In this document: positions 1 to 64,000 of the stretch, piece by piece
How the letters are laid out: every line of letters starts with the position of its first letter
Position numbering within the stretch: the first letter of the stretch is position 1
Assembly (NCBI GenBank): GCA_003599335.1
Contig: QZJN01000007.1
Location: 812 to 64,811 of the forward strand
Direction of reading: 5' to 3'
From: Candidatus Parcubacteria bacterium
GTDB lineage: Bacteria > Patescibacteriota > Minisyncoccia > SURF-38
Length of the DNA stretch: 64,000 bases
Notes under the pieces: model-generated
What the model was told of the DNA's origin: nothing
Database searches by the model: none
Seen by the model: only the letters and a program-made list of their open reading frames with translations
Translations under genes and position numbers: made by a program

Positions 1-86
1 TTAAGGCTCATGGTGGAAAAATCTGGGCAGAAAGCAAAGGACGAGGGAGGGGATCGACTTTTTCCATAAGCCTTCCAAGCAGATAA
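1..86 (+). CDS. sensor histidine kinase, C-terminal fragment (5' end lies outside the window)
   Basis: Frame 3 reads ...KAHGGKIWAESKGRGRGSTFSISLPSR then a stop at 84-86. This matches the typical end of a HATPase_c domain. Confidence 0.55.
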   Translation, partial: KAHGGKIWAESKGRGRGSTFSISLPSR

Positions 87-90
87 ATAT

Positions 91-1494
91 ATGCAATCAA
101 ACAGAATCTTCATAAAAGAAACCCCACATCACATAGGCAAAAAAATCGTAGTAAAAGGGTGGGTCAGAAACCGTAGAAATCACGGTAAAATTATTTTTAT
201 TGATCTTATTGATAAAGACGACATTCCTCTCCAAGTCGTCTTTACCCCGGGAATTAAAGAGTATTATGAACTGGCAAGCAAACTTCGCGGTGAAGATGTT
301 ATAAAAATAGAGGGCCTTATCAAAGAAAGACCGTCTGGAATGCAAAATGATAAAATACCCACCGGAAAAATAGAGCTGGAATCAGAAACCATAGAATTAC
401 TAAATAAATCAAGAGAATCTCTGCCAATACCGATTGATAATGACGGCTATGATATTAACGAAGAACTGCGTCTTAAAAATAGATATCTAGATTTACGACG
501 CCAACGTCTCCATAAAAACATAAAACTGCGCCATGCAATTTTACATTTTATAAGAAACTATCTTTCCGACAGAGAGTTTTTAGAAATCGAAACACCCATC
601 CTCACAAAATCAACCCCAGAGGGGGCAAGAGATTATGTGGTGCCGTCAAGATTGCAGCAGGGAAAATTTTATGCCCTTCCTCAATCTCCCCAACAATACA
701 AACAACTTCTTATGGTTGCCGGATTTGAGAGATATTTTCAGATAGCGAGGTGCTTCAGAGATGAAGATACGAGAGGGGATAGACAGCCCGAATTTACCCA
801 ACTTGATCTTGAATTGAGCTTTGTTGAACGAGAAGATGTAATGAAGCTGGTTGAAGATTTATTGATAGATATAGTTAAAAAAATAACTCCGGAAAAAACA
901 ATCCAGGAAATACCCTTTCCAAGATTAACTCACAAAGAAGTTATATCTAAATATAAAACAGAAAATCCAGATTTACGTAAAGACAAAACCAATCCAAACC
1001 TGCTGGCTTTTTGTTGGATAACAGACTTCCCGTTTTTTGAAAAAAATAAGGAAGGGGAATGGACTTTTACACACAACCCATTTTCTACGCCAATCCCGCA
1101 ACATCGAGAATGGCTACTAAAAAAAGATAAAATAAACGAAATAATAACCAGCCAATACGACGTGGTCTTAAACGGTTTTGAAATCGGAGGAGGATCAATA
1201 AGAAGCCACACAAAAGAAAGTCTAGAAGCAGTTTTTGAAATATTGGGACACAACAAAGAATCAATAAAAGAAAAGTTTGGTCACATGCTTGATTCATTTA
1301 CGGTTGGGGCTCCGCCACATGGAGGCATTGCTTGGGGCCTGGACAGACTTGTTGCCATTCTCACCAACGAACCAAACATAAGAGAAGTGATAGCTTTTCC
1401 CAAAACCGGCGATGCAAGAGACCCTATGATGGGCTCTCCTTCGGAAATTGATAAAAAACAACTAAAAGAACTGGGGATTAAAACAGATAAATAA
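91..1494 (+). CDS. aspS: aspartyl-tRNA synthetase (short form, class IIb)
   Basis: 467 aa. FRDEDTRGDRQPEFTQLDLE motif 2 region. GGGSIRSH and GLDRLV motif 3. Confidence 0.9.
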   Translation: MQSNRIFIKETPHHIGKKIVVKGWVRNRRNHGKIIFIDLIDKDDIPLQVVFTPGIKEYYELASKLRGEDVIKIEGLIKERPSGMQNDKIPTGKIELESETIELLNKSRESLPIPIDNDGYDINEELRLKNRYLDLRRQRLHKNIKLRHAILHFIRNYLSDREFLEIETPILTKSTPEGARDYVVPSRLQQGKFYALPQSPQQYKQLLMVAGFERYFQIARCFRDEDTRGDRQPEFTQLDLELSFVEREDVMKLVEDLLIDIVKKITPEKTIQEIPFPRLTHKEVISKYKTENPDLRKDKTNPNLLAFCWITDFPFFEKNKEGEWTFTHNPFSTPIPQHREWLLKKDKINEIITSQYDVVLNGFEIGGGSIRSHTKESLEAVFEILGHNKESIKEKFGHMLDSFTVGAPPHGGIAWGLDRLVAILTNEPNIREVIAFPKTGDARDPMMGSPSEIDKKQLKELGIKTDK

Positions 1495-1512
1495 AGAAAA
1501 GAAGTATAAGTC

Positions 1513-2214
1513 GTGTACGCCGTAAAGCTTGAAAAGTTTGAAGGGCCTCTGGAATTACTCCTTGAACTGATAGAAAAGGAGAAACTTAGTATTACCGAAA
1601 TTTCTCTTTCAAAAGTTACCGACCAATATCTCGGCCATCTTAACTCACTCACAGATGTTCATCCGGAAATGCTTGCAGATTTTTTGGTAATCGCCGCTCA
1701 GCTTATTTTAATTAAATCAAAAACCTTACTGCCAGACTTTTCCGTAAACCCAGAAGAAGAAAAGAGCGTTGCCGAACTAAAAAGGCGTCTTGAAGAACTG
1801 AAATTGATAAAAGATTCCTCTTTAACTTTGAGAGAAATATTAAAAAAGAAAAATTATATGTACGAAAGAAATCCAAATAAAATACCGACACATGCAGCAT
1901 TTGTAATGCCGGAAAGCTTAACAATCGAAAACCTAAAAGAAAACCTATTGAAAATGGCAAGACTTATAAACAAACCCAAAGAGTTAAAAAAGGAAACAAT
2001 GCGCCTGATTATATCCCTGGAACAAAAAATTGAGGAGTTAAAAACAAGATTTAGCAAAGTTATCAATAAATCTTTTGGAGAACTGCTCACGAAAGGAGCC
2101 TCCAAACTTGAAATAGTTGTCACTTTTTTAGCCCTGCTTGAACTTACAAAACAAAAATTCATAAAATTAACCCAGGAAAACCCGTTCCAGGATATTCAAA
2201 TAAGAAAAGCTTGA
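1513..2214 (+). CDS. scpA: segregation and condensation protein A
   Basis: GTG start. N-terminus LELLLELIEKEKLSITEISLSKVTDQYL is typical of ScpA. Gene is followed by scpB. Confidence 0.8.
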   Translation: MYAVKLEKFEGPLELLLELIEKEKLSITEISLSKVTDQYLGHLNSLTDVHPEMLADFLVIAAQLILIKSKTLLPDFSVNPEEEKSVAELKRRLEELKLIKDSSLTLREILKKKNYMYERNPNKIPTHAAFVMPESLTIENLKENLLKMARLINKPKELKKETMRLIISLEQKIEELKTRFSKVINKSFGELLTKGASKLEIVVTFLALLELTKQKFIKLTQENPFQDIQIRKA

Positions 2215-2813
2215 CCTCCATGAATGAAGAAAATAAAAAAAATCAGCTTGAAAGCCTTATTTTTGCCGCGACAGAGCCAATTTCTTACAAAAAACTGGCC
2301 AAGCTTTTAGATTTAAAAGTTCAAGAAATCAAAGAGTTGACGGAAAAAATCAACAACCAATATAAAGAATCCAACTCCGGATTGCGGCTAACTTTTAATG
2401 ATTCTGAAGTTCAAATGGTAACTTCTCCAGAAAATTCAGAGATTGTTAATGAATTAACCAAAAGCGATTTAAAGGAGGATCTGTCATTAGCGGCTCTAGA
2501 AACTTTAGCCATTATTATCTATAAGGGTTCACAACGAAAAGTTGATATTGATTTTATTAGAGGCGTTAATTCTGTCTACACCCTAAGAACCCTTCTAATA
2601 AGAGGGTTAATAGAAAGAGAATCGGACCCACAAGACGCGAGGAGTTTTGTTTACAAGCCATCTCTTGAATTAATAAAAAAACTCGGTATATCAAACACCA
2701 AAGAACTTCCAAACTATGAAGAAATTGTGAAAAAGCTTGATGAGATAAAACAAGAAACATTGCGGGTACAAACGGAATTTAAGCAAGACACAATAAAGCA
2801 ACCAAATGACTGA
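2211..2813 (+). CDS. scpB: segregation and condensation protein B
   Basis: LESLIFAATEPISYKKLAKLL winged-helix N-terminus. Start overlaps the scpA stop by 4 nt. Confidence 0.8.
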   Translation: MTSMNEENKKNQLESLIFAATEPISYKKLAKLLDLKVQEIKELTEKINNQYKESNSGLRLTFNDSEVQMVTSPENSEIVNELTKSDLKEDLSLAALETLAIIIYKGSQRKVDIDFIRGVNSVYTLRTLLIRGLIERESDPQDARSFVYKPSLELIKKLGISNTKELPNYEEIVKKLDEIKQETLRVQTEFKQDTIKQPND

Positions 2814-3702
2814 AGATAATGGAAAAATTTTAATTCTTATCAGCGTATTGATTGGGCTTATCTTTTTTACCTGGCAGGTTGGATCAAAAACCATCAATTC
2901 CCAAATTGCATCCCTATCTTATCTAACAGAAACAATCAATGATTTTTCTCAAAAAAATAATTTTGATGTCCCGGTAGAAATTGCCCTGGTGGTTGGCGCT
3001 GACCTGAAAACAATCTATTACACTAAAAACATAGACAAAAAAACTCCCATAGCTTCTTTGACGAAACTCATAAGCGCGATGGTTATAATAGACAATTATG
3101 ATCTGACCGACACCCTTGTCATACCCAGAGAAGCAATCGGTCTTCCCGAAACTAAGAGTATTTTTGGAGCGGGAGAAACAATGAGGACTTTTGATTTATT
3201 GGCCGCATTATTAATCGAATCAAGCAATGAAGCTGCTTATACTCTTGCATATAACTGGCCGAAAATAGAAGGCTCTCTTGAACAAAAAAAGACTTATTTT
3301 ATTGAAGCGATGAACAGAAAGGCAAAAGAAATTGGCCTCTTAGAAACTCATTTTTCCGACCCAGCCGGCCTTGATGACGACAATAGTCTATCAACAGCTT
3401 GGGATGTTGCCATTATGGCAAGACAGGCATTGCGTTACCAACTCATCCAGCAACTGACGACAAAAGAAACCTTTACCGCTTTCTCTATTGAAGGCAGGAG
3501 GCATACTTTTGAGAACTCAAACAAATTACTCACCGTTGTGCCGAATATTAAACTTGGTAAAACAGGCTTCACAGACGGGGCTGGCCCATCACTTGTTTTA
3601 ATAGTCAACCAAGAAACAAAACCAATAATTTTAGTCCTCCTCAACGCCCAAGATAGATTCCTGAATGCCCAAGAACTCCTTGAAAAACTTAACTTTGAGT
3701 GA
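2806..3702 (+). CDS. D-alanyl-D-alanine carboxypeptidase (serine-type, S11 family)
   Basis: N-terminal TM helix. SxxK (ASLTK), SxN (ESSN) and KTG (LGKTGFT) motifs are present. Confidence 0.7.
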   Translation: MTEDNGKILILISVLIGLIFFTWQVGSKTINSQIASLSYLTETINDFSQKNNFDVPVEIALVVGADLKTIYYTKNIDKKTPIASLTKLISAMVIIDNYDLTDTLVIPREAIGLPETKSIFGAGETMRTFDLLAALLIESSNEAAYTLAYNWPKIEGSLEQKKTYFIEAMNRKAKEIGLLETHFSDPAGLDDDNSLSTAWDVAIMARQALRYQLIQQLTTKETFTAFSIEGRRHTFENSNKLLTVVPNIKLGKTGFTDGAGPSLVLIVNQETKPIILVLLNAQDRFLNAQELLEKLNFE

Positions 3703-3736
3703 AAAAAGTAGTCTTCTTGTGCTAAAATAATCGTAT

Positions 3737-4792
3737 ATGGAAACGCTGTTTCAGATTGAGCGCATTTTGGTCGTGGCTTTTGCCAGCTTTATTTTGGCCG
3801 TTGCCATCGTGCCGGTTTTTACCAATTTTATGTATGCCAGACAGTTTGGTAAAAAAATACGCACAGATCAAAATTCGCCAATCTATCAATCCCTCCATGC
3901 TCAAAAAGCCGGCACGCCGACAATGGGCGGAGTTTTGGTTTGGGGGACGGTTACGCTGTTAATTTTATTCTTTGGTTTGATATCCCGTTTCTGGCCTGAT
4001 AGCTTTTTGGCCGAATTCAATTTTTTAAGCAGGTCTCAAACTTTTTTACCCTTTGGCATAATGGTCTTTGCCGGAATCATCGGACTGCTTGATGATCTTG
4101 TCGGAATTATTGGCAAGGGCTGGCTTGGGGGCGGTATCCGTTTTCGTCATCGCTTTATTTTATATGGAATTGTTGCGTCGGTTGGAGCTTGGTGGTTTTT
4201 CTATAAACTGGGGTGGGATTTGATCCACATACCGTTTCTGGGCGACTTCAATATTGGGCTTTGGTATATACCAATTTTTATTTTCATAATAATAGCTTCA
4301 TCTTTCTCGACAAACCAAACAGATGGCCTCGATGGTCTGGCTGGCGGGGTATTGCTTACAGCCTTTTTGAGCCTGATGGTCATAACCTTCGTTCAGGGAA
4401 GATATGATTTGATGGCCTTTTTGGCTGCCATAGTCGGTTCGTTATTGGCTTTTTTGTGGTTCAATATATATCCGGCAAGGTTTTTTATGGGAGATACGGG
4501 CTCAATGAGCATGGGGGCCGTTTTGGGCGTTGTGGTCATGCTTACAAATACAGCCTTGATATTACCGTTTTTTGGAATAATTTTGGTTTTGGAGGCTCTT
4601 TCTACAATTCTTCAATTGTTTTGGCGAAGATTTTTAAAACGTAAATTGTTTCTGTCGGCGCCAATACATCATCACTTTGAGGCAATTGGTTGGCCGGAAG
4701 CAAAAATCACCATGAGATTTTGGATTATCTCATTGGTGTTTTCAATTTTGGGCCTAACAATATTTTTCCTAGACCAACTAATAACTTTGTAA
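3737..4792 (+). CDS. mraY: phospho-N-acetylmuramoyl-pentapeptide transferase
   Basis: Polytopic membrane protein. NQTDGLDGLAGG and MGDTGS signature motifs. Confidence 0.9.
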   Translation: METLFQIERILVVAFASFILAVAIVPVFTNFMYARQFGKKIRTDQNSPIYQSLHAQKAGTPTMGGVLVWGTVTLLILFFGLISRFWPDSFLAEFNFLSRSQTFLPFGIMVFAGIIGLLDDLVGIIGKGWLGGGIRFRHRFILYGIVASVGAWWFFYKLGWDLIHIPFLGDFNIGLWYIPIFIFIIIASSFSTNQTDGLDGLAGGVLLTAFLSLMVITFVQGRYDLMAFLAAIVGSLLAFLWFNIYPARFFMGDTGSMSMGAVLGVVVMLTNTALILPFFGIILVLEALSTILQLFWRRFLKRKLFLSAPIHHHFEAIGWPEAKITMRFWIISLVFSILGLTIFFLDQLITL

Positions 4793-4794
4793 AA

Positions 4795-5913
4795 ATGTTA
4801 AAGACAAAAGCCATTGATATACCCCTGGCGATCACAATTCTTTTTGTGCTTTTGTTCGGATTATTAATGCTCGCAAGCGCCTCTTTTTCTTTGAGTTATA
4901 AAAATTTCGGCCATAACTATTACTATCTTAAACACCAAATTTTTTTTGGAGTTATCAGCGGATTAATTTTCTTGTTTATAGGATTTAAAACTCCTTATGA
5001 ATTCTGGAAAAAAATTGCGCCCGCCGCGTTTATCTTCAGTCTAATCTTGATGCTGCTCGTTTTTTTGCCTCATATAGGCCAGGAAATAAGAGGCGCAAAA
5101 CGCTGGCTGGAGATAGGCGGAATATCTTTTCAACCATCAGAACTCCTAAAATTGACTATGGTTATATATATGGCAGCCCTGTTTGCAAACAAAAACTGGC
5201 AAGCAAATTCTTTCCTTAGAGGCTTTGTGCCTTTCGCGACTATAACAGGAATTATTTCTCTTCTCTTAATATTTCAACCCGATGTCGGAACTTTAATAAT
5301 TTTAGCCTCCACTGCGACGGTGGTCTATTTTTTGGCCGGAGGAAAAATCCTTCATCTTTTACTACTTTTGGGAATTGGTTCGCTGGCCTTTTGGGGATTA
5401 GTCCACAACGAACCTTACAGATTAAACAGAATCCTGGCATTTTTAAATCCAAACATCGACCCTCAAGGAATAAGCTACCAAATAAGCAGGTCAATAATAT
5501 TTATAGGCTCTGGAAAATTACTTGGTTCTGGGATTGGCTCAGACCCATTGCAATATGAAAGATTGCCGGAAGCAATGGGGGATTCAATATTTGCTGTAAT
5601 AGGGCATGAGCTTGGATTTTTCGGCGCTATGGCAGTTGTTTTAGCCTTTTTATTTATCGGTTTACGGGGTCTTAACATAGCCAAGAACACAACCGAAACT
5701 TTTGGTCGTTTGGTCGCCGCTGGCATAACAACCTTTATATGTCTGCAGGCTTTTGTAAACATAGGGGCAATTTCCGGATTTTTACCACTTACCGGAGTGC
5801 CGCTACCCTTCATGAGCTATGGCGGGTCGGCACTTATGGTAGCTCTTTTCAGTGTGGGAATTTTACTAAATATATCTAGTAGTCAAAAATCTCTTAAAAA
5901 TGCCGAAGTTTAA
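4795..5913 (+). CDS. ftsW: SEDS-family peptidoglycan glycosyltransferase FtsW/RodA
   Basis: Multi-TM protein. RLPEAMGDSIFAVIGHELGF and GVPLPFMSYGGSA motifs. Start taken at the internal Met (MLKTK). The track ORF from 4690 overlaps mraY and is probably an artefactual extension. Confidence 0.8.
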   Translation: MLKTKAIDIPLAITILFVLLFGLLMLASASFSLSYKNFGHNYYYLKHQIFFGVISGLIFLFIGFKTPYEFWKKIAPAAFIFSLILMLLVFLPHIGQEIRGAKRWLEIGGISFQPSELLKLTMVIYMAALFANKNWQANSFLRGFVPFATITGIISLLLIFQPDVGTLIILASTATVVYFLAGGKILHLLLLLGIGSLAFWGLVHNEPYRLNRILAFLNPNIDPQGISYQISRSIIFIGSGKLLGSGIGSDPLQYERLPEAMGDSIFAVIGHELGFFGAMAVVLAFLFIGLRGLNIAKNTTETFGRLVAAGITTFICLQAFVNIGAISGFLPLTGVPLPFMSYGGSALMVALFSVGILLNISSSQKSLKNAEV

Positions 5914-7045
5914 ACTTTATAAAATAATGCTGACGGGCGGTGGAACGGGAGGTCATATCTTTCCTCTTTTGGCTGTCGTTCAAGAACTAAAAAGGGTTGC
6001 CAAAACAAAAGGCATCGTCAATCTTGAATTCGTTTTTGCCGGTCCGAAGATAAACGATAAACTATGGCTTGGCATTCTTCAAAAAGCCGGCGTAAAAGTT
6101 GTGAGTGTTAATGCCGGTAAATTAAGACGCTATTCTTCTTGGCAAAATTTTGTTGATCTTGCGATAAAAACTCCGTTGGGAATATTAGAAGCTTTATGGA
6201 AAGTTTTTTGGAACATGCCCGATATTGTTTTTTCAAAAGGCGGGTACGGCTCTGTCCCCATTATTATAGCCGCAAGTATATACAGGGTGCCGATAATAAT
6301 CCACGAATCAGACTCGGTGGCGGGATTAGCAAATAAAAAAGCTGCCAAATATGCAAAGTTAATAGCTCTTGGTTTTCCTGGAGCCGAAAATGACTTTCCA
6401 AATCGAGAAACCGTTACAACCGGGGTCCCAGTAAGAACTGATATAGCCGCCGGATCAAAAGAAATAGCCCATCAATTTTTCAGAATAAAAGGAGGAAAGC
6501 CAATAATTCTCATAATCGGTGGCTCACAAGGAGCGGAGGCGATAAACGATTTTATACTCAATAATCTTGAAGAATTATTAAGATATTTCGAGATAATCCA
6601 TCTAACAGGCGGTAAAAAATTTGAAACTCTCGGAGCCGAACTAAAGGCGAGATTTGGCCACATAGATACGGGCGGTTATCATCCTTACCCCTTTCTGGTT
6701 GAGGAACTAAAGGAGGCTTATGCTATCTGCGACATTGTTGTAGCAAGATCAAGCGCAACGGTAATTTCGGAAATAGCAGCGGTCGCAAAACCAAGCATAC
6801 TGATACCCCTGCCCGGCGCGGCGCAAGACCACCAAAGAATTAATGCCTACAATTACGCCAAGACCGGAGCGGCGATAGTAATGGAGCAACCAAACCTGGC
6901 AACACATCTTTTTATCGACGCCTTAAGAGAATCTTTGGAAAATAAAAAGCTTAACGAATCGATGATCCAAGCAGCCAAAAAATTCTCAAAAATAGACGCT
7001 GCCGAAAAGATTGCCGAAATAATACTTGAAAATCTAAAAACATGA
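5900..7045 (+). CDS. murG: UDP-GlcNAc:undecaprenyl-PP-MurNAc-pentapeptide GlcNAc transferase
   Basis: GGTGGHIFPLLAV N-terminal signature. Lies downstream of mraY and ftsW. Confidence 0.9.
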   Translation: MPKFKLYKIMLTGGGTGGHIFPLLAVVQELKRVAKTKGIVNLEFVFAGPKINDKLWLGILQKAGVKVVSVNAGKLRRYSSWQNFVDLAIKTPLGILEALWKVFWNMPDIVFSKGGYGSVPIIIAASIYRVPIIIHESDSVAGLANKKAAKYAKLIALGFPGAENDFPNRETVTTGVPVRTDIAAGSKEIAHQFFRIKGGKPIILIIGGSQGAEAINDFILNNLEELLRYFEIIHLTGGKKFETLGAELKARFGHIDTGGYHPYPFLVEELKEAYAICDIVVARSSATVISEIAAVAKPSILIPLPGAAQDHQRINAYNYAKTGAAIVMEQPNLATHLFIDALRESLENKKLNESMIQAAKKFSKIDAAEKIAEIILENLKT

Positions 7046-8565
7046 ATGCTTCTGCCCGTCAGCAGCCGATGATTCTTCCAAACCAAGCCGTGCGAGTAAG
7101 AATAGCCCCCTCGCCAACCGGCTTCATGCACATAGGAACGGCAAGAACCGCCCTGTTTAATTATCTTTTTGCAAAAAAACACGGAGGAAAATTCATCCTG
7201 CGTATAGAAGACACCGATGTATCTCGTTCTGAAAAAAAATATGAAAAAGACATAATTGACGGCCTGCAATGGCTTGGAATCAACTGGGACGAAGGAGTTT
7301 TAATAAATGGCGATTATGGTCCGTATCGTCAAAGCGAACGCCTGGAAATTTACGAATCCTACATAAAAAGCCTACTCGAAAAAAATCACGCCTATTATTG
7401 CTTCTGTGCTCAAGAAGAGCTTGAAGCAATAAAACAAGACCAAATGAGCAGGGGAGAAAGGCCTCATTATCCTGGCCGCTGCTCAAACCTCACAAAAGAA
7501 GAAATTCAAAAAAATCTCAAGATAGAAAAAGATTTTATAATCAGAATAAGAATGCCTCTAAAAAAGGTGTCTTTTAATGATTTGATAAGGGGTAAGGTTG
7601 AATTTGATACAGAATTAATCGGAGATGTTGCTATAGCCAAAAGTCTCAATCAACCTCTATATAATCTCGCTGTTGTTATCGACGATGAATTAATGAAAGT
7701 TAGTCATGTAATTCGGGGGGAGGAACACATCTCAAACACAACAATCCAACTAATTCTTTGTGAATATATGGAGTTTGATCCGCCTACATATGCCCATATA
7801 CCCTTAATTTTGGCCCAAGACAGATCCAAACTTAGTAAACGGCATGGAGCTGTATCCGTCACTGAATACAGGAAAGAAGGTTACCTGCCAGAAGCCGTTG
7901 TTAACTTTATGGTTCTTCTTGGATGGAATCCCGGAACAGAACAAGAATTTTTTACTTTAGATGAACTTATAAAAACTTTTGATTTACTCAAGGTTCAAAA
8001 AGCCGGAGCGATCTTCAATCCGGATAAACTTAAATGGTTTAATTCCCACTACATAAAAAATAAGGGTGTAAAAGAACTTCTTAATCTTTGCATCCCATAT
8101 TTTATTCAAGAAAAAATTCTGGAAAAAACAACCGGGGGGTTCAAAAATCCAAAAACAAAAGAGTTGGTAAAAGAAAGCGAGCTTGAAAAAATAATACTTC
8201 TTTTCAAGGAAAGAATGCGGGTTTTAAGCGAAATAACAAAACTAAGCGAAATATTTTTTATAGACCTGCCAAATTACGACAAAAATTTGTTGCGCTGGAA
8301 AGAATTAGATTTTAAAACCATAAAATCAAATCTCTTGAGCATCAGAAAGGCCTTAGAAAAAGAAGACTCTTCTTATTTTAATCGCGACTATTTGTCTTCA
8401 AAACTTTCTGAAATTACTAAAAAACAAGGAGTGGGGGAAACACTTTGGCCATTACGAGTGGCTTTGTCTGGACTTGAAGCATCTCCGGGGCCGTACGAAA
8501 TAATGGATGTTATTGGTAAAGAAAAAACAATAAGAAGAATTGATCATGCGATTGATATGCTATAA
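7042..8565 (+). CDS. gltX: glutamyl-tRNA synthetase
   Basis: RIAPSPTGFMHIGTARTALFNY (HIGH motif) and KLSKRHG (KMSKS motif). Confidence 0.9.
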   Translation: MNASARQQPMILPNQAVRVRIAPSPTGFMHIGTARTALFNYLFAKKHGGKFILRIEDTDVSRSEKKYEKDIIDGLQWLGINWDEGVLINGDYGPYRQSERLEIYESYIKSLLEKNHAYYCFCAQEELEAIKQDQMSRGERPHYPGRCSNLTKEEIQKNLKIEKDFIIRIRMPLKKVSFNDLIRGKVEFDTELIGDVAIAKSLNQPLYNLAVVIDDELMKVSHVIRGEEHISNTTIQLILCEYMEFDPPTYAHIPLILAQDRSKLSKRHGAVSVTEYRKEGYLPEAVVNFMVLLGWNPGTEQEFFTLDELIKTFDLLKVQKAGAIFNPDKLKWFNSHYIKNKGVKELLNLCIPYFIQEKILEKTTGGFKNPKTKELVKESELEKIILLFKERMRVLSEITKLSEIFFIDLPNYDKNLLRWKELDFKTIKSNLLSIRKALEKEDSSYFNRDYLSSKLSEITKKQGVGETLWPLRVALSGLEASPGPYEIMDVIGKEKTIRRIDHAIDML

Positions 8566-9862
8566 AAAAAATTTTATATCCGCCTTTATAATTTTTACCC
8601 TTTTTGTTTCGTTTTTTGCAACAACGGCTGTTTTTGGCCAGGAAGAAACCGAAACAAATACAGAAGAGGCGGACAACGGCCTCTCGGAAGAAAAACTTAT
8701 TGAACTTGAACAACTCCAAAAAGAACTTGAGGTAAAAGAACAAGAAGCAAGAGAGCTTGAGGAAAAAGCCGAGGAATTAAACCAATCAATAGAAGAAACC
8801 CAGAAACAAAAAGACAGTTTGACCAAAGAGATTCAGCTTTTAAATAGCAGGATCAATAAGCTTAACCTCGACATTAAATACACCCAAAACAGAATAAGCA
8901 AAACAAACCTGGAAATTAATTCCCTTGAATACAAAATAGAAGAAAAAATCTTTGAAATAGAAAATAAAACCAAGGCAATGACAAGCGTGATACAGTCTCT
9001 TTATGAAGCCGAACAAGAACAACCGCTAATAGCAATTCTTAGGAACGAAAGCATCTCTGATATGGTTGCACAGATAAATTATCTTTCAACCTTGGAAAGC
9101 CAACTCCTCGCAAATTTAAGACAACTAAAGGATTTAAGAGATAACCTGACTAACGAAAAAAGAAAGCAAGAGGGCCTTAAAACAGATCTTACAAAACTTA
9201 AAAATAAACTGGCCGATCAACAAAACGTTGAGGCATGGCAGAGGCAACAAAAGAATCAGGTCTTAAAAGACACAAAAAACCAAGAAAAAGAATATAGGGA
9301 TCTGCTCGTTGAAACCAATCAAAGACGAGAAGAAATAGCTAGGGAAATCTTTGAACTTGAAGAAAAAATAAGGCTAACAATAGACCCAAACGCAATTCCA
9401 ATAAAAAGACCGGGAGTTTTAGGCTGGCCGGTCGAAACCCACCGCATAACCCAAACCTATGGACCAACAAGCAAAACCGGCTTCAACAACGACTCGTATA
9501 ATTTTCATAACGGTATAGATATCGGTCTGCCTGCAGGAACGCCTGTTTTTTCAGCCGGCGAGGGGGAAGTTATTGCAAACGGAAATGTCAGCCCATACGC
9601 TTACGGGAGATGGGTTGCCATAAAACACCCAAATAATCTTGTCACATTATATGGCCACTTATCGGTCGTAAAAGTCTCAAACGGACAATCGGTCAAAAGG
9701 GGAGAGTTAATAGCTTATAGCGGCAACACGGGATTTAGCACTGGACCACATTTGCACTTTACTGTTTATGCCGGCGACACCTTCAAAACTGTTCAGCGGT
9801 GGTTTGGACTTTTGCCACTAGGCGGATCGGTAAACCCACTTGATTATCTAAATGGAAAGTAA
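8540..9862 (+). CDS. M23 family metallopeptidase with N-terminal coiled coil (EnvC-like)
   Basis: Signal/TM at N-terminus, a long E/K/L-rich coiled coil, and a C-terminal HNGIDIG...GHLS...GPHLHF LytM/M23 domain. Confidence 0.75.
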   Translation: MIMRLICYKKNFISAFIIFTLFVSFFATTAVFGQEETETNTEEADNGLSEEKLIELEQLQKELEVKEQEARELEEKAEELNQSIEETQKQKDSLTKEIQLLNSRINKLNLDIKYTQNRISKTNLEINSLEYKIEEKIFEIENKTKAMTSVIQSLYEAEQEQPLIAILRNESISDMVAQINYLSTLESQLLANLRQLKDLRDNLTNEKRKQEGLKTDLTKLKNKLADQQNVEAWQRQQKNQVLKDTKNQEKEYRDLLVETNQRREEIAREIFELEEKIRLTIDPNAIPIKRPGVLGWPVETHRITQTYGPTSKTGFNNDSYNFHNGIDIGLPAGTPVFSAGEGEVIANGNVSPYAYGRWVAIKHPNNLVTLYGHLSVVKVSNGQSVKRGELIAYSGNTGFSTGPHLHFTVYAGDTFKTVQRWFGLLPLGGSVNPLDYLNGK

Positions 9863-10577
9863 AAAATCTCCAAACAAAAAGATGAAAAATAAAATGCGCA
9901 AGGCAAGCGCGGGTCTTTTTGTTTTTATTATTGCTATTATTATTTTGTTTTTTATTGTTTTTTACCAAGAAGGAAAAAAACTTGAACCGGTTCCTTTTGG
10001 CCAATTGCCAGAAGCCGGGCTCACGCCACGCAATCCCTTTTATTTTATGGACATAATCACTGAAAATTTCCTGTTGCTTGTATACACAGATCCAAGAAAA
10101 GAAGCTGAAGTTACTTTTCGTTTTGCCAAGGAAAAGCTCGCAGAAATAAAGCAACTTGAAATCGTTTCCGAAACAGCCTCTTCGCTTGTTATACAGGAAG
10201 CCAGCAAAAAAGCAGCCGAAAAAGCAAGAAGGCTTTACGATGAATATCTCCTTATTGCTCACGAAAATCTTGTTAAATCAACTGGCAGCGATAAGACGGT
10301 ACGCGATTTAACATATGAATACCTCGATGAAGTTTTAAGCACAGAAGTTAAATCGGCAGATAATTTTTTCCAAAAAATATATAATAACCTGCCGGAATCT
10401 GTAAGAACTAAACTTTCGGACTTTGGAAATTGGATTGGGTCAAAATGGAATGCTTTTATAGGTTTTCTTGAAATCCAAAAAGCGAAATCAAAAGATTTTT
10501 TAAGAGGCTATCTCAAACAAAAAGCTTCAGATTATATAGATAATACCCTTGACGGCAACGCCACCACAGCTCAGTAG
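9852..10577 (+). CDS. hypothetical membrane-anchored protein
   Basis: Lysine-rich N-terminus followed by one TM helix. No recognisable motif. Confidence 0.4.
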   Translation: MESKKSPNKKMKNKMRKASAGLFVFIIAIIILFFIVFYQEGKKLEPVPFGQLPEAGLTPRNPFYFMDIITENFLLLVYTDPRKEAEVTFRFAKEKLAEIKQLEIVSETASSLVIQEASKKAAEKARRLYDEYLLIAHENLVKSTGSDKTVRDLTYEYLDEVLSTEVKSADNFFQKIYNNLPESVRTKLSDFGNWIGSKWNAFIGFLEIQKAKSKDFLRGYLKQKASDYIDNTLDGNATTAQ

Positions 10578-10585
10578 GGGAGGCA

Positions 10586-11560
10586 TTATTCTTTTAACGG
10601 ATGGTATTTTTGATGGGTTTTTTGGGCGTATCTTTGAGAAGGATGCACGTAACGAGTTGTGGTTTCAAGAGATTCGTGGCCCAATAAAATCTGTATAGCA
10701 GCCGGATTTGCTCCTTGTTCTGCCATATAAGTCGCAAATCCATGTCTCAAAGAATGGGCACTGGTTGGAACATTAATGCCAAGAATCTCTCTATATTCTT
10801 TAATTTTTTCCTGTAGATAACTCGCAGAAACATTTCTGTCTTGGGCTTTAAGACCCCGACCTTCATGAGGAATAAAAAGATACTCAAAATCATCTGTCCT
10901 CATTTTTAGATATTCATTCAGATATTTCATGGCTCTTGGCGTTAAGTAAACAAAACGTTCTTTTTTGCCTTTGCCGCGTATAAAAATTTTACCCTCACGA
11001 TCAATCTGTGATTTATTCACGCTCAACAATTCTGAAATTCTCATTCCGGTAGAAAATAAAACTTCAAGCATGGCTCTGTTACGCTTGGCAATAATTGTTT
11101 TTCTTTCAAGTTTAGTGGGGGATTCAACAAGCTTTCTTAAATCTTCAAATTCGGCGATTTTTGGGATTTTCTTTTCGGTTTTTATCAATTTTATATTTTG
11201 AGGACTTACTGGGGTTCGATAATCCGACTCAATCAAATATTTAAGGTAATTACGCAATGAAGAAAGGTGTCTGTTTATGGAAAAGCTTGAAAGACGCTTC
11301 TGACCCTTAGCTCCAGTCGTTGTTTCCCGATCCTGGGACACCAAATAGGCCTTATAAAGCTCGAGGGTTCTCTTGCTAACCATTTTAAAATCTTTTACGC
11401 CGGCGTCTTCAGATAAAAATCTTTCAAAAACTTTGAGATCGCGCTCGTAATTGTATACCGTTTCTGAAGAATAATTGTTTGTTTGAAGACTTAACAAAAA
11501 ATCATCAAGTAGGGGTAGGTTCATATCTTTAATTATAGCCAAACGACTATCTATCGCCAA
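10586..11560 (-). CDS. xerC: tyrosine site-specific recombinase XerC/XerD family
   Basis: HSLRHGFATYMAEQGANPAAIQILLGHESLETTTRYVH catalytic box. An Arg within the FSTGMRISEL patch is also present. Confidence 0.85.
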   Translation of the reverse strand: MAIDSRLAIIKDMNLPLLDDFLLSLQTNNYSSETVYNYERDLKVFERFLSEDAGVKDFKMVSKRTLELYKAYLVSQDRETTTGAKGQKRLSSFSINRHLSSLRNYLKYLIESDYRTPVSPQNIKLIKTEKKIPKIAEFEDLRKLVESPTKLERKTIIAKRNRAMLEVLFSTGMRISELLSVNKSQIDREGKIFIRGKGKKERFVYLTPRAMKYLNEYLKMRTDDFEYLFIPHEGRGLKAQDRNVSASYLQEKIKEYREILGINVPTSAHSLRHGFATYMAEQGANPAAIQILLGHESLETTTRYVHPSQRYAQKTHQKYHPLKE

Positions 11561-11620
11561 GTGTAAGAGATATTATACCAACCAATATCTATATTTAATT
11601 ATCTATCTATTTGCAACTAT

Positions 11621-11649
11621 TTGAGTTATCCCCCGCAATATAGTATAAA
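11621..11649 (+). promoter_or_regulatory. putative sigma70-type promoter (TTGAGT, 17-nt spacer, TATAAA)
   Basis: Hexamers sit in the AT-rich gap between xerC and the downstream small ORF. A strong SD (AGGAGGTG, 11664-11671) follows. Confidence 0.35.
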
Positions 11650-11678
11650 TTATTTAAATTTAAAGGAGGTGTTCCCTG

Positions 11679-12014
11679 ATGTTCCTTCGTAGAATCGGGT
11701 TTTATGGTGTCGTCGACGATACCGAAGTATTGGGCCATTTCGTGATTGTTGACGGTCTAATGCACCTGGTCGGACTAAACCAACAACTCCCCACCGAGAG
11801 ATGTGCGGTGGTTGATCCCAAAAATCGAGAAATTGTCGGCTATTGGGATCCAAAAGAATGGAAGTCAAATTTCTTTGTCCAATCAAAAAGCCAAACCCGC
11901 TACACGCTTTGTCGAATCCTTCCAAGCGTCGAAGAGGTGTCTAAACGTGAAAAACAATTTGACGAAGATTTCCTTCGTTCTCTCAACATAACCCCAAACA
12001 TAGAGCCGGAGTAA
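11679..12014 (+). CDS. hypothetical small protein (111 aa)
   Basis: Strong RBS. GC is locally higher than in the neighbouring genes. No recognisable domain. Confidence 0.4.
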   Translation: MFLRRIGFYGVVDDTEVLGHFVIVDGLMHLVGLNQQLPTERCAVVDPKNREIVGYWDPKEWKSNFFVQSKSQTRYTLCRILPSVEEVSKREKQFDEDFLRSLNITPNIEPE

Positions 12015-12045
12015 AAGCTCGTCTTACTTTGGCTCTATTTGTTTT

Positions 12046-12411
12046 TTAACGAAGATATTCCAGTTCGGGACAATTTTTTGCAGCCCTAAACCCGGCAGCT
12101 TCTGCAGCGGCTAAAGAATCAAATAAAACCTTATTTACCTCGCTCATTGCCAAAGCCCCCGGACAATCGGCTAAGTGGTATATTTTTGAGTTCTTATTAC
12201 CCACTATTTGGACCTGCGATGGAGCCTTTGCTTTAATTTCTGATAATTCCGGCGTTATCACCAAAAGGTCTGTTTTCTTTTGAAACCAAAAATTGACCAA
12301 CCCCCAAACCAATAAAACCGAAAAGAAAACAGCGAAAAATACCAAAACAGACTCTTTATTTTTAAATAGCCAGCTCTTGAATATAAGAAAATTCCGTGTT
12401 ATACTCCACAT
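12046..12411 (-). CDS. membrane-anchored protein with Ada-like metal-binding domain remnant
   Basis: N-terminal TM helix. C-terminus KIYHLADCPG...LFDSLAAAEAAGFRAAKNCPE resembles the Ada N-terminal Zn-binding domain (FYANASEALAAGFRPCKRC), but the four cysteines are not all present. Confidence 0.4.
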   Translation of the reverse strand: MWSITRNFLIFKSWLFKNKESVLVFFAVFFSVLLVWGLVNFWFQKKTDLLVITPELSEIKAKAPSQVQIVGNKNSKIYHLADCPGALAMSEVNKVLFDSLAAAEAAGFRAAKNCPELEYLR

Positions 12412-12461
12412 CGCCTAAAGCTTAATATTTTATATTTAGAGTTTAGCATTTAGCATACATT

Positions 12462-12734
12462 ATGGCACATAGAGCCGCTGCCGGTGCAGCAAAACAAGGA
12501 AGAGATTCTCAGTCAAAACGCCTCGGCGTTAAGCTTTTTGCCGGAGAAAAAGCCAAAAATGGAAATATAATCATCCGACAACGAGGAACAAAATTTCTGC
12601 CTGGCAAAAATGTAAAAATCGGATCAGACCATACCATATATGCAATAAAAGATGGGGTTGTTAAATTTGAAAGTAAAATAAAAAGCAGTTTCGACGGCAA
12701 TTCAAAACCGGTCAAGATTGTTCATGTGATTTAA
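12462..12734 (+). CDS. rpmA: 50S ribosomal protein L27
   Basis: [24 protein letters not shown]...[16 protein letters not shown]. Confidence 0.9.
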
Positions 12735-13176
12735 GCTCCTGTGCCTGAACAATAAATTTTACTTTAGCCTCCAATCCTTCTCCCAAATTAATAATCGCTT
12801 CATAATCTCCCGGCTCCTTAACTGTCGGGAATTTTATTTTTGATTTTTCAACTTCAAATCCTTTTTCTTTTAAGATTTTAGCAACGTCTTGAGGACCAAA
12901 GCCAGCGTAAGCATGACCCCCCTCCCCCACTCTTATTTTTGCTTCAAACTTAGATTCGCTAAGTTTTCTTTGAATTTCAATAAGATTTTGGTGCTTTATT
13001 TTTTTCTGCTCGTTTTGCCTAACTTGCTCTTTTTGCCACCGATCAACGGCAGATTGAGTTGCAATAAAGGCTAATTTTCTGGGTAATAAAAAATTTCTGG
13101 CGTATCCTTCACTCACGTCTTTTAAATCGCCCTTCTGACCAAGCTTTGAAACATTTTCCAGAAGTATAACCTTCAT
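12712..13176 (-). CDS. rplI: 50S ribosomal protein L9
   Basis: [37 protein letters not shown]-terminal domain. Confidence 0.85.
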
Positions 13177-13451
13177 AAAATCTCGAAATTTTTAAACTTA
13201 CCAACAGAAGCCATCCACTCAACGCCAACATCTTCAATGTGAGACCCCCTCGGTCCCCTCATAATATGATCGATCAACTGGCGGAGTTCTTCTTCTTTGG
13301 ATTCGGCAATTATCTTAACGGTTCCATCTATTTCATTTGAAACAACCCCGACAATCCCAAGCTCGTCTGCTTTTTTCTTCACAAAATCTCTGAAAAAAAC
13401 TCCTTGAACAATTCCTTTTATTGTTATGATAGCTCGCCTTGAAACCGACAT
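13173..13451 (-). CDS. acyP: acylphosphatase
   Basis: IKGIVQGVFFRDFV...GVVSNEIDGTV...GPRGSHIEDV. Start taken at the internal Met immediately downstream of the ctpA stop. Confidence 0.75.
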   Translation of the reverse strand: MSVSRRAIITIKGIVQGVFFRDFVKKKADELGIVGVVSNEIDGTVKIIAESKEEELRQLIDHIMRGPRGSHIEDVGVEWMASVGKFKNFEIL

Positions 13452-13455
13452 AAAA

Positions 13456-14694
13456 CTATAACCCCTTAACAATTTCCAAAGCTTTTTCAAGTTGAGGATC
13501 TTTCCCAGCCTCGATGTCTTCGTTTGTAAGCTCAACAGAAATATCTGGCTCAAGACCCTTATTAGAAATCAAATTCTTATTTGGAGTAAGCCAATTGGCG
13601 ATTGTGAGCTTCAAAGAAGTTCCTTCCTTCAGATCAACCAATTCCTGAACAGACCCCTTACCAAAAGTTTTTGTTCCAATAAGTTTAATTCCCCTAATAT
13701 CCCTCAATGCTCCGGCCAAAATTTCCGAAGCCGAAGCCGAACCTTCATTAACAAGAACAACAATCTTAAAATCTATGAGCTGACTATGCCCTTTTGAACG
13801 AAATACATTTTGCTCGCCATTGCCCAAATCCTCAATAACAACCGGTTCGTCCTTGGCAAGGAAAAATGAGGCTATATCAACCGAAGCCTCAAGAAAGCCT
13901 CCGGGGTTATTTCTTAAATCCAAAACAATCTTATCGCTCCCCGAAGCGAGAATCTGAAAAACTATTTTTCTGAATTCAAAAGGCAGCGTCTCTGAAAATT
14001 GGAACAGCTGTACGTGATTAACTCCTTCTTTAAACTCATAATGGGCAACGGGAATATTAATGACGGCCCGTTTTACCTGAATCTCAAGATCTTCAGAAAA
14101 ATCATCCACTCGCCTTATGGTCAGATTAACCGTTGTTCCCCTCGGCCCTCTTATTTTTTTAACAGCCTCCTCAAGAGTGATTCCGGCTGTTGATTGGCCA
14201 TTAATTTTTATAACTTGATCCCCGGGCCTCAAACCGGCATCCGCGGCTGGAGCTCCTTTCAACGGAGCAACGATGGTTAGGGTGCCGTCGCGTATATCAA
14301 TTTCAGCGCCAATGCCCTCAAACGTTCCGCTCACTTCTTCCAAAAACTGTTTTGTGCTTGTGGGAGTAAAGAAATTTGAATAAGGATCGCCAAGAGCTTT
14401 CACCAACCCGTCAACCGCCCCATAAACAAGCATTTGATAATCAAGGCTGTCTCGATCTACATATCTGTTTTCAATCGCCTCAAAAGCATTCCAAAAAAGA
14501 CTAAAGTCAACTTCGGCGGGCTTGCCAAGCTCTTTGTTTGCTATGCCTGTATAAACTATCCTTTCAGGAAAATAATTTCTGGCCGTAAAAAAACCGGCAA
14601 AAAATATTCCGCCAATCGCAATAATAAAAACGACCGTTTTCCAAAGCGGCCTCTGTGTTTTTAACTTATTGCTAAAATCATCAAAATTATCCAT
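13456..14694 (-). CDS. ctpA: carboxyl-terminal processing protease (S41) with PDZ domain
   Basis: N-terminal TM helix, a PDZ domain (GLRPGDQVIKING) and the S41 motif GSASASEILAGALRD. Confidence 0.85.
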   Translation of the reverse strand: MDNFDDFSNKLKTQRPLWKTVVFIIAIGGIFFAGFFTARNYFPERIVYTGIANKELGKPAEVDFSLFWNAFEAIENRYVDRDSLDYQMLVYGAVDGLVKALGDPYSNFFTPTSTKQFLEEVSGTFEGIGAEIDIRDGTLTIVAPLKGAPAADAGLRPGDQVIKINGQSTAGITLEEAVKKIRGPRGTTVNLTIRRVDDFSEDLEIQVKRAVINIPVAHYEFKEGVNHVQLFQFSETLPFEFRKIVFQILASGSDKIVLDLRNNPGGFLEASVDIASFFLAKDEPVVIEDLGNGEQNVFRSKGHSQLIDFKIVVLVNEGSASASEILAGALRDIRGIKLIGTKTFGKGSVQELVDLKEGTSLKLTIANWLTPNKNLISNKGLEPDISVELTNEDIEAGKDPQLEKALEIVKGL

Positions 14695-14760
14695 GGCGCA
14701 GTATTGTTATATCATAAAACCATAATATTTATAAGCCCCTATAAAGCGTTTATAGCCCTT

Positions 14761-15318
14761 TTAAGCACCAGCTTTATAGCTTTGGATCATCTGGTACCTT
14801 GCCCCGCCTCGGCTTAAAAAACTCTCCATTATTTCAAAAGATTTTACAGATATGGTCAAATTCAACGATTCAGATAAAACTTCCTTGGCCTCAAACTCTC
14901 CCCTGCCCATAATTCTTCTGCCAAGAGTAATGTGTGGTTTATAAGGATAATAATCCCTCTTAAAACGGATTCCGGCAAAGTTAAGTTTATTTTCGATTGA
15001 ATCATGAAGTTTCTGAAGTTCTTGAGGTGCTTTGACATGAACCCAAATATAACGTGGGTTTTTGGCTGTTGGGGCTAAGGTTATTTCTTCGAGTCTTATT
15101 TCAAAAGGCTCAATCCCCCTCCACGCTTCTTTTAGACAATCAATAACCTTAAGCAATTGTTCATCCACTAAATACCCAACAAAAACGAGGGTGATATGAA
15201 TGTCGTCTTTTTTTGTCCAACGAAAGGGCATGTCATGCCAGCTGGCGCACAAATCAAAAAGCTTTTCCCGAATCGCTTCTGGAAAATTAATGGCAATAAA
15301 TATCCGATGCTGATTCAT
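14761..15318 (-). CDS. thpR: RNA 2',3'-cyclic phosphodiesterase / 2'-5' RNA ligase (2H family)
   Basis: Two H-x-T-x motifs (HITLVF and HITLGR). Confidence 0.8.
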   Translation of the reverse strand: MNQHRIFIAINFPEAIREKLFDLCASWHDMPFRWTKKDDIHITLVFVGYLVDEQLLKVIDCLKEAWRGIEPFEIRLEEITLAPTAKNPRYIWVHVKAPQELQKLHDSIENKLNFAGIRFKRDYYPYKPHITLGRRIMGRGEFEAKEVLSESLNLTISVKSFEIMESFLSRGGARYQMIQSYKAGA

Positions 15319-15361
15319 TAATTTTTCTTTAACCCTTATTAATTTTTTTATGATTTAGGAT

Positions 15362-15377
15362 GTTAACAATTGTTAAC
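15362..15377. promoter_or_regulatory. perfect 16-bp palindrome GTTAACAATTGTTAAC (copy 1)
   Basis: Exact palindrome read from the sequence. It lies between the stop of the HTH gene and the start of thpR. Confidence 0.5.
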
Positions 15378-15411
15378 ATGCATACTTTAATAAATAAAGA
15401 AAAAACCATGC

Positions 15412-15615
15412 TTAAAGTTTGGGTAGTATAAGAGTTTTAAATCCGGCCTCGCCTCGCACGCGTAATTTCATCGGCAATTTATCCGTTGGGATAATAAATG
15501 ACCTTCCAACCTTATAAGCCGTGATGTCACCTCCTTTTATTTTTTTAAATATAGTTATGCGGCTTAAGCTTAGTGATTTTGCCAAGTCCGCAACAGAAAT
15601 AAAACCCTTATTCAT
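15412..15615 (-). CDS. small excisionase-family / MerR-like HTH DNA-binding protein (67 aa)
   Basis: ISVADLAKSLSLSRITIFKKIKGGDITAYKVGRSFIIPTDKL matches the excisionase-type helix-turn-helix fold. Confidence 0.6.
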   Translation of the reverse strand: MNKGFISVADLAKSLSLSRITIFKKIKGGDITAYKVGRSFIIPTDKLPMKLRVRGEAGFKTLILPKL

Positions 15616-15661
15616 AAATTTGATAGATTTTTACCTCAAAAGATTACCATGAACATCGCAC

Positions 15662-15677
15662 GTTAACAATTGTTAAC
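15662..15677. promoter_or_regulatory. perfect 16-bp palindrome GTTAACAATTGTTAAC (copy 2)
   Basis: Exact palindrome 47 nt upstream of the HTH gene start, also in front of the divergent def/fmt-containing transcription unit. Confidence 0.5.
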
Positions 15678-16041
15678 CTGCTTTAGAAAGGATACCATAA
15701 AAGAGATATTTCTTGATAAACGCCCCAATAATCTGTTTAATAGAATGACAACCAACATGCAGGAAAGCTTCAAAAAGATAAAATCGGTTATTTCTGAAAA
15801 AGACAAAAAATCCGATCAAAAAAAGAAAAAGCCGATAAGAGAGTTCCAGGCTGTTGTCGATGATTTACATGGTCTTTTTGGTTGGAGAAAAAAGCGCCCG
15901 TTTATGTACGCGATTGCTTCAAAAATGAAACGCCCGAGAGATCTTTTTGATCTTGGAAAAAACGAGGTCTTTAACCGAGGCCTTCGTGGAGAAAGGGCAT
16001 ATCGGTATATACTTGGGATACTAAAAATAAAGGGTAAATAA
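15670..16041 (+). CDS. hypothetical small basic protein (start uncertain)
   Basis: ORF directly upstream of def. Lysine-rich with no recognisable motif. Several candidate start codons. Confidence 0.3.
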   Translation: MLTCFRKDTIKEIFLDKRPNNLFNRMTTNMQESFKKIKSVISEKDKKSDQKKKKPIREFQAVVDDLHGLFGWRKKRPFMYAIASKMKRPRDLFDLGKNEVFNRGLRGERAYRYILGILKIKGK

Positions 16042-16042
16042 A

Positions 16043-16543
16043 ATGAGTGAAGTTAAACCAATCGTAAAAAACCCAAATCCTGTTTTAAGACAAAAGGCAA
16101 AACTCGTGCCTCCTAAAAAAATTTCCGAAGAAGAATTTACGGAAATCATAGGAAATATGAAATCAACCCTAAACGCCACTCCAAACGGTATCGGTCTTGC
16201 CGCTCCCCAAATAGGTCATTCTTGGAGAATTTTTATCGTAAAAATACCCGAATATGAAGGCGTATTCATAAACCCAGAAATTATGGATATAGGAAAAAGA
16301 ACAACCCTTCTTGAAGAAGGGTGCCTAAGCGTAACCGATACTTATGGCCCGGTCGCAAGGCCAAAAACAATAAAAATAAAAGCCCTGAACGAACAGGGTC
16401 TTCCTTTTAAAGTTCGCGCTAAAGGATTGCTGGCAAGAGTGATTCAACATGAGATTGATCATCTTGATGGAACTTTATTTATAGATAAAGCCGAAAAAAC
16501 CTATCGGGTTGAACGTCAAAACCAAATCACAGGAAATGAATAA
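16043..16543 (+). CDS. def: peptide deformylase
   Basis: GIGLAAPQIG, EGCLS and HEIDHLDG motifs. Confidence 0.9.
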   Translation: MSEVKPIVKNPNPVLRQKAKLVPPKKISEEEFTEIIGNMKSTLNATPNGIGLAAPQIGHSWRIFIVKIPEYEGVFINPEIMDIGKRTTLLEEGCLSVTDTYGPVARPKTIKIKALNEQGLPFKVRAKGLLARVIQHEIDHLDGTLFIDKAEKTYRVERQNQITGNE

Positions 16544-17495
16544 AACTTACGGAACAATTTTTATGGGGACTTCGGAATTTGCAGTGCCAATTCTTAAAAC
16601 TTTGGCAACTTCTGCATCGCTTAAAAAGGCTCACGTTGAAATTGTTGAAGTTATAACAACTCCCGACACAAAATCAGGCCGCGGTTTAAAACTCACTCCC
16701 CCACCGGTAAAAATCGAGGCAGAAAAGCTTGGTCTTAAAATAATTCAACCCCAAACACTTATAGAAAAAGAATTACCTAAAGCCGATCTGATAATTCTTG
16801 CGGCTTATGGCAAGATTCTCCCATCCTGGCTCATTAAACTCCCAACTAAAGGCGCTCTAAATATTCACCCCTCTTTACTCCCAAAACTAAGGGGCGCAAC
16901 ACCCATTCAAACGGCAATCTTAGAGGGTTGGGAACAAACCGGCGCTAGCCTCTTTGTGATGGATGAAAAAATAGACCACGGTCCCGTTATCGCACAAGTC
17001 AATTGTCCAACCGCAGAAAATGAAACTTACACTTCGCTTGAAAAAAAGTTGGCCGAGCTTGGAGCTAAATTATTGGAAGAAAGCTTGCCAAACTGGCTTG
17101 AAGGTAATATCACAGCGAAAACACAGGATGACTCGCAAGCGACACAAACGAGGTTAATTAAAAAACAAGATGGAAAAATTGATTGGAGCAAGTCAGCTAA
17201 AGAAATTGAAAGACAAATACGAGCCTTTGAACAATGGCCAGGTTCATATTGCGTATGGCGCATGACCGATGACAAAGAGTTAACTTTAAAAATTACAAAA
17301 GCAAATCCCTTATACCAACACATAAAAAGCACGCATGATACTGGGAAAATTATGTATGTAAACGGCAAAATTGGCGTGGTAACGGGAGATGGAATATTAA
17401 TGCTGGAACGGGTCCAACCTGCGGGGAAAAAAGAAATGAGCATTGAAGAATTTGCCCGCGGCCACAAAAACTTTATAAATTCAAGTCTAAACTAA
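16536..17495 (+). CDS. fmt: methionyl-tRNA formyltransferase
   Basis: IHPSLLPKLRGATPIQ formyltransferase core plus a C-terminal domain. Overlaps the def stop. Start taken at the internal Met. Confidence 0.9.
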   Translation: MNKTYGTIFMGTSEFAVPILKTLATSASLKKAHVEIVEVITTPDTKSGRGLKLTPPPVKIEAEKLGLKIIQPQTLIEKELPKADLIILAAYGKILPSWLIKLPTKGALNIHPSLLPKLRGATPIQTAILEGWEQTGASLFVMDEKIDHGPVIAQVNCPTAENETYTSLEKKLAELGAKLLEESLPNWLEGNITAKTQDDSQATQTRLIKKQDGKIDWSKSAKEIERQIRAFEQWPGSYCVWRMTDDKELTLKITKANPLYQHIKSTHDTGKIMYVNGKIGVVTGDGILMLERVQPAGKKEMSIEEFARGHKNFINSSLN

Positions 17496-17496
17496 A

Positions 17497-18111
17497 GTGA
17501 AAAACACAATTAAAGGAGTTGTTTTTGACGTTGGGGGCGTACTGATTAAAGAAACGGATAAACAGATTTATTCAAAAATCAGTAGGGAAATAAACATATC
17601 TCACAACAAATTAGAAGAGATTATCGAAAAAAATCTAAGTCCTATAGAGCGCGGATATTGTTCGATTTTGGATTTTTGGAAAAAAATATGTCGAGATTTA
17701 AGGATTAAAAAACCTTCGCCACAAAAACTTGCTAAGGTTTTTTTATCCCACTACCAACGGAGTGCGAAAATTCAAAAACAAGTTTTAGCGATAACGCTTA
17801 AATTAAAAAGGAATTATAAACTCGGAATAATTTCAAACACAATCAATGAACATGCGGCTATAAATAAAAAACGAGGTTTTTTCAAATATTTCCATGTGGT
17901 AATCCTTTCAAGCAAGGTTGGTCTAATAAAACCCGAGAGAAAAATTTATCAGCTCGCAGCAAAACTACTTCGTTTAAAACCCAAAAACATAATGTTCATA
18001 GACGACCAGTCAAAAAACATTGGACCGGCAAAGAAATTTGGTTTTGATGCAGTCAGGTTTACTTCGGTAAAAAACCTAAAAGCTGCCTTAAGGAAACGTG
18101 GAATTAGCTAA
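17497..18111 (+). CDS. HAD-superfamily hydrolase
   Basis: VVFDVGGVLI motif I, S/T motif II and a late DD motif. Confidence 0.7.
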   Translation: MKNTIKGVVFDVGGVLIKETDKQIYSKISREINISHNKLEEIIEKNLSPIERGYCSILDFWKKICRDLRIKKPSPQKLAKVFLSHYQRSAKIQKQVLAITLKLKRNYKLGIISNTINEHAAINKKRGFFKYFHVVILSSKVGLIKPERKIYQLAAKLLRLKPKNIMFIDDQSKNIGPAKKFGFDAVRFTSVKNLKAALRKRGIS

Positions 18112-18170
18112 AAATTAGAAGTTAATATATATTAACCTGCAAATTTTTACTAAATACCAAATACAAAAAC

Positions 18171-19331
18171 CTATCTACCCTTAATCACCAACAAATTTTT
18201 TCCTCCTTGTAGTAAAGTTTCTTCCGAGCCTGTCCAATCGTGCCAGGCTTTTTCAATTGTTTCATAAGAATACCTCAACCCCTCTCCTCTGATTGTCCCG
18301 GGGTCATTAGTTATAAACTCTTTAGTTGTATCATCGTACCCGGTTACAACAACAGTATGATACGGCGGGCCAGGCTGAACAAAATACGGATTGTTGAGCA
18401 GCTTCCCGGCGGCGGGCAAAATAACTGCATATCCTTTTACAATCGCAAGTTTAATATCTTCAAAATCTGCGTTATTTATAATTTCATAGTTTGAAATTCC
18501 ATAAAATCCTTCAAGCAAGCTTGCAACCTCTTTCATATCGGAATTAACATAATGCCCAAAAACTTTCTCTTCATATACAACCATCTTTAAAAGCTGATCG
18601 TCAATTTCGGCTAAGGGAATGGTTTTTTTTCCTTCAAAATACTTAACAGCCATCAAAATTGTTGCTTCCTCACAAGCCTCTTCATATGGATGGTACCACT
18701 TTGCAAATGGAGCCTGCACGGCAAAAGGAACCGAAATACTATGCCTAGCAGGAAGAACTTGGGCATCTAAAGACGCCTTGGCAACCTGACGCATTAAATT
18801 AATCTTAACCGGCTGCCCAACTTCAAATCCGTATAATTTGCTCAAACCGCCGTTTATCTCAAGGGCGTAGCTTGCGCTTTGAACCGGGACATACGTGGCC
18901 GGAGGCAAAGAAGAATCTTTTTGTGCCGGCAAGTTGTGGGCAATTTCAACAATTTTATCTTCGTTTATAAAAATAATATCAAGGTTTATTTTGGTATCTT
19001 GCATCCAAAAAGAATGCGTTCCCGCAGCTTCAAAGACAAAAAGCATTCCCCTATCGTCTGCTAAAGAGACTTGCCCGGAAAGGCCCTTGCTTCTCGTTTC
19101 TGCAGAACTTGCTACCCAGACATTAAACTTTTTGCCCGAAATTTCAACTTCTCCTTGAGCCAGGCTGGCAAGGTTATCTGTTGCTAAAACAGGCTTCTCG
19201 TTTACAACCTCTGGCGTACCAATCTCAATGGTACGTCCCGTTGAAGTAAAAAACTTCTCGTGGTTGTACACGAGATATAACTCTCCCGCCAAAATTAAAG
19301 CCAAAACGCCTATAAATATATTTCTAACCAT
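18171..19331 (-). CDS. secreted protein with DUF192-like N-domain and C39-like peptidase C-domain
   Basis: N-terminal TM or signal sequence. MLFVFEAAGTHSFWMQDTKINLDIIF resembles DUF192 (COG1430). C-terminal HTVVVTGYDD...ITNDPG resembles Peptidase_C39_2. Confidence 0.45.
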   Translation of the reverse strand: MVRNIFIGVLALILAGELYLVYNHEKFFTSTGRTIEIGTPEVVNEKPVLATDNLASLAQGEVEISGKKFNVWVASSAETRSKGLSGQVSLADDRGMLFVFEAAGTHSFWMQDTKINLDIIFINEDKIVEIAHNLPAQKDSSLPPATYVPVQSASYALEINGGLSKLYGFEVGQPVKINLMRQVAKASLDAQVLPARHSISVPFAVQAPFAKWYHPYEEACEEATILMAVKYFEGKKTIPLAEIDDQLLKMVVYEEKVFGHYVNSDMKEVASLLEGFYGISNYEIINNADFEDIKLAIVKGYAVILPAAGKLLNNPYFVQPGPPYHTVVVTGYDDTTKEFITNDPGTIRGEGLRYSYETIEKAWHDWTGSEETLLQGGKNLLVIKGR

Positions 19332-19528
19332 CTCTAAATATAGTTATAACCCAAATCTTTGGTTATTTGAAGTGGTGGCTACTATGATGGTAAGATATGG
19401 ACGGTTTAAAATTTCCAATTTCTAATTTCCAATAAATAACTCAATTTCTCAATTTTTTAAAAGTGTGAGGCTTAAACCGTTGAAAACCGATTGTAAATTG
19501 AGAACTGAAAATTGTAAATTAGTATTTT

Positions 19529-20623
19529 ATGAAACTTGCACTTTATCGCAAATATCGCCCTCAAACCTTTGAAGAAGTCGTTGGCCAGGAACCAATAGTA
19601 CAAACCCTTACCAATGCTTTAAGACTTGGACGTATTTCCCACGCCTATCTTTTCACAGGCCCTCGGGGTTCTGGAAAAACAACCCTTGCGCGTTTGTTTG
19701 CAAAAGCAGCCAATTGTTTTAGCCCAAAAGACGGCCTGCCGGATAATAAGTGCTTAAATTGCCAGCAATATAACGCCGGTTCTCATATGGATTTGATTGA
19801 AATAGACGCAGCTTCAAATAGAGGCATCGATGAAATGCGCGAGCTTCGCGAAGGCACGAAGTTTTCGCCCACCCAGTCAAAATACAAAGTCTTCATAATA
19901 GATGAAGTGCACATGCTTACCAAAGAAGCCTTCAACGCGCTCCTTAAAACTTTGGAAGAGCCGCCCAGCCACATAATCTTTATTCTTGCGACAACAGAAA
20001 TTCAAAAAGTTCCTCCCACGATTATATCTCGCTGCCAGCGCTTTGATTTTAAAAAACTAACTATTGATATTATTATCAAGCGCTTAACTAAACTGGCCAA
20101 GCTTGAAAATATCAAAATTGAACCAGATGCTCTGCGCTTAATCGCGGCCTCTGCCGAAGGGGGCCTGCGCGATGCCGAATCTTTGCTTGATCAGGCCGGA
20201 ATATTGAAAGATAAAACAATAACCAAAGAAGATGTTGAGATGCTTCTTGGACGGCTGGATATAAACCTTGTTTTGGAATTTATTGAATTGCTTTCAAAAA
20301 AAGACACAAAAGGAGCAATTCAATATTTAAACAATCTTATTAGTGAAGGCCACGATATAACCTTGTTTTCAAAAATGCTCGTTGAGTACGCCCGCAAAAT
20401 GCTCGTTGTAAAAATAAACCCTGAAATGCTTGAAAGCATTGCTCCAGAATGCGCCAAAGAACAACAAGAAAAATTAAAGGCGCTTATTGGCACTTTTGAG
20501 TTAAAAGAACTCCAAAACTTTGCAGAAATTTTTGTCGGAGCCAATACTCGGGCGCCCCGCATTCCCCTACCAATATTGGCGCTGGAACTTGCGGTTGTTG
20601 AATTTTTAAGCCCGAAAAGCTAA
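19529..20623 (+). CDS. dnaX: DNA polymerase III subunit gamma/tau (short, 364 aa)
   Basis: HAYLFTGPRGSGKTT Walker A, DEVHML box and SRC motif. The tau C-terminal extension is absent. Confidence 0.85.
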   Translation: MKLALYRKYRPQTFEEVVGQEPIVQTLTNALRLGRISHAYLFTGPRGSGKTTLARLFAKAANCFSPKDGLPDNKCLNCQQYNAGSHMDLIEIDAASNRGIDEMRELREGTKFSPTQSKYKVFIIDEVHMLTKEAFNALLKTLEEPPSHIIFILATTEIQKVPPTIISRCQRFDFKKLTIDIIIKRLTKLAKLENIKIEPDALRLIAASAEGGLRDAESLLDQAGILKDKTITKEDVEMLLGRLDINLVLEFIELLSKKDTKGAIQYLNNLISEGHDITLFSKMLVEYARKMLVVKINPEMLESIAPECAKEQQEKLKALIGTFELKELQNFAEIFVGANTRAPRIPLPILALELAVVEFLSPKS

Positions 20624-20637
20624 AATAAATTACTCTT

Positions 20638-20708
20638 TGCGGGATCGTCTAATGGTAGGACACCAGCCTTTGGAGCTGGGTATCTTGGTTCGAATCCAAG
20701 TCCCGCAG
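20638..20708 (+). tRNA. tRNA-Gln (anticodon UUG)
   Basis: Cloverleaf folds by hand. Acceptor stem TGCGGGA/TCCCGCA with U1-A72. Anticodon arm CCAGC-CTTTGGA-GCTGG. TPsiC arm CTTGG-TTCGAATC-CCAAG. Discriminator G. CCA is not encoded. Confidence 0.8.
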
Positions 20709-20712
20709 CAAT

Positions 20713-21495
20713 ATGCAACTTCTTAGTATCTTAGAACCACCTTCAAAAGAAGCACTCCAAGCTTTTGCCAAGAAAAGAAATATTGATGAGTATTTGGTAA
20801 AAGATTATCACCATCCGCAGGAAGATTTTTTAGTTGTTTCGGAAACCCCTCCTGTCTTTGTTGTTTCTGATGGTGTTACTTTAAACTTCAACAAACTGAT
20901 AGAAACCAAAACAAAATACCCAAACCCCTCCCCCGCCGGGGACGTTTCAAAAATATTTTGCCAAGCCGTTGTCCAAAAAGCCAAAGAAAAGCATGAAACG
21001 CTTGGTGAAGCTGACATTGCGGAAATATTTAAATACGCCAATAACGAAGTTGGAAAATACAACGAAAAAGTCGGCAAAAGCGATATTGCCGGAAACCCGA
21101 CTGGTTATTATGCCGCTACCGGCTCGTTCGTAATTATCAAAAACAATAAGGCTTACTGGGCTTCAATATGCGACTCTTACGTCGCTTTTTTTGATAATAA
21201 AATGAACTCTAAATTTATGTCTTCCGGCTCGTGCAGGCCTTACGCTGTTATCAACGGCGAGGAAAGAATGGTAAATCACGTAGAAAAAGGTGTCTTTAAT
21301 TTAGAAAACGGAGATTATATATTTGTCTTTACCGATGGATTTGCAGATTATGTTAAAAACAAAGATTTTTCAGAATTATTTAAAAATTGGGATAAAAACC
21401 TCAAAGAAAGCATCGCTGAATTTTCAAAAGAGATGAACCTGGCAGACCCCGAAAAATACGGCCACGAACGTTCGCTAATAGCCGTTTTGGTATAA
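20713..21495 (+). CDS. PP2C/SpoIIE-like serine/threonine phosphatase (putative)
   Basis: VVSDGVT and IFVFTDGFADYV motifs, then ERSLIAVLV at the C-terminus. Weak resemblance to PP2C. Confidence 0.4.
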   Translation: MQLLSILEPPSKEALQAFAKKRNIDEYLVKDYHHPQEDFLVVSETPPVFVVSDGVTLNFNKLIETKTKYPNPSPAGDVSKIFCQAVVQKAKEKHETLGEADIAEIFKYANNEVGKYNEKVGKSDIAGNPTGYYAATGSFVIIKNNKAYWASICDSYVAFFDNKMNSKFMSSGSCRPYAVINGEERMVNHVEKGVFNLENGDYIFVFTDGFADYVKNKDFSELFKNWDKNLKESIAEFSKEMNLADPEKYGHERSLIAVLV

Positions 21496-21502
21496 TAAAG
21501 AT

Positions 21503-22393
21503 ATGAACTGGGTTTTACTTTCTTTGCTCGCTCCCCTATTTTGGGCTGTTTCCAATTTTGTCGATAAATACATTCTTGGGAAATACACAAAGAGTATTTA
21601 TGATTTCCTTTTCTTTTCAACAATAACTAGTTGGGCATTATTTCTTATACTCTTCCTCTTTATAGGAATGCCCGAACTAACAATATACTCATGGATACCC
21701 ATCGCAACAGGCGTTATTCTTATTTATTCTTACGGTTTTTATGGAAAAGCGCTTGAACAAGGAGACACCTCATCATTAGTTATCCTTTTTAAACTCATCC
21801 CCGTATTTACAGTAATTTTGGCATTTATATTTTTGGGCCAAGCCTTATCAACTAATGAACTCATCGGGTTCTTTATTGTTTTAATCGGCGCAACCATGGT
21901 GTCGCTAGAAAGAACGAAAAGCTTTTTTATTAAAGGTTTTGGGATGATACTGATAGCAATCGTAATGTGGTCGGTGATGACGCTATTCATAGATTTTGGG
22001 CTGACCAAAATGTCTTTTTGGGATTATTTTTTGCTTGATAATTTGGGTTCGGCTCTCGCCGGGTTAACACTTTTTATTGTGCCGACCATGAGAAAAGAAG
22101 TAATAGATGGAATAAAAACGGCAACGGGCGGTAAATACTTTTGGTATTCGTGGAATAATATGTTGGACTTTTTTGGCCAAATGAGTATTAAAAAAGCTCT
22201 CGCAATTGCTTCATCTGCCGGGCTCGTTACGGTCGTTATGCAAGTACAATCTTTCTATGCAATCGTTATAGGGATATTGCTAACATTGTTTGTGCCGCAT
22301 ATCATCAAAGAAGATATTGCAGTAAAAACTTTGACCAAAAAAGTCATTGGGGCCGCAATAATGTTTTCCGGTGTTTATATATTATTTCGGTAG
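21503..22393 (+). CDS. EamA/DMT-superfamily transporter
   Basis: About ten TM segments in two repeated halves. Confidence 0.5.
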   Translation: MNWVLLSLLAPLFWAVSNFVDKYILGKYTKSIYDFLFFSTITSWALFLILFLFIGMPELTIYSWIPIATGVILIYSYGFYGKALEQGDTSSLVILFKLIPVFTVILAFIFLGQALSTNELIGFFIVLIGATMVSLERTKSFFIKGFGMILIAIVMWSVMTLFIDFGLTKMSFWDYFLLDNLGSALAGLTLFIVPTMRKEVIDGIKTATGGKYFWYSWNNMLDFFGQMSIKKALAIASSAGLVTVVMQVQSFYAIVIGILLTLFVPHIIKEDIAVKTLTKKVIGAAIMFSGVYILFR

Positions 22394-22465
22394 TATGATT
22401 AAACTTTAGAAAATTGTAAGGTAAATCCAAACAATATTAATCAAAAGCCAAAAAGACTATCTCTT

Positions 22466-24055
22466 ATGGAGCTATCTCCTACAGATCTTCTCTCAAAAGG
22501 ATACTTTCCGGAGGAATTGCCACCACCATTTCAAACCGTGGTATTGGGACAAAAGTTTTCAAAATTAGAGAAACAGCTTTCAAAAGTTACCAAAAAATTT
22601 AGGCAAGCTCATGCAAAGTCGAGTTGCATAAAATACACCGCTCCAAAAAGAGGTTTTTCGAGACGCAACTTTAATATTCCAAATCCTTTCCACTTTATAG
22701 AGCTAGTTAGATTACTAAACGACAATAAAACATCGATTTTAAAAATTTTAAAATCATCAGAGTATTCTATTTTTCTAAAAGAAAGGCTTAGGAATGACTG
22801 GAACGAATTTGCAAAGGATAGATTTGTAAAATCACAAGACTACATTTATGAGTTGAAAACTGATATAGCTCGTTACTTTCCAACCATTTATACTCATAGT
22901 ATTTCTTGGGCTATTCACGGTAAAAAAATTGCGAAGTCTAACAAAAGTAACCCGAGCCTCTGGGGCAATGAACTAGATAAAAAGGTAAGAAACCTGCAGG
23001 ATAATCAAACCATAGGAATCCCCGTTGGCCCTCATGTTTCTAGAATAATTGCAGAGTTAATAGGTTGCGAGGTAGATAAAAAGTTGAAAGAGTGGATACT
23101 TAAAGAAAATCTCGATGTTCTTGTTTTTAGATATATTGATGACTACTTTTTATACTTTTCAGAAGAAAGTACAGGAGAAAAAATCTTAAACTCGCTTCAA
23201 TCAATTTTAGACGATTTTAACCTAGAAATTAATCACAATAAAACTGAGGTAACAAAATTTCCCTTTGGTCTAGAGCCTAAATGGGTCAGCGACTTAAGAT
23301 CATTTACCATACGCAAAAAGAACCCCGAACAAATATTCGATATCATGGATTTTTTTAGCATAGCTCTTAACTACACTAACGAACACAAAAATGAATCTAT
23401 CCTAAAATATTCTCTAATAAAACTTCGTAATACAAAAATAATTGATCGAAACTGGGATTACTTCGAAGCTTGGCTACTAAAAATTCTTTTGTATAATACC
23501 AATGTTCTGCCAGAAATACTTAGTTTATTCTTATTAAACCAAGGTAAACTAAACGCAGATAGAATAAAGCAAGCAATTGAAAAACTAATTGTAACAAGCA
23601 TCAAAAAGAAAAATAACTACGAAATCGCTTGGAGTCTCTGGATTGCTAAATCTCTAAAGATTAAATTATCTAGTCAATTAGTTAGTGGGGTGTTTCAATT
23701 AGAAGATCCGATTTCAATTTTAATTGCATTAGATTTAATCAATTCTAATCTAATTATCGGAACCACTAAAAAATATCTCAATTCTTTAGGAAATTCTTTA
23801 AGTCAAAATTCTCTTTTTAACGAATACTGGCTACTAGCTTACGAAAGTAGCATTAAAGGATGGCTAAAAATACCAAAATTAAATTTGCAGAACGACGAAT
23901 TTTATAAAACTCTATACAAAGAAAAAGTGAGTTTCTATGACAGCAAAAAACAAATTTACTATGCTCCTTACAGCAGACGAAAAAAAAGAACTGCTAAGGA
24001 AAAGAATAATTTTATTGGTTTTACCCGCATATTTAAACGTCCATCTTTTTATTGA
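22466..24055 (+). CDS. stand-alone reverse transcriptase, AbiK/Abi-P2-like (abortive-infection class)
   Basis: RT motifs: APKRGFSRRNFNIPNP (motifs 1/2), DIARYFPTIYTHSISWAIHGK (A), GIPVGPHVSRIIAELI (B') and VFRYIDDYFLYF (C, YIDD). NLEINHNKTEV follows as motif D. A C-terminal helical extension of about 250 aa follows. No maturase or endonuclease domain. Confidence 0.75.
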   Translation: MELSPTDLLSKGYFPEELPPPFQTVVLGQKFSKLEKQLSKVTKKFRQAHAKSSCIKYTAPKRGFSRRNFNIPNPFHFIELVRLLNDNKTSILKILKSSEYSIFLKERLRNDWNEFAKDRFVKSQDYIYELKTDIARYFPTIYTHSISWAIHGKKIAKSNKSNPSLWGNELDKKVRNLQDNQTIGIPVGPHVSRIIAELIGCEVDKKLKEWILKENLDVLVFRYIDDYFLYFSEESTGEKILNSLQSILDDFNLEINHNKTEVTKFPFGLEPKWVSDLRSFTIRKKNPEQIFDIMDFFSIALNYTNEHKNESILKYSLIKLRNTKIIDRNWDYFEAWLLKILLYNTNVLPEILSLFLLNQGKLNADRIKQAIEKLIVTSIKKKNNYEIAWSLWIAKSLKIKLSSQLVSGVFQLEDPISILIALDLINSNLIIGTTKKYLNSLGNSLSQNSLFNEYWLLAYESSIKGWLKIPKLNLQNDEFYKTLYKEKVSFYDSKKQIYYAPYSRRKKRTAKEKNNFIGFTRIFKRPSFY

Positions 24056-24099
24056 CATAGCTCAATACTCTTCCTCTCCTAAAATCGTTCATTAACCCA

Positions 24100-24465
24100 A
24101 TGATCTCCACACGCATACTTATTTTTCACACGACACTCCTTATTGGTTTTATAACTGCCTCTGTGGCTTCGTCTGTTATAACAATGGTTTTTCCAGAACT
24201 TTTGCCCGGGAAATATCTTTTGTTTGGCGTGATCCTGCTAACCGGGCTTATCCTTGGTTCCTGGTCATTATTTCGCGGATGCCCTTTCACTGTGTGGGAA
24301 AATAAATATCGCGAACGCGAACGCCCCGGCTCGGCGTATCGCGGCCCCTGCATTGATAGATATATAAAAGAATGGTTCAACGTCCGCCTGCCCGCGCGAT
24401 TGAGCACATTTATACTTCTTGGCTTTCTCATCTTCCCCGCCATAACCGGCCTACTCAATTGGTAA
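24100..24465 (+). CDS. small membrane protein, DUF2784-like
   Basis: Three TM helices with a GCPFTVWEN...R motif. GC is intermediate between the host and the island. Confidence 0.4.
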   Translation: MISTRILIFHTTLLIGFITASVASSVITMVFPELLPGKYLLFGVILLTGLILGSWSLFRGCPFTVWENKYRERERPGSAYRGPCIDRYIKEWFNVRLPARLSTFILLGFLIFPAITGLLNW

Positions 24466-24528
24466 AACACATTCTCCCTCCAAAACAAAAAGCTAAAGCC
24501 CACCAACAACCTCTCAACAACATCGTAT

Positions 24529-24544
24529 GTTAACAATTGTTAAC
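24529..24544. promoter_or_regulatory. perfect 16-bp palindrome GTTAACAATTGTTAAC (copy 3)
   Basis: Exact third copy, at the left edge of the high-GC island. Confidence 0.5.
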
Positions 24545-24641
24545 GTAAGTTTTTTATTCAGGTTTTACTTTTTGTCTCTCCTCCCTCAAAACTCCCCTTT
24601 CATCTCGCCGCAATTTCAACAAAGACTGACAAAAACAAAAA

Positions 24642-24672
24642 GAGCCAATCCCTTTCGGAACTGGCTCTTTGT
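24642..24672 (-). terminator. rho-independent terminator hairpin
   Basis: AGAGCCA...TGGCTCT stem, with T-runs on the minus strand and a weaker T-run on the plus strand. Lies directly 3' of the minus-strand island gene. Confidence 0.5.
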
Positions 24673-24693
24673 TTGAAAGACCGATGTTGGAAA

Positions 24694-25779
24694 CTAGTTG
24701 GCGCCGGCCGCGGCTGCAGCCTGGTCCATTGTTTCTTCCGGAGTTTCCGAAAGATCCAAGGGCGGTGCAGTTTCGTTCGGCCGGAGACGCCGCGTGCGCT
24801 TGCCGGAGTTGACGTGATTCAGCAGCATTTGGTAAAGGATCTCACGCGCCTTGCCACTGGCCGAAGCCAGATTGACAATGTACGGATCGGTTACCGGGAA
24901 GAGCTTGATCTTGCGGATCAAATCCCTCTCCACAAAAAACCGCTTATCACGCCAGAAATCCTGGTGCCTCGAGAACAACGTTGCTAGGCAGATCAGGAAG
25001 GTGTTGCGCAGGTACGCGGCGCCTTCGCGAATCGTCACAATGCGGATACCCCAGCACTGATCGAGTATGTCAGAGAAGGTTCGTGCGTTCTCGCGCAGAA
25101 CATTCGGGCCTGTAACCTCCATGATTTTCTGGAGGCCACGAGCCAACTCGTCAGTTTTGCTCCCGCGGCCAGGGCCAAGGTGAGAGTGCAGCGCGCCAAC
25201 CGCCTTACAGAAAGTCAAGGCAGTGATCAACTCGCCGTGCTTCATCCGCTGGCTCCAGGAAATCTTGCCGTGCATGACGAACCCGCGATCGCGAGTCGTC
25301 AAGCTGAACAAGTGAGAGACAACAGGGAACTCGTGCTGGAGATTGCGGAGCAGAATGTTGGGAGAAAGCTTTGTCCGCTCGGTGTTGAGGATGCGGAAAC
25401 GGTCCCGTTCCCACTCCTCGGTTGTATTGAAATGAACCGTGCAGCCCAGGCGTGGCGACTTGCCAGTACCCAGCTGCATCAGACGCATCGCCGCGGTCAC
25501 CCGCTGCAGACCGTCGATGATGAAAACATCGTTCTTGAGGTAGAAAGCCCCGTCGCGCTCCATAAAATCCCCTCCCCGCATCCCAAGTTCAATGTCGGGA
25601 ACGGTGCTCTTTTGGAACGCTTCGATGAGCGTGTTGATTTTGGCCAACGGCAGAACCTCGCGCTGATAGGGAGCAGTCTGCAATTGGTGCAACGAACCCG
25701 GGTCAACCTCACCTCGGAGAATAATGTCTTTCTTCTCCTCGCTGAGAGCAGCCCGTACTACCTTAACTGAATCGCGCAT
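24694..25779 (-). CDS. ParB/Srx-fold protein with DGQHR/DUF262-like motif (IIDGLQRVTA)
   Basis: 361 aa, GC-rich codon usage. IIDGLQRV resembles the DndB DGQHR and DUF262 DGQQR(LTT) ParB-like motifs. The SD (AAGGAGG) sits 11 nt upstream. Confidence 0.4.
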   Translation of the reverse strand: MRDSVKVVRAALSEEKKDIILRGEVDPGSLHQLQTAPYQREVLPLAKINTLIEAFQKSTVPDIELGMRGGDFMERDGAFYLKNDVFIIDGLQRVTAAMRLMQLGTGKSPRLGCTVHFNTTEEWERDRFRILNTERTKLSPNILLRNLQHEFPVVSHLFSLTTRDRGFVMHGKISWSQRMKHGELITALTFCKAVGALHSHLGPGRGSKTDELARGLQKIMEVTGPNVLRENARTFSDILDQCWGIRIVTIREGAAYLRNTFLICLATLFSRHQDFWRDKRFFVERDLIRKIKLFPVTDPYIVNLASASGKAREILYQMLLNHVNSGKRTRRLRPNETAPPLDLSETPEETMDQAAAAAGAN

Positions 25780-25877
25780 AAAGCGACGATCCTCCTTGTG
25801 AAGATTGGCTTTGACTCCCTTATGCCATATTGGCTGGGATGGTAAGCCAATTTTTTTATATCAAACAAAAACTAAAG

Positions 25878-25911
25878 TGTCAAGCAATTTTCTGTCTCCC
25901 GTGGCTTGACA
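25878..25911 (+). promoter_or_regulatory. inverted repeat TGTCAAGC-N18-GCTTGACA overlapping a TTGACA -35 hexamer
   Basis: Exact 8-bp inverted repeat in the divergent promoter region between the DGQHR-like gene and the three-ORF unit. Confidence 0.35.
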
Positions 25912-25959
25912 GAATTATATTTTTATACAATAATCTTTCCAGACTTTAAGGAGGTACAC

Positions 25960-26295
25960 ATGGAGGAAAAGCTCTTTTTGCTCAAGAAGAAACACAAACA
26001 CGAACTGGCGGCCGTTCCCGGAGGAGACCACCCAACCTTTGATTCCGACGAGTTCGTTGTCGGCACATCTCCCGAAGAAGTGATCGATCGGATTTTCAAT
26101 GAGGAGAAAGCCAAACGCGACGAGTGGGAACGCAAGATGGAAACCGCGGAAACCCAGGATGTTGTAGATGACCCCATCGGAACTTTTCCGCCGGTTCTCC
26201 CCGTGCGCAAAGAAGAATGGAAGGCCGAGGAAGTGAAAGTTGATGGCTACACCATCATCCTGGAAAAACAACCCGAACCCTCTCCTGCGACCTGA
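25960..26295 (+). CDS. hypothetical acidic protein (111 aa)
   Basis: Strong SD (AAGGAGG) 7 nt before the ATG. GC-rich codons. No recognisable motif. Confidence 0.45.
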   Translation: MEEKLFLLKKKHKHELAAVPGGDHPTFDSDEFVVGTSPEEVIDRIFNEEKAKRDEWERKMETAETQDVVDDPIGTFPPVLPVRKEEWKAEEVKVDGYTIILEKQPEPSPAT

Positions 26296-26326
26296 TTTAA
26301 ATCGCTCTCTGAATCTGGAGGAAACC

Positions 26327-26545
26327 ATGGAAAATCGCCAGGTTGTTTTTGTGGAAGCGATTATCAAAGACGAAGAACTCAAAGCTGGCCAAAACCCGCG
26401 CATTCGGCCAAACGAACTTCTGGAACGTGGCCTTGAAGCTCGCCGCGCCGAGGGATGGTGCGATGTTTTTGCCCTTCCCTTGCCCACGCCCGATGGTGGC
26501 CAAAAATGGGCCATCGTTTTCCACCGCCATAACCATCTTCACTAG
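26327..26545 (+). CDS. hypothetical small protein (72 aa)
   Basis: GGAGG SD upstream. Same transcription unit as the preceding ORF. Confidence 0.4.
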   Translation: MENRQVVFVEAIIKDEELKAGQNPRIRPNELLERGLEARRAEGWCDVFALPLPTPDGGQKWAIVFHRHNHLH

Positions 26546-26642
26546 CCTTCGCAGAAAAGCTCAAAGCTTAGTACGCGAGGGCTTTTCTGTTTATTGACAG
26601 GATAACACTTATATGTTAATTAAGTTTTATACAGGAGGTGTC

Positions 26643-26936
26643 ATGTTTCAGTTCTTCAAAGACTGGCGACGCAGGTGGCGGGAGAAAAAGCGGCGACGGC
26701 TTTTGGACGAACTTGCGTGGGTGGAAAGTCAAATCTCCAGCATCACGCAGGAAAACGCCCAAACCAAAAAGCTCCATACGCGCCTGGCCGAGGAAAGCGC
26801 CGTGGTTTTTGACCAGGAGAGAGACTCTCGTTTTGCGGCTCGTTCAAGCGAGCGCGCCCAGAATGCAATCCTCCTTGGCCGGTACCAACGCGAAAAAAAG
26901 CTCATTGAGCGAGAGCTCGCTTCCCTCCCCGCCTAA
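26643..26936 (+). CDS. hypothetical basic/coiled-coil protein (97 aa)
   Basis: AGGAGGTG SD. Arg/Lys-rich N-terminus followed by a heptad-like helical region. Confidence 0.45.
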   Translation: MFQFFKDWRRRWREKKRRRLLDELAWVESQISSITQENAQTKKLHTRLAEESAVVFDQERDSRFAARSSERAQNAILLGRYQREKKLIERELASLPA

Positions 26937-26951
26937 AGCACAGCAGCAAAA

Positions 26952-26993
26952 GGCCCGGACCGATCTAACCAATCGCGCCGGGCCTTTTCTTTT
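26952..26993 (+). terminator. terminator-like hairpin GGCCCGG...CCGGGCC followed by TTTTCTTTTCTT (repeat copy A)
   Basis: 7-bp GC stem with a long loop and a T-run. Closely related to the copy at 28004-28046. Confidence 0.45.
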
Positions 26994-26994
26994 C

Positions 26995-27023
26995 TTGACA
27001 TAAGTAAATTATCATTTTATTAT
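26995..27023 (+). promoter_or_regulatory. sigma70-type promoter (TTGACA, 17-nt spacer, TATTAT)
   Basis: Near-consensus hexamers 42 nt upstream of the PyrD-like gene start. Confidence 0.45.
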
Positions 27024-27064
27024 CGCAACATCCTGAAAGACGGGAAAACTACAAGGAGGAGACG

Positions 27065-27988
27065 ATGGAGATCCCATCGGCAAAGTTCGGAGCTCTTGAA
27101 TACACGCCAGCTCTTTCCAACGGCGCAGGAATGATCAAAAAGCTTGAGGATGTGCGGGAAATGGCCCTCTCGGCCGCCGGCGCCATCGTCGTCGGCTCCA
27201 TCACCCTCAAGGACAGGCCTGGCAACACAGGCAACACGTTTTGGGTCGGCCAAACCGGCTCAATCAACTCGCTTGGCATCCCCAACCCCGGCAAGGAATA
27301 CTACCGGCAAAACATCCATTTGATGGTTGGTGTCGCCCATGCTCATGGCAAGAAACTCATCGTCAACGTGGCCGGCTTCCAACCAAACGAATTTGGCGAA
27401 CTGGCCCTCTTGGCCTTTGATTGCGGGGCCGACGCGGTTGAGCTCAACTTCGGCTGCCCCAACATCTGGGACGATGGCACCCAAAAAGGCATTATCAGCT
27501 TTTACCCGGATGTTCTGGGCGAATCGCTGGAAGCCGTGAGACGAGCCGTTGGCGTTGGCTCCAACATCATCGCTAAGGTTTCCCCTTTTTCCAACCCAAT
27601 ACAACTCAAGGAAATCGGCGGCGTGATCGTGAGCTCAGGAATCGTTTCGGCCATTACGGCCATCAACACCTTCCCCAACGCTTACGGCGAGTACGAAAAC
27701 GGCCGGCCGGTCATTGATCCGGGCGGAGGACTTGGCGGCTTTGCCGGCGCCGGGCTCAAACACATTGCCCTTGGTCAAGTGAAGCAGTGGCGCGCCCTGC
27801 TGCCTCCCGAAATTGCCATCATTGGGGTTGGCGGTATTTCCAGGGGCAAGGACATGGCCGAGTATTTCCGTCATGGCAAGGTTGCGGCCGTTCAGGTCGT
27901 TACGGCGCTTTTGCGCAAGGGCCACATGGACCCCAACGCCTTGAGCACCATTCTCATGGAATACGCCGAGCTGCCGGATGCAGCGTGA
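27065..27988 (+). CDS. dihydroorotate dehydrogenase-family (PyrD-like) FMN TIM-barrel oxidoreductase
   Basis: NSLGIPNPG, ELNFGCPN and C-terminal IIGVGGISRGKDMAEYFRHGKVAAVQVVTALL match class-1 DHOD signatures. SD AAGGAGGAGAC. Confidence 0.65.
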   Translation: MEIPSAKFGALEYTPALSNGAGMIKKLEDVREMALSAAGAIVVGSITLKDRPGNTGNTFWVGQTGSINSLGIPNPGKEYYRQNIHLMVGVAHAHGKKLIVNVAGFQPNEFGELALLAFDCGADAVELNFGCPNIWDDGTQKGIISFYPDVLGESLEAVRRAVGVGSNIIAKVSPFSNPIQLKEIGGVIVSSGIVSAITAINTFPNAYGEYENGRPVIDPGGGLGGFAGAGLKHIALGQVKQWRALLPPEIAIIGVGGISRGKDMAEYFRHGKVAAVQVVTALLRKGHMDPNALSTILMEYAELPDAA

Positions 27989-28003
27989 AGTTCCACAACT
28001 AGA

Positions 28004-28046
28004 AGGCCCGGAGCCAAAATTAACTTTTGGCGCCGGGCCTTTTCTT
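28004..28046 (+). terminator. terminator-like hairpin GGCCCGG...CCGGGCC followed by TTTTCTTTTT (repeat copy B)
   Basis: Same stem, and a partly conserved loop, as the copy at 26952-26993. It marks the right edge of the GC island. Confidence 0.45.
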
Positions 28047-28071
28047 TTTATTTAATTTTCGTACAATAACA

Positions 28072-28422
28072 ATGATGACCCCTCAAACGTGGCAAAAATG
28101 GTACACTCGCGTTATTGGAGTATTTTTTATACTTGTTTCAATTTCTCTTATCGCCGATTTTGCGCAATTTGGCTTCCGGCCAGAAACAATGCATAAAATC
28201 TTTCACGTTTTGCTTGGAATAATTATTGTAAAATTTGGCTGGAACAACGAGGCTTGGTGGAAGCCCTTTGCTTTGACCAACGGATCGTTTTTTACATTTG
28301 TAGCTTTGTCTGGACTAATCTTCCCAGATTTTGGTGGCTTGGATGCATTCAATAATCTTGATACAATCTTGCATAGTATAGTTGGCGTTTCAGGATTAAT
28401 AATTGGATCAATAAAAGGATGA
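28072..28422 (+). CDS. small hypothetical membrane protein
   Basis: Three or four TM helices. Low-GC (host-like) codon usage resumes here. Confidence 0.4.
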   Translation: MMTPQTWQKWYTRVIGVFFILVSISLIADFAQFGFRPETMHKIFHVLLGIIIVKFGWNNEAWWKPFALTNGSFFTFVALSGLIFPDFGGLDAFNNLDTILHSIVGVSGLIIGSIKG

Positions 28423-28841
28423 TTAAATCGCTTGGAAAACTTTTTATAATTATTGGCCTTGTTACTTTTGGATTTGTCGCTTTATTTTTCTGGCTTATAG
28501 GGCAAAGCGAAAATCTTGCCAATTTAAGTATCGGCACGGCATTATTTAGCACTGTGCTTATAGTTGTTTTTGCCGTTTCCGTTGCATTCTTCATCCTTGG
28601 TATGATTTTGTATTTTGTGGGCAAAAGGATAACTAGAAACCAGAGACCAGAAACCAGAAACCAAGGACGAATGCTTGCCTGCCGGGACGTTGGGATGGAT
28701 TGCGACCATATTGTTTATGGTAAAAACGATGCTGAAGTTTTGGAAAACGCCAAAAAACACGCGATTACCCACGGCTTCACGGAAAAAGATTTAACCGAAC
28801 AATTCCTTAATCGCCTTAAATCGGCAATCAAAGATAAATAA
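28419..28841 (+). CDS. membrane protein with C-terminal DUF1059-like Cys/His domain
   Basis: Two TM helices, then MLACRDVGMDCDHIVYGKNDAEVLENAKKHAITHGF. Contains a GAAACCA heptanucleotide repeat. Confidence 0.4.
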   Translation: MIKSLGKLFIIIGLVTFGFVALFFWLIGQSENLANLSIGTALFSTVLIVVFAVSVAFFILGMILYFVGKRITRNQRPETRNQGRMLACRDVGMDCDHIVYGKNDAEVLENAKKHAITHGFTEKDLTEQFLNRLKSAIKDK

Positions 28842-28868
28842 AAAACGCCAACATTGTAAAAAACCACA

Positions 28869-29459
28869 ATGGCTAAAATAAACAATAAGTTAATATATAT
28901 TAACTTACGTGATTTTTTCAAATCAGAAAAAAATCAAAACGAAATAATCACCTCTATAAAAAATGGCGGTATTATAATTTACCCAACAGATACTATTTAT
29001 GGCATTGGCTGCGATGCAACAAACAAAAAAGCTGTTTTACGCTTAAATAAGGCAAAACAAAGAAAGCCTGGCCAACCTTTCTCCCTAATTGCACCGTCAA
29101 TAAACTGGATTTACAAACATACAACCATAAAGAAGTACGCCATAAAATATTTAAAGAGATTGCCTGGTCGCTATACATTCATTCTCAAAGCCAAACCAAG
29201 TATTAAACATTTAGTAACCAAAGGCGCTGTCGGAGTTCGTATTCCAAAACATAAATTTACGGATATTATCCGCAAACACAAAATTTTATTGATCACAACC
29301 TCGGTGAATTTATCCGGCCAGCCTCCGGCTAGAAGCGTGAGAGAAATGCCGGCTCGCCTTAAAAAAGCAGCTTCTCATATAATTAACGCCGGACAGTTTG
29401 GAGGAAAACCATCAACAATAATTGATCTAACCGGCCAAAAGCCAAAAAAGATTAGATAA
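28869..29459 (+). CDS. tsaC: L-threonylcarbamoyladenylate synthase (YrdC/Sua5 family)
   Basis: IIIYPTDTIYGIGCDATNKKAVLRLNKAKQRKPGQPFSLI is the YrdC signature. Confidence 0.85.
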   Translation: MAKINNKLIYINLRDFFKSEKNQNEIITSIKNGGIIIYPTDTIYGIGCDATNKKAVLRLNKAKQRKPGQPFSLIAPSINWIYKHTTIKKYAIKYLKRLPGRYTFILKAKPSIKHLVTKGAVGVRIPKHKFTDIIRKHKILLITTSVNLSGQPPARSVREMPARLKKAASHIINAGQFGGKPSTIIDLTGQKPKKIR

Positions 29460-29467
29460 ATCAAAAA

Positions 29468-29495
29468 GCCCTCGATGAGGGCTTTTTGAGTTTTG
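29468..29495. terminator. bidirectional rho-independent terminator
   Basis: GCCCTC-GATG-AGGGC hairpin flanked by A-runs and T-runs, between the convergent tsaC and GtrA-like genes. Confidence 0.6.
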
Positions 29496-29502
29496 TAAAA
29501 AT

Positions 29503-30144
29503 TTATCTTTTAAAGACTATAAACTTGTATCCCAAGAAATTCCACACAAGAGCTGCAAACGTTGCTATAATTGCCCCAACATTTGCCCAAACTTCAACCC
29601 TTAACCCCCCTTGTGGTCCCAAAACATTAACGACAAATCCGGCAACCGCAACATTAATTAAAAGCCCAATAATGCTTACCACCAAAAACTGAAAAAATTC
29701 TTTACCATGATGTTCATGTTCTGGAACATTTGAGCCGGCCATCGCATGCGTATCTCCGGCTTTAAACGTCCAAAACTTATTCCAAAAATAGCTATTTATA
29801 ACAGCGGCAGTGAATGCAATGGCTTTAAAACCCAAGAAAACTTTACCCGCAGCAATTGCAGAAGCAAATATCAATAAATTCAAAAGCCCTAAATCAATAA
29901 AAGTATTTAAAGCTCCAACAAGAGCAAATTTTGCCAACTGAGTCAAAACGGCCCATTTTGCCGAAAGCCATTCCGCAATATACATTCCAAAAGCCGAGAG
30001 CGCCGGAAAAACAATCGGAATCGCAATATTAAAATATGGAATTGGGATCTGAAGATTAGCATTGGTTGCAATAACCAACCAAGCAACAACCTCACCAATG
30101 ACGGCCGCGGCTATTAAATCATTTTTATGGACATTTATATTCAT
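29503..30144 (-). CDS. GtrA-family membrane protein with N-terminal extension
   Basis: FALVGALNTFIDLGLLNLL...NSYFWNKFWTFK...WNFLGYKFIVFK are GtrA-like repeats. Confidence 0.55.
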   Translation of the reverse strand: MNINVHKNDLIAAAVIGEVVAWLVIATNANLQIPIPYFNIAIPIVFPALSAFGMYIAEWLSAKWAVLTQLAKFALVGALNTFIDLGLLNLLIFASAIAAGKVFLGFKAIAFTAAVINSYFWNKFWTFKAGDTHAMAGSNVPEHEHHGKEFFQFLVVSIIGLLINVAVAGFVVNVLGPQGGLRVEVWANVGAIIATFAALVWNFLGYKFIVFKR

Positions 30145-30153
30145 ATCTATCTT

Positions 30154-30624
30154 TCACTTATTAGATTTTATTTCGTTAACCTTTTTTCTAACTTCATGGG
30201 GATCTGAAATATGACTAAATGCAATCTCCTGGATTGAAGTCCCGGCGCTATTAAACAATACCGCACCCGAACCAAATAGAAGTTTTTCAATAAATCCCTC
30301 CTTAACCATTATATCAGTAAGTTTATCAAATTCTATCTCAACAAGATGGGTATTAAGGAACTGAAAATAAGAGATAACGCGTCTGTCTGTAACAATATAC
30401 ACATAGGCTGCCTGTAAATACAGGCTATATAAAAATAAGACCAATGCCACGAACAAACCAATCGACATGCCAATAGCATCACCGCTTAAACCCAAAAGGA
30501 AAATGCCAACCCCAAGCACAGCCCAAAAAAAGGCGTAAGCTTTATTAATACCCCAAACCCCAATAAGCTTCTCCCCGGCCGAAAGATTTTTTTGCGCCAA
30601 TGTTTGACGCCTTGTTTCAAACAT
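30154..30624 (-). CDS. membrane protein with bacterial PH (bPH_2/YdbT-like) domain
   Basis: Two TM helices, then YVYIVTDRRVISYFQF...LVEIEFDKLTDIMVKEG. Start taken at the internal Met next to the stop of the upstream gene. Confidence 0.45.
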   Translation of the reverse strand: MFETRRQTLAQKNLSAGEKLIGVWGINKAYAFFWAVLGVGIFLLGLSGDAIGMSIGLFVALVLFLYSLYLQAAYVYIVTDRRVISYFQFLNTHLVEIEFDKLTDIMVKEGFIEKLLFGSGAVLFNSAGTSIQEIAFSHISDPHEVRKKVNEIKSNK

Positions 30625-30628
30625 AAGT

Positions 30629-33043
30629 TTAAGACTGGGATTGTGTCTGCTGGACCGTTGAGGTTGCGGCCTGCAATTTATCCCAGATCTCACGCTCAAC
30701 AACATCTTTTGGACGACCGTATTTATTTAAAGCATACGCCCTAACCCTATCAATCCATTGAAGATCCGGTTTTGGCAAAGGAAGAGTTTTCATATTAAAC
30801 GGCTTTGAAGTCTGGCCGCCGATTATCATTTTTATATAAGCGTTGTAGTTATCAATATTTATAAGATCGTTTGAGGAAAAAACAGGCTCCATTTGTTTAG
30901 AAAGAAAATCTCCATCTTCCGGCCCAACACGAAAGGCGACGATCGTGCCAACGTTGCCAAAAACGGCATCGCGAATGTTTTGCGGAAGTTGAGCTATGAA
31001 TTGATGCGCAACAGTGAGGCTTAAACGATATTTTCTTGCTTCGGATAAGATTGAGGCAAAAGAATCGGTTGTAAAATTCTGAAACTCATCGACATAAAGG
31101 TAAAAATCCCTTCTCAAGGATTCAGGAATGTCTCCCCTGCCAAGGGCAGCCATCTGCAGCTTTGAAACCAAAATCAAACCAAGCAAGTGGCTGTTTACCT
31201 CGCCGATTTTCCCCTTGGAAAGATTTGCCAATAAAATTTTCCCCTTGTCCATAATATCTCTGAAATTAAATGCCGAATAAGGTTGGCCGATGATATTTCT
31301 CATGGCCGTGTTTTCAATAAACCGACCTAATTTTGAAATAAGATATCCCAACATTTCGGAACGATGAAAATCCGAAGTTTGAGCCATTTCTTTTTCCCAG
31401 AATGATCTAACCAAAGGATCGGTAACTTTCTGAAGTTTTACTTTTACAAATTCTTTGTCGGTAAAAATCCTTGGAATTTCAACTATAGTTCCGGGGCTTT
31501 CTTTTTCGGCGGCCAAAGTAAGCATGGCGTTTCGCATATTATGCTCAAACAAAGGCCCTGTCATTTCCGGTGGAAACAATTTAAGAAAAATTGCTATCAT
31601 TTCCTGAACCGCCAGATCTTTTTGATCTTCGGTCTGCCATTCAAGCATGTTTAGACCCATAGGCCGTTCGGTAAAACTTGGATCGAAATAAACGACATCA
31701 TCAAGCCTCTCTTTGGGTATATAGCTCAAAACCGTATTAACAAGCTCTCCATGAGGATCAATAACCGCCACGCCATGACCAGCTTCGATGTCTTGCTTTA
31801 TTAAAGAGCCTATAAAATTTGATTTACCGGTGCCGGTCTGACCGACTATATAAAGATGCCTTCTTCTGTCATCGGGAGACATTTTTACGAGCCTTGTTGC
31901 GCCACGATAAACATTTTCTCCAAGCACCAACCCTTCCTGGGGAAGATTAACCGGTGGCTCTGCCGGTTTAGATTTTAACCAGGCAATTTTCGGAACGCTC
32001 ATGCCGGGCGGAGGAAAATGGAACAAAGCGGCAAGCTCGGAAGCACTCAGAAACAAAGACTCCGCTTTATTGAAAAGCCTAAAAGAATAATTAAAAGTGA
32101 ATTTTTTTAAAGAAGAGCCGGAAATCCTCCTTACTTTAAACGAATTAAGCCCACTTTCTTGAAATTGGGCAAAATAATCTTCCAAATTGGCAACTATCGT
32201 TTGCGCCTGAACTTGAGTCGGGGCCGAAACTATAAGCCTAATATTAGCTTCAAAATTAACCTGACTGCCCTTTTTATTTATAAGCTGGGCGCTTTCATCG
32301 GCAACAGAGGCTACAAACCTCGGAGCTTTATCTTTTTCACTTAAAGATTTTCCGCGCAGAGCATCTTCTAAGCTTAATCCCTCTGCCAACTTCCTAACGA
32401 TCGATCTTGCTTTCTCGTTTAAGGAAGTTGCCCCTTTTCTCAAGACTATCTGATAACTTGCTCCCTCTCCCTCTTTTGCAAGCTTTGTAAAAATATTCGT
32501 CAGGCTCGGCAAAGGATCGGAGCTGAAGCGAGAAACATCCTTAACCGGCAATACTGAATCCCGCGATAAAACAATATATGAACCGGCTGTTGAACCTTGG
32601 GGATGAAAAATATTATAATCATCAATCGGCTCGACATAGGCTTCCGGATAAAGAGCCTGAATTTGTTTCGTTATGGCCTCTTCTAATTCTTCGGGTGTTG
32701 AAACATAAAATCTTATTTCCTCTCCTATGTGATGAACAGAAATTTCAAAAGCCAAAGCCGGCCATCTTAACTTTTTACTACGTTCCAAAATTCCTGCCAA
32801 AGAAGCGAAAAATTGTTCTGCCACGCCGGAATATTCCTTGAATTCAGAGGGGTGAACATTTGAACTTTGGGGTAAAGTTACCAATAGTAATTTTGTGTGC
32901 AATGCCCTAAGCGTCTGATTTTTTGACTCCCAACGAAGCCAAAAAAGCCAAAGAATCAAAATTAAAATTAAAAAAACAAAAAATGCGGCCGCCCCGCCTA
33001 TAAGACCGGCTTGAGAAATTTTTGCCAATAAAATCGTTTCCAT
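30629..33043 (-). CDS. TraD/VirD4-like type IV secretion coupling ATPase (AAA-like, DUF87-type)
   Basis: 804 aa. N-terminal TM helix, Walker A LYIVGQTGTGKSNF and Walker B LYVDEFQNF. Domain organisation resembles T4SS DNA-transfer coupling proteins. Confidence 0.5.
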   Translation of the reverse strand: METILLAKISQAGLIGGAAAFFVFLILILILWLFWLRWESKNQTLRALHTKLLLVTLPQSSNVHPSEFKEYSGVAEQFFASLAGILERSKKLRWPALAFEISVHHIGEEIRFYVSTPEELEEAITKQIQALYPEAYVEPIDDYNIFHPQGSTAGSYIVLSRDSVLPVKDVSRFSSDPLPSLTNIFTKLAKEGEGASYQIVLRKGATSLNEKARSIVRKLAEGLSLEDALRGKSLSEKDKAPRFVASVADESAQLINKKGSQVNFEANIRLIVSAPTQVQAQTIVANLEDYFAQFQESGLNSFKVRRISGSSLKKFTFNYSFRLFNKAESLFLSASELAALFHFPPPGMSVPKIAWLKSKPAEPPVNLPQEGLVLGENVYRGATRLVKMSPDDRRRHLYIVGQTGTGKSNFIGSLIKQDIEAGHGVAVIDPHGELVNTVLSYIPKERLDDVVYFDPSFTERPMGLNMLEWQTEDQKDLAVQEMIAIFLKLFPPEMTGPLFEHNMRNAMLTLAAEKESPGTIVEIPRIFTDKEFVKVKLQKVTDPLVRSFWEKEMAQTSDFHRSEMLGYLISKLGRFIENTAMRNIIGQPYSAFNFRDIMDKGKILLANLSKGKIGEVNSHLLGLILVSKLQMAALGRGDIPESLRRDFYLYVDEFQNFTTDSFASILSEARKYRLSLTVAHQFIAQLPQNIRDAVFGNVGTIVAFRVGPEDGDFLSKQMEPVFSSNDLINIDNYNAYIKMIIGGQTSKPFNMKTLPLPKPDLQWIDRVRAYALNKYGRPKDVVEREIWDKLQAATSTVQQTQSQS

Positions 33044-33056
33044 TTATCTAGGAATT

Positions 33057-33242
33057 TTATTTGCCCTTATGTTGTTGCTCAATAAGAGCGTCTCGCAATT
33101 CATTTGTAAGCGTATCGTGAAATTTATCAAGCAAAAAAGGATCGTTGATTTTTCTGGCTTTTTCAACAGCTTTAGCCAACCCTTCTTTGAAAGCCATTTC
33201 AACCAATTCCTCAAGTTGAGCCTCCCACTGTGGTTGTTCCAT
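33057..33242 (-). CDS. possible small helical protein (61 aa)
   Basis: ORF just upstream of the ATPase gene and co-oriented with it. No clear RBS. Confidence 0.25.
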   Translation of the reverse strand: MEQPQWEAQLEELVEMAFKEGLAKAVEKARKINDPFLLDKFHDTLTNELRDALIEQQHKGK

Positions 33243-33346
33243 ATATATCTACATTATATATCAAATCCGAAACAAATGGTTGTTGAAAATATCGCTTCTG
33301 ATTGGGAAGAAAATGAGATACAATTAGACTATCTGACAAACTGAAT

Positions 33347-34912
33347 ATGAAACGTTCATTGTATTGGAGTTTCTTAATCGGAATTGTGGTTCTTGGGGCT
33401 TTCTTTAGATTTTATAACCTTGATTCCATACCTCCTGGGCTTTACCCAGACGAGGCAATAAAAGGAAACGAAGGATGGCAAGCCGCCAACAACGGTGATT
33501 TTAAGATTTTCTATCCCGACAACAACGGCCGAGAAGGTCTTTGGATAAATTTAATAGGCATCTTCTTAAAAATATTTGGGCATGACATTGTGTCAATTCG
33601 CCTTCTGCCAGCCCTTATCGGCACTCTAACAATTTTAGCCATTTGGCTTTTAACCAAAGAATTATTTACTCAAGAAAGAATTGCTCTTTGGTCCTCCTTT
33701 TTCTTGGCTACTGGTTTTTGGCACATTAACTTCAGCCGAATTGGATTTCGTGCCATACTTGTTCCATTTCTTTTAAGTCTTACTTTTGGATTTCTGCTCA
33801 AGGGCCTTAAGACAAATAAATTCTGGCCTTTTGTCTTGGCCGGGATTTCCTTTGGAATTGGCTTTCATACATATATAGCTTTTCGTTTTATTCCTCTTTT
33901 GCTTATAATTTTTCTGCTTGCATGGTGGTGGCAAGAAAAAGGATCTCTAAAACCTTCCGGCTGCAGCCTGTGTTTTAAAGTTTTATTATTTTTAGCGGTA
34001 ACTTTTATTGTTGCTCTCCCCATAGGACTTTATTTTCTGCAAAACCCGCAAGATTTTTTCGGAAGAGCCACAGACGTATCAATCTTTTCCTCGTCAAATC
34101 CGCTGAAGGCTTTTGTTTGGAGCACGGTAAAAACACTTGGCCAATTTAATATTGTAGGTGATCACAACTGGAGACATAATTATTCTGGCAGGCCGGAATT
34201 ACTTATACCGGTTGGAATATTTTTCTTAATAGGCCTTCTTTCAACCATAAAAAGACTCCTAAAAAGAATCCCGGATCAAACGCAACCTCTTAGCACCCAC
34301 GCATTTTTGCTTTCCGGTTTTTTAATAATGATGCTTCCGTCAAGTCTTACTTCAGAAGGCGTGCCTCACGCCTTAAGAACCATTGGCATGATTCCTTTTG
34401 CAATGATCTTTGCCGGTGTTGGATTTGAGGCATTTTATCAATGGCTTTTATCTTTACAAAAAAGAGGCATGGCTTTGCTTTCCATAAAAATAACAATGGT
34501 TGTAATTATAATCGCAATCGCCTCTTTTGAATTCCATAAATACTTCCTCAATTGGGCTAAACGAAACGAAGTAAAAGACGCTTTTTCAAATTATTTCGTG
34601 CAAATTGGAAGAGAACTTAAAACTCAACCGGCTGATTTTACAAAATATGTCATTGTTAATCAGGGTGGAGTTTTGGTTAACGGCGTGCCAATGCCGGCGC
34701 AAACCGTAATTTTTGAAGCTCACGATACTCCAAATGTTGTTTATATAAACGAAGATCAAATACCATCGATAAAGCTTGACGATAAATCTGTCATTATTCC
34801 TCTTCATTTCAACAAGGAGATACAAAAAGAAATGGAAAATATTTTTGGCAAAATTTTCATAAGAACAACATTAAATAACGTTTTTGTAGTAAGCTTACCA
34901 AACGATAAATAA
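33347..34912 (+). CDS. GT39/GT83 (ArnT/PMT_2-like) membrane glycosyltransferase
   Basis: Multi-TM. N-terminal loop YPDEAIKGNEGW... is typical of lipid-carrier-dependent mannosyl or arabinosyl transferases. Confidence 0.6.
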   Translation: MKRSLYWSFLIGIVVLGAFFRFYNLDSIPPGLYPDEAIKGNEGWQAANNGDFKIFYPDNNGREGLWINLIGIFLKIFGHDIVSIRLLPALIGTLTILAIWLLTKELFTQERIALWSSFFLATGFWHINFSRIGFRAILVPFLLSLTFGFLLKGLKTNKFWPFVLAGISFGIGFHTYIAFRFIPLLLIIFLLAWWWQEKGSLKPSGCSLCFKVLLFLAVTFIVALPIGLYFLQNPQDFFGRATDVSIFSSSNPLKAFVWSTVKTLGQFNIVGDHNWRHNYSGRPELLIPVGIFFLIGLLSTIKRLLKRIPDQTQPLSTHAFLLSGFLIMMLPSSLTSEGVPHALRTIGMIPFAMIFAGVGFEAFYQWLLSLQKRGMALLSIKITMVVIIIAIASFEFHKYFLNWAKRNEVKDAFSNYFVQIGRELKTQPADFTKYVIVNQGGVLVNGVPMPAQTVIFEAHDTPNVVYINEDQIPSIKLDDKSVIIPLHFNKEIQKEMENIFGKIFIRTTLNNVFVVSLPNDK

Positions 34913-34925
34913 GTTAATAATAAAC

Positions 34926-36794
34926 ATGAATAAAAAATTTACATACATAGCGGTAGCATTAATTCTTGGCGTCATGGGCGCTTTAGCCATTGGCAGCTTC
35001 TGGAATGATGCCGTGACAACAGATGAATCTCCTCACACCGTTGCCGGTTATACCTATCTTAAATTCAAAGATTTTAGGATAAACCCAGAACACCCCCCGC
35101 TTATGAAAGATTTGGCCGGCTTGCCTTTACAATTTCAAAATCTTAATTTCCCGACAGAACACCCCGCATGGAAAGATAATGTAAACGATCAATGGTGGCT
35201 TGGACCGGTATTTCTTTATGAGTCAGGAAACAATCCTGATAAAATTATCAGATCAGCAAGATTAAGTGTGGTTATTTTTCTCTTTCTCTTGGGATGGTTT
35301 GTATTCCGCTTCGCGCGAAGCACATACGGAACAAAGGTTGCCCTAATGAGCCTTTTCTTGTTTGCATTCTCGCCTACTTTTTTGGCTCATGGGCGCTATG
35401 TAACAACGGATGTCGGAGCAACCTTGGGTTTTTTTATAGGAATATTTTATTTTCTAAGGTATCTCAAACAAAGAACAAATAGAAGTATGGTCGCGGCCGG
35501 TATAGCTCTTGGCATAGCGCTGCTTCTAAAATTCTCAAACTTTTTACTAGTGCCGTTCATTGGCCTCTTGGCGCTGATAGCCTCGTTGATAAATTGGCAA
35601 AAACCAGACCCTCAACAACAAATGACCGCTTTCAAAAATTCAAGGCAAATTGGCTTTGCTCTGCTTGGGATATTCGCAATCGCGGGAATCCTTATATGGA
35701 TAGTTTACGCTTTCCACGTTTGGGGCTATCCGCCAGAAAGACAAACGGCTGATATGGCTCATAATCTTTCCTCTTTTGGTTCTCGTTTCCTCGCAGATAC
35801 AGCTATAAAATTAAGTGAAATTTCAATTTTAAGACCCTTGGCCCAGTATCTCCACGGACTTTTGATGGTTGTACAAAGAGCAAGCGGGGGCAACACGACT
35901 TATTTTCTTGGAGAAGTGTCTGCCGCTGGGTGGACTCATTATTTTCCCGTTGTCTACCTGATAAAAGAACAGGTCGGCCTGCACATTCTTACAATCATAG
36001 CTTTCCTAACCTCCTTAGGAGGACTTTGGATCGCCTGGAAAAATTTACCCAGGAGAAAAATTGGCTTTTTGTGGGCGCGATTCAAAGAATGGTTATTAAA
36101 CTACAGAAATTTCGTTACTTTGACAGGTCTTTTATTTATCGCGATGTACTGGATAAATTCGATGACCAGTAATCTTAATATAGGCGTAAGACACGTTCTG
36201 CCGACGTTTCCGTTTATATATATGCTTGTTAGTTATCAAATCTTTAAATGGCTTGAAACGACAAATGTAAAAATAGAACCGAAAAATCCGTTTCATATTA
36301 TTACTGAATTTTTCCGCTCTTATCTTGCGACAGCCATCAAGGGAGCTTTTGTTGCTTTCATATTAATCTGGTATTTGCTCACGGCGGTTTTAACTTATCC
36401 TTTTTATCTTTCATATTTCAACGAACTTGTCGGCGGACCAGCCAAGGGATATCTTTACGCCGTTGACTCAAACCTTGATTGGGGTCAAGATCTAAAACGG
36501 CTGGCTGATTTTGTCGAAAAAAACAACATAGATAAAATACGAATTGATTACTTTGGAGGCGGCTCGCCTCGATATTATCTTGGCGATAAATTCATTCCCT
36601 GGCAGCCTTCAAAAGGAGAAGAGCCCGGCTGGATAGCCGTTTCTGCAACATTACTAATGGGTCAAACTGGAAAAACAGCGCCTGGTTTTATAAGAAACCC
36701 CCAGGATGAATACACTTGGCTTTTAAAACACAAGCCTGTTGCTCAAATTGGATATTCAATCTTTGTATTTAACATCCCCAAAGAAAAGCCTTAA
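34926..36794 (+). CDS. second ArnT/PMT_2-like membrane glycosyltransferase
   Basis: Multi-TM with the DESPHTVAGYTYL...EHPPLMKDLAG loop motif, followed by a large C-terminal soluble domain. Confidence 0.5.
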   Translation: MNKKFTYIAVALILGVMGALAIGSFWNDAVTTDESPHTVAGYTYLKFKDFRINPEHPPLMKDLAGLPLQFQNLNFPTEHPAWKDNVNDQWWLGPVFLYESGNNPDKIIRSARLSVVIFLFLLGWFVFRFARSTYGTKVALMSLFLFAFSPTFLAHGRYVTTDVGATLGFFIGIFYFLRYLKQRTNRSMVAAGIALGIALLLKFSNFLLVPFIGLLALIASLINWQKPDPQQQMTAFKNSRQIGFALLGIFAIAGILIWIVYAFHVWGYPPERQTADMAHNLSSFGSRFLADTAIKLSEISILRPLAQYLHGLLMVVQRASGGNTTYFLGEVSAAGWTHYFPVVYLIKEQVGLHILTIIAFLTSLGGLWIAWKNLPRRKIGFLWARFKEWLLNYRNFVTLTGLLFIAMYWINSMTSNLNIGVRHVLPTFPFIYMLVSYQIFKWLETTNVKIEPKNPFHIITEFFRSYLATAIKGAFVAFILIWYLLTAVLTYPFYLSYFNELVGGPAKGYLYAVDSNLDWGQDLKRLADFVEKNNIDKIRIDYFGGGSPRYYLGDKFIPWQPSKGEEPGWIAVSATLLMGQTGKTAPGFIRNPQDEYTWLLKHKPVAQIGYSIFVFNIPKEKP

Positions 36795-36892
36795 CTACTT
36801 GAGCTTATAATGTTTATATATTTCATAAACTTTTTTCAAAAAAGTTTATTCTTTGAATTTCAAACGACTTCCTTTAGTTTTTCCCTTCCGCC

Positions 36893-37678
36893 TTATTTGA
36901 GTTTATAGTAAGCCCTTTTAGGTATTGTAAGATCAATGTAATCGAGTTTTGATCTGTTTTCTTTTACCTGCGTTTTGAGCAATAAATCCAGATCTTCAAA
37001 TCTCTGATTAAAATCTAAATCCTTATCAACCCTTACTTCCCACCCCTCATAGGTTTTAAAAACAAGACTTTCTCCAAATTCAACTCTCTGGACCTGCGCG
37101 TTTAATCTTTCATTAATACTGTCCCTAAAAGATATAACGCCGGTAACTAAATTTTTACTGAAAAGACTAAGGCCCTCGTGTAAATCCTGACTCACATTTA
37201 CAGGCACGACAAGACTACCCTGACTATAAGGGGCATCCTGATAAATAACCCCCTCTGCGTCAGAATAAAAGCATTTATTTTGGGCATTGGAACAAACTAA
37301 AAGCACCGGCCTTCGCTCTTTAAAAACAACTGAAATTTTATCAGGAAATTCTTTTTTTACCGAAACGTTTGAAATAACAGGAAAACTTTTAGTTATGAAA
37401 TCGGCCAACTTTTCTTCAGAAAAAAAGATGGAGTTTTTACCACTTACAAAAAGAAGGACTTTTTTATCCAAATAATTATTTATTGCCGATAATAAATCTT
37501 CGGTACCAAGTTGTTCGTGCCCAGATAAAACAATATTTGAGATGTTAAACCAATCTGAAAATAAAGCTATATAGCCGACAAAAAAAGCTAACAGAAGAAA
37601 GATGGCGGAAAATATTAAAAGCTTACTTTTGAATTTTTTTTTCTTAAGATATGCATTTTCCCAACGGAGCGAATCCAT
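36893..37678 (-). CDS. ftsQ: FtsQ/DivIB-like cell-division protein
   Basis: N-terminal TM helix and a POTRA-like region (FNISNIVLSG...ISVVFKERRPVLLV). Confidence 0.45.
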   Translation of the reverse strand: MDSLRWENAYLKKKKFKSKLLIFSAIFLLLAFFVGYIALFSDWFNISNIVLSGHEQLGTEDLLSAINNYLDKKVLLFVSGKNSIFFSEEKLADFITKSFPVISNVSVKKEFPDKISVVFKERRPVLLVCSNAQNKCFYSDAEGVIYQDAPYSQGSLVVPVNVSQDLHEGLSLFSKNLVTGVISFRDSINERLNAQVQRVEFGESLVFKTYEGWEVRVDKDLDFNQRFEDLDLLLKTQVKENRSKLDYIDLTIPKRAYYKLK

Positions 37679-37687
37679 CTTGTTTTT

Positions 37688-38818
37688 TTATTTATAAATA
37701 CGCTTTAAAAGAGGATTAATACGACTAACAACCTCATAACTTATTGTATCAATTTTTTCCGCCAATTCTTCCGCGGAAATAATTTCATTCAAATCTTTTC
37801 CTATTAAAGTGGCTGTTTTTTCCAACCCGGCCTTTGAAATATTTGTAACATCAACCATAATCATATTCATACAAACCCTACCTAAAACTTTAGCTCTTTT
37901 TCCAGAAATTAAAACCTCCCCAACCGAAGATAACCCTCTATCATAACCATCCCAATAACCAACGGGTAAAACTGCCACCTTTGAATCTTTTTTTACTTTT
38001 TCAGTGAGATTATACCCCACAAACGAACCTTTCCTTAATTTTTTTACTTGAGCTATCTTAACTTTCCAACTCAAAGTTGGTTTTAAAAACAATCCATTTT
38101 TTCTTTCAACAAATATTTTAGTCTCTTCTGATGGCCAAAGACCGTATAAACTAATACCCGGCCTTATAAGATTAAAATGACTTTGTGGAAAAACAAGAGC
38201 CGCCGCAGAAGCTGCGCAATGGATAAATTTGGGATAGAAACCTCTGGCTTTAAAAATATTTACGGCTTTTTCCAGATTATTAAGTTGTTTTTTTGCATAT
38301 ACCAAATCCGAAGCGTCTTCTGCGTTTGCGAAATGGGTAGATAAACCCTCCAAAGATATGTTTTTATTTTTAACAAACTCTTCTAAAAAATCAGCAATAT
38401 CTTCAAACGCTATTCCCTGCCTGTTCGTCCCTGTCTCAATTTTTAGATGAACCGGAAAAATAACATTTTTTTTCTTGGCAATTCTGCCAAATTTTATCAA
38501 AGACTCTAAATTATATATAACGGCGCGAAGATTATATTCAAAAAGATACTTTAAATCTGAAATCGGAACATAACCCAAAATAAGAATAGGTTGTTTTATC
38601 TTTGCAAGACGCAGTGCAACGGCTTCCTCCATAGAATCAACCCCAAACCAATTTGCTCCGCCTTTTAGAAAAATCTTAGCCGCACCAACAAGTCCATGAC
38701 CATAAGCATTGCTTTTTACTATAGCCATAAGCTCGCTTTTTGGAGCGAGCTTTCTAAAACTTTTAACATTATGAAGTAAGGCTTTAATATCAACCTCTAC
38801 CCACGAACGAGTTTCCAT
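37688..38818 (-). CDS. alr: alanine racemase
   Basis: AIVKSNAYGHG PLP-lysine motif. Confidence 0.85.
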   Translation of the reverse strand: METRSWVEVDIKALLHNVKSFRKLAPKSELMAIVKSNAYGHGLVGAAKIFLKGGANWFGVDSMEEAVALRLAKIKQPILILGYVPISDLKYLFEYNLRAVIYNLESLIKFGRIAKKKNVIFPVHLKIETGTNRQGIAFEDIADFLEEFVKNKNISLEGLSTHFANAEDASDLVYAKKQLNNLEKAVNIFKARGFYPKFIHCAASAAALVFPQSHFNLIRPGISLYGLWPSEETKIFVERKNGLFLKPTLSWKVKIAQVKKLRKGSFVGYNLTEKVKKDSKVAVLPVGYWDGYDRGLSSVGEVLISGKRAKVLGRVCMNMIMVDVTNISKAGLEKTATLIGKDLNEIISAEELAEKIDTISYEVVSRINPLLKRIYK

Positions 38819-38823
38819 TTCTT

Positions 38824-40086
38824 TTATCTAGTCTTAATCTCTTTAAAAGAAAGATAGGAATGCAGAGCTTTTGGTATTTTTATTGAGCCGTCTTTTTGTT
38901 GATAGTTTTCAATAATTGCAATAAGCATTCTCCCAATAGCAAAAGCTGTGCCATTAAGCATGTGAACAAGTTTATTTTCCTTTCCGTCTTTGTATTTAAT
39001 GTTTAATCTTCGCGATTGAAAATCTGTTGTATTGCTACAAGAATGAGTTTCACGATAAACGTTTTGCCCAGGCATCCAAGCCTCAATGTCAAAAGTCGCG
39101 GCAGATGGGGCCGATAGATCGGCCGTACAAAGCTCAACAACACGATAAGGAATTTCAAGTTTTTGCATTAACTCCTCTTCACAGGATAAGAGTAGTTTAT
39201 GTTCTTTTTCAGAATCTTCTGATTTTGAAAAAATAAACATCTCAACCTTATCAAACTGATGCACCCGCAAAATTCCCTTGGTGTCTTTACCGTATGAGCC
39301 AGCTTCTCTACGAAAGCAGGTTGAAAATGCAACATAGCGCAATGGCAAATGTTTCTGATCTAAAACCTCGCCAGCATGCATGGGACCAATGCTTTGTTCT
39401 GAAGTTCCAACAAGATAAGAATTGTCTTTTTCAAGATAATACCGTTCGGCTCTATCTTTTTCTGTATCTACATATCCCATCGCCTGCATCATTTCTTCTT
39501 TGATAATAACCGGCGGCACAACCGGCATAAAACCTTTTTTTGAAAGCTCGTTCATTGCAAATTGAACCAAGGCAAACTCAAGTTGTACGAGTTCACTTTT
39601 TATATAACCAAAACGAGAGCCGGAAACCTTCCCAGCCCGTTCAATGTCTATAAAATTAGGCTCGGTTAGCGCCAGATAATCCTCTGGTTTAAATTCAAAA
39701 TCCGGCTTTTTACCCCATTCACGAATAACTTTATTATCTGTCTCGCTTTTACCAATAGGAACAGAGTCTAAAGGAATATTTGGAATTTTCTTCAGTCCTC
39801 TTAAGGCTTCGGTGTATTTTTTATATTGATCCTCATTATATTTAATATCATTTTTAAGCTTCCCGGCTTGCTCTAACATTTCTTTTGTTTTTTTATTTCC
39901 TGCCTTAGCAATTTCTTCTGAAACTTTGTTTAATTGCGCACGTTTATCTTCAAGCTTCTTTTTTAGCGCTCTTTCTTGTTGCAGCACCTCCTTTATCTCA
40001 ACGATGTCAATATCTTTAATCCCCCGGTTTTTTAAAGCGGTTTTTACTTTATCTACATCTTCTAAGATTAAATCTTTATTAATCAT
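38824..40086 (-). CDS. serS: seryl-tRNA synthetase
   Basis: N-terminal coiled-coil arm and class II motifs (FRREAGSYGKDTKGILRVHQFDKVE). Confidence 0.9.
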   Translation of the reverse strand: MINKDLILEDVDKVKTALKNRGIKDIDIVEIKEVLQQERALKKKLEDKRAQLNKVSEEIAKAGNKKTKEMLEQAGKLKNDIKYNEDQYKKYTEALRGLKKIPNIPLDSVPIGKSETDNKVIREWGKKPDFEFKPEDYLALTEPNFIDIERAGKVSGSRFGYIKSELVQLEFALVQFAMNELSKKGFMPVVPPVIIKEEMMQAMGYVDTEKDRAERYYLEKDNSYLVGTSEQSIGPMHAGEVLDQKHLPLRYVAFSTCFRREAGSYGKDTKGILRVHQFDKVEMFIFSKSEDSEKEHKLLLSCEEELMQKLEIPYRVVELCTADLSAPSAATFDIEAWMPGQNVYRETHSCSNTTDFQSRRLNIKYKDGKENKLVHMLNGTAFAIGRMLIAIIENYQQKDGSIKIPKALHSYLSFKEIKTR

Positions 40087-41542
40087 TTTTTTCTTTGAAA
40101 TATGGGAATATTGTTGTTTCGCGGATTGATTTATCCATTAAAACAGAGAATACGCGCTCAGACATTCCAAAACCGGCAGTTGGAGGCATCCCGTATTCCA
40201 GAGCTTCAATAAAAGCTTCGTCCAAAATCTGGGCCTCTTTGTCGCCGGCTTCACGAAGTTTCATTTGCTCTTCAAATCTTATGCGCTGATCAATTGGATC
40301 ATTCAATTCTGAAAAGCCATTTCCAATTTCTGAACCGCCGGCCATAATTTGAAAACGTTCAACTTGTTTTGGATTTTCAGACCTTCTCTTGGAAAGCGGG
40401 GAAACTTCAACCGGATGATGAATAATAAAACAAGGTTGAATCATTTTTGGCCTTACCGTTTTTTTAAAAATTAAATCTGCAAGCCTACCCCATCCCAATT
40501 CTTTATCTGCCTCAATTTTTAAAGACTGAGCTTTTTTGAGCAAATCTTCTTTTGAAGCCTTATTTAAATCAAGGCTTGTTTCTTTTTTGAAAACATCAAA
40601 ATAATCAATACGCGGCCACTTTTCTCCCCATTGAATTTTTTTACCATCGTATTCCGATTCCCCACGACCCAAAATTTTCTGCGCCAACTCCTTATAAAGC
40701 TTTTCCGTAAGCTCCATCGCATTATTATAATCCGCGTATGACCAGTAAAATTCCATCTGGGTATATTCTTGAAGATGCTCGGCATCAATGCCTTCATTTC
40801 TAAAAATCCTTCCTATCTCAAAAACTTTTTCATATCCGCCAACAATTAACTTCTTAAGCGGGAGCTCAAGAGAAATCCTAAGATAAAAATCTCTATTCAG
40901 GGCATTATAACGAGTACTAAAAGGCTCGGCGTCCGCACCCCCCGGAATATCTTCAAATACGGGCGTTTCAACCTCTAAAAAACCTTCTTTTGTTAGAAAA
41001 TTCCTAACGGTCTGCCAAAAAATATTTTTCTTCCTGAATAACTCTTTTGTTTCGGGATTTAAAAGCAAATCAAGATAACGACGCCTCATCCTTTCTTCAA
41101 AATCTTTCAGGCCATACCAAGTTGTCGGAACCGGCCTTATTGTTTTGACCAAAACTTTGTAATCCGAAACGTCAAGGCTCTTTTCGCCTCTTTTTGTTGT
41201 GAGAGCACTGCCATGAGCCTCGATAAAGTCACCAATATCAATAAATTCTTGCAGTTGCTTAAATTTTTCTTTACCTAATTTTTCTTCTTGGCAATGAAGT
41301 TGCAACTTGGAATCACCCCCCTGCAAATCCAAAAAAAGTAATGACCCATGCTCTCTTCTTCCAATGATCCTCCCGGCTAAAACAAGGTTTGTTTTGGCAT
41401 TTTCAAACTTATCGAATCCTTCTATAACCTCGCGAATATTGTGAGTACGAGAAGTTCTTGCCGGATAAGGATTAACCCCGGCTTTTTTCAAAGACTCAAG
41501 TTTTTCTATTCGCATCCGGCGCAGTTCTTCAATAGAAGCCAT
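40079..41542 (-). CDS. lysS: lysyl-tRNA synthetase (class II)
   Basis: OB-fold anticodon-binding N-domain, then FLEVETP...FRNEGID...EFYWSYADY class IIb motifs. Confidence 0.9.
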   Translation of the reverse strand: MASIEELRRMRIEKLESLKKAGVNPYPARTSRTHNIREVIEGFDKFENAKTNLVLAGRIIGRREHGSLLFLDLQGGDSKLQLHCQEEKLGKEKFKQLQEFIDIGDFIEAHGSALTTKRGEKSLDVSDYKVLVKTIRPVPTTWYGLKDFEERMRRRYLDLLLNPETKELFRKKNIFWQTVRNFLTKEGFLEVETPVFEDIPGGADAEPFSTRYNALNRDFYLRISLELPLKKLIVGGYEKVFEIGRIFRNEGIDAEHLQEYTQMEFYWSYADYNNAMELTEKLYKELAQKILGRGESEYDGKKIQWGEKWPRIDYFDVFKKETSLDLNKASKEDLLKKAQSLKIEADKELGWGRLADLIFKKTVRPKMIQPCFIIHHPVEVSPLSKRRSENPKQVERFQIMAGGSEIGNGFSELNDPIDQRIRFEEQMKLREAGDKEAQILDEAFIEALEYGMPPTAGFGMSERVFSVLMDKSIRETTIFPYFKEKND

Positions 41543-41581
41543 ATTATAGATATTATAGATAAAAAAGCTTCAATAATCAAA

Positions 41582-41602
41582 AACGCTCGTAGGCCGAGCG
41601 TT
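41582..41602 (-). terminator. rho-independent terminator after greA
   Basis: AACGCTCG-TAGGC-CGAGCGTT hairpin with a flanking T-run (an A-run on the plus strand). Confidence 0.55.
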
Positions 41603-41623
41603 TTTGATTATAATTAAAGAAAT

Positions 41624-42088
41624 TTAGGAAATATTCCCGATTGTGTATTTTATTACACCCGAAGGAGTTTTTATTTCAACGACGTCTCCAACTTTTTTAC
41701 CAAGTAATGCCTTGCCTATTGGAGACTCATTTGAGATTTTACCCTGCAAAGGATCGGCATCTTCAGAGCCAACTATGTGATACGTTTTTGTTTCGCTGCC
41801 AGATTTAACTTTTATCGTTGATCCAATTTGAACCTTACCGGTTGGCTTTGATTTTTGTATAACAACCGCTCGTTTCACTAAATCCTCCAACTCATAAATA
41901 CGGCGCTCGTTTTGATCTTGCGCCTCCCTCGCCTCCATGTATTCTGCATTCTCGCTTAAATCACCGAGTTTTTTAGCCTCCTCAATCCTTTGAGAAATCT
42001 CCTGACGCTTAGAGCTCTTTAAAATTTCAAGCTCGTTCTTTAATTCCTTAAGCTTATCAGCCGATATGTATTCTGCGTTTTCCTGCAT
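41624..42088 (-). CDS. greA: transcription elongation factor GreA
   Basis: Coiled-coil N-domain (LGDLSENAEYMEAREAQ) and an FKBP-like C-domain. Confidence 0.85.
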   Translation of the reverse strand: MQENAEYISADKLKELKNELEILKSSKRQEISQRIEEAKKLGDLSENAEYMEAREAQDQNERRIYELEDLVKRAVVIQKSKPTGKVQIGSTIKVKSGSETKTYHIVGSEDADPLQGKISNESPIGKALLGKKVGDVVEIKTPSGVIKYTIGNIS

Positions 42089-42147
42089 AATTATATATTA
42101 AGCCTCAATAATAGAGGCCCACATAAACAAAGTCAATGGTTGATATT

Positions 42148-44103
42148 TCATTGTCCTTGTTTTTGGTACTCGTCAAAATACCACCTCAATATCTCACGGG
42201 CTAATGGAACTGCCGATGTTGGACCATCGCCTCCACCCTCAACAACCACCGTTAAAACCAGGGAGGAATTTTCCGTAGGAGCAACGGCATTCATCCAACT
42301 ATGAGTCCTGGAATTACCAGGCCCAAATTGAGCCGTGCCGGTCTTACCGGCGGAAGAGAACGGCAAAGAAGAAAAAGATGCGGCTGTCCCATAGGCGGTT
42401 GTGCCCGACATTCCTTCCATTACAACTTTCAAATTAGATTGGTTAAAGCTAACACTACCAATCACCTCCGGCTCAATTTGCTCCACGGTCCCAAGTTTAT
42501 CGTCGACTAAAGATTTTAAAATTGTTGGCTTAAATAATTTTCCATCTGCAACCAAAGCGACAAAAGCCTTAGCAAGCTGCAGAGGTGTCACAAGTAAATC
42601 CCCCTGACCGATACTAACATGATAGGTATTGCCTATATTCCAAGGGCCGGCATTGTTTTTATTAGCTGCCTTCCAGACTGGAGTTGGGACTAAACCACTG
42701 GCTTCGGCTGGAAGATCTATATCTGTTAAATAACCAAAATCAAACAATTCAAGATATTTTTGTATCCTATCAATCCCCAATCCTTTTACGTCGCCATAAC
42801 CACCACCTATGGTATAAAAATAAACGTCAACCGAATTAGCAATGGCTTTTACCATATCAACGATTCCATGCACCTTCCAATCCTTGAACACAGATGGATT
42901 GGAAGGATTATAAGGATTTGGTATTACTATCTGACCACCGGCGTAAATTGTTTTTTTTGGGTCAATAATATTCTCTTCAAGAGCCGCCAAGGCTATAAAT
43001 GGCTTTATTGAAGAACCGGGAGGATAAACCCCAGAAATAGGCCTGTGAAAAAGAGGTTTGTTTTTATCCGAAACCAAAGATTTAAAACCTGAAACGCTTA
43101 TACCAGACGCAAATAAATTATTATCAAAACTCGGCCAACTAACTAGAGCTAAAATTTCTCCACTTTGAGGGTCAATTGCAACGGCTGCGGCGCCGTCAAC
43201 CGACGACACCCCACCCAGGGAAGTTTTAAATTGATCGTAAATCTTTTTCTGAAGATTAACATCAATACTCAAAACAAGATTTGGTCCACTGGCCGGCAAA
43301 GATATTAAATCTTCTTTTTGGATATGTCCCCTGGCATTAACATTGAATCGTCGCAAACCGGCAGAACCCCTCAAAATCTCATCATAAAAAAGCTCAACCC
43401 CGGATTTCCCAACATAATCGGTCGGAAAATATTTTCCGGTTTTAAGTTCTTGTTGATTTACCCTGCCAGTATAGCCCAAAACATGAGCCAACTCGTATCC
43501 AAATGGATAATATCTAACAGAACCCTTTTCCAACCTGAAACCCGGGAGATCAACAATCTGGCTTTCAATCTTCAAAATTTCTTCATGACTCAAGCCAAAA
43601 GCCAAAGGAATTGGCTCGGTTGAATTGTAGTCAAGATTGCTGAAAAAATTTATCAATAAACCCCTCTCCATCTTCAAAGATATTTCGAGAAAATCAAGAA
43701 TATTTTTGTTTTCGTAGATATTTTCTGGCAACAATTCTGGTATCACAACCAAATCAAAATTGGGTTTATTTTCAACTAAAGGTATAAGATTTCTGTCGTA
43801 AATTATCCCGCGAGGAGCCGCTATTGGGTAAACGCGGCTGGCATTTTTTTCGGCTGCCAAAATATATGCCGAACCGGATTCGGCTTGTAATTTTGAGGAG
43901 TAAATTATTAAGCCAAAAGAAACTATCAGAAATATAATGCCTAGTATATAGAAAACAAAATCTGGTATTGCCGATTCTAATTTATTTTCCAAATAGGCTT
44001 TTGGGTTTTTGGGATCATTATATAAAGGAGCATCTGGGAGTATTTCTTCCGGTTCAATGACAAAAGCATTATTACGTTTGATTTTAAACTTTTTACCAAC
44101 CAT
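42148..44103 (-). CDS. mrdA: penicillin-binding protein 2 (transpeptidase)
   Basis: N-terminal TM helix, SxxK (GSSIKP), SxN and KTGTA motifs. Directly downstream of mreBCD. Confidence 0.8.
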   Translation of the reverse strand: MVGKKFKIKRNNAFVIEPEEILPDAPLYNDPKNPKAYLENKLESAIPDFVFYILGIIFLIVSFGLIIYSSKLQAESGSAYILAAEKNASRVYPIAAPRGIIYDRNLIPLVENKPNFDLVVIPELLPENIYENKNILDFLEISLKMERGLLINFFSNLDYNSTEPIPLAFGLSHEEILKIESQIVDLPGFRLEKGSVRYYPFGYELAHVLGYTGRVNQQELKTGKYFPTDYVGKSGVELFYDEILRGSAGLRRFNVNARGHIQKEDLISLPASGPNLVLSIDVNLQKKIYDQFKTSLGGVSSVDGAAAVAIDPQSGEILALVSWPSFDNNLFASGISVSGFKSLVSDKNKPLFHRPISGVYPPGSSIKPFIALAALEENIIDPKKTIYAGGQIVIPNPYNPSNPSVFKDWKVHGIVDMVKAIANSVDVYFYTIGGGYGDVKGLGIDRIQKYLELFDFGYLTDIDLPAEASGLVPTPVWKAANKNNAGPWNIGNTYHVSIGQGDLLVTPLQLAKAFVALVADGKLFKPTILKSLVDDKLGTVEQIEPEVIGSVSFNQSNLKVVMEGMSGTTAYGTAASFSSLPFSSAGKTGTAQFGPGNSRTHSWMNAVAPTENSSLVLTVVVEGGGDGPTSAVPLAREILRWYFDEYQKQGQ

Positions 44104-44626
44104 GGCTTTTATTTTTTTTAATCAGTGGTTTGCCAGCGATAAAAAAATCTGGCCAAAAAAATCCTGCAACCAAAAGAATAGTTGAGTTAATCAAAGCGGT
44201 CGGTAAGACAGAACGCAAAAACCTCTCCCAAAATCCCCCAACGGCAAAGCTTGAAAACCCCAAATAATTATACAGAGATGATAAAAGTAGGAATAATACG
44301 AATGCAGAAAAAACTAAACTAAAACCCACTATTCCGACTGTCAAAAAATTCCTTTCGCCAAAAAATTTCTCAACAAACCAGCGAAGAAAAAAGAATGAAA
44401 GCAAAACCGAGACCGTCACAATGCCAAAGGGCAGGCTTGAAAAAATATCCAGCAAAATAACGCCGACCAAGACAAGCAATTCCGGGTTCTTTACTTTTGG
44501 CCGAAGGATAATTATTGTAAGCGCAAGAAAAAAAATATCGGGTTTCCAAAATTCAAATTGATTAATAAAACCAACTTGAATAAAAATACTAGCAAATATA
44601 AGAAAGGTTATGAAAGATCCACTCAT
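44093..44626 (-). CDS. mreD: rod shape-determining protein MreD (putative)
   Basis: Small polytopic membrane protein placed between mreC and mrdA. Confidence 0.5.
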   Translation of the reverse strand: MSGSFITFLIFASIFIQVGFINQFEFWKPDIFFLALTIIILRPKVKNPELLVLVGVILLDIFSSLPFGIVTVSVLLSFFFLRWFVEKFFGERNFLTVGIVGFSLVFSAFVLFLLLSSLYNYLGFSSFAVGGFWERFLRSVLPTALINSTILLVAGFFWPDFFIAGKPLIKKNKSHGW

Positions 44627-45444
44627 TGAACTCCTTCTATAATAAGAACACTGCCGACAGAAGTATAATCAATAAATGGTTCAATAACAGCCTGTTGATA
44701 GATTTCAGAATCGATGTTTATGACTTGTTTTACTCTGCCTATTGGCAACCCCTGTATAAAAATTCCGTCAAGACCCGAGCTAATAACAACATCGCCCTCT
44801 TTTAATGATTGATTTTTGGGGACGAAATCAAAAATAAGCCCTCCGTGCAATCTTCCTATCACTATACCGCTCGCCGACTCTGTTTTTGCGCTAACTTTGC
44901 TTAAGGGATCGGAAAGAAAAATCATCTGACTTGTTTTATTATAAGTTTCACCAACCCTGCCAATAAGAATCTGGTTTTCGCCCAAAACATTCATATTTTT
45001 TTGAATTCCGTTATTGCTTCCGACGTTTAAAATCCCAAAATCAATAAATCCAATGCTATCATTGGCGATAACGCTGGCAACCATAGGAACAAATTTCAAA
45101 CTTTCATTAAGACCGAGCTGACTTTTCAGAAAATTATTTTCTGATTCAAGGGAGATAAGTCTGGCCTCAAGTTGGCCAACTTCTCCACGAAGACTATTTA
45201 ATTCCTGAACGGTCTGACTTGATTTATTTATCGAACCAAAGGCATATATTAAATTTGCAAACCAGTCGGTCAGGTGATTAATGGGTAAAATGAGAGCAAC
45301 CCCCGGCCTAACCAAAAAATCCTTAAAATAAAAACCAACGACAAAAACAACAATTATAACCAAAACAATAAATAAAGTATTCCAAAAACTCCATAAAGTC
45401 TTTGAAGATTTCAATTTAAAAGACTTGGTCATTTTATTACTCAA
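44623..45444 (-). CDS. mreC: rod shape-determining protein MreC
   Basis: N-terminal TM helix, a coiled coil and a beta-rich C-domain. Lies immediately after mreB. Confidence 0.7.
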   Translation of the reverse strand: MSNKMTKSFKLKSSKTLWSFWNTLFIVLVIIVVFVVGFYFKDFLVRPGVALILPINHLTDWFANLIYAFGSINKSSQTVQELNSLRGEVGQLEARLISLESENNFLKSQLGLNESLKFVPMVASVIANDSIGFIDFGILNVGSNNGIQKNMNVLGENQILIGRVGETYNKTSQMIFLSDPLSKVSAKTESASGIVIGRLHGGLIFDFVPKNQSLKEGDVVISSGLDGIFIQGLPIGRVKQVINIDSEIYQQAVIEPFIDYTSVGSVLIIEGVQ

Positions 45445-46471
45445 CGAAATTTAGGAATTTCCTGTAATAATCGAAGTTTTCCAAAACCAAACCCGTACCA
45501 CGAACCACGGAAGTTAAAGGATCATCGGCTATTTTAACAGGAATTTTTATCTCATGAGCAATAAGCCTATCGAGACCCCGCAACAAAGAGCTGCCGCCGG
45601 AAAGCACCATGCCTCTGTGCAAAATATCCGCAACCAACTCTGGAGGAGTATCTTCAATCGTATTGTGAATCGCCTCTATTATCGTTTTAAGGGATTTTGA
45701 GAGAGCCTGCTTAACTTGAGAGCTTGTAATCGTAACCTCCTTGGGCAAGCCGGAAACAACATCTCTCCCCTTTAGACTCATCTCCAAATCGTCGTTGATG
45801 TTAACAGCCGAACCAATTGCAATTTTAACTTCTTCAGCAGCTCTCTCGCCTATGTGCTGCTTAAACTGATCACGCGCATAATTTATAATATCTTCGTTAA
45901 AACGATCTCCGGCCACCTTAAGGCTGCGGATTGTCACCAATCCTCCCATAGATATAATGCCAACCTCTGTAGTTCCTCCTCCAATATCGGCAACAAGGGT
46001 GCCCACGGGTTCATCGATCGGGAGCCTAGACCCTAAAGCCGAGGCAACCAACTCTTCTATGAGGTAAACCTCCCGAGCTCCGGCATTAAAAGCCGCATCC
46101 TGAACTGCTTTTTTTTCAACTTCAGTGGCAATGGAAGGAATACCGACTATAACTTTTGGTCTTGGTACTAAAATTTTAAAATCCTGATGAGCTTTTCCTA
46201 TAAAATAGCGGAGCATCTGCTCTGTAACCTCAAAATCAGAAATAACGCCGTTTATCAAAGGTCGGGTTACGCTTATATGAGACGGCGTTCGTCCTATCAT
46301 TTTTTTTGCACCCTCCCCTATCTCAAGAACTTGATTCGTTTTTTGATTTATCGCAACGACCGAGGGTTCGGTTATTGAAATCCCTTTGTTTTTTATATAA
46401 ACAAGCGTATTGGCCGTACCCAAGTCAATTCCTAGATCTTTTGAAAATATGCCAAAGAAATTATTAAGCAT
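45437..46471 (-). CDS. mreB: rod shape-determining protein MreB
   Basis: DLGTANTLVY phosphate-1 motif, DIGGGTTE phosphate-2 motif and VLSGGSSLLRGL adenosine motif. Confidence 0.9.
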   Translation of the reverse strand: MLNNFFGIFSKDLGIDLGTANTLVYIKNKGISITEPSVVAINQKTNQVLEIGEGAKKMIGRTPSHISVTRPLINGVISDFEVTEQMLRYFIGKAHQDFKILVPRPKVIVGIPSIATEVEKKAVQDAAFNAGAREVYLIEELVASALGSRLPIDEPVGTLVADIGGGTTEVGIISMGGLVTIRSLKVAGDRFNEDIINYARDQFKQHIGERAAEEVKIAIGSAVNINDDLEMSLKGRDVVSGLPKEVTITSSQVKQALSKSLKTIIEAIHNTIEDTPPELVADILHRGMVLSGGSSLLRGLDRLIAHEIKIPVKIADDPLTSVVRGTGLVLENFDYYRKFLNFVE

Positions 46472-47762
46472 TTTTTACAGGTCTTTTGTTTTTTAGTTTT
46501 GTGAGATTTTTTATTAGAGAATTGACATTAATTAATTTAGGCTTGGCTTCTTTCCTTCCTTTCACCTCAACAAAAGAAGACCCCTTAGCAATAGTTTTGG
46601 GTCCAATAACAATTCTCAAAGGGATTCCGATCAAATCGGCTTCGGCAAGCTTTTCACCGGTAGAGAAACCGTCCCTGTCGTCGTATAAAACATCGATTCC
46701 CAACTCGGATAATTTTTTATATAACTGTTCCGAAGCTTTTTTTATTTTAGAACCCTCTTTGGAATTACCGCCAGCAAGAGCAATAAGATGGAACCCAAAA
46801 GGCGCCACGGAATCAGGCCAGGTTATACCCCTTTCATCATGATGAACATCGACAATGGTTCCCATAACTCTGGCGGGGCCTATACCGTAAGAGGCCATCC
46901 AAACAAGATTATTCTGACCAAACTTGTCTTTATATGTAAGCCCAAGATCTTTACTAAATCTTGTTCCAAGACGAAAGATATTACCGACTTCAACGCCCTT
47001 TGCCTCGGTAACCTGATCAGACCCCAAAGGACATTTATCGCCAGCTTTTAACTTGGCAATCTCTTTATTTTGAGCCCAACCGTGTTTGGGGCAATAAACT
47101 ATAGTGTCTTCACCATAAGGACTCAAAACCTGAAATTCGTGAGAATAATCCTTTGTAAAAGCTCCGCCCGAGGCCTCTATCATCAAAGGCTTCAAGCCGC
47201 ATCTCTTAAAAATCGAAAGATAAGCCTCGCCAACTCGTTTATAATATCTATCTAAATCTGAAGCATCTGCGTGAAAACTATATAAATCTTTCATAATAAA
47301 CTCCCTCGTCCTAACAAGCCCAGATTTAACACGCAGTTCATCTCTAAATTTAACTTGTATCTGATAAATCGCTTTGGGCAAATCCCTATAAGATTGAATA
47401 AAATTTTTCCCAAGCCAAGCCACAGCCTCTTCATGAGTCGGTGCCAACCCAACCATTCTCTGAGAATGATCCTTTAGTTGATACATTATTTCGTTTAAAC
47501 CCTTCCAGCGACCGGTCATATCCCACAATTCCTTTGGTTGCAGCACAGAAAGATGAAGTTCTGTTGCTCCAGTTGCATTCATTTCTTCTTTTATGATTGA
47601 ATTTATTTTATCCATTACTCTCCATCCTAACGGCAAAAATACGTAAACCCCCGCCATAAACTTACGGATAAAACCACCCCTTTCAAGCAAACGAGCATTA
47701 ACTGAAATTTCGTCCTTAGGCTCTTCTCTTGATACTTTACTAAAAAGCTCACTTTGTCTCAT
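46464..47762 (-). CDS. proS: prolyl-tRNA synthetase (short form without editing domain)
   Basis: N-terminus SELFSKVSREEPKDEISVNARLLERGGFIRK and class IIa motifs (FRDELRVKSGLVRTREF). Confidence 0.75.
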   Translation of the reverse strand: MRQSELFSKVSREEPKDEISVNARLLERGGFIRKFMAGVYVFLPLGWRVMDKINSIIKEEMNATGATELHLSVLQPKELWDMTGRWKGLNEIMYQLKDHSQRMVGLAPTHEEAVAWLGKNFIQSYRDLPKAIYQIQVKFRDELRVKSGLVRTREFIMKDLYSFHADASDLDRYYKRVGEAYLSIFKRCGLKPLMIEASGGAFTKDYSHEFQVLSPYGEDTIVYCPKHGWAQNKEIAKLKAGDKCPLGSDQVTEAKGVEVGNIFRLGTRFSKDLGLTYKDKFGQNNLVWMASYGIGPARVMGTIVDVHHDERGITWPDSVAPFGFHLIALAGGNSKEGSKIKKASEQLYKKLSELGIDVLYDDRDGFSTGEKLAEADLIGIPLRIVIGPKTIAKGSSFVEVKGRKEAKPKLINVNSLIKNLTKLKNKRPVKNA

Positions 47763-47774
47763 TGTTTTTTATGT

Positions 47775-48878
47775 TTAGAAAAATCTGTTTATGTCCTTTA
47801 TGGTTACAAAAATCATCAGTAAAATCAAAAGGAAAAATCCAAAAGCGTTTGCCCATTGTTCAACCTCTCTTTTTAGAGGTTTGCCTCTTAACTTTTCTAT
47901 TGCCAAAAAAAGCAGCCTGCCGCCATCAAGAGCCGGAAAAGGAAGAATGTTGATAAGAGCGATGTTCAAAGACAATATAGCAACAAGTTGAAGAATAAAT
48001 ACAAAACCAAGAGAAACCGTCTGGGCTGTTATTTTAACAATACCAACAGGGCCGGTAAGACTCTCCGACAACGTACCTGTTGTAAAAGCTTCTTTTATAA
48101 TCCCTCCTATAGCTCCTATAAAAACGGATAAAAGCCTTCCTGTTAGTTTTAATCCTTCCCAAGGAGCCTTATACCAAGGAGTTCTTATTAAAGCTGTCTT
48201 TAGCATTCCGATACCGAGAGCTCCTTCTCCCAAGGGAGGATCGATTCTCGGCGTAGCTGAAACAACCAATTCATCGTTCCCCCGCCTTATCTGTAAAACA
48301 ATTTCCTTACCAGCCTGAGCTTCAATGAAATTTCTAAATTCTGTAAGGGCGTCTTTGCGACCAAGCGCTTCGCTGGTTAAAAATATCTGACCTTGTGATT
48401 CGATTTGTAAAATTCCATCCCCGGCTTGAATACCGGCCAATTCCGCCGGAGAACCCTTTGCAACATCAATAACTGTAATCATTGGGTTTGATGCTCCGGG
48501 TGGTAATTCTCCCTCAAAACCACTCTGAACTCCAACCACCTGAACGGCCGTCAATAATAAATAAGCAAGCAATACATTCATTAAAACCCCGGCTGCCAAT
48601 ATAAGAGCCCTTTTTCTGGCCGGTTGGGCAGCAAAGCTTCCTGGTTCTTTTTGTTCGGAATCGTTCTCGCCAAATATTTTTACGAAACCTCCAAGCGGTA
48701 TAAGATTGAAAGAAAATAAAACCCCCTCTTTATTCCTTTTGCCAAAAAGTCTCGGCGGGAAGCCAAAACCAAACTCTTCAACCTTAACTCCGGATTTTTT
48801 GGCAGCAACGTAATGCCCCCATTCATGAACAAGGATCAAAACGGCTAAGGTTATAATAATGACGATTGTAGTCAACAT
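47775..48878 (-). CDS. rseP: RIP metalloprotease RseP (M50 site-2 protease)
   Basis: HEWGHYVAAK HExxH motif, a PDZ domain and the C-terminal LDGG motif. Confidence 0.85.
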   Translation of the reverse strand: MLTTIVIIITLAVLILVHEWGHYVAAKKSGVKVEEFGFGFPPRLFGKRNKEGVLFSFNLIPLGGFVKIFGENDSEQKEPGSFAAQPARKRALILAAGVLMNVLLAYLLLTAVQVVGVQSGFEGELPPGASNPMITVIDVAKGSPAELAGIQAGDGILQIESQGQIFLTSEALGRKDALTEFRNFIEAQAGKEIVLQIRRGNDELVVSATPRIDPPLGEGALGIGMLKTALIRTPWYKAPWEGLKLTGRLLSVFIGAIGGIIKEAFTTGTLSESLTGPVGIVKITAQTVSLGFVFILQLVAILSLNIALINILPFPALDGGRLLFLAIEKLRGKPLKREVEQWANAFGFFLLILLMIFVTIKDINRFF

Positions 48879-48880
48879 GC

Positions 48881-49447
48881 TTATTTTGTCGTTAATTCTT
48901 TTTCTTTTTGCTCAATTAAATCTTCTGTTTTTTTATTAAACTCATCAATGATTTTCTGAATTTGATCCTTGAACTTAAACCTCTCGTCTTCGCTTAAAGC
49001 CTTATCTTTATATAAAGCTTCAATCTGCTTATTGGCCTTTTCCCTTGCAAGCCTGATTTTTATTTTTGCCCCCTCACCGTAATCATGAACAAGCTTTATT
49101 AACTGGCCCCTGCGCTCTTGGGAAAGCGGCGGCAACGATAACCTGACGGTATCTCCGTCGGCTATAGGTGCCAATTGCAACTCTGATCTGCTTATAGCTT
49201 GGGCTATTGACGGTAAAACCGTCTTATCCCAGGGTTCAATAACAATTGTGCTTGGGGGAAGAATATTTATAGCGGCAACCTGTTTCAATGGCATCTTGCT
49301 CTGATAACAATCAATCATGATATTTTCAACGAGCGCGGGTGAAGGTCGCCCGGAACGGACTTGGCTCAATTCCTGCTTAAAATGTTCCATACCAGAAGAA
49401 CATTCTGCCTCGAGAACTTTTTTTATTTCATCAGCGGATCCCTGCAT
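48881..49447 (-). CDS. frr: ribosome recycling factor
   Basis: VRSGRPSPALVENIMIDCY matches the RRF signature. Start taken at the internal Met. Confidence 0.85.
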   Translation of the reverse strand: MQGSADEIKKVLEAECSSGMEHFKQELSQVRSGRPSPALVENIMIDCYQSKMPLKQVAAINILPPSTIVIEPWDKTVLPSIAQAISRSELQLAPIADGDTVRLSLPPLSQERRGQLIKLVHDYGEGAKIKIRLAREKANKQIEALYKDKALSEDERFKFKDQIQKIIDEFNKKTEDLIEQKEKELTTK

Positions 49448-50567
49448 AAATAATCTTGTCGTTATTATAATTAACAATTATAACGCCAACTCTTTTAGAT
49501 GTAGGCAACTGAACGGCATTCCAAGAATCTCCAGAATCTAAACTCCTATGAACCTGCGAACTTGCTCCAAGTAATATTAAGTTTCTGTTTTGGTTAGAAA
49601 AAGCAACGCTCTCAATCGGCAAAAATTGAGGAGGCACAATCGTTCTAACCAAAGACCAAGTTAAACCATTGTCTTCGGATTTAATTAAGCCAAAAGCCGT
49701 TCCGGCATAAACGGTTGATTGTAAAGATGGATGAAAAATAATTGTTTTGATATCTCTTGCCGAAGAAGAAAGTTTATTCAGATTGCTCGTAACCTCCGTC
49801 CATGTCCTGCCGTTATCGCTGGAACGAAATAATTTACGCTCATTTGTATAAACCAGCATGATACCGTTTTTCGGGTTAATCTCTATTGTGCTTATGGCGC
49901 CCGGAAACCATCTTAAAATTTTCCATGAAATTCCGTAGTTTTCGCTAACCAAAAATCCTCCCTGGGCTGTCCCTGCATACAAATCATCATTGAAAGGATT
50001 TTGAGCTAAAGAGAAAACTCCAATATTATTTACTGGCGCAAGATAGATTCTTTCAAAAAAATCCTTACCGTCCCACTTAATAATAGAACCAAGGCCATTT
50101 GAAAAAACAGCAAGATAAATGCTCCTTTGACCAGAATTCTTCCCAAAAACAAGCTTATAAACGGTTGATTCCTGCCCAAGCCCAACGGCTTCATTGCTAA
50201 TAAGCTTAAAAGTTTCTCCCATGTCTTCAGACAAATAAAGGCCCCTGCCAAGGAAAGAAACAAATATTTTTTTATCATTTTGATCATCAATGATGGCAAA
50301 TAAAAGATTATCTTTGCCACTGCTGATATCTGGCAAATTTGAAAGACCATTCCAAGTTAAACCGCCGTCATCTGATTTAAAAACAACCTGCGCTCCCTTT
50401 TGAGTATCACGCCCCAAACCAAAACCATCGGGTATCAAAGGCCCTGCGATTTTTGGAATAACAAAGATAACCACAATCACAACTATAAATATTATTATAA
50501 AAACTATTGCGGCCTGCATAATTATGTTTGCTGCCCAATGGGCAATTTCCACATTACTTTTTCCCAA
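49431..50567 (-). CDS. membrane-anchored BNR/Asp-box repeat beta-propeller protein
   Basis: N-terminal TM helix. At least six S-x-D-x-G-x-T-W-type repeats (SDDGGLTW, SEDMGETF, SENYGISW, SSDNGRTW, SEDNGLTW, SLDSGDSW). Confidence 0.6.
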   Translation of the reverse strand: MGKSNVEIAHWAANIIMQAAIVFIIIFIVVIVVIFVIPKIAGPLIPDGFGLGRDTQKGAQVVFKSDDGGLTWNGLSNLPDISSGKDNLLFAIIDDQNDKKIFVSFLGRGLYLSEDMGETFKLISNEAVGLGQESTVYKLVFGKNSGQRSIYLAVFSNGLGSIIKWDGKDFFERIYLAPVNNIGVFSLAQNPFNDDLYAGTAQGGFLVSENYGISWKILRWFPGAISTIEINPKNGIMLVYTNERKLFRSSDNGRTWTEVTSNLNKLSSSARDIKTIIFHPSLQSTVYAGTAFGLIKSEDNGLTWSLVRTIVPPQFLPIESVAFSNQNRNLILLGASSQVHRSLDSGDSWNAVQLPTSKRVGVIIVNYNNDKIIYAGIR

Positions 50568-51475
50568 CCAATTCTACTATTAACGTTTGTGGATTGAATA
50601 AGACCAATCAATTCTATGACCTCCTTAGCCCAAACAAAAAAATTATTGTTCAAAACTTTAGATAAAGAGTAAGAAAAACCTCTACTAAAGTCTTTAGAAA
50701 TACCCAACGAATCAAGTAATTGAAGATGAATCATATTGCAGACCAAAACCGATAATTCATTGCCGCTTTCTGATTCTTCTGCAAATTTTTTCCACTCATT
50801 CCAGGAAAAAACCTTATCTCCCGAAAAAACTGATAATAGCTCACTGATGATTTTTTCTCCTTTGCCTTCACTTAGCCAAGTTTTAAAATTAAAAACCAAT
50901 CCCGGTCTGCCTTGGACGAAAAGTTTTAGCAATGCCTTATTAACTTTTACATCACTGAAGTTATAAAAACCCGTCATCAAAGAAGAGGGCACCGATCCAA
51001 AAAAAGTGCTGGCTACACGAGAAATTATTGTATCTGGCAGTTTTTCAGGCTGACTTGTAACTAAAAAGAAATAAACACCTTCATAAGGCTCCTCCAGGGT
51101 CTTTAAAAGAGCATTTGCAGCCTCCTGGTTCAATAAATGAGCATTATCGATAAGTATAATTCTAGGACCACCGTAAGAGCTCTTAAAAGATAATTTGCGT
51201 TTTAAAAATCTTATATCCCCAATCTTTATCTCTTCAGAGGCTTCACCGATGAAAATAAAATCTTGATTTTTATCAAGACCAAATCGGCAAGAATTACACT
51301 TACCACATGGAGCAACCTTCTTTTTTTCTTCACAAAACATAAAAGTTGCCAATTCTTTAGCGACATTTTTTTTACCCACCGCCTCCGGACCTCTAAAAAG
51401 GTTGGCGTGACCAAGATTGCCTTGGATAAAAGCTTCTTTCAAAAAATTTAGTTGTCTTTCGTGCCCCACAACCAT
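50522..51475 (-). CDS. holB: DNA polymerase III delta-prime subunit
   Basis: ANLFRGPEAVGKKN degenerate P-loop, CGKCNSC zinc module, DNAHLL box and SRV motif. Confidence 0.7.
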   Translation of the reverse strand: MVVGHERQLNFLKEAFIQGNLGHANLFRGPEAVGKKNVAKELATFMFCEEKKKVAPCGKCNSCRFGLDKNQDFIFIGEASEEIKIGDIRFLKRKLSFKSSYGGPRIILIDNAHLLNQEAANALLKTLEEPYEGVYFFLVTSQPEKLPDTIISRVASTFFGSVPSSLMTGFYNFSDVKVNKALLKLFVQGRPGLVFNFKTWLSEGKGEKIISELLSVFSGDKVFSWNEWKKFAEESESGNELSVLVCNMIHLQLLDSLGISKDFSRGFSYSLSKVLNNNFFVWAKEVIELIGLIQSTNVNSRIGWEKVMWKLPIGQQT

Positions 51476-51533
51476 TTCGTTATTTTTTTAAACTTTTACA
51501 AAAGTTTACCTATCTAACTTTAACTCTTGCTTT

Positions 51534-52541
51534 TTACTTTTTAGACATAATCGAGCGCTTATAAATCTCCAGATTATCAAGAGCTAGTCCCGTACCCTTA
51601 GCCACACATAACAACGGCTCTGAAGCTATATATGCAGCCACTCCCGTTTCTTTTGTTAAAAGACTGTCTATATTTTTAAGCAAAGCGCCACCCCCCGAAA
51701 TAACCATCCCTTTTTCAATTATGTCTGCCGCCAATTCCGGCGGTGTCTTTTGCAAGACGTCCTTAACGGCTTTAACCATTTCATCCAACTCATCCTTCAT
51801 TGCTTCGGTAATTGAATTATTCGACACCTTAATTGTCTTAGGCAAACCATCGACCAAATCCCTTCCCCTGATTTCCGTAAACTCTTCTTTTTTGGAAGTC
51901 ATAGCCGATCCTATTGCCATTTTAATTTCTTCAGCTGTTTGTTCTCCTATAGCAAGACTGTGTTTTTTTCTTAAATACTCGATAATCGCCGCGTCCAATT
52001 TATTACCGCCGACTCGTTTAGAATTCCAGGCAACAATCCCACCAAGAGAAATAACAGCTATCTCAATCGTCCCTCCCCCTATATTCACAATTAAATTTCC
52101 GGAAGACTCGTTGATTGGCAAATTAGCTCCAATAGCAGCTAAAATAGGCTCTTTTACAACATAGGCCGCTTTTGCCCCAGCCTGCAAAGCAGCCTCGATG
52201 ACGGCACGCCTTTCCGTCGAGGTAATCCCGGCAGGAACCGAAATCATAACATCGGGCCTAAACAACCTAAATCTCCCAAAAGCTTTATTGATAAAATAAG
52301 AAAGCATCGCTTGAGTCATTCTATAATCGGCTATCACCCCATCTTTTAAAGGCTTTGTTGCAATTATAGAATCTGGTGTTCTTCCCAACATTTCTTTAGC
52401 AACATTACCAACGGCGAGAATTTTTTCATCATCAACACCGACAGCAACGACAGAGGGCTCGTTTATAATAACCCCTCTGCCCGGCACAAAAACCAGAGTA
52501 TTTGTTGTCCCCAAATCAATCCCAAGTTTACGTATAAGCAT
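51534..52541 (-). CDS. MreB-like actin homologue (second paralog)
   Basis: LGIDLGTTNTLVFV and NIGGGTIE motifs with end-to-end similarity to MreB. Confidence 0.8.
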   Translation of the reverse strand: MLIRKLGIDLGTTNTLVFVPGRGVIINEPSVVAVGVDDEKILAVGNVAKEMLGRTPDSIIATKPLKDGVIADYRMTQAMLSYFINKAFGRFRLFRPDVMISVPAGITSTERRAVIEAALQAGAKAAYVVKEPILAAIGANLPINESSGNLIVNIGGGTIEIAVISLGGIVAWNSKRVGGNKLDAAIIEYLRKKHSLAIGEQTAEEIKMAIGSAMTSKKEEFTEIRGRDLVDGLPKTIKVSNNSITEAMKDELDEMVKAVKDVLQKTPPELAADIIEKGMVISGGGALLKNIDSLLTKETGVAAYIASEPLLCVAKGTGLALDNLEIYKRSIMSKK

Positions 52542-52673
52542 TAAGATAAAACTTACTAAACAAAATAACCAATTCTCAAAAAATCCCTATAAAAACTTGA
52601 TTAATTCTACATCAACTCTTTGATTTTGGCAATTCCAAAAAGGCGGTGATACTATGAATCAAAACCCAAATCG

Positions 52674-54062
52674 ATGGATCAAAAGACAAAAAGAAAACTT
52701 AGAATACTAAGCCTTATATTATTCATTGTCGGCGGGATTCTTTTGTCTGGCTATTCCAGGGGGTATCGTTTTGATTGGGAAAAAGGAAAGTTGGTTCAAA
52801 CGGGCGGTTTTTTTATACAAAATAATCAAGAAAGAACAACCGTCAGCATTAATGGTAAAGACCAAAAAACAAACAAAAGAATCTTCTTAACCAAAGGTGC
52901 CTTGGTTGAAAACCTCATACCTCAAACATATGAAGTTTTTATTGAAGGCGATGGTTTCGAACCGTGGTATAAACAATTACCAGTTCATCCCGGATTCATA
53001 ACGGAAATAAAGTTTGTAATCTTATTTCCAAGAAATATAGAGTTGGAAAAAATAGACGATATTGAAAAAGAATTGGTTATAGTTCGAAATGACGGACTTT
53101 TTTATATAACTAGAGATAAAAACGGGTTATTTCTAAAAATCAACGAGCCCGATGGCAAGCATGCCATGATTATAAAACTCCCGAAATTCGGGTCCGATGA
53201 AAAAAACATATTACTAAAAGGAATGTCCTCAAGTAAAAATTACGCAGTTTTTGCAGACGAATCGACCGACCAATGGTTTGCCTTCAACTTAAAGGAACAA
53301 AAAATTGATATTCTGAGCGTAAATACCATAGACTCTTTTGCCTTTGATGAAAATGACAATCTATACATATTTAAAGACGGTAAGTTATACATAAAAAGAC
53401 CAGCCGATCAATCAGTCGCCTTATTCTTAGAAAAACAAATTTTGGGTTTTACAATTTTTAACAATGAAATTTTCTATATAAACAAAGCTTCTTCCAGTCT
53501 TGAAAAAATAAACAGAAACGGCAGAAACAATATTAAAATCGCAGATCTTGAAGTTAAAAACAATCTCCCAAAAACAATAAACGTTATCAATGAATCAACA
53601 ATTGCTCTTTATGGGGAAAACTCTGACTTTACGCTTATAGAAACAAGCCAATCAAGGGAAATGAAGAAAACACTAATCGACAAAGACATCCAGCAAATAA
53701 GTTTTGATAAAAATAAAGAGAAGATTGCATATATAAAAAAGATAAATGAAGTTTTTGAGTTATGGATTTATTATACAAAAAGTTTTGATCAACAACCCCA
53801 AAAACCAAAGGGTTCAAAAGAATTAATTTTAAAATCAACCACAGATATAGAAAAAATAGATTGGTTCCAATATAAAGACTTCTCACAACATTTGTTTTGG
53901 CTTTCAGACAAAACCATCAATATAACCGAAATAGATAACCGCGATAGACTAAACACCTATCGTCTGGCAACCGATGTCTCTGATTTCTTCTATAAACCGT
54001 CTGAACAAATTTTGTTGGAAATTAAAACAGATGGGATTTGGCAGGCCAAAATAAATCTCTAA
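52674..54062 (+). CDS. membrane-anchored PEGA-domain protein with beta-rich C-terminal region
   Basis: N-terminal TM helix. TTVSINGKDQ...YEVFIEGDGFEPW resembles a PEGA domain. The C-terminus resembles a TolB-like propeller. Confidence 0.35.
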   Translation: MDQKTKRKLRILSLILFIVGGILLSGYSRGYRFDWEKGKLVQTGGFFIQNNQERTTVSINGKDQKTNKRIFLTKGALVENLIPQTYEVFIEGDGFEPWYKQLPVHPGFITEIKFVILFPRNIELEKIDDIEKELVIVRNDGLFYITRDKNGLFLKINEPDGKHAMIIKLPKFGSDEKNILLKGMSSSKNYAVFADESTDQWFAFNLKEQKIDILSVNTIDSFAFDENDNLYIFKDGKLYIKRPADQSVALFLEKQILGFTIFNNEIFYINKASSSLEKINRNGRNNIKIADLEVKNNLPKTINVINESTIALYGENSDFTLIETSQSREMKKTLIDKDIQQISFDKNKEKIAYIKKINEVFELWIYYTKSFDQQPQKPKGSKELILKSTTDIEKIDWFQYKDFSQHLFWLSDKTINITEIDNRDRLNTYRLATDVSDFFYKPSEQILLEIKTDGIWQAKINL

Positions 54063-54065
54063 AAA

Positions 54066-54097
54066 AATAAAGCCGCTTTAAAGCGGCTTTATTTTTT
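54066..54097. terminator. bidirectional rho-independent terminator
   Basis: AAAGCCGCTTTAAAGCGGCTTT perfect hairpin flanked by A-runs and T-runs, between convergent genes. Confidence 0.65.
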
Positions 54098-54623
54098 AAC
54101 GCTTCGCCCACTGAGGAGCTCGTCTTGCTTTCTTAAGACCATATTTACGACGCTCCTTCATTCGCGGATCCCTGGTTAGAAAGCCTAACTTTCTTAGATA
54201 CCTTCTATATTCTTCGTCAACCTCAAGCATAGCTCTTGCAATACCGTGTCTCACGGCCTCTGCTTGAGAATTAATCCCGCCGCCTCTTACCTTAACCGAA
54301 ATCCCGAATTTTTCTTTTGGTTGCAAAGACTGCACCGGAGCTTCAACGGCTTCCTGCCAAACATGATAAGGGAAGTAGACTTTATAATCCTTATCATTTA
54401 CTTTTATTCCGCTGCCATTCAATTCCAACCTAACCCTGGCAACCGAGGTTTTCCTGCGACCAACAGCTTCAAAGTATTTTCTTTTATCTTGTTGTTCGGT
54501 TTTTTCTTTGGAATGAATTTTAACATCATATGTTTTTTGATGATGTTTTAAAGTCTGTTTTTTCACTTCTTTTGAAGCTTGTGGTTTTTTCTTTCCTTTC
54601 ATTTTTTTATTTATTAAAAACAA
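54096..54623 (-). CDS. rpsI: 30S ribosomal protein S9 with Lys-rich N-terminal extension
   Basis: C-terminus GGGINSQAEAVRHGIARAM...RKYGLKKARRAPQWAKR. A basic extension of about 45 aa precedes the conserved core. Confidence 0.85.
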   Translation of the reverse strand: MFLINKKMKGKKKPQASKEVKKQTLKHHQKTYDVKIHSKEKTEQQDKRKYFEAVGRRKTSVARVRLELNGSGIKVNDKDYKVYFPYHVWQEAVEAPVQSLQPKEKFGISVKVRGGGINSQAEAVRHGIARAMLEVDEEYRRYLRKLGFLTRDPRMKERRKYGLKKARRAPQWAKR

Positions 54624-54963
54624 TTTTTAATCTCTTCAATCTTTGCTTTTTCAACCTATTAGCTGGCAACATTCCGGCAACCGCGGTGTACAAAACCCTG
54701 TCTGGATGTTTTTCCAACAAAACTCTCAATGGAGTCTGCTTCATTCCTCCGGGATAACCGGAATAACGTTTATATTTTTTTTGATCCAATTTAGATCCAG
54801 AAAATCTTATTTTCTCAGCATTAACAATCTCAACCCAAGGTCCGGACTTTTGATTCGGAGTATATTTGGGGTCGCCCTTACCCATCAATAAATGCGCAGC
54901 TCTACTGGCGACCCTGCCAAGAATTTCCCCCGAAGCATCTATTTTGTGAACAACAGCATCCAT
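54607..54963 (-). CDS. rplM: 50S ribosomal protein L13
   Basis: ASGEILGRVASRAAHLLMGK and the following conserved residues. Confidence 0.9.
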   Translation of the reverse strand: MDAVVHKIDASGEILGRVASRAAHLLMGKGDPKYTPNQKSGPWVEIVNAEKIRFSGSKLDQKKYKRYSGYPGGMKQTPLRVLLEKHPDRVLYTAVAGMLPANRLKKQRLKRLKIVFNK

Positions 54964-54966
54964 AAA

Positions 54967-55314
54967 TTAAATAAGTTCCAAAATAACCATCGGAGCGGCG
55001 TCTGATTTTCTTACGCCAATCCTTATTATCCTCGTATACCCCCCAGAACGACTTGAATAACGTGGGGCAATATCTTTTATGAGTTTAGAAGTAACCCTTG
55101 GACTCAACCCCTGTAATATATTGCGCCGAACAGCTAAATCAGGACTTTTTGCTTTAGTAATAAACTTTTCGGCAATTGGAGTTGTAGCCTTGGCTTTTGT
55201 AAGGGTGGTTGTAATCCTGCCACGAAGAAATAAGGCTGTAACCAAAGCCTTTTTTAAAGCATTACGCTGATCTTTCTTTCTTGATAGTTTTTTACCCTTT
55301 CTTAAATGTTTCAT
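54967..55314 (-). CDS. rplQ: 50S ribosomal protein L17
   Basis: MKHLRKGKKLSRKKDQRNALKKALVTALFLRGRITTT. Confidence 0.9.
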   Translation of the reverse strand: MKHLRKGKKLSRKKDQRNALKKALVTALFLRGRITTTLTKAKATTPIAEKFITKAKSPDLAVRRNILQGLSPRVTSKLIKDIAPRYSSRSGGYTRIIRIGVRKSDAAPMVILELI

Positions 55315-55336
55315 TAATTTACCTTCTCAGCCTTAT

Positions 55337-56341
55337 TTATTCTTCGGTCAATCTAAGAGTTAGTCCGAGTTTACCCAATTCTTTTTTTATTTCTTTTAAC
55401 CCTTTTTCTCCAAGACCTCTTAATGCCTTTACATCTCTCTCGGTCCTTGAAACCAAATCATTAATATTATAAATATTAGCCCTACTCAAAGCGTTAAAAG
55501 TTCTGGGGGAAAGATTAAGGGAACTAACGTTTTGAGATGAATCCCCTTCTGGCTCTTCGGACTTTTCTGCTTCAGCCACAGGTTCTGCTAAAGGTATTGC
55601 CGAAGTAGTTTTTATGTTTTCCTCCTCAACTTTTTTTGGCTTGGAAGAAACTTTTGCCTCTATTCCAACTAAAAGTTCTTTGAACTGATCAACTAAAATT
55701 TGAACCGCCTGACGCAACGCTTCTTCCGGACTTATTGTGCCGTCTGTCTCCAATGTTAATCTAATCAAATTATAATCGGTTCTTTCTCCAACACGCATGT
55801 TTTCAATCTCATAATTAACCTTCCTCACAGGAGTAAAAATCGCATCAAGAGCAATAGTGCCTGTGGTCAGTTTTTCTTTACGTCTTTGTTCCGCGGTTTG
55901 ATATCCGATACCCTCTTCAACCTCAAGCTCCATCTCAAACTCTGCTTTTTTGTCTGTAAGGGTTGCAATATGAAGATCTGGGTTCATGATTTCGACTTGC
56001 GACGGGCACTGAATATCTCCAGCCTTAACCTCTCTTTCTCCCTTTACCTTTATGGATAATTTTTGCGACTGACCGCCAAAAAGTCTCAACCGGACCTGCT
56101 TTAAATTCAGCATTATCTCAACCACATCCTCAAGAACATGAGGAATTGTGGAAAATTCATGGCTTACGCCCTTTATCTTAACCATTGAAATGGCTGCTCC
56201 TCTTAAAGATGATAATAAAATCCTTCTTAGGGCGTTGCCGATTGTTGTGCCGTAACCTGGATATAAATTTTCTATCTCAAAAACAGCTTCGTTGTTTTTT
56301 TGAGATATCAACCTTGGCGGATTTGGTAATGTTATTAACAT
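55337..56341 (-). CDS. rpoA: DNA-directed RNA polymerase subunit alpha
   Basis: LYPGYGTTIGNALRRILLSSL N-terminal domain and a C-terminal alphaCTD. Confidence 0.9.
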   Translation of the reverse strand: MLITLPNPPRLISQKNNEAVFEIENLYPGYGTTIGNALRRILLSSLRGAAISMVKIKGVSHEFSTIPHVLEDVVEIMLNLKQVRLRLFGGQSQKLSIKVKGEREVKAGDIQCPSQVEIMNPDLHIATLTDKKAEFEMELEVEEGIGYQTAEQRRKEKLTTGTIALDAIFTPVRKVNYEIENMRVGERTDYNLIRLTLETDGTISPEEALRQAVQILVDQFKELLVGIEAKVSSKPKKVEEENIKTTSAIPLAEPVAEAEKSEEPEGDSSQNVSSLNLSPRTFNALSRANIYNINDLVSRTERDVKALRGLGEKGLKEIKKELGKLGLTLRLTEE

Positions 56342-56358
56342 AGTTTTTATAAAAATTA

Positions 56359-56988
56359 TTAGCGAGAATAATACTCAACTACAAACTGAAGGTTGGGGGC
56401 ATCCTGAACTTCCTCAAGATTCGGGGAGCCAACAACTTTGGCGACAAATTTATCTTTATCCATTTCAATCCACCCCGGAGGAGTATATCTTTTTAGATGG
56501 TTTCCAAGATCCTTAAATAAAGGAGAATTTTTGGATCTTTCATAAATACTTACCATATCCCCCTTCTTAACAGCGCAACTTGGCAGATTATTTCTCTTTC
56601 CATTTACCGCTATATGGCCATGAGAAACGATTTGTCTTGCGATGGTTCGGGAAATCGCCAAGCCAGATCTGAAAACAACATTATCAAGCCTGGTTTCCAA
56701 TTTTTGATACAAAGCCTGAGCCGTATTGCCGATAGCCTTTGAGGCTTCTTTAAAATATTTTTCAAGCTGTCTTTCGGGGATATTATAACCAAATCTAACT
56801 TTTTGTTTTTCTAAAAGATGAGAACCATAATCTGAAACGTTGAATTTCCTGCGCTTGCCATGAAAACCGGGCGGAGCTGGATTTCGGATCATGGCGTGTT
56901 TTTGAGAATAAGAACGTTCCCCCTTCAGAAAAAGGTTTTGTCCGACCCTGCGGGATAATTTTTCTTTTGGACCCAAAGCTGGACGCAT
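56359..56988 (-). CDS. rpsD: 30S ribosomal protein S4
   Basis: LSRRVGQNLFLKGERS N-terminus and an S4 RNA-binding domain. Confidence 0.9.
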   Translation of the reverse strand: MRPALGPKEKLSRRVGQNLFLKGERSYSQKHAMIRNPAPPGFHGKRRKFNVSDYGSHLLEKQKVRFGYNIPERQLEKYFKEASKAIGNTAQALYQKLETRLDNVVFRSGLAISRTIARQIVSHGHIAVNGKRNNLPSCAVKKGDMVSIYERSKNSPLFKDLGNHLKRYTPPGWIEMDKDKFVAKVVGSPNLEEVQDAPNLQFVVEYYSR

Positions 56989-56991
56989 ATA

Positions 56992-57435
56992 TTAAACTCT
57001 CCTTGTTTTTGGAGGACGAGGACCGTTATGAGGCATTGGCGTAACGTCCTTTATATAGATAATTTCAAAACCCTTATTGGCCAAAGTTCTTATCGCCGAT
57101 TCACGACCAGAGCCTATGCCTTTAACCAAAACTCCAAGCTCAGAAACGCCATCTTTTTTAGCTTTATCACCAACTATTTCGGCAACTTTTGAAGCCGCAA
57201 AAGGAGTTGATTTTTTAGTACCCTTGAACCCAGAGGCTCCGGCAGATGTACTGACAATAACATTTCCAGATTCGTCTGTTATGGAAATAATTGTGTTATT
57301 GTAGGTTGCAGAAACATGAGCGACTCCTCTTGAGACTCTGTGTTTTGCTTTAGAAGTTGCCGCGGCTTTTGGTTGACCACCCTCAACAACTAAAGTTTCC
57401 TCTTCGGCTTTTTTAATAATTCTTTTTTTACCCAT
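56992..57435 (-). CDS. rpsK: 30S ribosomal protein S11
   Basis: GVAHVSATYNNTIISITDESGNVI...TPMPHNGPRPPKTRRV. Confidence 0.9.
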   Translation of the reverse strand: MGKKRIIKKAEEETLVVEGGQPKAAATSKAKHRVSRGVAHVSATYNNTIISITDESGNVIVSTSAGASGFKGTKKSTPFAASKVAEIVGDKAKKDGVSELGVLVKGIGSGRESAIRTLANKGFEIIYIKDVTPMPHNGPRPPKTRRV

Positions 57436-57470
57436 AAAGTACCTAAATACTAAATTCTAAATACAAAAGT

Positions 57471-57860
57471 TTATGTCGGCGACGCTGCTGGTTTTCGCCC
57501 GGAACCAACCGTTTTTCTTACATTACCCCTGACAGTTCTTGAATTCGTTTTTGTTCTTTGTCCTCTGGTTGGTAACCTGCGAGAATGCCTCATTCCCCTA
57601 AAAGAAGTTATTTCCTTTAGCCTTTTTATATTCATTAAAACTTCCCTTCTTAAATCACCTTCAACTTTATGTTTCTTTTCAACAATTTCTCGAACTCGGT
57701 TAATTTCTTCATCGGTCAACTCTTTCGCTCGCTTATTTTTATCAATTTTAGCCTGAGATAAAATCTTCTCTGAAAGCGAACGTCCAATCCCGTAAACGTA
57801 AGTTAAAGCAACTTCCAATCTTTTATCTTCTGGTATATTTACACCGGCAATTCTTGGCAT
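57471..57860 (-). CDS. rpsM: 30S ribosomal protein S13
   Basis: MPRIAGVNIPEDKRLEVALTYVYGIG. Confidence 0.9.
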   Translation of the reverse strand: MPRIAGVNIPEDKRLEVALTYVYGIGRSLSEKILSQAKIDKNKRAKELTDEEINRVREIVEKKHKVEGDLRREVLMNIKRLKEITSFRGMRHSRRLPTRGQRTKTNSRTVRGNVRKTVGSGRKPAASPT

Positions 57861-57866
57861 GATTTT

Positions 57867-57980
57867 TTATCCCTGGCGTTGTTTGTGTTTTGGATTTGAA
57901 CAAATTACATAAACTCGACCCTTACGTCGGATGACTTTACACTTAGCGCATATTTTTTTAACAGAAGCTCTTACTTTCAT
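57867..57980 (-). CDS. rpmJ: 50S ribosomal protein L36
   Basis: [37 protein letters not shown]. Start at the internal Met of the longer track ORF. Confidence 0.85.
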
Positions 57981-58038
57981 AAACGATAATAATCGAGCCC
58001 TCATTGCGAGGACATTGTATGCAAATTGAACGGAAGTT

Positions 58039-58245
58039 TTAGAGACGGCGGGTAATGCGGCCCTTTGTTTTATCGTATTCGCTAAGCTCAACCTCGATTC
58101 TGTCGCCGGGTAAAATTCGGATTCTATACATCCGCATCTTCCCCGATAAATGCGCCAAAACTTCCTGGTTGTTGTCTAGCCTAACTTTAAAAAAACCAGA
58201 AGGCAAAGCTTCAACAACATCCCCAACAACCCTTTCTTTTGCCAT
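58039..58245 (-). CDS. infA: translation initiation factor IF-1
   Basis: S1-like fold: [46 protein letters not shown]. Confidence 0.9.
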
Positions 58246-58280
58246 TTAAATGCTTGTCCTTTTTAACAAAATTTCTGTAA

Positions 58281-60017
58281 TTAGTCAACCTCCACCTTTA
58301 TTTTATCCAGATCTGACGGGGCTTTTCCCGACCAGAATGGCCAAAGTGTTATTTTTGCCCTTTCGATGCCAGATTCAGAAGCCAAAATACTCCTTATTTC
58401 GGACTCATCCTGACCCAAAACCTTTTTGGCCAACTTATCAACCTCAACCCTGGAAGCAATCGTCGCTTTAGTCTCAACTGAAGCAGAAAATGTCTGCTTG
58501 CTCGCATCAAGTAATGGCTCCGAATACATAAACCCTTCGGTGTTTTCGATAAATGTTGCCTGGGTCAATTTAACAGCTAACCTATCGCCAACAACCTGCT
58601 CAAGGTCTTTTTCCCTAAAAGCCATAAGGCTTAAAGAACCTTTAACAACGGCTTCAAAATTCTGGGCTCTGGATCCCGCCTTAAGCGGGCTTCTGAATTC
58701 TTCCACTTTTTTAACTTTAGCCTCTGCTATTACTTTTAAATCGCTTGGGATTCTCGTCTGCCATTCTTGTTCAAGAATATCAAACACTCTCTGCTCAAGT
58801 TGCTGTCTGGCTCTGTTTAAATCTTCTTCTGTAACAACCGAAACTTCTCCAGTGAAGCCTCCCCCGATCGGTGAATTTGATTTTCCGTAAAATCCGTTGA
58901 ATTTGGGAGAACCTTGAAACCCGGGAATGCTAAACGTTGTCGGGCCTATATTATAAGATTCTCCCGTGCCCTCAGCGACAACTTCGGCATCAATCGAATT
59001 TGGAATTATTTTTCCCTCTTCAACTTTGGCTCCTGGAACAACTATCTGTTTGGTTAGACGGAAAATTTTGCCATCGGGCGAAAGAAACCTTGTGTTTGCG
59101 ACAAGCGTTTGCGGCGAAGAGCTATAGGCATTAAAAACCTGAATGATCCCCCTGGCACTTTCTTCAACAAACTGACGCCCGCTGCTTGGCAAAACCGCAG
59201 AAACTTCTCTTTCAAGCCTTAAATATTGGCCCGGCAAAATACTTTTATTTCCAGGCCCAAAGCTGACAACCTGCTTGGCAGCCGCTGAAGCCTCAACATC
59301 AAAAGAAATATTCTCAAACTGACGTTTTGGTGTGATAATAACTTTAGCAGAAGGAAAAACAAACGAGCTCGCAAGGACAAAAATAATAACAACAGCAACA
59401 AAAAAACCCAAAAGAAAAAGTAGTTTTTTCTTCCTTCCTTCGTTGTTCCCAACTGCCAAAACTTCTTCCGGTTGCCTATTATCTTGAAAATCTTCCATCC
59501 ATGAATCAACTTGAGCTTCTGGTTGAGGCTCTGGAATAATTTTTTCGGGTCCAGGCTCAATCTCTTTTACTTTAGGTTCAACGGCTTTTTTGGCTCTGGA
59601 AGAAATTTTCTTCTTGGGAACTTCTTCTTTTTTTACCTCAATTGTTTTACTTACCCTTCTTGGACCATCAAGACTCTGCTTCACTGGAGAAATATCCGAA
59701 ACTTTAAGCGAAGTTTTTGCCGCGAGAGTTTCAAAATAATCGCTCCCGGGACGAACTCTATTTAAGGGCTTAACCAAAAAACCGGCCTTGGCCACGGATA
59801 TTTTAATTGTTTCATCGTCAGTAACGACAACTATTTTTTTGCGGGCACTGATGGTTTTTTCTTTTAAAAGTCTTAAAGCAACTTCGCTTTTTAAAACCTT
59901 ATAACCCTCCGGTACAACAAGACGCAATATTTCCTCGCGGGAAGACAAAATCTCTTCAACCAATTCGGCTAAAGATGTATTTTCTAAAACTTCGATTACC
60001 TTATCTGGACTTTTCAT
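58281..60017 (-). CDS. hypothetical bitopic membrane protein (578 aa)
   Basis: Cytoplasmic N-domain of about 95 aa and a charged linker. One TM helix (LLFLLGFFVAVVIIFVLASSFVF) is followed by an extracytoplasmic domain of about 340 aa. Start overlaps the stop of the upstream FtsA-like gene by 4 nt. Confidence 0.35.
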   Translation of the reverse strand: MKSPDKVIEVLENTSLAELVEEILSSREEILRLVVPEGYKVLKSEVALRLLKEKTISARKKIVVVTDDETIKISVAKAGFLVKPLNRVRPGSDYFETLAAKTSLKVSDISPVKQSLDGPRRVSKTIEVKKEEVPKKKISSRAKKAVEPKVKEIEPGPEKIIPEPQPEAQVDSWMEDFQDNRQPEEVLAVGNNEGRKKKLLFLLGFFVAVVIIFVLASSFVFPSAKVIITPKRQFENISFDVEASAAAKQVVSFGPGNKSILPGQYLRLEREVSAVLPSSGRQFVEESARGIIQVFNAYSSSPQTLVANTRFLSPDGKIFRLTKQIVVPGAKVEEGKIIPNSIDAEVVAEGTGESYNIGPTTFSIPGFQGSPKFNGFYGKSNSPIGGGFTGEVSVVTEEDLNRARQQLEQRVFDILEQEWQTRIPSDLKVIAEAKVKKVEEFRSPLKAGSRAQNFEAVVKGSLSLMAFREKDLEQVVGDRLAVKLTQATFIENTEGFMYSEPLLDASKQTFSASVETKATIASRVEVDKLAKKVLGQDESEIRSILASESGIERAKITLWPFWSGKAPSDLDKIKVEVD

Positions 60018-61273
60018 TGTTTGCCTGATTGATTAAAAACTTGCAGAGCCTTACGTAAAATGATATCAGCTTGTGATGAAATATTATAATTACGGGTAAG
60101 CCATCTCACTGCCGAGAGTAAAGGAACAGCAGAAGGCCCCTCTAAACTCTCTGTTGAATCTATCACATCCTTTATATCCGATGGCAATAAAACTTCAATA
60201 CTTGGCTGTTTTGGAAAAGGAAGACCAACCAACCAAGAATTTTGTGAAAACATCTTTTTTACGAGACTAACCCTTATCCCGCCTCCGCACAAAAAAACTT
60301 TTTCGGGAAACCCACCGGCTGTTTCGGAAAAACCCTTAAGAGCCTGCACAACTGAATCTCTTAAAAGCTCCACTCTTCCCCTTATTCCATTTTCGAGTTT
60401 TCTTGTTTCAACCTGATCTAACTCCCCAAGCTCGTATTGAATCTTTTTTTGAACCGCTTCTTCAAAACTTAAAGAAAAAGTTTCCATAATGCCCTCTGTA
60501 ATCGCCTTGCCGCCAATCTGAGCCGATTGGATTCCTTCAATTATGGAATCCCTGGCAACAATAACATCCGTATTGGTCTGACCAATATCAATAACAATGG
60601 CCCCAAATTGAGTAAGGCTATGCTTCATCTGGGCGAGCGTCGTCGCAAAAACGCTCGAAACCAAACCTCTCGCGCTAAGTTTTAAAACTCCGACAATTTC
60701 ATCAAAAAAACCCTTCTGGCCTGAAGCAAGATAAAAAACCAAAAGCTTAACCTCTATCTCCGCCCCTTTAAAACCGATGGGATTAACAACATGATACCCG
60801 TCTATCTCCAGACGCTGTAAAGCCGCGCTTGCAATCACCGGCTTGAAAACACTTAAATCTTTTGCAACGGCGTTTTCAGATGCGTTTTTTAAAGCCCGTT
60901 CCAAAATACCCTGAAATTCGGCATCATAAATTCTCTCTTGGGGATTTTGACGCCTTTCCTTCCAAACATGTAAAACCCCCTTTAAGGTATCCCCGTTATA
61001 AACAACTATGCATTCGGAAGTTTTTGCTCTTGCAGCAGTTAATGCTTGGTTGATTGCTTTTTTTGCAACCTCTATTCCACCTTCAATACCTCTAAAATTA
61101 GAAGCTCCTTGTTGCTGGTTATAATATTCTCTTCCAATCCCAATGACATAGCCTATTTTTTTAACCTCATCCAAACTAACAACAACGGCCTTCACGGATC
61201 CTGAACCAAAATCCAAGACAATCACATGAGGTCCTCCAAATTTAGGTTTTTTTGCAAAGTCCCAAAACGCCAT
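60014..61273 (-). CDS. FtsA-like (FtsA/PilM family) actin-fold ATPase
   Basis: HVIVLDFGSGSVKAVVVS phosphate-1, IVIDIGQTNTDVIVA phosphate-2 and VFLCGGG adenosine motifs. Confidence 0.5.
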   Translation of the reverse strand: MAFWDFAKKPKFGGPHVIVLDFGSGSVKAVVVSLDEVKKIGYVIGIGREYYNQQQGASNFRGIEGGIEVAKKAINQALTAARAKTSECIVVYNGDTLKGVLHVWKERRQNPQERIYDAEFQGILERALKNASENAVAKDLSVFKPVIASAALQRLEIDGYHVVNPIGFKGAEIEVKLLVFYLASGQKGFFDEIVGVLKLSARGLVSSVFATTLAQMKHSLTQFGAIVIDIGQTNTDVIVARDSIIEGIQSAQIGGKAITEGIMETFSLSFEEAVQKKIQYELGELDQVETRKLENGIRGRVELLRDSVVQALKGFSETAGGFPEKVFLCGGGIRVSLVKKMFSQNSWLVGLPFPKQPSIEVLLPSDIKDVIDSTESLEGPSAVPLLSAVRWLTRNYNISSQADIILRKALQVFNQSGKQ

Positions 61274-61314
61274 TAGCTAAAATTAGTTATATTTTCATTG
61301 TAATGCCTATCTCA

Positions 61315-63054
61315 TTAAGGCTCAACAACTGCCCTAATTCGGCGCACCCCGGCGCTGGAAGATTCTTCCTTGGTTATTTTAAACCTCCCTATCTCGCCGG
61401 TTCTTTGAACATGAGGTCCTCCACAAAGCTCCTTGGAATAATCTCCAATAGAATAGACATTTACCTCGGGAGGGTACTTAAGTTTAAAAAAAGCTCTTGC
61501 TCCAGATTTTAAAGCATCTTCCAATTTCATTTTAGTAATAGTTATAGGCAAATCTTCTTTTATTTTTTTATTTACAATTTCTTCAATTTTTTTAAGCTCT
61601 TCGGCGGCAACTTTACGGTTAAACTTAAAGTCAAATCGAGTACGCTCTGGTGTAATATCCGAACCTCTTTGCTCGATTTCATCACCCAATATGTCGTGCA
61701 ACGCCTGGTTTAAAAGATGCGTTGCTGTGTGCAACCGGGTCACTTTTTGAAGCTCTTGCTCGTTGCCGGCCTTAAGCTCACCCGTATCCATAATAAGCCC
61801 GTGCCCTCCAAATTTTTTTTCAACTCCAGCACGAGAAATTTCCTGATGTTTTGCAAGTTCCTTTTCAAACTCCTCTTTCGAGAAATTAACCCCCTTCTCT
61901 CTAGCCATCTCCTCTAAAAGCTCAAAAGGAAATCCATAACTTTGGTATAGATAAAACGATTCTCTTCCGCCAATAACCTTATGCTGAGCCATTTTTTCAA
62001 ACTCCTTTAGTCCCCTTTCTAAAGCTGACCCAAATTTTTCCTGCTCCAAAAGCAACACTTCAATAATTTCTTTCTTATGCTCGGCAAGCTCTAGATAGTA
62101 GTTTTTATAAAACTTAATTACTTCCTCCCCCAACATTTCGTAAAGCTTTACATCCAATTTGTGAAGTTTTGCAAGTCTGATAGCACGACGTAAAAGTCGC
62201 CTCAATATATATCCAGCTTCAACATTTGATGGCCGCACGCCATCGGCTATCAAAAACACCGCCCCTCGCAAGTGATCTGCTAGGATTCGTCCAACTCGGA
62301 CATCCTCAACATTAATCTTTTCTATTAGGGATGCAAACAAATCCGTCTCAAAAATCGTACTTTTGCCCTGCACAACCATTGCTAATCGTTCAAGCCCCAT
62401 TCCCGTATCAACCCCTGGAATAGACAACTTCTCTAATTTTTTATTTGAATGTTGAAAGTGCTCGTTAAAAACGATATTCCAAATTTCAACTCCTTTTACA
62501 TAAATTTCCGTCGTTGGCCCGCAGGGTCCTTGATTACCCGTTGGCCCCCAAAAGTTGTCTTCTCTACCGGCTTTATGAATATCTTTTTCTTTTATTCCAA
62601 GCGACTTCCAAATTTCTGCAGATTCTTTATCTTCCGGGACATCTCTATCGCCTCCAAACACCGAAACATAGTCAATTTTTAAACCAAGTTCCTTAACTAT
62701 AAATTCATAGGCATACTCAATCGCTTCTTTTTTAAAGTATCCGCCAAAAGAAAAATTTCCCAACATCTCAAAAAACGTAAGGTGAGACTCATCGCCAACT
62801 TCATTAATATCTGAAGTTCTGAAAGATTTTTGGATAGAAGCAACGTTTTTGGAACCAAGAGGCTTGCCCAAAGTTCCATGAATTGAAGTTAAAGGGTCGG
62901 CATCACCGGTGTAATATGGCTTAAATTGCTGCATTCCCGCGGTTGTTAAAAGCACCGACGGATCATCGGGCAAAAGCGAACTTGAAGGCACAATAACGTG
63001 CCCTTTTTTCTTAAAAAAATCTAAGAATTTATTGCGAAGTTCTTGCGAAATCAC
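61315..63054 (-). CDS. alaS: alanyl-tRNA synthetase, truncated form (579 aa)
   Basis: N-terminus FLDFFKKKGHVIVPSSSLLPDDPSVLLTTAGMQQFKPYYTG and the class II core. Ends with the CGGPHV...GEIGRFKI editing-site segment. The C-Ala domain is absent. Confidence 0.8.
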   Translation of the reverse strand: MISQELRNKFLDFFKKKGHVIVPSSSLLPDDPSVLLTTAGMQQFKPYYTGDADPLTSIHGTLGKPLGSKNVASIQKSFRTSDINEVGDESHLTFFEMLGNFSFGGYFKKEAIEYAYEFIVKELGLKIDYVSVFGGDRDVPEDKESAEIWKSLGIKEKDIHKAGREDNFWGPTGNQGPCGPTTEIYVKGVEIWNIVFNEHFQHSNKKLEKLSIPGVDTGMGLERLAMVVQGKSTIFETDLFASLIEKINVEDVRVGRILADHLRGAVFLIADGVRPSNVEAGYILRRLLRRAIRLAKLHKLDVKLYEMLGEEVIKFYKNYYLELAEHKKEIIEVLLLEQEKFGSALERGLKEFEKMAQHKVIGGRESFYLYQSYGFPFELLEEMAREKGVNFSKEEFEKELAKHQEISRAGVEKKFGGHGLIMDTGELKAGNEQELQKVTRLHTATHLLNQALHDILGDEIEQRGSDITPERTRFDFKFNRKVAAEELKKIEEIVNKKIKEDLPITITKMKLEDALKSGARAFFKLKYPPEVNVYSIGDYSKELCGGPHVQRTGEIGRFKITKEESSSAGVRRIRAVVEP

Positions 63055-63059
63055 TTTGT

Positions 63060-64000
63060 TTATTTTAATACCATTGCCTGAGCTTCAAAATTCAACCCAA
63101 TTTTACTATTGTAACCTCCTTCCATCACTCCTCCGCCAAGTAGTTGATCCCCCTGATAAAAAACTAAAAATTGCCCTTCGGCCACTCCCCTTTGTGGCTT
63201 CTTCAAATTAACCTCAATACTTTTCCCTTTTTCCTCTACCCTGACTATCGCTGGTACATCCGGCTGTCTATATCTAATTTTAACATCCACCTCTAACGGC
63301 AATTTAGGCTCAACCCCAGAAACCCAGTTAATATTTATTAACCGGATTGTATCTTTGTATAAAATTGGGTCGGTTTCCTTGGCAACAATAAGCGTGTTTG
63401 TTTTATAGTCCTTACCAGCAACATACCACGGACCCGTACCGCCAATACCAACTCTCTCGCGCTGGCCGATTGTATAACCATTAAGGCCTGTATGTTCACC
63501 CATAACTTCTCCGCGATTGTCAACTATTACGCCCGATTTTAACTCCATAAACTTTTCAAGCACTTTTGGAAGTTCAATGTGCCCAACAAAGCAAAGACCT
63601 TGGGAATCTTTTTTATCTGCATTGAACAACCCATGCTCTCGCGCAATTTCACGAACCTGTGGCTTTGTAAGCTCTCCTATTGGAAATAAGGCATATTTCA
63701 GTTGCTCTCGAGTTAACTGACACAAAAAATAAGACTGATCTTTGTTGCTATCAACCGCCTTATAAAGTTTGTCGTCAATTTTTTTTACATAATGTCCGGT
63801 TGCAATAAAATCGTACCCAAACTCAATAGCTTTTTTTAGAAAAATACCAAACTTAATATGCTTGTTGCACAATACGTCCGGATTTGGCGTTCGTCCGGCT
63901 TTATACTCATCCAAAAAATATTGAAAAATTATATCACGATATTCCTGCTCAAAGTTAAATGTCTGAAACGGAATATCCAAATGCGCGGCAATCTGTAAAG
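63060..64000 (-). CDS. mnmA: tRNA-specific 2-thiouridylase MnmA (partial, N-terminus beyond window end)
   Basis: DKKDSQGLCFVG and downstream MnmA domains. The reading frame stays open to the window edge, so the PP-loop N-terminus is missing. Confidence 0.8.
   Translation of the reverse strand, partial: LQIAAHLDIPFQTFNFEQEYRDIIFQYFLDEYKAGRTPNPDVLCNKHIKFGIFLKKAIEFGYDFIATGHYVKKIDDKLYKAVDSNKDQSYFLCQLTREQLKYALFPIGELTKPQVREIAREHGLFNADKKDSQGLCFVGHIELPKVLEKFMELKSGVIVDNRGEVMGEHTGLNGYTIGQRERVGIGGTGPWYVAGKDYKTNTLIVAKETDPILYKDTIRLININWVSGVEPKLPLEVDVKIRYRQPDVPAIVRVEEKGKSIEVNLKKPQRGVAEGQFLVFYQGDQLLGGGVMEGGYNSKIGLNFEAQAMVLK

Follow-up and report, generated by a model that had tools for sequence, protein, structure and literature searches.

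A predicted Doc-less relative of excisionase-type HTH antitoxins and its candidate palindromic operators in a Candidatus Parcubacteria genome

Introduction

Antitoxins of type II toxin-antitoxin systems as a rule repress their own operons. Regulator genes that are flanked by operators cooperating via looping are known from the CI repressors of phages lambda (OL/OR) and TP901-1 (OR/OL/OD), and the Streptomyces regulator BldC assembles into head-to-tail oligomers on direct repeats. For bacteria of the Candidate Phyla Radiation, hardly any pairing of a transcription factor with its site has, to our knowledge, been described.

For toxins of the Doc family, Makarova et al. (2009) describe Phd, AbrB/MazE and YhfG as partners, alongside a truncated-MerR-PIN pair, and do not list a pairing of HTH_17 with Doc (PMC2701414). 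Antitoxins that stand alone as orphans are documented by genome surveys (for example PMC7192599, PMC10790755). Small winged-HTH proteins of the Xis-like and MerR-like type are described as binding repeated DNA sites and in some cases repressing transcription (PMC11963761, PMC12266134); the sites of Gp36 are given as GC-rich direct repeats and those of RdfS as being without a consensus motif (PMC12266134, PMC11963761). Here we examine a 64-kb stretch of DNA, referred to as the window, in which a perfect palindrome occurs on both sides of a gene for a small protein of this type.

Results

The 16-bp palindrome GTTAACAATTGTTAAC is present in exact copies at positions 15362-15377 (copy 1), 15662-15677 (copy 2) and 24529-24544 (copy 3) of the window, which bears out the threefold perfect repeat reported in an earlier note made from the sequence. 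Two further descriptive claims of that note hold as well, in that all three copies are intergenic and each contains two HpaI hexamers and a central CAATTG. The repeat is also beyond chance as claimed: relative to dinucleotide-preserving shuffles of the window and allowing up to 3 mismatches, we found 5 matches against 0.69 expected, and 0 shuffles reached 5. Every copy has A at position -2 and T at position +2, which in effect extends the shared motif to 20 bp; at copy 1 it forms, flanks included, the 20-bp perfect palindrome ATGTTAACAATTGTTAACAT. Copies 2 and 3 additionally resemble each other in their left flanks, AACATCGCAC (15652-15661, adjoining copy 2 and assigned to repeat family D2) and AACATCGTAT (24519-24528), which agree in 8 of 10 bases as AACATCGYAY. 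A wider GTTAA-N6-TTAAC family, with 6 matches in the window against 0.11 expected, was considered and set aside; its occurrences at 18121, 28889 and 63327 were not counted as sites of the HTH regulator because they deviate at inner positions of the hexamer that are conserved across the HTH family, and because two of the three lie in coding sequence. The 16-mer itself was not found in the literature searched.

Copy 2 lies 46 bp upstream of the ATG of a 67-aa winged-HTH gene on the minus strand (15412-15615) and is proposed to be its autoregulatory operator, while copy 1 lies 34 bp past the stop codon of that gene and 43 bp ahead of the ATG of thpR (15318, minus strand). The product of thpR (14761-15318, minus strand) is a LigT/2H phosphoesterase (Pfam LigT_PEase, E 2.6e-20), and the gene, being co-directional with and downstream of copy 1, is by its position a possible regulated target. 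Divergent from copy 2 is a plus-strand unit (15670-17495) consisting of an ORF that begins at TTG 15670 or ATG 15745 and ends at 16041, followed by def (16043-16543) and fmt (16509-17495), which may possibly be controlled from copy 2. Both copies had been placed in promoter regions. Copy 2 does lie upstream of the HTH gene; for copy 1, a thpR promoter location is not a conserved feature because a co-directional downstream gene accompanies only two of the four short-subfamily genes introduced below. On comparison of these loci, the conserved property of such a copy is that it closely follows the stop codon of the HTH gene and so brackets the gene together with the upstream copy.

Copy 3 is situated between convergent gene ends, with a DUF2784 gene ending at 24465 and a 361-aa gene ending at 24694, so that promoter control is not evident there. 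It occupies a GC trough beside a high-GC block, and its earlier assignment to an island boundary proved approximate: the rise in GC starts about 60-100 bp to its right, yet on its left side GC is likewise high in the 3' half of the DUF2784 gene. Remnants of Doc or of a second HTH gene were found neither around copy 3 nor in the remainder of the window, small ORFs around this copy amounted only to implausible peptides of 22-49 aa, and an Rfam search of 14.0-29.5 kb returned a tRNA-Gln only. The variable region around copy 3 holds a DRT defence gene together with the high-GC block. On the plus strand, copy 3 forms a 9-bp hairpin followed by GTTTTTTATT (24526-24556 with the tail); the hairpin folds at -7.8 kcal/mol, is followed by GUUUUUUAUU and lies 61 nt past the DUF2784 stop codon, and it could be an intrinsic terminator of the DRT/DUF2784 unit. 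A terminator consensus scanner did not call it, the stem having fewer than 3 G-C pairs.

The 67-aa protein belongs to the excisionase/HTH_17 class. It scores 29.8 bits against TIGR01764 (cut-off 28.8) and falls below the cut-off of Pfam HTH_17 (17.8 against 27 bits), which full-length relatives pass at 34-38 bits. Its AlphaFold2 model (pLDDT 83) is a winged HTH with an extra C-terminal beta-hairpin, for which the best fold matches in the PDB are Pukovnik Xis, RdfS, BldC and RacA (Foldseek probabilities 0.95-1.0; TM-scores 0.52-0.73, normalised by target length); by sequence, the best match among structures is 4j2n. A Shine-Dalgarno-like GAGG is poorly placed, about 20 nt upstream of the ATG. 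Scanning the genome contigs with the single protein revealed no relatives, a k-mer search recovered only the protein itself, and viral contigs held none.

Searching by site and by protein led to the same family. The exact 16-mer, sought in one genome per species, was found at no fewer than 118 loci, and in 21 of the 118 listed an HTH gene whose product is about 50% identical to the window protein starts 8-100 nt from the palindrome; these 21 are spread over Omnitrophota, Saccharibacteria, several Parcubacteria lineages, Nitrospirae, Elusimicrobiota and Gammaproteobacteria. Of 80 metagenome loci picked on the protein alone, 68 have GTTAAC-N4-GTTAAC with at most one hexamer mismatch ahead of the HTH gene (43 perfect pairs and 25 with one mismatch, the exact 16-mer in 8), at a distance of 13-108 nt from its start, a range into which the 46 bp of copy 2 fits. 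No hexamer pairs were found outside 29-124 nt upstream of the matched HTH region, within up to 1.5 kb of either flank. A Doc gene follows immediately downstream in 76 of the 80 loci, the remaining 4 having no room for one, and the partners score above their cut-offs for TIGR01550 and Pfam Fic. The HTH proteins are 85-93 aa long, fall into 4,900 or more clusters when grouped at 90% identity and are annotated only as 'excisionase family'; since a Doc toxin gene comes after theirs, we take them to be antitoxins, a pairing of HTH_17 or excisionase-type antitoxins with Doc that we did not find in the literature. From this comparison, GTTAAC-N4-GTTAAC is predicted to be the operator that characterises a very large clade of HTH proteins of the excisionase type, mostly Doc antitoxins. 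Outer hexamers at -19 and +29 are usual in the family and missing at the window sites. The N4 centre drifts, being shared by 41% even among proteins at least 90% identical, and a second palindrome copy bracketing the gene occurred at 0 of the 61 Doc-linked loci that could be checked. Partly decayed modules with truncated Doc or HTH genes also exist (L021, L089, L193).

Over residues 2-52, the 67-aa protein is 40-58% identical to the Doc-linked antitoxins, and it keeps their recognition helix (LSRITIFKKIK vs ISRIAVFKKIK in the family). By contrast, the C-terminal segment of the antitoxins (..KKTVKEYGETLKLLGKE), which presumably binds the toxin, is absent from it, and the protein ends instead in DKLPMKLRVRGEAGFKTLILPKL. 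No Doc-like sequence was detected in the window by tblastn with 18 Doc partners (best E 0.07). Judged by homology, the 67-aa protein is thus a toxin-less, shortened relative of a large uncharacterised Doc-antitoxin family.

Four further proteins form a short, Doc-less subfamily with the window protein: P0151, P0157, P0169 and the product of L199 gene B (n=5). Members are 62-71 aa long with the C-terminal tail ELPxK(I/V)x(I/V)R, both of which apply to the 67-aa protein, whose tail aligns with those of P0151, P0157 and P0169. We examined the DNA of all but P0157, and in 4/4 cases (window, L199-A, L199-B, L200) identical palindromes of perfect symmetry bracket the gene, with one site 46-93 bp upstream and the other 18-34 bp past the stop codon. 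The 46-bp upstream spacing of the window gene recurs in L199 gene B, and the two paralogous short genes on a single contig have sites with different centres, ATAT in two copies and GCGC in three. A role for ThpR as a substitute 'toxin' was considered and rejected, the downstream neighbour varying from one short-subfamily locus to the next (a DNA glycosylase, or convergent genes). Scanning for the bracket pattern as such gave two unrelated loci lacking the HTH gene, and at L202, the one checked, no ORF lies between the sites.

The palindromes also have promoter-like features. Read directly from the sequence, TGTTAACNT is present in all six palindrome flanks of the window, and the plus strand at copy 2 reads TGTTAACCT, which is extended -10-like. 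Within the family, 37 of 67 loci have TGnTAACnT at the outer hexamer, and a TTGACT/A hexamer stands 17 bp upstream of the TAACNT of one of the hexamers in L003, L039, L060, L151 and L200. A strict sigma-70 consensus scan (-35 plus -10) called no promoter at any of the three copies.

Discussion

The comparative evidence argues that the 67-aa winged-HTH protein has its cognate operators in the three palindromes, a reading to which we assign a probability of about 0.78. The earlier note had proposed this protein as the candidate regulator, and support for that proposal comes from the recurrence of the palindrome beside homologous HTH genes across phyla and upstream of the gene in a sample selected on protein. 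Besides the placing of copy 1, two points require correction: copy 3 has no evident promoter, and it had been overlooked that the HTH protein comes from a Doc-antitoxin family, lacks Doc and differs at its C-terminus. Most likely the protein represses its own gene from operators embedded in promoters; looping may be involved, and thpR and the divergent unit may be controlled as well. The recognised unit would be two GTTAAC hexamers one helical turn apart, and two such identical sites, 300 bp apart, bracket the 67-aa gene. Each site carries the extended -10-like TGTTAACNT on both strands, so that a protein bound there would occlude RNA polymerase. Binding at copy 2 would repress the HTH gene's own promoter and perhaps the divergent ORF-def-fmt unit, binding at copy 1 would either repress thpR or stop transcription from running into it, and proteins on the two bracketing sites may interact so that the gene between them is looped out. 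Copy 3 would be a further site, perhaps an extra operator, a terminator hairpin or a relic.

Other explanations have to be weighed against this one. We consider it improbable that the palindromes are crossover or attachment sites of site-specific recombination, with the HTH protein as accessory factor; on this view the site-gene-site unit would be a mini-cassette that has integrated or can invert, and the solitary copy 3 a vacant site or scar. Such an account would accommodate the identical sites that bracket all four short genes, their perfect symmetry throughout the subfamily, an N4 centre that is identical within a cassette though drifting in the Doc-linked family, and the Xis/RDF-like (excisionase, recombination directionality factor) fold of the HTH protein. 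An Xer-type tyrosine recombinase-like ORF (10586-11560, judged from its translation only) lies 3.8 kb off, and the variable region with the DRT defence gene and high-GC block around copy 3 would suit a recombination site. However, the same hexamer pair is promoter-proximal in thousands of HTH-Doc operons, with no second copy at the 61 loci checked, and no recombinase gene adjoins the cassette in the window, L199 or L200, of which the last two are too short to judge. The unit, moreover, is only about 300 bp, encodes the HTH protein alone and shows no target duplication or conserved cassette ends beyond the 16-mer. RDFs such as RdfS are also described as doubling as plain transcriptional regulators (PMC11963761). 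A related and speculative idea, which we regard as unlikely, is that short Xis-fold proteins and perfectly symmetric sites form a minimal self-bracketed module apart from their toxin-antitoxin relatives, in which the C-terminal beta-hairpin would read the central 4 bp (giving orthogonal pairs), or in which a very small cassette, mobile or invertible, would recombine at the palindromes and copy 3 would be a site left vacant.

It is very unlikely that the sites are functionless, decaying relics of HTH-Doc toxin-antitoxin promoters and the 67-aa ORF a truncated antitoxin pseudogene. Although the Doc gene and the antitoxin C-terminus are both absent, partly decayed modules occur elsewhere (L021, L089, L193) and variable islands commonly carry toxin-antitoxin modules, the three sites are identical at 16/16 positions with conserved -2/+2 flanks, and perfect symmetry would not survive in relics. 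The ORF, too, is intact, four other proteins share its distinct conserved C-terminal tail, and the bracket layout recurs on independent contigs. We give equally little credence to the sites being RNA or DNA hairpins (terminators, cruciforms) or HpaI-type restriction-modification targets instead of protein operators. The 9-bp hairpin and U run at copy 3, on the plus strand 61 nt past the DUF2784 stop, would fit a terminator, but a U tract is missing from copies 1 and 2 as well as from the downstream sites of L199 and L200, and the folds are weak (-4.9 to -11.7 kcal/mol). As for restriction-modification, which the earlier note had raised in view of the two HpaI hexamers in each site, GTTAAC is not depleted in the window (13 observed vs 13.6 expected) and no methyltransferase or endonuclease genes were seen among the ORFs adjoining the three copies, and we judge this reading unlikely. 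Neither hairpins nor restriction explain the cross-phylum linkage to one HTH family.

The operator reading offers a concrete, testable candidate regulator-operator pair in Candidate Phyla Radiation bacteria. It also provides a family of at least 4,900 clusters with a putative operator, two GTTAAC hexamers that as a rule have a further, outer pair at -19/+29, and many genes labelled only 'excisionase family DNA-binding protein' could be re-annotated as Doc antitoxins. In the Doc-less short subfamily, a DNA-binding domain of antitoxin type would have been reused, along with its site, as a regulatory module that stands by itself. The arrangement of site, gene and site is uncommon, and looping, roadblocking or recombination come into question.

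Among known systems, the Phd-Doc operon of phage P1, which has an autoregulated palindromic operator, is matched in that relatives of the 67-aa protein are encoded directly upstream of Doc-family toxins and in the dyad-symmetric site in the upstream region of the HTH-Doc operons. The protein here is, however, an excisionase-type winged HTH (HTH_17/TIGR01764) and not of the Phd/YefM type, the operator sequence is different, and the window gene has neither a Doc partner nor a toxin-binding C-terminus. In fold and size it resembles the small MerR-like or Xis-like winged-HTH proteins BldC, mycobacteriophage D29 Gp36, RdfS and Pukovnik Xis. Compared with Gp36, RdfS and BldC, the present site stands out in that two sharply defined, self-complementary hexamers together make a perfect palindrome, and the 67-aa protein has a predicted extra C-terminal beta-hairpin. 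Identical operators on either side of the regulator gene, with a third, more distant site, may be likened by analogy to the CI systems of lambda and TP901-1, yet the protein families are unrelated, only about 300 bp separate the sites here, and oligomerisation of the 67-aa protein is putative. With orphan, or solitary, antitoxins it shares homology to an antitoxin DNA-binding domain and the lack of a toxin partner; unlike them, it is no simple leftover, having a conserved tail and site layout of its own.

Exact copies of a 16-bp palindrome lie on both sides of a small HTH gene

The three exact palindrome copies claimed in the earlier note are real: GTTAACAATTGTTAAC occurs at 15362-15377, 15662-15677 and 24529-24544 (copies 1, 2 and 3), and when up to three mismatches are allowed the window contains five matches compared to 0.69 expected, a count reached by no shuffle. 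Copy 1 lies past the stop codon of a 67-aa ORF (15412-15615, minus strand in our ORF map; locus tag C4553_01715 of a Candidatus Parcubacteria MAG), at a distance of 34 bp, and 43 bp ahead of the thpR ATG. Copy 2 is found 46 bp ahead of the ATG of the same 67-aa ORF, divergent from an ORF of unknown function that is followed by def and fmt, and copy 3 sits where a DUF2784 gene and a gene encoding a 361-aa protein converge, between their 3' ends. An A at -2 and a T at +2 are common to all three copies, and the 10-base flank of copy 2 that faces the HTH gene recurs beside copy 3 with 8 positions the same.

The 67-aa protein scores 29.8 bits with the NCBIfam 'excisionase family DNA-binding' domain model, above its cut-off of 28.8, and is sub-threshold for Pfam HTH_17. 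In its AlphaFold model (pLDDT 83) a C-terminal beta-hairpin comes after the winged HTH, and the closest solved structures are those of Pukovnik Xis, RdfS, BldC and RacA.

Site-first and protein-first searches agree on the pairing of palindrome and HTH gene

To link the palindrome to its neighbor, the exact 16-mer was scanned over one genome per species, which yielded at least 118 loci. Most of these are single matches in unrelated taxa, as chance predicts, and in 21 of them tblastn detected an HTH gene approximately 50% identical to that of the window, starting 8-100 nt from the palindrome. These 21 loci derive from Omnitrophota, Saccharibacteria, several Parcubacteria lineages, Nitrospirae, Elusimicrobiota and one gammaproteobacterium, and because they were picked by 16 DNA bases only, the association is not a selection artefact. 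We also picked 80 metagenome loci by protein alignment only and inspected the 220 nt upstream of each HTH gene. Two perfect GTTAAC hexamers at 4-bp spacing were present in 43 of the 80 and a pair with one mismatch in 25, while the window's exact 16-mer was found in eight. The pair lies 13-108 nt ahead of the start codon and is usually accompanied by extra GTTAAC hexamers at -19/-18 and +28/+29; no second pair was found in these loci inside genes, downstream (0/61 loci with room) or further upstream. Comparative genomics thus gives good support to the earlier proposal that the HTH protein uses the neighboring palindrome as its operator.

Relatives of the HTH protein are encoded directly ahead of Doc

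Members of the wider family are 85-93 aa long and carry a conserved C-terminal segment, KKTVKEYGETLKLLGKE. Directly 3' of the HTH gene is a gene for a protein of approximately 141 aa with an HPFQNGNKR motif that passes both Pfam Fic and NCBIfam DOC_P1; it is present in 76 of the 80 loci picked by protein, and the remaining four stop short of where it would lie. This gene order identifies the family, at the level of sequence, as a type II toxin-antitoxin system whose antitoxin is an excisionase-type HTH protein. At E <= 1e-5 the family takes in at least 4,934 protein clusters, and their annotations go no further than 'excisionase family DNA-binding protein' or 'helix-turn-helix domain-containing protein'. 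In the window protein the recognition helix is retained (LSRITIFKKIK versus ISRIAVFKKIK in the family) and the conserved C-terminal segment is missing, and no Doc-like sequence was found anywhere in the 64 kb.

In three HTH-Doc modules (L021, L089 and L193) the Doc genes are truncated or barely detectable and in L021 the HTH is also shortened, suggesting that toxin-gene decay recurs in the family. A further reuse of the HTH-operator pair outside the toxin-antitoxin setting is found in an Omnitrophota MAG (L036, 2530-3643), where the same HTH domain forms the N-terminus of a 359-aa cysteine synthase-like protein whose gene has the exact palindrome of the window 18 bp upstream and no Doc gene.

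A short subfamily shares a site-gene-site layout

An exhaustive profile-free search for the nearest relatives of the window protein returned two kinds of protein. One kind, which includes its top matches (P0122-P0147), contains three to eight tandem copies of a window-type HTH; upstream of the gene for one such protein (L201, 2712-3483) are a GTTAAC-N4-GTTAAC pair and one more hexamer. These proteins suggest one HTH domain per hexamer, four domains versus the four hexamers of the family operator. The other kind is short, namely P0151 (71 aa), P0157 (68 aa) and P0169 (64 aa), which have the tail ELPxK(I/V)x(I/V)R in common with the window protein. Full-length matches to the window protein number only four among 5.8 billion proteins.

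DNA was read for two of these four matches, and one of the contigs contains a second short paralogue. In 4/4 short-subfamily genes with DNA, palindromes lie on both sides of the gene, identical and perfectly symmetric apart from one mismatch, and the site-gene-site layout is therefore the conserved feature of the subfamily. The upstream and downstream sites are 46 bp before the ATG and 34 bp past the stop codon in the window (centre AATT, extra copy 8.9 kb away, copy 3), 93 and 27 bp for gene A of locus L199 (ATAT, no extra copy), 46 and 26 bp for its gene B (GCGC, extra copy 109 bp further upstream), and 51 and 18 bp in L200 (AATT, no extra copy), in which the downstream site has the single hexamer mismatch. 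Site-to-site distances span 277-331 bp. On the 3.1-kb L199 contig the two paralogues (1542-3049) lie on either side of a gene for a 3-methyladenine DNA glycosylase and differ in palindrome centre (ATAT twice for one, GCGC three times for the other), and the upstream ATAT copy is part of a 32-bp perfect palindrome. A co-directional gene follows the downstream site in only two of the four cases, thpR in the window and the DNA glycosylase gene in L199; thus thpR regulation is not the conserved role, and its regulation by copy 1 is plausible from the arrangement of the genes.

A proposed mode of repression

A good -35 hexamer (TTGACT/A) is present in several family loci, 17 bp ahead of the TAACNT contributed by one hexamer. 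The outer hexamer has the shape of an extended -10, TGnTAACnT, in 37 of 67 loci, and all six palindrome flanks in the window form TGTTAACNT. From these features we infer an overlap between the sites and promoter -10 elements, such that an HTH protein bound to the palindrome would occlude RNA polymerase; a strict sigma-70 promoter scan around the copies was negative. Binding to copy 2 would autorepress the HTH gene and possibly control the divergent unit (unknown ORF-def-fmt) too, binding to copy 1 may control thpR or read-through, and the two bracketing sites could cooperate through looping.

Palindrome centres and alternative roles for the sites

The palindromes may instead, though less probably, be recombination sites, given the Xis fold of the HTH protein, the bracketed gene, the identical centres within a module and an XerC/D-like tyrosine recombinase ORF (10586-11560, minus strand) 3.8 kb from copy 1. 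Against this, the same motif has a promoter role across thousands of Doc operons, and none of 61 Doc-linked loci checked has a second copy. Among Doc-linked loci the central 4 bp of the site vary freely: proteins that are at least 90% identical have the same centre in only 41% of pairs, those less than 70% identical in 8-10%, and fewer than half of the centres are self-complementary. The sites of the short subfamily, by contrast, all have self-complementary centres, which are the same within each module. Hexamer recognition alone does not explain these identical centres; either the short-subfamily tail reads the palindrome centre, so that each paralogue would have an orthogonal site, or duplication or recombination links the copies.

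The suggestion of a restriction-modification target, also made in the earlier note, is unlikely to hold, as GTTAAC is not depleted in the window and no restriction-modification gene is present among the ORFs adjoining the three copies. Similarly, the perfect identity of the copies, the intact 67-aa ORF and the conservation of C-tail and site layout make it improbable that palindromes and ORF are a pure relic. Operator function remains our preferred reading.

Copy 3 and other elements of the window

The surroundings of copy 3 contain no remnant of an HTH or Doc gene, and none of the small ORFs there is credible. Read on the plus strand, copy 3 folds into a 9-bp hairpin with a run of U behind it, which could terminate the upstream DRT/DUF2784 unit. 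Its role may be that of a third operator or of a co-opted terminator, or it may be a relic or an empty site. Its surroundings are variable, comprising a defence reverse transcriptase and a high-GC block. The reverse transcriptase (529 aa; 22466-24055, plus strand) very strongly matches the defence-associated PADLOC models Drt6 (E 2e-158) and Drt4 (E 7e-154); its gene is unusually low in GC (~30%), lies 1.8 kb downstream of tRNA-Gln (20638-20709) and is followed by the DUF2784 membrane protein gene. The block at ~24200-28000 (GC 50-59% versus ~38% elsewhere) looks like a foreign insertion. Within it are the gene for the 361-aa protein, which has a DGLQR motif and no family match, a pair of small ORFs whose function is unknown, and a gene resembling dihydroorotate dehydrogenase (27065-27988). 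The last is flanked by two similar GC-rich terminator-like hairpins of the form ..AAGGCCCGG..CCGGGCCTTTTCTTTT, at 26966-26993 and 28021-28048.

Matches to GTTAA-N6-TTAAC number six in the window versus 0.11 expected. A second palindrome, AAGTTAATATATATTAAC, occurs exactly at 18119-18136, between the convergent ends of a HAD-family gene (17497-18111) and a 386-aa gene (18171-19331), and at 28887-28904, within the opening codons of an ORF like TsaC/Sua5. Coding sequence at 63327-63342 contains a related GTTAATATTTATTAAC. Both depart from the HTH operator at inner hexamer positions. The ORF at 12046-12411 (minus strand) encodes a small protein with a membrane anchor and an Ada zinc-binding domain.

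Comparison with known Doc partners

Our literature search found no paper on the HTH-Doc pairing or on the palindrome. Makarova et al. 2009 (PMC2701414) list Phd, AbrB/MazE and YhfG as partners of Doc, and also a truncated-MerR-PIN pair. To the earlier note the present analysis adds the connection with Doc antitoxins, the operator architecture seen across that family, and the short subfamily with its bracketed genes.

What the first reader, a model, noticed from the sequence alone, without database searches (positions are those of the whole stretch)
22466..24055. Stand-alone AbiK/Abi-P2-like reverse transcriptase in a streamlined, CPR-like genome
The 529-aa ORF carries a complete set of RT motifs: PKRGFSRRNFNIPNP, D..YFPTIYTHSISWAIHGK, GIPVGPHVSRIIAELI, YIDD and NKTEV. 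My recollection of lactococcal AbiK (...LYTHSIPW..DGK, GIPTGNLLSRIITEL, Y-DDF, NDNKTKV) matches these blocks closely. There is no maturase X, D/En or other accessory catalytic domain. About 250 aa of helical C-terminus follows, as in Abi-class RTs that polymerise untemplated, protein-primed DNA. The 72-nt upstream gap cannot hold a retron msr/msd, and no DGR template/variable repeat pair is visible. The gene lies 1.7 kb downstream of tRNA-Gln and immediately left of a foreign-composition island. Abortive-infection RTs have not, to my knowledge, been described in ultra-small episymbiotic bacteria. A phage-defence RT in an organism with a genome this small would be notable.
Basis: partly seen in the sequence, partly recalled or inferred. 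Interest (0 to 1): 0.75.

Follow-up and report, generated by a model that had tools for sequence, protein, structure and literature searches.

The report
DRT6-type defence reverse transcriptase in Parcubacteria
The gene is an intact, stand-alone reverse transcriptase of the known anti-phage DRT6 (UG12) family, a relative of AbiK, sitting in an ultra-small Parcubacteria genome: an ordinary member of a known family in a slightly unusual host.

Summary
It is not AbiK or Abi-P2 itself. It belongs to the neighbouring DRT6/UG12 family of single-gene defence reverse transcriptases. The best PADLOC model is Drt6 (526 bits, full length). The best solved structure by sequence and by fold is the hexameric DRT6 cryo-EM structure 9wy8 (E 2e-68; TM 0.83/0.89). 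DRT4, AbiK and Abi-P2 are progressively more distant; retron and group II RTs are far. The catalytic Asp133 and Y223-IDD are intact. There is no flanking ncRNA and no partner gene conserved across related loci. Published work shows that DRT6 makes template-independent DNA covalently attached to the protein and acts by abortive infection; I infer the same here. The contig is a deposited Parcubacteria MAG, where the protein is already annotated as "RNA-directed DNA polymerase". Its closest relatives form a small CPR sub-clade (Parcubacteria-group and Saccharibacteria; 99.5% bootstrap). UG/Abi RTs (UG38) were already reported in Parcubacteria, and CPR defence systems have been surveyed, so the surprise is modest. 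One side lead: a C-terminal tail tyrosine (Y529) is conserved across the family, whereas DRT4's priming Tyr125 is not. Verdict: new member of a known kind; interest about 0.3.

The parts
22466..24055 (+). Complete DRT6/UG12-family reverse transcriptase gene (529 aa plus stop codon)
   Evidence: ORF. PADLOC Drt6 scores 526 bits over aa 6-510. PDB 9wy8 (hexameric DRT6) matches at E 1.9e-68 over aa 7-494 and with Foldseek TM 0.83/0.89.
22757..23254 (+). RT fingers/palm core (aa 98-263), including first catalytic Asp133 (22862-22864), motif QTIGIPVGP (aa 181-189) and NKTEV (aa 258-262)
   Evidence: Pfam RVT_1 matches aa 98-263. D133, Q181, G184, P186, G188 and K259 are invariant in the 30-sequence family alignment.
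23132..23143 (+). Catalytic Y223-I-D225-D226 (YxDD) motif
   Evidence: It aligns with YVDD of DRT6, whose D223A/D224A mutant is inactive (PMC12783706). D225 and D226 are invariant.
23327..23920 (+). All-helical C-terminal (alpha-repeat-like) domain, aa 288-485
   Evidence: AF2 secondary structure with pLDDT above 90. It superposes on the DRT6, DRT4 and AbiK C-terminal domains in the full-length Foldseek matches.
23930..23941 (+). Invariant S-F-Y491-D motif closing the folded domain
   Evidence: F490 and Y491 are invariant and D492 is nearly invariant (>=90%). The column holds Tyr in 99% and 96% of the two family sets.
23972..24052 (+). Disordered, strongly basic C-terminal tail (aa 503-529) ending in Tyr529 (codon 24050-24052); candidate priming residue (inferred)
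   Evidence: pLDDT is below 50. The 48 residues after the regex-defined anchor at aa 481 (which include the SFYD motif) carry net charge +11. 77 of 120 relatives end in Tyr and 102 of 120 have a Tyr within the last five residues. Y529 aligns with Y536 of the characterised DRT6, a column with Tyr in 84% and 100% of the two sets.
22394..22465 (+). 72-nt AT-rich upstream intergenic region; no structured RNA
   Evidence: Rfam E-value scan of 19-30 kb finds only tRNA-Gln. The fold z-scores are -0.39 on the + strand and -0.51 on the - strand.
20638..20709 (+). Context only: tRNA-Gln(TTG)
   Evidence: ARAGORN and Rfam. Its 3' 23 nt are not repeated anywhere in the window, so there is no att-like duplication.
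24100..28000 (.). Context only: roughly 4-kb high-GC insertion abutting the RT stop codon. It holds a ParB-N-like 361-aa ORF (24694-25779, -), small unknown ORFs and a dihydroorotate-dehydrogenase-like gene (27065-27988, +).
   Evidence: Gene GC is 0.47-0.58 and GC3 0.51-0.70, against about 0.26-0.48 for other genes. Pfam DHO_dh. ParB-like assignment.

Best explanation
The gene encodes a functional-looking member of the DRT6 (UG12) family of single-gene defence-associated reverse transcriptases. This family is a close relative of DRT4/UG15 and a more distant relative of AbiK and Abi-P2. Shown here: family assignment by profile, sequence and fold; intact catalytic residues; no ncRNA; no conserved partner gene; residence in a CPR (Parcubacteria) contig; and membership of a small CPR-specific sub-clade. 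Inferred from published DRT6/DRT4 biochemistry: the protein oligomerises (DRT6 is a hexamer) and uses a protein tyrosine as primer. It polymerises dNTPs without a template into ssDNA that stays covalently attached to the enzyme. In uninfected cells this DNA is kept low by a 3'-5' exonuclease. During infection a phage ssDNA-binding protein protects the 3' end, ssDNA accumulates, and the cell dies or stops growing before phage release (abortive infection). My own inference is that the priming residue is the family-conserved tail tyrosine (Y529, the last residue) or the invariant Y491. It is not the DRT4-type Tyr125 position, which is Trp112 here.
For: PADLOC: Drt6 PDLC03748 scores 526 bits full-length, and PDLC02177 and PDLC02179 score 511 and 470. 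A control shows that the bona fide DRT6 (P0129) hits the same three models (613, 513 and 763 bits). The bona fide DRT4 instead hits PDLC02180, 03752 and 02178 (655, 541 and 346 bits) and scores only 277 on Drt6. PDB by sequence: 9wy8 at 1.9e-68, against UG15/DRT4 at 2e-27, AbiK at 1.6e-24 and Abi-P2 at 1.5e-19. Fold: 9wy8 'hexameric DRT6' gives TM 0.83/0.89 and rmsd 2.8 A; DRT4 gives 0.74-0.80, AbiK 0.70, Abi-P2 about 0.6, and group II and retron RTs below 0.4. Catalytic and motif residues are invariant. There is no Rfam hit and no stable fold in the flanks. No neighbouring gene is shared among the four closest loci. Published function: UG12=DRT6 protects E. coli against T5 and ZL-19, and an RT active-site mutation abolishes this (PMC9226505). 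DRT6 acts by abortive infection, is oligomeric, makes template-independent DNA covalently bound to the protein, is activated by T5 ORF55 and is toxic in sbcB knockout cells (PMC12783706). Host: NCBI labels every neighbouring protein looked up on the contig as Parcubacteria. NJ tree: window + P0002 + P0003 form a clade with 99.5% bootstrap. P0002's contig is CPR by its ThrRS. P0003 is from a Saccharibacteria MAG.
Against: Identity to the characterised DRT6 is only 31%, so the biochemical behaviour is extrapolated. The gene is not in a recognisable defence island: no other PADLOC system was found in the 64 kb. The tail is basic (+11), whereas the characterised DRT6 tail is strongly acidic (-29), so regulation may differ. 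The exonuclease (SbcB-type) and phage trigger that the model needs are unknown for CPR. The taxonomic label comes from a binned MAG. No activity, oligomeric state or phage phenotype was or could be tested here.
Confidence: 0.78

Rival explanations
1. It is a member of the AbiK or Abi-P2 family proper.
For: There is real homology. PADLOC AbiK scores 192 bits and AbiP2 138 bits. PDB AbiK matches at E 1.6e-24 and Abi-P2 at 1.5e-19. The overall architecture is the same, with TM 0.70 and about 0.6.
Against: The UG12/DRT6 models score 2.7-3.8 times higher. DRT6 is much closer by sequence (E 1.9e-68) and by fold (TM 0.83/0.89). The Foldseek alignments give only 19-22% identity to AbiK and Abi-P2.
Confidence: 0.03
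2. It is a DRT4 (UG15) enzyme that primes from the DRT4-type tyrosine.
For: Two PADLOC models named 'Drt4' score 511 and 470 bits. NCBIfam Drt4 is the best NCBIfam hit.
Against: A control shows that those two 'Drt4' models are hit best by authentic DRT6, not by authentic DRT4. NCBIfam Drt4 scores 248.8 bits, far below its 450-bit cutoff. DRT4's priming Tyr125 aligns with Trp112 here, and that column is Tyr in only 9% and 1% of family members. DRT4 structures match less well than DRT6.
Confidence: 0.04
3. It is a DRT6-family protein that no longer acts in defence in this host. It could be a recently acquired passenger with no function, or it could be co-opted for something else in an episymbiont.
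For: It stands alone among housekeeping genes with no other defence system nearby. It has the lowest GC of any gene in the window (0.318), which suggests acquisition. CPR biology is poorly known.
Against: The reading frame is intact, with all invariant family residues including the catalytic ones. A well-supported CPR sub-clade at 46-57% identity in different genomic contexts implies maintenance under selection and mobility, which is typical of defence genes. In the Saccharibacteria locus it lies between serine recombinases and next to an HNH gene.
Confidence: 0.12
4. It is a retron, group II intron or DGR reverse transcriptase whose RNA or repeat partner was overlooked.
For: There are weak sub-threshold hits to group II (43 bits against a cutoff of 300) and retron St85 (37 bits against 235) NCBIfam models, which reflect the shared RT core.
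Against: No Rfam family other than tRNA is found in 19-30 kb at E<=1. The flanks are 72 and 44 nt with no stable fold. There are no template/variable repeat pairs, only repeats of 28 nt or less. There is no maturase or endonuclease domain. TM to these RTs is below 0.4.
Confidence: 0.01

Closest known systems
DRT6 / UG12 (Sphingopyxis sp. PHR10625.1; PDB 9wy8, hexamer)
   Same: Same full-length architecture: N-terminal segment, RT core and helical C-terminal domain. TM is 0.83/0.89. It gives the best profile and sequence match. The YxDD and motif residues are shared. Both are single-gene systems without ncRNA. The conserved SFYD motif and tail tyrosine column are shared.
   Different: Only 31% identical. 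The window protein's tail is short and basic and ends at the conserved Tyr. The reference has an acidic tail with DEEY536FD followed by a 28-aa poly-Asp/Glu extension. The host is a CPR bacterium rather than a proteobacterium. It belongs to a separate, well-supported sub-clade.
DRT4 / UG15 (E. coli; PDB 9vdo, 9vdv, 21ou, 9l9s)
   Same: It is the same class of single-gene, hexameric RT that makes untemplated, protein-primed ssDNA. The fold is similar (TM 0.74-0.80). Published work suggests it shares a trigger (T5 ORF55) with DRT6 (PMC12783706).
   Different: 25% identity. The NCBIfam Drt4 score is below its cutoff. The DRT4 priming Tyr125 is not conserved; it is W112 here.
AbiK (Lactococcus; PDB 7r06, 7r07, 7z0z) and Abi-P2 (PDB 7r08)
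   Same: RT core plus helical C-terminal domain. They carry out protein-primed, template-independent DNA synthesis and act by abortive infection.
   Different: More distant: TM 0.70 and about 0.6, with 19-22% identity. I recall from Figiel et al. 2022 that AbiK primes from N-terminal Tyr44 (PDB 7z0z is the 'Y44F variant'). Whether that position is conserved here was not checked; the only highly conserved N-terminal Tyr (Y13) is Phe in the reference DRT6.
UG38 RTs of Parcubacteria/Nealsonbacteria (Mestre et al. 2022, PMC9226505)
   Same: They are UG/Abi-superfamily RTs previously reported in CPR genomes.
   Different: It is a different group, placed in Mestre's class 2. The window protein's strong matches are to UG12-type models. 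UG38 is not among its best 25 PADLOC families, nor among the E<=1e-40 hits of its three closest relatives.

Membership tests
DRT6 / UG12 | Best and full-length match to UG12-type sequence profiles | tested here: met
   PADLOC Drt6 PDLC03748 scores 526 bits, aa 6-510 against model positions 5-496 of 511. The score pattern across the Drt6 and 'Drt4' models equals that of authentic DRT6 and differs from authentic DRT4 (control).
DRT6 / UG12 | Fold: RT core plus helical C-terminal domain superposable on the DRT6 structure | tested here: met
   The AF2 model has pLDDT 89. The top Foldseek hit is 9wy8_A, with TM 0.83/0.89 and rmsd 2.8 A over about 495 residues.
DRT6 / UG12 | Intact RT catalytic residues (motif-A Asp, YxDD) | tested here: met
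   D133 and Y223-I-D225-D226 are present and lie in invariant columns. They align with DRT6 YVDD.
DRT6 / UG12 | Single-gene system: no ncRNA and no obligatory partner gene | tested here: met
   No Rfam hit. The flanks are unstructured. The neighbours differ in all four closest loci.
DRT6 / UG12 | Phylogenetic placement inside UG12 relative to all other UG/Abi groups | tested here: inconclusive
   An NJ tree with only DRT4 as outgroup groups it with the family. The position of the CPR clade relative to the other family members is unresolved (22.5% bootstrap). UG30, UG14 and UG31 were compared only through profile scores (271, 195 and 164 bits).
DRT6 / UG12 | Hexameric assembly | not testable with these tools
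   Only monomer prediction is available. The hexamer is known for 9wy8.
DRT6 / UG12 | Template-independent DNA synthesis covalently attached to the protein | not testable with these tools
   Shown for Sphingopyxis DRT6 in PMC12783706. It needs biochemistry for this protein.
DRT6 / UG12 | Anti-phage protection by abortive infection, dependent on RT catalysis | not testable with these tools
   Shown for UG12 in PMC9226505 and PMC12783706. No CPR host-phage system is available.
DRT4 / UG15 | NCBIfam Drt4 equivalog score at or above the 450-bit cutoff | tested here: not met
   248.8 bits.
DRT4 / UG15 | Conserved priming Tyr125 | tested here: not met
   It aligns with W112. The column is Tyr in 9% and 1% of the two UG12 sets.
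AbiK / Abi-P2 | Best profile match to AbiK or Abi-P2 models | tested here: not met
   AbiK scores 192 and 182 bits and AbiP2 138 bits, against Drt6 at 526 bits.
Retron | Adjacent msr/msd ncRNA | tested here: not met
   The gaps are 72 and 44 nt, with no Rfam hit and fold z-scores of about 0.
Group II intron RT | Maturase (X) domain and intron RNA | tested here: not met
   Only RVT_1 is found in Pfam. TIGR04416 scores 43 bits against a cutoff of 300. There is no intron RNA in Rfam.
DGR | Template/variable repeat pair near the RT | tested here: not met
   There are no repeats longer than 28 nt in 20-29.5 kb.

The most novel reading that the evidence does not exclude
The DRT6/UG12 family may prime DNA synthesis from a tyrosine at the end of a flexible C-terminal tail (Y529 here, Y536 in the characterised DRT6). 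That site differs from DRT4 (Tyr125) and AbiK (Tyr44) and is reminiscent of DRT9's C-terminal tyrosines. The CPR sub-clade has replaced the acidic tail of proteobacterial DRT6 with a short, strongly basic tail, which would imply different autoregulation or trigger sensing in ultra-small episymbionts. The held literature describes the DRT6 mechanism as unresolved (PMC13314766). The DRT6 structure paper (BBRC 2025) could not be read, so this may already be known.
Probability: 0.3. Interest if true: 0.45.

Novelty: new member of a known kind. Interest (0 to 1): 0.3.

Why it matters
It adds DRT6-type abortive-infection reverse transcriptases to the defence repertoire of CPR/Patescibacteria. It also shows a small lineage of them circulating among Parcubacteria-group and Saccharibacteria genomes. 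In the Saccharibacteria locus the gene sits between serine recombinases. An altruistic suicide system is a mildly interesting choice for an organism with a genome of about 1 Mb that lives attached to a host cell. It also raises the question of which exonuclease and which phage protein would control it there. The family-wide tail tyrosine gives a directly testable candidate for the unidentified DRT6 priming residue. None of this changes current understanding of the family.

Tried and rejected
1. A single-protein scan of GTDB genomes found nothing. The profile scan worked.

2. An exact look-up of the RT in the contig index failed, so the window's own record could not be fetched.

3. The supplementary tables of Mestre et al. 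are not held, so I could not check whether RJQ14034.1 is already listed under a UG group.

4. The DRT6 structure paper (BBRC 791:152955) is not held.

5. Literature searches combining Patescibacteria with DRT or abortive infection returned nothing.

6. Cluster look-ups of neighbours of P0002 and P0004 gave no organism names. P0002's phylum was then inferred from its ThrRS. P0004's taxon remains unknown.

7. I looked for a tRNA-Gln att-type duplication that would mark an integrated element and found none.

8. No promoters or terminators above shuffle expectation were found around the RT.

9. I considered that the PADLOC 'Drt4' hits meant DRT4 membership, and rejected this after the control.

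10. I considered the adjacent 361-aa ORF as a defence partner. It has no PADLOC hit. Its only matches are weak: a DGQHR hit, a ParB-like PHROG hit and a ParB N-domain fold with low TM. It is absent from the other RT loci, so I do not treat it as part of the system.
Full report
**1.

- The ORF at 22466-24055 (+) runs from an ATG to a TGA stop and encodes 529 aa.
- Pfam finds one RVT_1 domain (aa 98-263, E 1.3e-10) and nothing else.
- tRNA-Gln lies at 20638-20709.
- The upstream gap is 72 nt.
- A high-GC block starts right after the stop codon and ends near 28.0 kb.
- The exact protein is in NCBI as RJQ14034.1, 'RNA-directed DNA polymerase [Candidatus Parcubacteria bacterium]', on a 66-kb MAG contig. 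Its neighbours carry the same organism label.
- The other 64 ORFs of the window encode housekeeping functions such as tRNA synthetases, MreB, FtsW, PBPs and ribosomal proteins. No other defence system is recognised by PADLOC.

**2. Family assignment**

PADLOC gives Drt6 (UG12) as the best model: 526 bits, end to end. Two models named 'Drt4' follow at 511 and 470 bits. Then there is a large drop to further Drt4 models (234-282), UG30 (271), UG14 (195), AbiK (192) and Abi-P2 (138).

Because of the ambiguous names I ran a control.
- I recovered the experimentally characterised DRT6 as P0129. It is 564 aa and 100% identical to the non-MBP part of PDB 9wy8. Its YVDD falls at 221-224, matching the published D223A/D224A mutant.
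- I scanned P0129 together with a DRT4 fragment taken from PDB 21ou.
- Authentic DRT6 hits PDLC02179, 03748 and 02177 (763, 613 and 513 bits).
- Authentic DRT4 hits PDLC02180, 03752 and 02178 (655, 541 and 346 bits) and only 277 bits on Drt6.
- The window protein and its three closest relatives show the DRT6 pattern.

Other evidence agrees.
- NCBIfam's Drt4 equivalog scores 249 bits against a 450-bit cutoff.
- Against PDB sequences the order is DRT6 (1.9e-68), then DRT4/UG15 (2e-27), AbiK (1.6e-24), Abi-P2 (1.5e-19) and Drt3b.
- An AF2 model built on 30 homologues is confident (pLDDT 89.1, pTM 0.88).
- Foldseek ranks the 'hexameric DRT6' structure first (TM 0.83/0.89, rmsd 2.8 A). DRT4 follows at 0.74-0.80, AbiK at 0.70 and Abi-P2 at about 0.6. 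Group II, retron, DGR and DRT9 RTs are all below 0.4.

The protein is therefore a DRT6/UG12-family member.

**3. Integrity and architecture**

- Residues invariant in the family alignment include D133, Y142-T-H, Q181, G184, P186, G188, R222, D225 and D226 (YIDD) and K259. All are present here.
- The C-terminal half (aa 288-485) is helical and well predicted. The last 27 residues are disordered.
- An Rfam E-value scan of 19-30 kb finds only the tRNA.
- The 72-nt upstream and 44-nt downstream gaps fold no better than shuffles, with z-scores of -0.39, +0.25 and -0.51.
- No repeats longer than 28 nt exist nearby.
- The neighbours of the RT differ in the four closest loci: EamA and a small membrane ORF here; unknown ORFs and an M29 peptidase in L001; DUF3761 and small ORFs in L084; HNH and serine recombinases in L004.

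This fits the published single-gene nature of DRT6.

**4. Likely mechanism (inferred from the literature)**

- UG12 was named DRT6 after it protected E. coli against T5 and ZL-19 in an RT-dependent way (PMC9226505).
- Wang et al. (PMC12783706) showed the following for DRT6:
  - it acts by abortive infection;
  - it is oligomeric;
  - it synthesises DNA without template, with the product covalently bound to the protein;
  - it becomes toxic with T5 ORF55 or in sbcB-knockout cells.
- For DRT4 the same paper showed random ssDNA primed from Tyr125.
- 9wy8 is a hexamer.
- A 2026 review still lists the DRT6 mechanism as unresolved (PMC13314766).

I therefore propose the same scheme for the Parcubacteria enzyme. 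The enzyme makes protein-primed, untemplated ssDNA constitutively. An exonuclease removes it. A phage ssDNA-binding protein stabilises it during infection, and the accumulated ssDNA is toxic. None of these steps was tested here.

**5. A family feature found on the way**

- In a MAFFT alignment of about 230 family members plus DRT4, the DRT4 priming Tyr125 aligns with Trp112 of the window protein. That column is Tyr in only 9% and 1% of the two family sets.
- Four columns are Tyr in at least 84% of both sets:
  - Y142 and Y459, which are also conserved in DRT4 and so are probably structural;
  - Y491, in an invariant SFYD motif;
  - the tail tyrosine Y529, which aligns with Y536 (DEEYFD) of the characterised DRT6.
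- Among the 120 closest relatives, 77 end exactly in Tyr and 102 have a Tyr in the last five residues.
- In a tail-restricted count, 89 of 105 relatives have a Tyr in the last five residues, against about 25 expected from tail composition. Related sequences are not independent, so this is indicative only.
- In the proteobacterial clade, 65 of 71 tails carry [DE][DE]Y[FLW][DEN].
- Tails of the CPR clade are basic (+11, +9, +7 and +5), against -29 in the reference.
- DRT9 uses C-terminal tail tyrosines as primers (PMC12483538). The tail Tyr, or else Y491, is therefore a reasonable candidate for the DRT6 priming residue. This is inference only.

**6. Host and distribution**

- A profile scan of one genome per GTDB species found 232 genomes with relatives. 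In the 80 best loci listed, these are mostly Bacteroidota, cyanobacteria, Paenibacillus/Bacillus, Acidobacteriota and several methanogenic archaea.
- The nearest is a Saccharibacteria MAG at 49% identity.
- The closest metagenomic relative, P0002 (56-57%), sits on a contig whose ThrRS matches Patescibacteria, Jorgensenbacteria and Parcubacteria best, at 62-67%.
- An NJ tree with 200 bootstraps groups the window protein, P0002 and P0003 at 99.5%. P0004 (taxon unknown) joins them at 83%. The clade's position within the family is unresolved.
- About 17 full-length family members lie on IMG/VR viral contigs, all at 35% identity or less to the window protein.
- The RT gene has the lowest GC in the window (0.318). 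Its GC3 (0.283) is within the host range.

**7. Novelty**

- UG/Abi RTs (UG38) were already reported in Parcubacteria and Nealsonbacteria (PMC9226505).
- A 2025 survey found a high density of defence systems in 3,004 CPR MAGs (PMC12259885).
- The protein is already annotated as an RT.
- I found no explicit report of DRT6/UG12 in CPR in the held library.

The finding is a new member, and a small CPR sub-clade, of a known and mechanistically studied family. Interest is about 0.3.

**8. The adjacent island**

- The block at about 24.1-28.0 kb has GC3 of 0.51-0.70 and returns to host-like composition on both sides. It therefore looks like an insertion rather than a chimeric contig end.
- Its largest ORF (361 aa, 24694-25779, -) has:
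  - no PADLOC hit and no Pfam hit at E<=0.01;
  - a weak DGQHR hit;
  - a weak PHROG ParB-like hit;
  - a confident AF2 model (pLDDT 92) whose N-terminal part resembles ParB/Noc N-domains (E about 6e-4, low TM).
- The family has about 450 clusters at 50% identity.
- Its best relative lies in a phage-like run of small ORFs next to an AEP primase-polymerase.
- I treat the island as a separate acquisition, not as part of the RT system.

Noticed in passing
window 24100-28000: A roughly 4-kb high-GC insertion (gene GC3 0.51-0.70, against about 0.26-0.48 for other genes) lies directly after the RT stop codon. It carries a 361-aa ParB-N-like/DGQHR-like ORF (24694-25779, -), whose best relative sits in a phage-like gene block. 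It also carries small unknown ORFs and a dihydroorotate-dehydrogenase-like gene (27065-27988).
   Followed up: partly
window 23972-24052 (aa 503-529); P0129 aa 493-564: The UG12/DRT6 family has a disordered C-terminal tail with a conserved tyrosine. This is the last residue in most relatives of the window protein, and lies in DEEYFD in the proteobacterial clade. DRT4's priming Tyr125 is not conserved. CPR-clade tails are basic, whereas the reference DRT6 tail is poly-acidic.
   Followed up: partly
PADLOC models PDLC02177 and PDLC02179: These two models are labelled 'Drt4' but are hit best by authentic DRT6 (763 and 513 bits) and poorly by authentic DRT4 (222 and 242 bits). Annotation based on them would mislabel UG12 proteins as DRT4.
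   Followed up: yes
L004 254-2116 and 7166-8812; L004 2117-2766: In the Saccharibacteria MAG the RT homologue is flanked by serine recombinase genes and an HNH endonuclease, which suggests a mobile element. A 650-nt stretch with no ORF of 70 aa or more precedes the RT there. It was not analysed for RNA structure.
   Followed up: no
L084 4127-4984: The P0004 homologue lies 3 kb from an Mrr_cat/NA-iREase1 restriction-endonuclease-like gene. This is the only one of the four closest loci with a defence-like neighbour.
   Followed up: no
window 26966-26993 and 28021-28048: A 28-nt GC-rich direct repeat (86% identical; GCGCCGGGCCTTTTCTTTT core) brackets the dihydroorotate-dehydrogenase-like gene. 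The upstream copy is the 3' arm of a hairpin (inverted repeat 26948-26988). It could be a terminator pair or a cassette boundary.
   Followed up: no
L025, L027, L028, L031, L032, L034: DRT6-family RTs at 35-38% identity occur in methanogen (Methanolinea, Methanobacterium, Methanoregulaceae, Methanotrichaceae) and Bathyarchaeia MAGs, so the family crosses the bacteria-archaea boundary.
   Followed up: no
window 37688-40086 vs L001 227-2858: The alanine racemase and seryl-tRNA synthetase gene pair is adjacent in both the window and the P0002 contig (41% and 52% protein identity). This is consistent with both being related CPR genomes, although the RT sits at different positions in the two.
   Followed up: no

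Follow-up and report, generated by a model that had tools for sequence, protein, structure and literature searches.

Genes and features of the locus

The window, i. e. the whole stretch of 64,000 nt that was analysed, contains a block of about 3.4 kb (24,640-28,048/28,050), the five genes of which form four self-contained transcription units. The block and its left-hand neighbours comprise the following features:

22466..24055, plus strand: defence-type reverse transcriptase (RT; Drt4/Drt6-like), GC 32%, below host
24100..24465, plus strand: DUF2784-like membrane protein gene, GC 47%, no SD; PF10861 1.6e-4, under the cut-off
24529..24544, no strand: third copy of the palindrome GTTAACAATTGTTAAC, in AT-rich host-like DNA
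24639..24670, minus strand: intrinsic terminator for the 361-aa gene (14-bp stem, then a T-run), lying farthest left of all features in the foreign block
24694..25779, minus strand: gene of a 361-aa protein, GC 56.5%, GC3 0.70
25855..25883, minus strand: promoter of the 361-aa gene, TTGACA-N17-TATAAA, read from the sequence
25906..25934, plus strand: promoter of the unit of 111-aa and 72-aa ORFs, TTGACA-N17-AATAAT, 11/12 consensus positions
25960..26295, plus strand: 111-aa ORF, AAGGAGG SD, GC1/2/3 0.64/0.34/0.59
26327..26545, plus strand: 72-aa orphan ORF, TGGAGG SD
26552..26599, plus strand: junction module, hairpin followed by GGGCTTTTCTGTTTA and TTGACA, read from the sequence
26643..26936, plus strand: 97-aa ORF, basic, coiled-coil-like, CAGGAGG SD
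26948..26993, plus strand: terminator hairpin copy 1, GGCCCGG...CCGGGCC (hairpin 26948-26988) followed by TTTTCTTTT
26995..27023, plus strand: promoter of the DHOD-like gene, TTGACA-N17-TATTAT, 11/12 consensus positions
27065..27988, plus strand: gene of a 307-aa divergent class-1 dihydroorotate-dehydrogenase-like (DHOD-like) flavoenzyme, GC1/2/3 0.60/0.44/0.69
28003..28048, plus strand: terminator hairpin copy 2 (hairpin 28003-28041); right end of the foreign block

Composition and edges of the block

The GC content of the block is 53.7%, that of the remainder of the window 38.4%. Windows of 3.4 kb outside the block have a mean of 38.7% (sd 1.4, maximum 41.4%), which places the block about 10 sd above them. 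Its coding parts have 56.1% GC and its spacers 40.1%; windows of 200 nt top out at 60-63%. The composition-normalised tetranucleotide signature deviates (z=8.3), and GC3 amounts to 0.52-0.70 in the five block genes versus 0.28-0.38 in the flanking host genes. A preliminary description of this DNA had proposed a high-GC island in a low-GC chromosome with a switch to G or C in third codon positions, and had suggested tetranucleotide and codon-usage profiling. Both profiles deviate, and the island stands as described. The GC content of about 60% given for it holds for the 200-nt peaks only, but neither for the whole block nor for its coding sequence.

The edges had been placed at 24550 and 28020. 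On the left, the GC jump lies about 145 bp further to the right, at approximately 24695-24700, and coincides with the stop codon of the minus-strand 361-aa gene. On the right, GC drops at approximately 28040-28050, with host-like DNA from about 28049. The right edge does coincide with a terminator-like repeat, as proposed: the hairpin at 28003..28048, homologous to the one at 26948..26993, closes the block. Maximum-likelihood segmentation of the window assigned the GC-rich segment to 24226-28040. It starts this far to the left because the DUF2784-like gene, too, is GC-enriched in its 3' part.

The left edge had been equated with the third copy of the palindrome GTTAACAATTGTTAAC. This copy is real; the palindrome occurs in three exact copies (15362, 15662 and 24529), with 0.07 expected by chance. 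However, the third copy lies about 100 bp to the left of the block's terminator, hence outside the GC-rich DNA, and is probably not part of the block. A 67-aa HTH ORF (15412-15615) lies between the other two copies, and the palindrome looks like a host operator.

The two large block genes have near-identical GC at the three codon positions (GC1/2/3), 58.6/41.4/69.6 in the 361-aa gene and 60.4/43.5/69.2 in the DHOD-like gene. For a genome of 60% GC, the Muto-Osawa/Lawrence-Ochman regressions give an expectation of 63.8/42.9/69.2. The values of both genes fit a donor of about 58-60% GC.

Around the block, composition forms a gene-by-gene mosaic, from 32% GC in the RT over 47% in the DUF2784-like gene to 56% in the coding sequences of the block. 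The RT is also compositionally foreign (tetranucleotide z=4.5). It matches Drt6 (2e-158) and Drt4 (7e-154) of PADLOC and scores 249 bits with Drt4 of NCBIfam, the cut-off of which is 450 bits. The DUF2784-like gene is possibly an older import.

Translation and transcription signals

The preliminary description had credited all island genes with canonical SDs, and the island with promoters and GC-stem terminators of its own. All these signals were found again. Each of the five block genes has an SD site (AAGGAGG, TGGAGG or CAGGAGG) 6-9 nt upstream of its ATG. Among the host ORFs at most 5 of 59 have an AGGAGG-type SD, in a generous count that allowed any start within the first 40 codons (p ~3e-5, hypergeometric, calculated by hand). 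SD use in the block is unlike that of the host, and therefore the spacers are foreign, too.

The promoter of the 361-aa gene, which reads from 25883 to 25855, is divergent from the promoter at 25906. Downstream of it lies a leader of about 75 nt, which includes GGCATAAGGG. Besides the promoter of the DHOD-like gene at 26995, there is a candidate at 26594 with TTGACA but a weak -10 box. Terminators with GC stems are located at 24639-24670, 26948-26988 and 28003-28041. The latter two belong to homologous copies, and the changes in their stems are compensatory; the 19-mer GCGCCGGGCCTTTTCTTTT has only two sites in the whole window, 26975 and 28030. In the junction module at 26552..26599 a terminator tail merges with the next -35 box. 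It resembles the module at 26981-27000: hairpin, GGSCTTTTCT and TTGACA follow each other at 26579 and at 26981, and again at 28035 without TTGACA. The GC content of the block spacers (40%) is below that of typical intergenic DNA in a genome of 58% GC, a point against such a donor that is explained only by their being almost wholly promoters and terminators.

The 361-aa protein and its family

The 361-aa protein has a ParB/sulfiredoxin-fold domain with a DGQHR-type loop and a helical C-terminal domain, for which no structural match was found. It exceeds none of the curated cut-offs of TIGR03187, PF14072 and NF041060; its TIGR03187 score is 17.6 bits with a cut-off of 58.85 bits, and 18 of 25 family members match this model weakly (best 3e-9). 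In PHROG it matches a ParB-like family (E=2e-5). Judged by its fold only, this phage-type protein is probably a DNA-binding NTPase.

Known members of the ParB/sulfiredoxin superfamily are DndB/DpdB and the DUF262/GmrSD N-terminal domain; the 361-aa protein has DGLQR instead of DGQHR. In contrast to DndB/DpdB it scores far under the curated cut-offs, and no dndCDE or dpdA-type partners are found beside its gene, the neighbours being the DUF2784-like gene and the 111-aa ORF. In contrast to GmrSD it has no DUF1524/His-Me nuclease domain. A type IV restriction enzyme of the GmrSD/BrxU kind was also considered and rejected (PF03235 at only E=0.027, no DUF1524, no PADLOC match). Genes were called in two of the CPR loci, L001 and L002, and there the DGQHR gene has housekeeping genes as neighbours.

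In 22 other, independently assembled CPR loci (23 with this one) the family appears as a gene-exact GC spike of more than 10 GC points over the flanks. The meta-profile shows an excess of about zero up to -50 nt, of +13 to +17 points within the gene, and of about zero again by +50 nt past the stop. In 38 IMG/VR contigs the GC content of the gene equals that of the contig (43-65%), one example being a gene of 43% GC inside a viral contig of 43% GC (L075). It also equals that of the surroundings in a conserved prophage-like module of Acidobacteria, which holds a ParB-like protein, an exonuclease and an ATPase (identified by eye). These viral contigs and the Acidobacteria module are taken as a high-GC reservoir of the family.

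A neighbour-joining tree shows viral and CPR copies intermingled; in it, a viral contig of 193 kb and 62% GC (L072) is sister to the clade of the window's copy. Between the window and L001 the DGQHR proteins are 67% identical and the DnaX proteins only 48%. Judged by similarity, which is incongruent with host phylogeny, the 361-aa gene appears younger than its hosts. Outgroup-polarised substitutions from GC to AT are two to four times commoner than those from AT to GC in the CPR copies, with counts of 45:15 (L030 and L031), 60:15 (L012), 58:16 (L019) and 67:34 (window). This indicates amelioration or decay of the CPR copies, not maintenance of GC at equilibrium.

Elsewhere the DGQHR units are single-gene inserts. 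A perfect pair of 28-nt direct repeats tightly flanks the gene in L040, a 48-nt pair flanks the gene's region in L039, and a conserved structured 5' leader accompanies the gene. Together with the gene-exact spikes and the interleaved viral and CPR copies, these repeats and the travelling leader suggest a tentative and rather speculative interpretation. Leader, DGQHR/ParB-fold gene and terminator might together be a small mobile cassette without an integrase of its own, which many CPR lineages repeatedly captured from phages of high GC. These phages possibly infect the bacteria that CPR cells live on. If so, composition and phylogeny of the captured genes could be used to trace CPR-host-phage triads; recurrent capture of a phage-type ParB-like gene by CPR bacteria would be an interesting side result.

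The DHOD-like protein and the small ORFs

The DHOD-like protein matches PF01180 (6e-32) over profile positions 7-278 of 291 with 111 bits, well above the gathering cut-off of 27 bits. The equivalog level is not reached: the best NCBIfam score is 128.7 bits with a cut-off of 301 bits, and the protein stays below half of every NCBIfam equivalog cut-off. Its best PDB match is L. lactis DHODA (4e-23), and its nearest relatives are 59-62% identical. It carries an NFGCPN motif, the Cys of which is the class-1 catalytic base. The PHROG match is to a DHOD-like family of unknown function; no relatives were found among viral contigs. In two independent loci (L068-L070 and L071) relatives of 59% identity adjoin pyrE, and in L071 also pyrF. 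Homology and these neighbours suggest that the protein is PyrD-like and would turn dihydroorotate into orotate. With class 1A PyrD (L. lactis DHODA, PDB 1dor) it shares full-length PF01180 and the NFGCPN motif; pyrE/pyrF neighbours are seen with its relatives only. It differs from it in its scores below equivalog level and in that its gene stands alone, with neither pyrE nor pyrF in the scanned parts of the window. Both large block genes have relatives in Acidobacteria/Terriglobia.

The 111-aa ORF has no family match, and a search of 1.84 billion representatives gave no more than 12 weak homologues for it (best 40% identity). With the 72-aa ORF, a search of 5.8 billion proteins recovered only the ORF itself. 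The 97-aa ORF has neither a family match nor viral relatives.

Origin of the block

The interpretation we favour, and consider reasonably probable, is that the block is real horizontally acquired DNA, probably one contiguous piece, from an SD-using donor genome of about 58-60% GC. About 3.4 kb (24,640-28,048) would have entered a variable region of the Parcubacteria chromosome, probably in one piece. A phage or some other mobile element would be a plausible donor, and so would a high-GC bacterium. The cargo would comprise the phage-type DGQHR/ParB-fold protein, the PyrD-like flavoenzyme and three tiny ORFs. It would be carried on four autonomous units. Each of these has its own promoter of the TTGACA type, AGGAGG ribosome-binding site and terminator hairpin. 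Such signals would allow expression in a host whose genes mostly have no SD. Since its arrival the block would have been drifting toward the AT-rich composition of the host. HGT and genomic islands are common in Patescibacteria (PMC12455944).

As the preliminary description had noted, no integrase or transposase lies inside the block (Pfam, NCBIfam, PHROG and PADLOC). Since no recombinase is encoded, the DNA was probably taken up and then integrated by an illegitimate event or by recombination. The nearest integrase is a XerC/D-type gene at 10586-11560, and neither a tRNA-Gln-derived att repeat for the block nor direct repeats flanking the whole block were found. GtrA lies immediately upstream of dnaX in five related lineages, with VirD4 further upstream, and in two more lineages VirD4 itself abuts dnaX. 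Here 8.9 kb lie between dnaX and GtrA, which points to a variable region; the lineages compared are only 46-55% identical in DnaX, and the search gave no close relative.

The recurring junction module and the near-identical codon-position GC of the two large genes point to a single block from a single donor. The suggested search for the origin of the island genes was productive for two of them, which have relatives in high-GC phage-like or bacterial sequences. Yet the nearest homologues of the block genes are only 62-67% identical, which counts against a named donor, and the lack of DHOD-like relatives in viral contigs is awkward for a purely phage donor. The acquisition had been called very recent, which is too strong; a fairly recent one fits better. 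The codon-position GC is still donor-like, but the polarised substitutions already reveal a net decay from GC to AT.

Less likely, but worth considering, is a real but piecemeal acquisition, in which the four units came from different donors to an insertion-prone spot. For example, the DHOD cassette would have landed at the terminator that follows the 97-aa gene and thereby duplicated this terminator. This would suit the homologous 46-48-nt terminator hairpins, which bracket the DHOD cassette and occur nowhere else in the window, and the L071 homologue, which is likewise bracketed by repeated stop-codon-plus-hairpin modules. The single-gene DGQHR inserts with their repeats in L040 (28-nt) and L039 (48-nt) point in the same direction, as do the viral relatives of the DGQHR gene and the cellular ones of the DHOD gene. 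Moreover, no other locus was found with any two of the five genes together, which also weakens the case for a single block. However, the terminator-tail-plus-TTGACA module common to three junctions, the one SD style in all five genes and the same codon-position GC in the two large genes are accounted for more simply if there was a single donor genome.

The preliminary description had also allowed for an assembly chimera. Here, 3.4 kb of a co-occurring high-GC organism or phage would have been stitched into the Parcubacteria contig. The block is indeed foreign in every property (GC, tetranucleotides, SD use, promoter style), the contig of 66,177 bp occurs in one assembly only, and neither a mobility gene nor a flanking repeat accounts for the insertion. 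Yet an internal insert requires two chimeric joins, and both junctions are intergenic although ORFs cover all but about 5% of the host sequence. Each gene of the block and of its flanks is intact, none is truncated, and the window contains no Ns. The foreign composition of the neighbours is graded gene by gene (32%, 47%), and the family shows this same spike in a further 22 CPR assemblies, from different groups and in different contexts. We thus regard a chimera as improbable; the differences in GC, codon-position GC, tetranucleotides and SD use speak for the other half of that proposal, HGT.

Long-term residence with a high GC content maintained by codon or mRNA selection, or by GC-biased gene conversion confined to the gene, is very improbable: the excess is limited to coding sequence in 23 loci and GC3 lies at 70-92% among copies whose proteins differ by 35-55%, but substitutions run from GC to AT, the family needs no high GC (43% in L075, host GC in high-GC hosts), and codon selection would not explain the foreign SD sites.

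Comparison with known systems

Phage 'morons' as described by Juhala and Hendrix are reportedly autonomous promoter-gene-terminator units of deviant composition. The block units resemble them in their sigma-70-type promoters, intrinsic terminators and deviant composition, and one gene belongs to a phage-borne family. Unlike morons, they reside in a cellular chromosome and not in a prophage, with no phage structural or lysis genes nearby. A prophage or phage remnant was rejected as well: structural, lysis and integration genes are missing, and the only PHROG matches are the ParB-like and the DHOD-like family.

Integron or pdif-type cassettes are similar in being small and promoter-proximal, each with a trailing hairpin, and homologous hairpins bracket the DHOD cassette. 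In contrast to these, there is no IntI, the block cassettes bring their own promoters, and of the four hairpins no more than two resemble each other. An integron cassette array was rejected: an integrase is missing from the block and its immediate surroundings, and the hairpins are terminators of GC stem plus T-run rather than attC or dif sites.

The block is most probably an ordinary horizontally acquired island without an integrase. With the islands of Patescibacteria/CPR (PMC12455944) it shares the deviant multi-gene composition, the streamlined chromosome, the position beside a defence gene and a cargo of metabolic and unknown genes. It differs from them in its small size (3.4 kb), in the lack of an integrase, a tRNA att site and flanking repeats, in a GC content above that of the host, foreign DNA being more often of lower GC, and in translation-initiation signals that differ from those of the host.

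Composition and layout of the island

The GC content of the block at 24,640-28,050 is 53.7%, compared with 38.4% in the remainder of the window. This places the island about 10 standard deviations out; the highest other 3.4-kb window reaches 41.4% (sd 1.4). Its coding parts have 56.1% GC and its internal spacers 40.1%, because the spacers consist almost wholly of promoters, Shine-Dalgarno (SD) sites and T-runs. The figure of about 60% GC given in the preliminary description thus holds only for local peaks, which reach 60-63%, and not for the block as a whole. GC rises where the minus-strand 361-aa gene has its stop codon (about 24,695) and drops at about 28,040-28,050. The described shift to G/C third positions is borne out by a GC3 of 0.52-0.70 in the five island genes versus 0.28-0.38 in the flanking host genes, and the tetranucleotide profile suggested there as a check gave an extreme composition-normalised distance (z=8.3).

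The island is built of four self-contained transcription units:

Unit 1, minus strand: TTGACA-N17-TATAAA promoter, leader of ~75 nt, AAGGAGG SD, 361-aa gene (24694..25779), terminator at 24,639-24,670
Unit 2, divergent from unit 1: promoter at 25,906, 111-aa and 72-aa ORFs, hairpin
Unit 3: weak promoter, 97-aa ORF, hairpin at 26,948-26,993
Unit 4: promoter at 26,995, gene resembling dihydroorotate dehydrogenase (DHOD; 27065..27988, plus strand), hairpin at 28,003-28,048

The hairpins of units 3 and 4 are homologous and show compensatory stem changes; there is no further copy in the window. A module of terminator tail plus TTGACA occurs at 26,579 and 26,981, and again without TTGACA at 28,035. 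The promoters, the SD sites on all five genes, the terminators and the terminator-like repeat at the right edge were all found as first described, and there is no integrase inside the island.

A 5-mer SD is present in five of five island genes versus 5 of the 59 host ORFs, for which any start within the first 40 codons was allowed (p ~3e-5, hypergeometric, calculated by hand). The DNA ahead of host genes is rich in A/T, typically ...ataaataaaATG. Thus the non-coding spacers of the island are foreign too. The SD scarcity of the host is a feature that the preliminary description undervalued. Strong SDs imported into a largely SD-lacking host are a natural test of whether SD-led initiation still works there. 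Host exceptions bearing an SD include 11679-12014 (aaaggagg), 44093-44626 and 56359-56988.

Identity of the island genes

The 361-aa protein had no match in Pfam, PADLOC or PDB sequences at normal thresholds. Its family comprises about 330 proteins and has the invariant motifs PD..LG.RG, DG.QR and F..LN. TIGR03187 (DGQHR domain) is weakly matched by 18 of 25 family members and GmrSD_N by 13 of 25, and structure matches among viral proteins include DndB-like 'sulfur modification' and GmrSD_N proteins. For these reasons we call it a DGQHR-type ParB-fold protein; judged from the fold, it may be a DNA-binding NTPase.

The 307-aa protein matches PF01180 over its full length (111 bits), every NCBIfam equivalog stays below half its cut-off, and the closest PDB match is L. 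lactis DHODA. It is predicted to be a full-length yet divergent class-1 DHOD. Relatives with 59% identity adjoin pyrE in the comparison loci L068-L070 and L071, the latter with pyrF as well. In L071, the DHOD homologue and the gene upstream each end in the same 'TGA plus hairpin' module (2160-2770, 3750-3830) and are each preceded by the same GGCCCCTTTTGTTTTTT module; like the island, that genome has repeated terminator/promoter junction modules.

The 72-aa ORF was an orphan in the protein search, for the 111-aa ORF there are 12 weak relatives, and the 97-aa ORF had neither a family match nor a viral relative. A search for exact matches to the island proteins came back empty, and hence the junctions were not found in a second assembly. 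An IMG/VR search yielded no relatives of DHOD or of the 111-aa and 97-aa ORFs. In cultured phages (tblastn) the DGQHR gene was without match, and DHOD matched at only ~28% identity in unannotated records that are maybe host fragments. The other four island genes were not found near any of 67 genomic and 38 viral DGQHR loci, and an Rfam scan of 23,900-28,300 gave no match.

Recurrent capture of the DGQHR gene

At 41 of the 67 genomic loci, which are mostly from CPR bacteria, the DGQHR gene exceeds its flanks by more than 5 GC points. In the 23 loci with an excess of more than 10 points, the excess sets in no more than ~50 nt from the start codon and is gone by ~50 nt past the stop (e. g. 64 vs 41% in L064, 61.5 vs 39% in L009 and 59 vs 38.5% in L026). 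The neighbours are not conserved among CPR loci, except in one subgroup of eight; in the two loci with called genes (L001, L002) the gene sits amid differing housekeeping genes. CPR bacteria have repeatedly acquired this phage-type ParB-like gene on its own, as a unit of high GC.

Taken by itself, the island is a routine gene import into an ultra-small bacterium. It is less ordinary that CPR bacteria have captured a phage DGQHR gene time and again, and that an SD-rich island sits within an SD-poor host. The repeated capture is a hint of a function under selection and of a flow of DNA from high-GC phages or hosts to CPR cells, and it could aid in inferring the hosts of CPR bacteria.

Further gene-sized GC spikes were seen in CPR-like contigs (L068, 5400-6000; L002, 1500-2500 and 12000-12413), among such spikes a Pfam-negative 198-aa ORF with 56-61% GC in surroundings of ~33-42%. 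Hence single-gene high-GC imports may be common in CPR-like genomes.

Six sequences (L016:9862-10004, L022:1975-2110, L034:222-351, L035:3190-3319, L039:9862-10004, L048:8030-8163) share a conserved structured 5' leader ~100 nt ahead of the DGQHR homologue, CCUCGAACA-UAAGG-[variable hairpin]-CUGUUUCGGG, with compensatory changes in 6 of 12 predicted pairs. The leader of the 361-aa gene in the window has only GGCAUAAGGG and has no Rfam match.

At L040, the DGQHR unit (3302-4633) sits tightly between the two copies of a direct repeat that is perfect over 28 nt, TTTTTCATCCTATTTAATCAGGAAAATA; with mismatches the repeat continues to 69 nt and takes in a copy of the downstream host promoter. At L039, a 48-nt repeat lies ~250-350 nt out on either side of the gene. 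Both look like target or att duplications.

Source of the high GC content

In 38 viral contigs from IMG/VR (43-65% GC, mostly 50-65%) the DGQHR gene has the GC content of its contig. The family does not require high GC; one copy has 43% GC in a contig of 43% GC. In a neighbour-joining tree, which is crude and has long terminal branches, viral and CPR copies interleave, and the sister to the clade of the window is a 193-kb viral contig of 62% GC. A tight clade from Acidobacteria carries the gene at host GC (~61%) inside a conserved module (L046, L049-L056, L058-L060, L062; also viral L089-L094 and L109). By eye, its genes read as sigma-like, ParB-like, DGQHR, PD-(D/E)XK exonuclease, AAA ATPase, SSB-like and ERCC4-like nuclease, and the module looks like a prophage replication region.

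When differences in CPR copies were polarised with an outgroup, changes from GC to AT were two to four times commoner than the reverse (L030 and L031, 45:15; L012, 60:15; L019, 58:16; the window, 67:34), which indicates that the copies are drifting towards the composition of the host. Import with subsequent amelioration is thereby supported; maintenance of the high GC by selection or biased gene conversion is contradicted by the direction of substitution. GC1, GC2 and GC3 of the two large genes of the window still fit the Muto-Osawa/Lawrence-Ochman expectation for a genome of ~58-60% GC. The import is therefore recent on the timescale of amelioration; the 'very recent' acquisition proposed at first goes too far, as the substitutions in the window (67:34) show that some time has passed since.

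DHOD relatives in low-GC genomes lie ~10 points above their flanks (L190, L068), those sharing 50% identity have the same GC content as their host in a flagellated bacterium of 64% GC, and one relative is labelled Terriglobia. A phage route from high-GC hosts is plausible.

Mode of acquisition

We lean towards the arrival of the island as one donor fragment in a single block, because its units share junction modules, a uniform SD style and matching GC at the codon positions. A piecemeal gain, cassette by cassette, is rather doubtful; it would fit the bracketing of the DHOD cassette by hairpins, the comparable hairpin arrangement in L071 and the occurrence of direct repeats on both sides of the DGQHR gene in L040 (perfect over 28 nt, imperfect over 69 nt) and L039 (48 nt).

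That the island was stitched into a Parcubacteria contig during assembly, the other possibility raised in the preliminary description, is unlikely: the window contains no Ns, no gene is truncated, two joins would be required, both intergenic although ORFs cover all but ~5% of the host sequence, the left neighbours deviate in opposing directions so that composition forms a gene-by-gene mosaic and not a two-state switch, spike-bearing assemblies come from many groups, and, most tellingly, the 361-aa family shows the same GC behaviour at other loci.

Features defining a prophage, an integron or a GmrSD system were not found in the island, and it is not a recognised defence system. Its architecture resembles that of phage morons. 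The surroundings are ordinary chromosome (mraY, ftsW, murG, gltX, a XerC/D-type recombinase, rplI, def, fmt, dnaX, tRNA-Gln, tsaC, alr, serS). Genomic islands are frequent in Patescibacteria (PMC12455944), and the block is a small island of this kind without integrase.

Insertion region

In five related lineages GtrA lies directly upstream of dnaX with VirD4 beyond, and in two more VirD4 abuts dnaX. The arrangements compare as follows:

Relatives (L113-L116, L124, L126, L140): VirD4, GtrA, dnaX (then C39 peptidase), adjacent
Window, 19529-33043: dnaX inverted; segment from dnaX to tsaC inverted and expanded to ~10 kb
Window, 8.9 kb between dnaX and GtrA: tRNA-Gln, PP2C, EamA, reverse transcriptase (RT), DUF2784-like, island, DUF4383, DUF1059, tsaC

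A DnaX-based search for close relatives found none above 55% identity; with relatives this distant, the comparison shows no more than that the region is variable. Searches for a tRNA-Gln-derived att repeat, and for direct or inverted repeats around the island or the 361-aa unit, found none.

The RT (22466-24055, plus strand) is of a defence type (PADLOC Drt6 2e-158, Drt4 7e-154). Its GC content of 32% is lower than that of the host, and its tetranucleotide z is 4.5. The RT is a second foreign segment, which deviates in the opposite direction from the island. The DUF2784-like gene between the two has 47% GC.

A CU-rich anti-SD-like sequence, UCUCUCCUCCCUC (24560-24640, plus strand), lies between a 16-bp palindrome and the bidirectional terminator. 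A small RNA at 24,560-24,682, containing CUCCUCC, was considered and rejected, as its predicted fold is no stronger than that of shuffled sequence (z=-1.5).

The palindrome, GTTAACAATTGTTAAC, is indeed present at 24529 as a third copy. The other two (15362-15377 and 15662-15677) bracket a 67-aa excisionase/MerR-like HTH ORF (15412-15615, minus strand) in the divergent promoter region of ligT and the def-fmt operon. This makes an operator likelier than a dif or att site, and these two copies are probably the operator of the 67-aa regulator.
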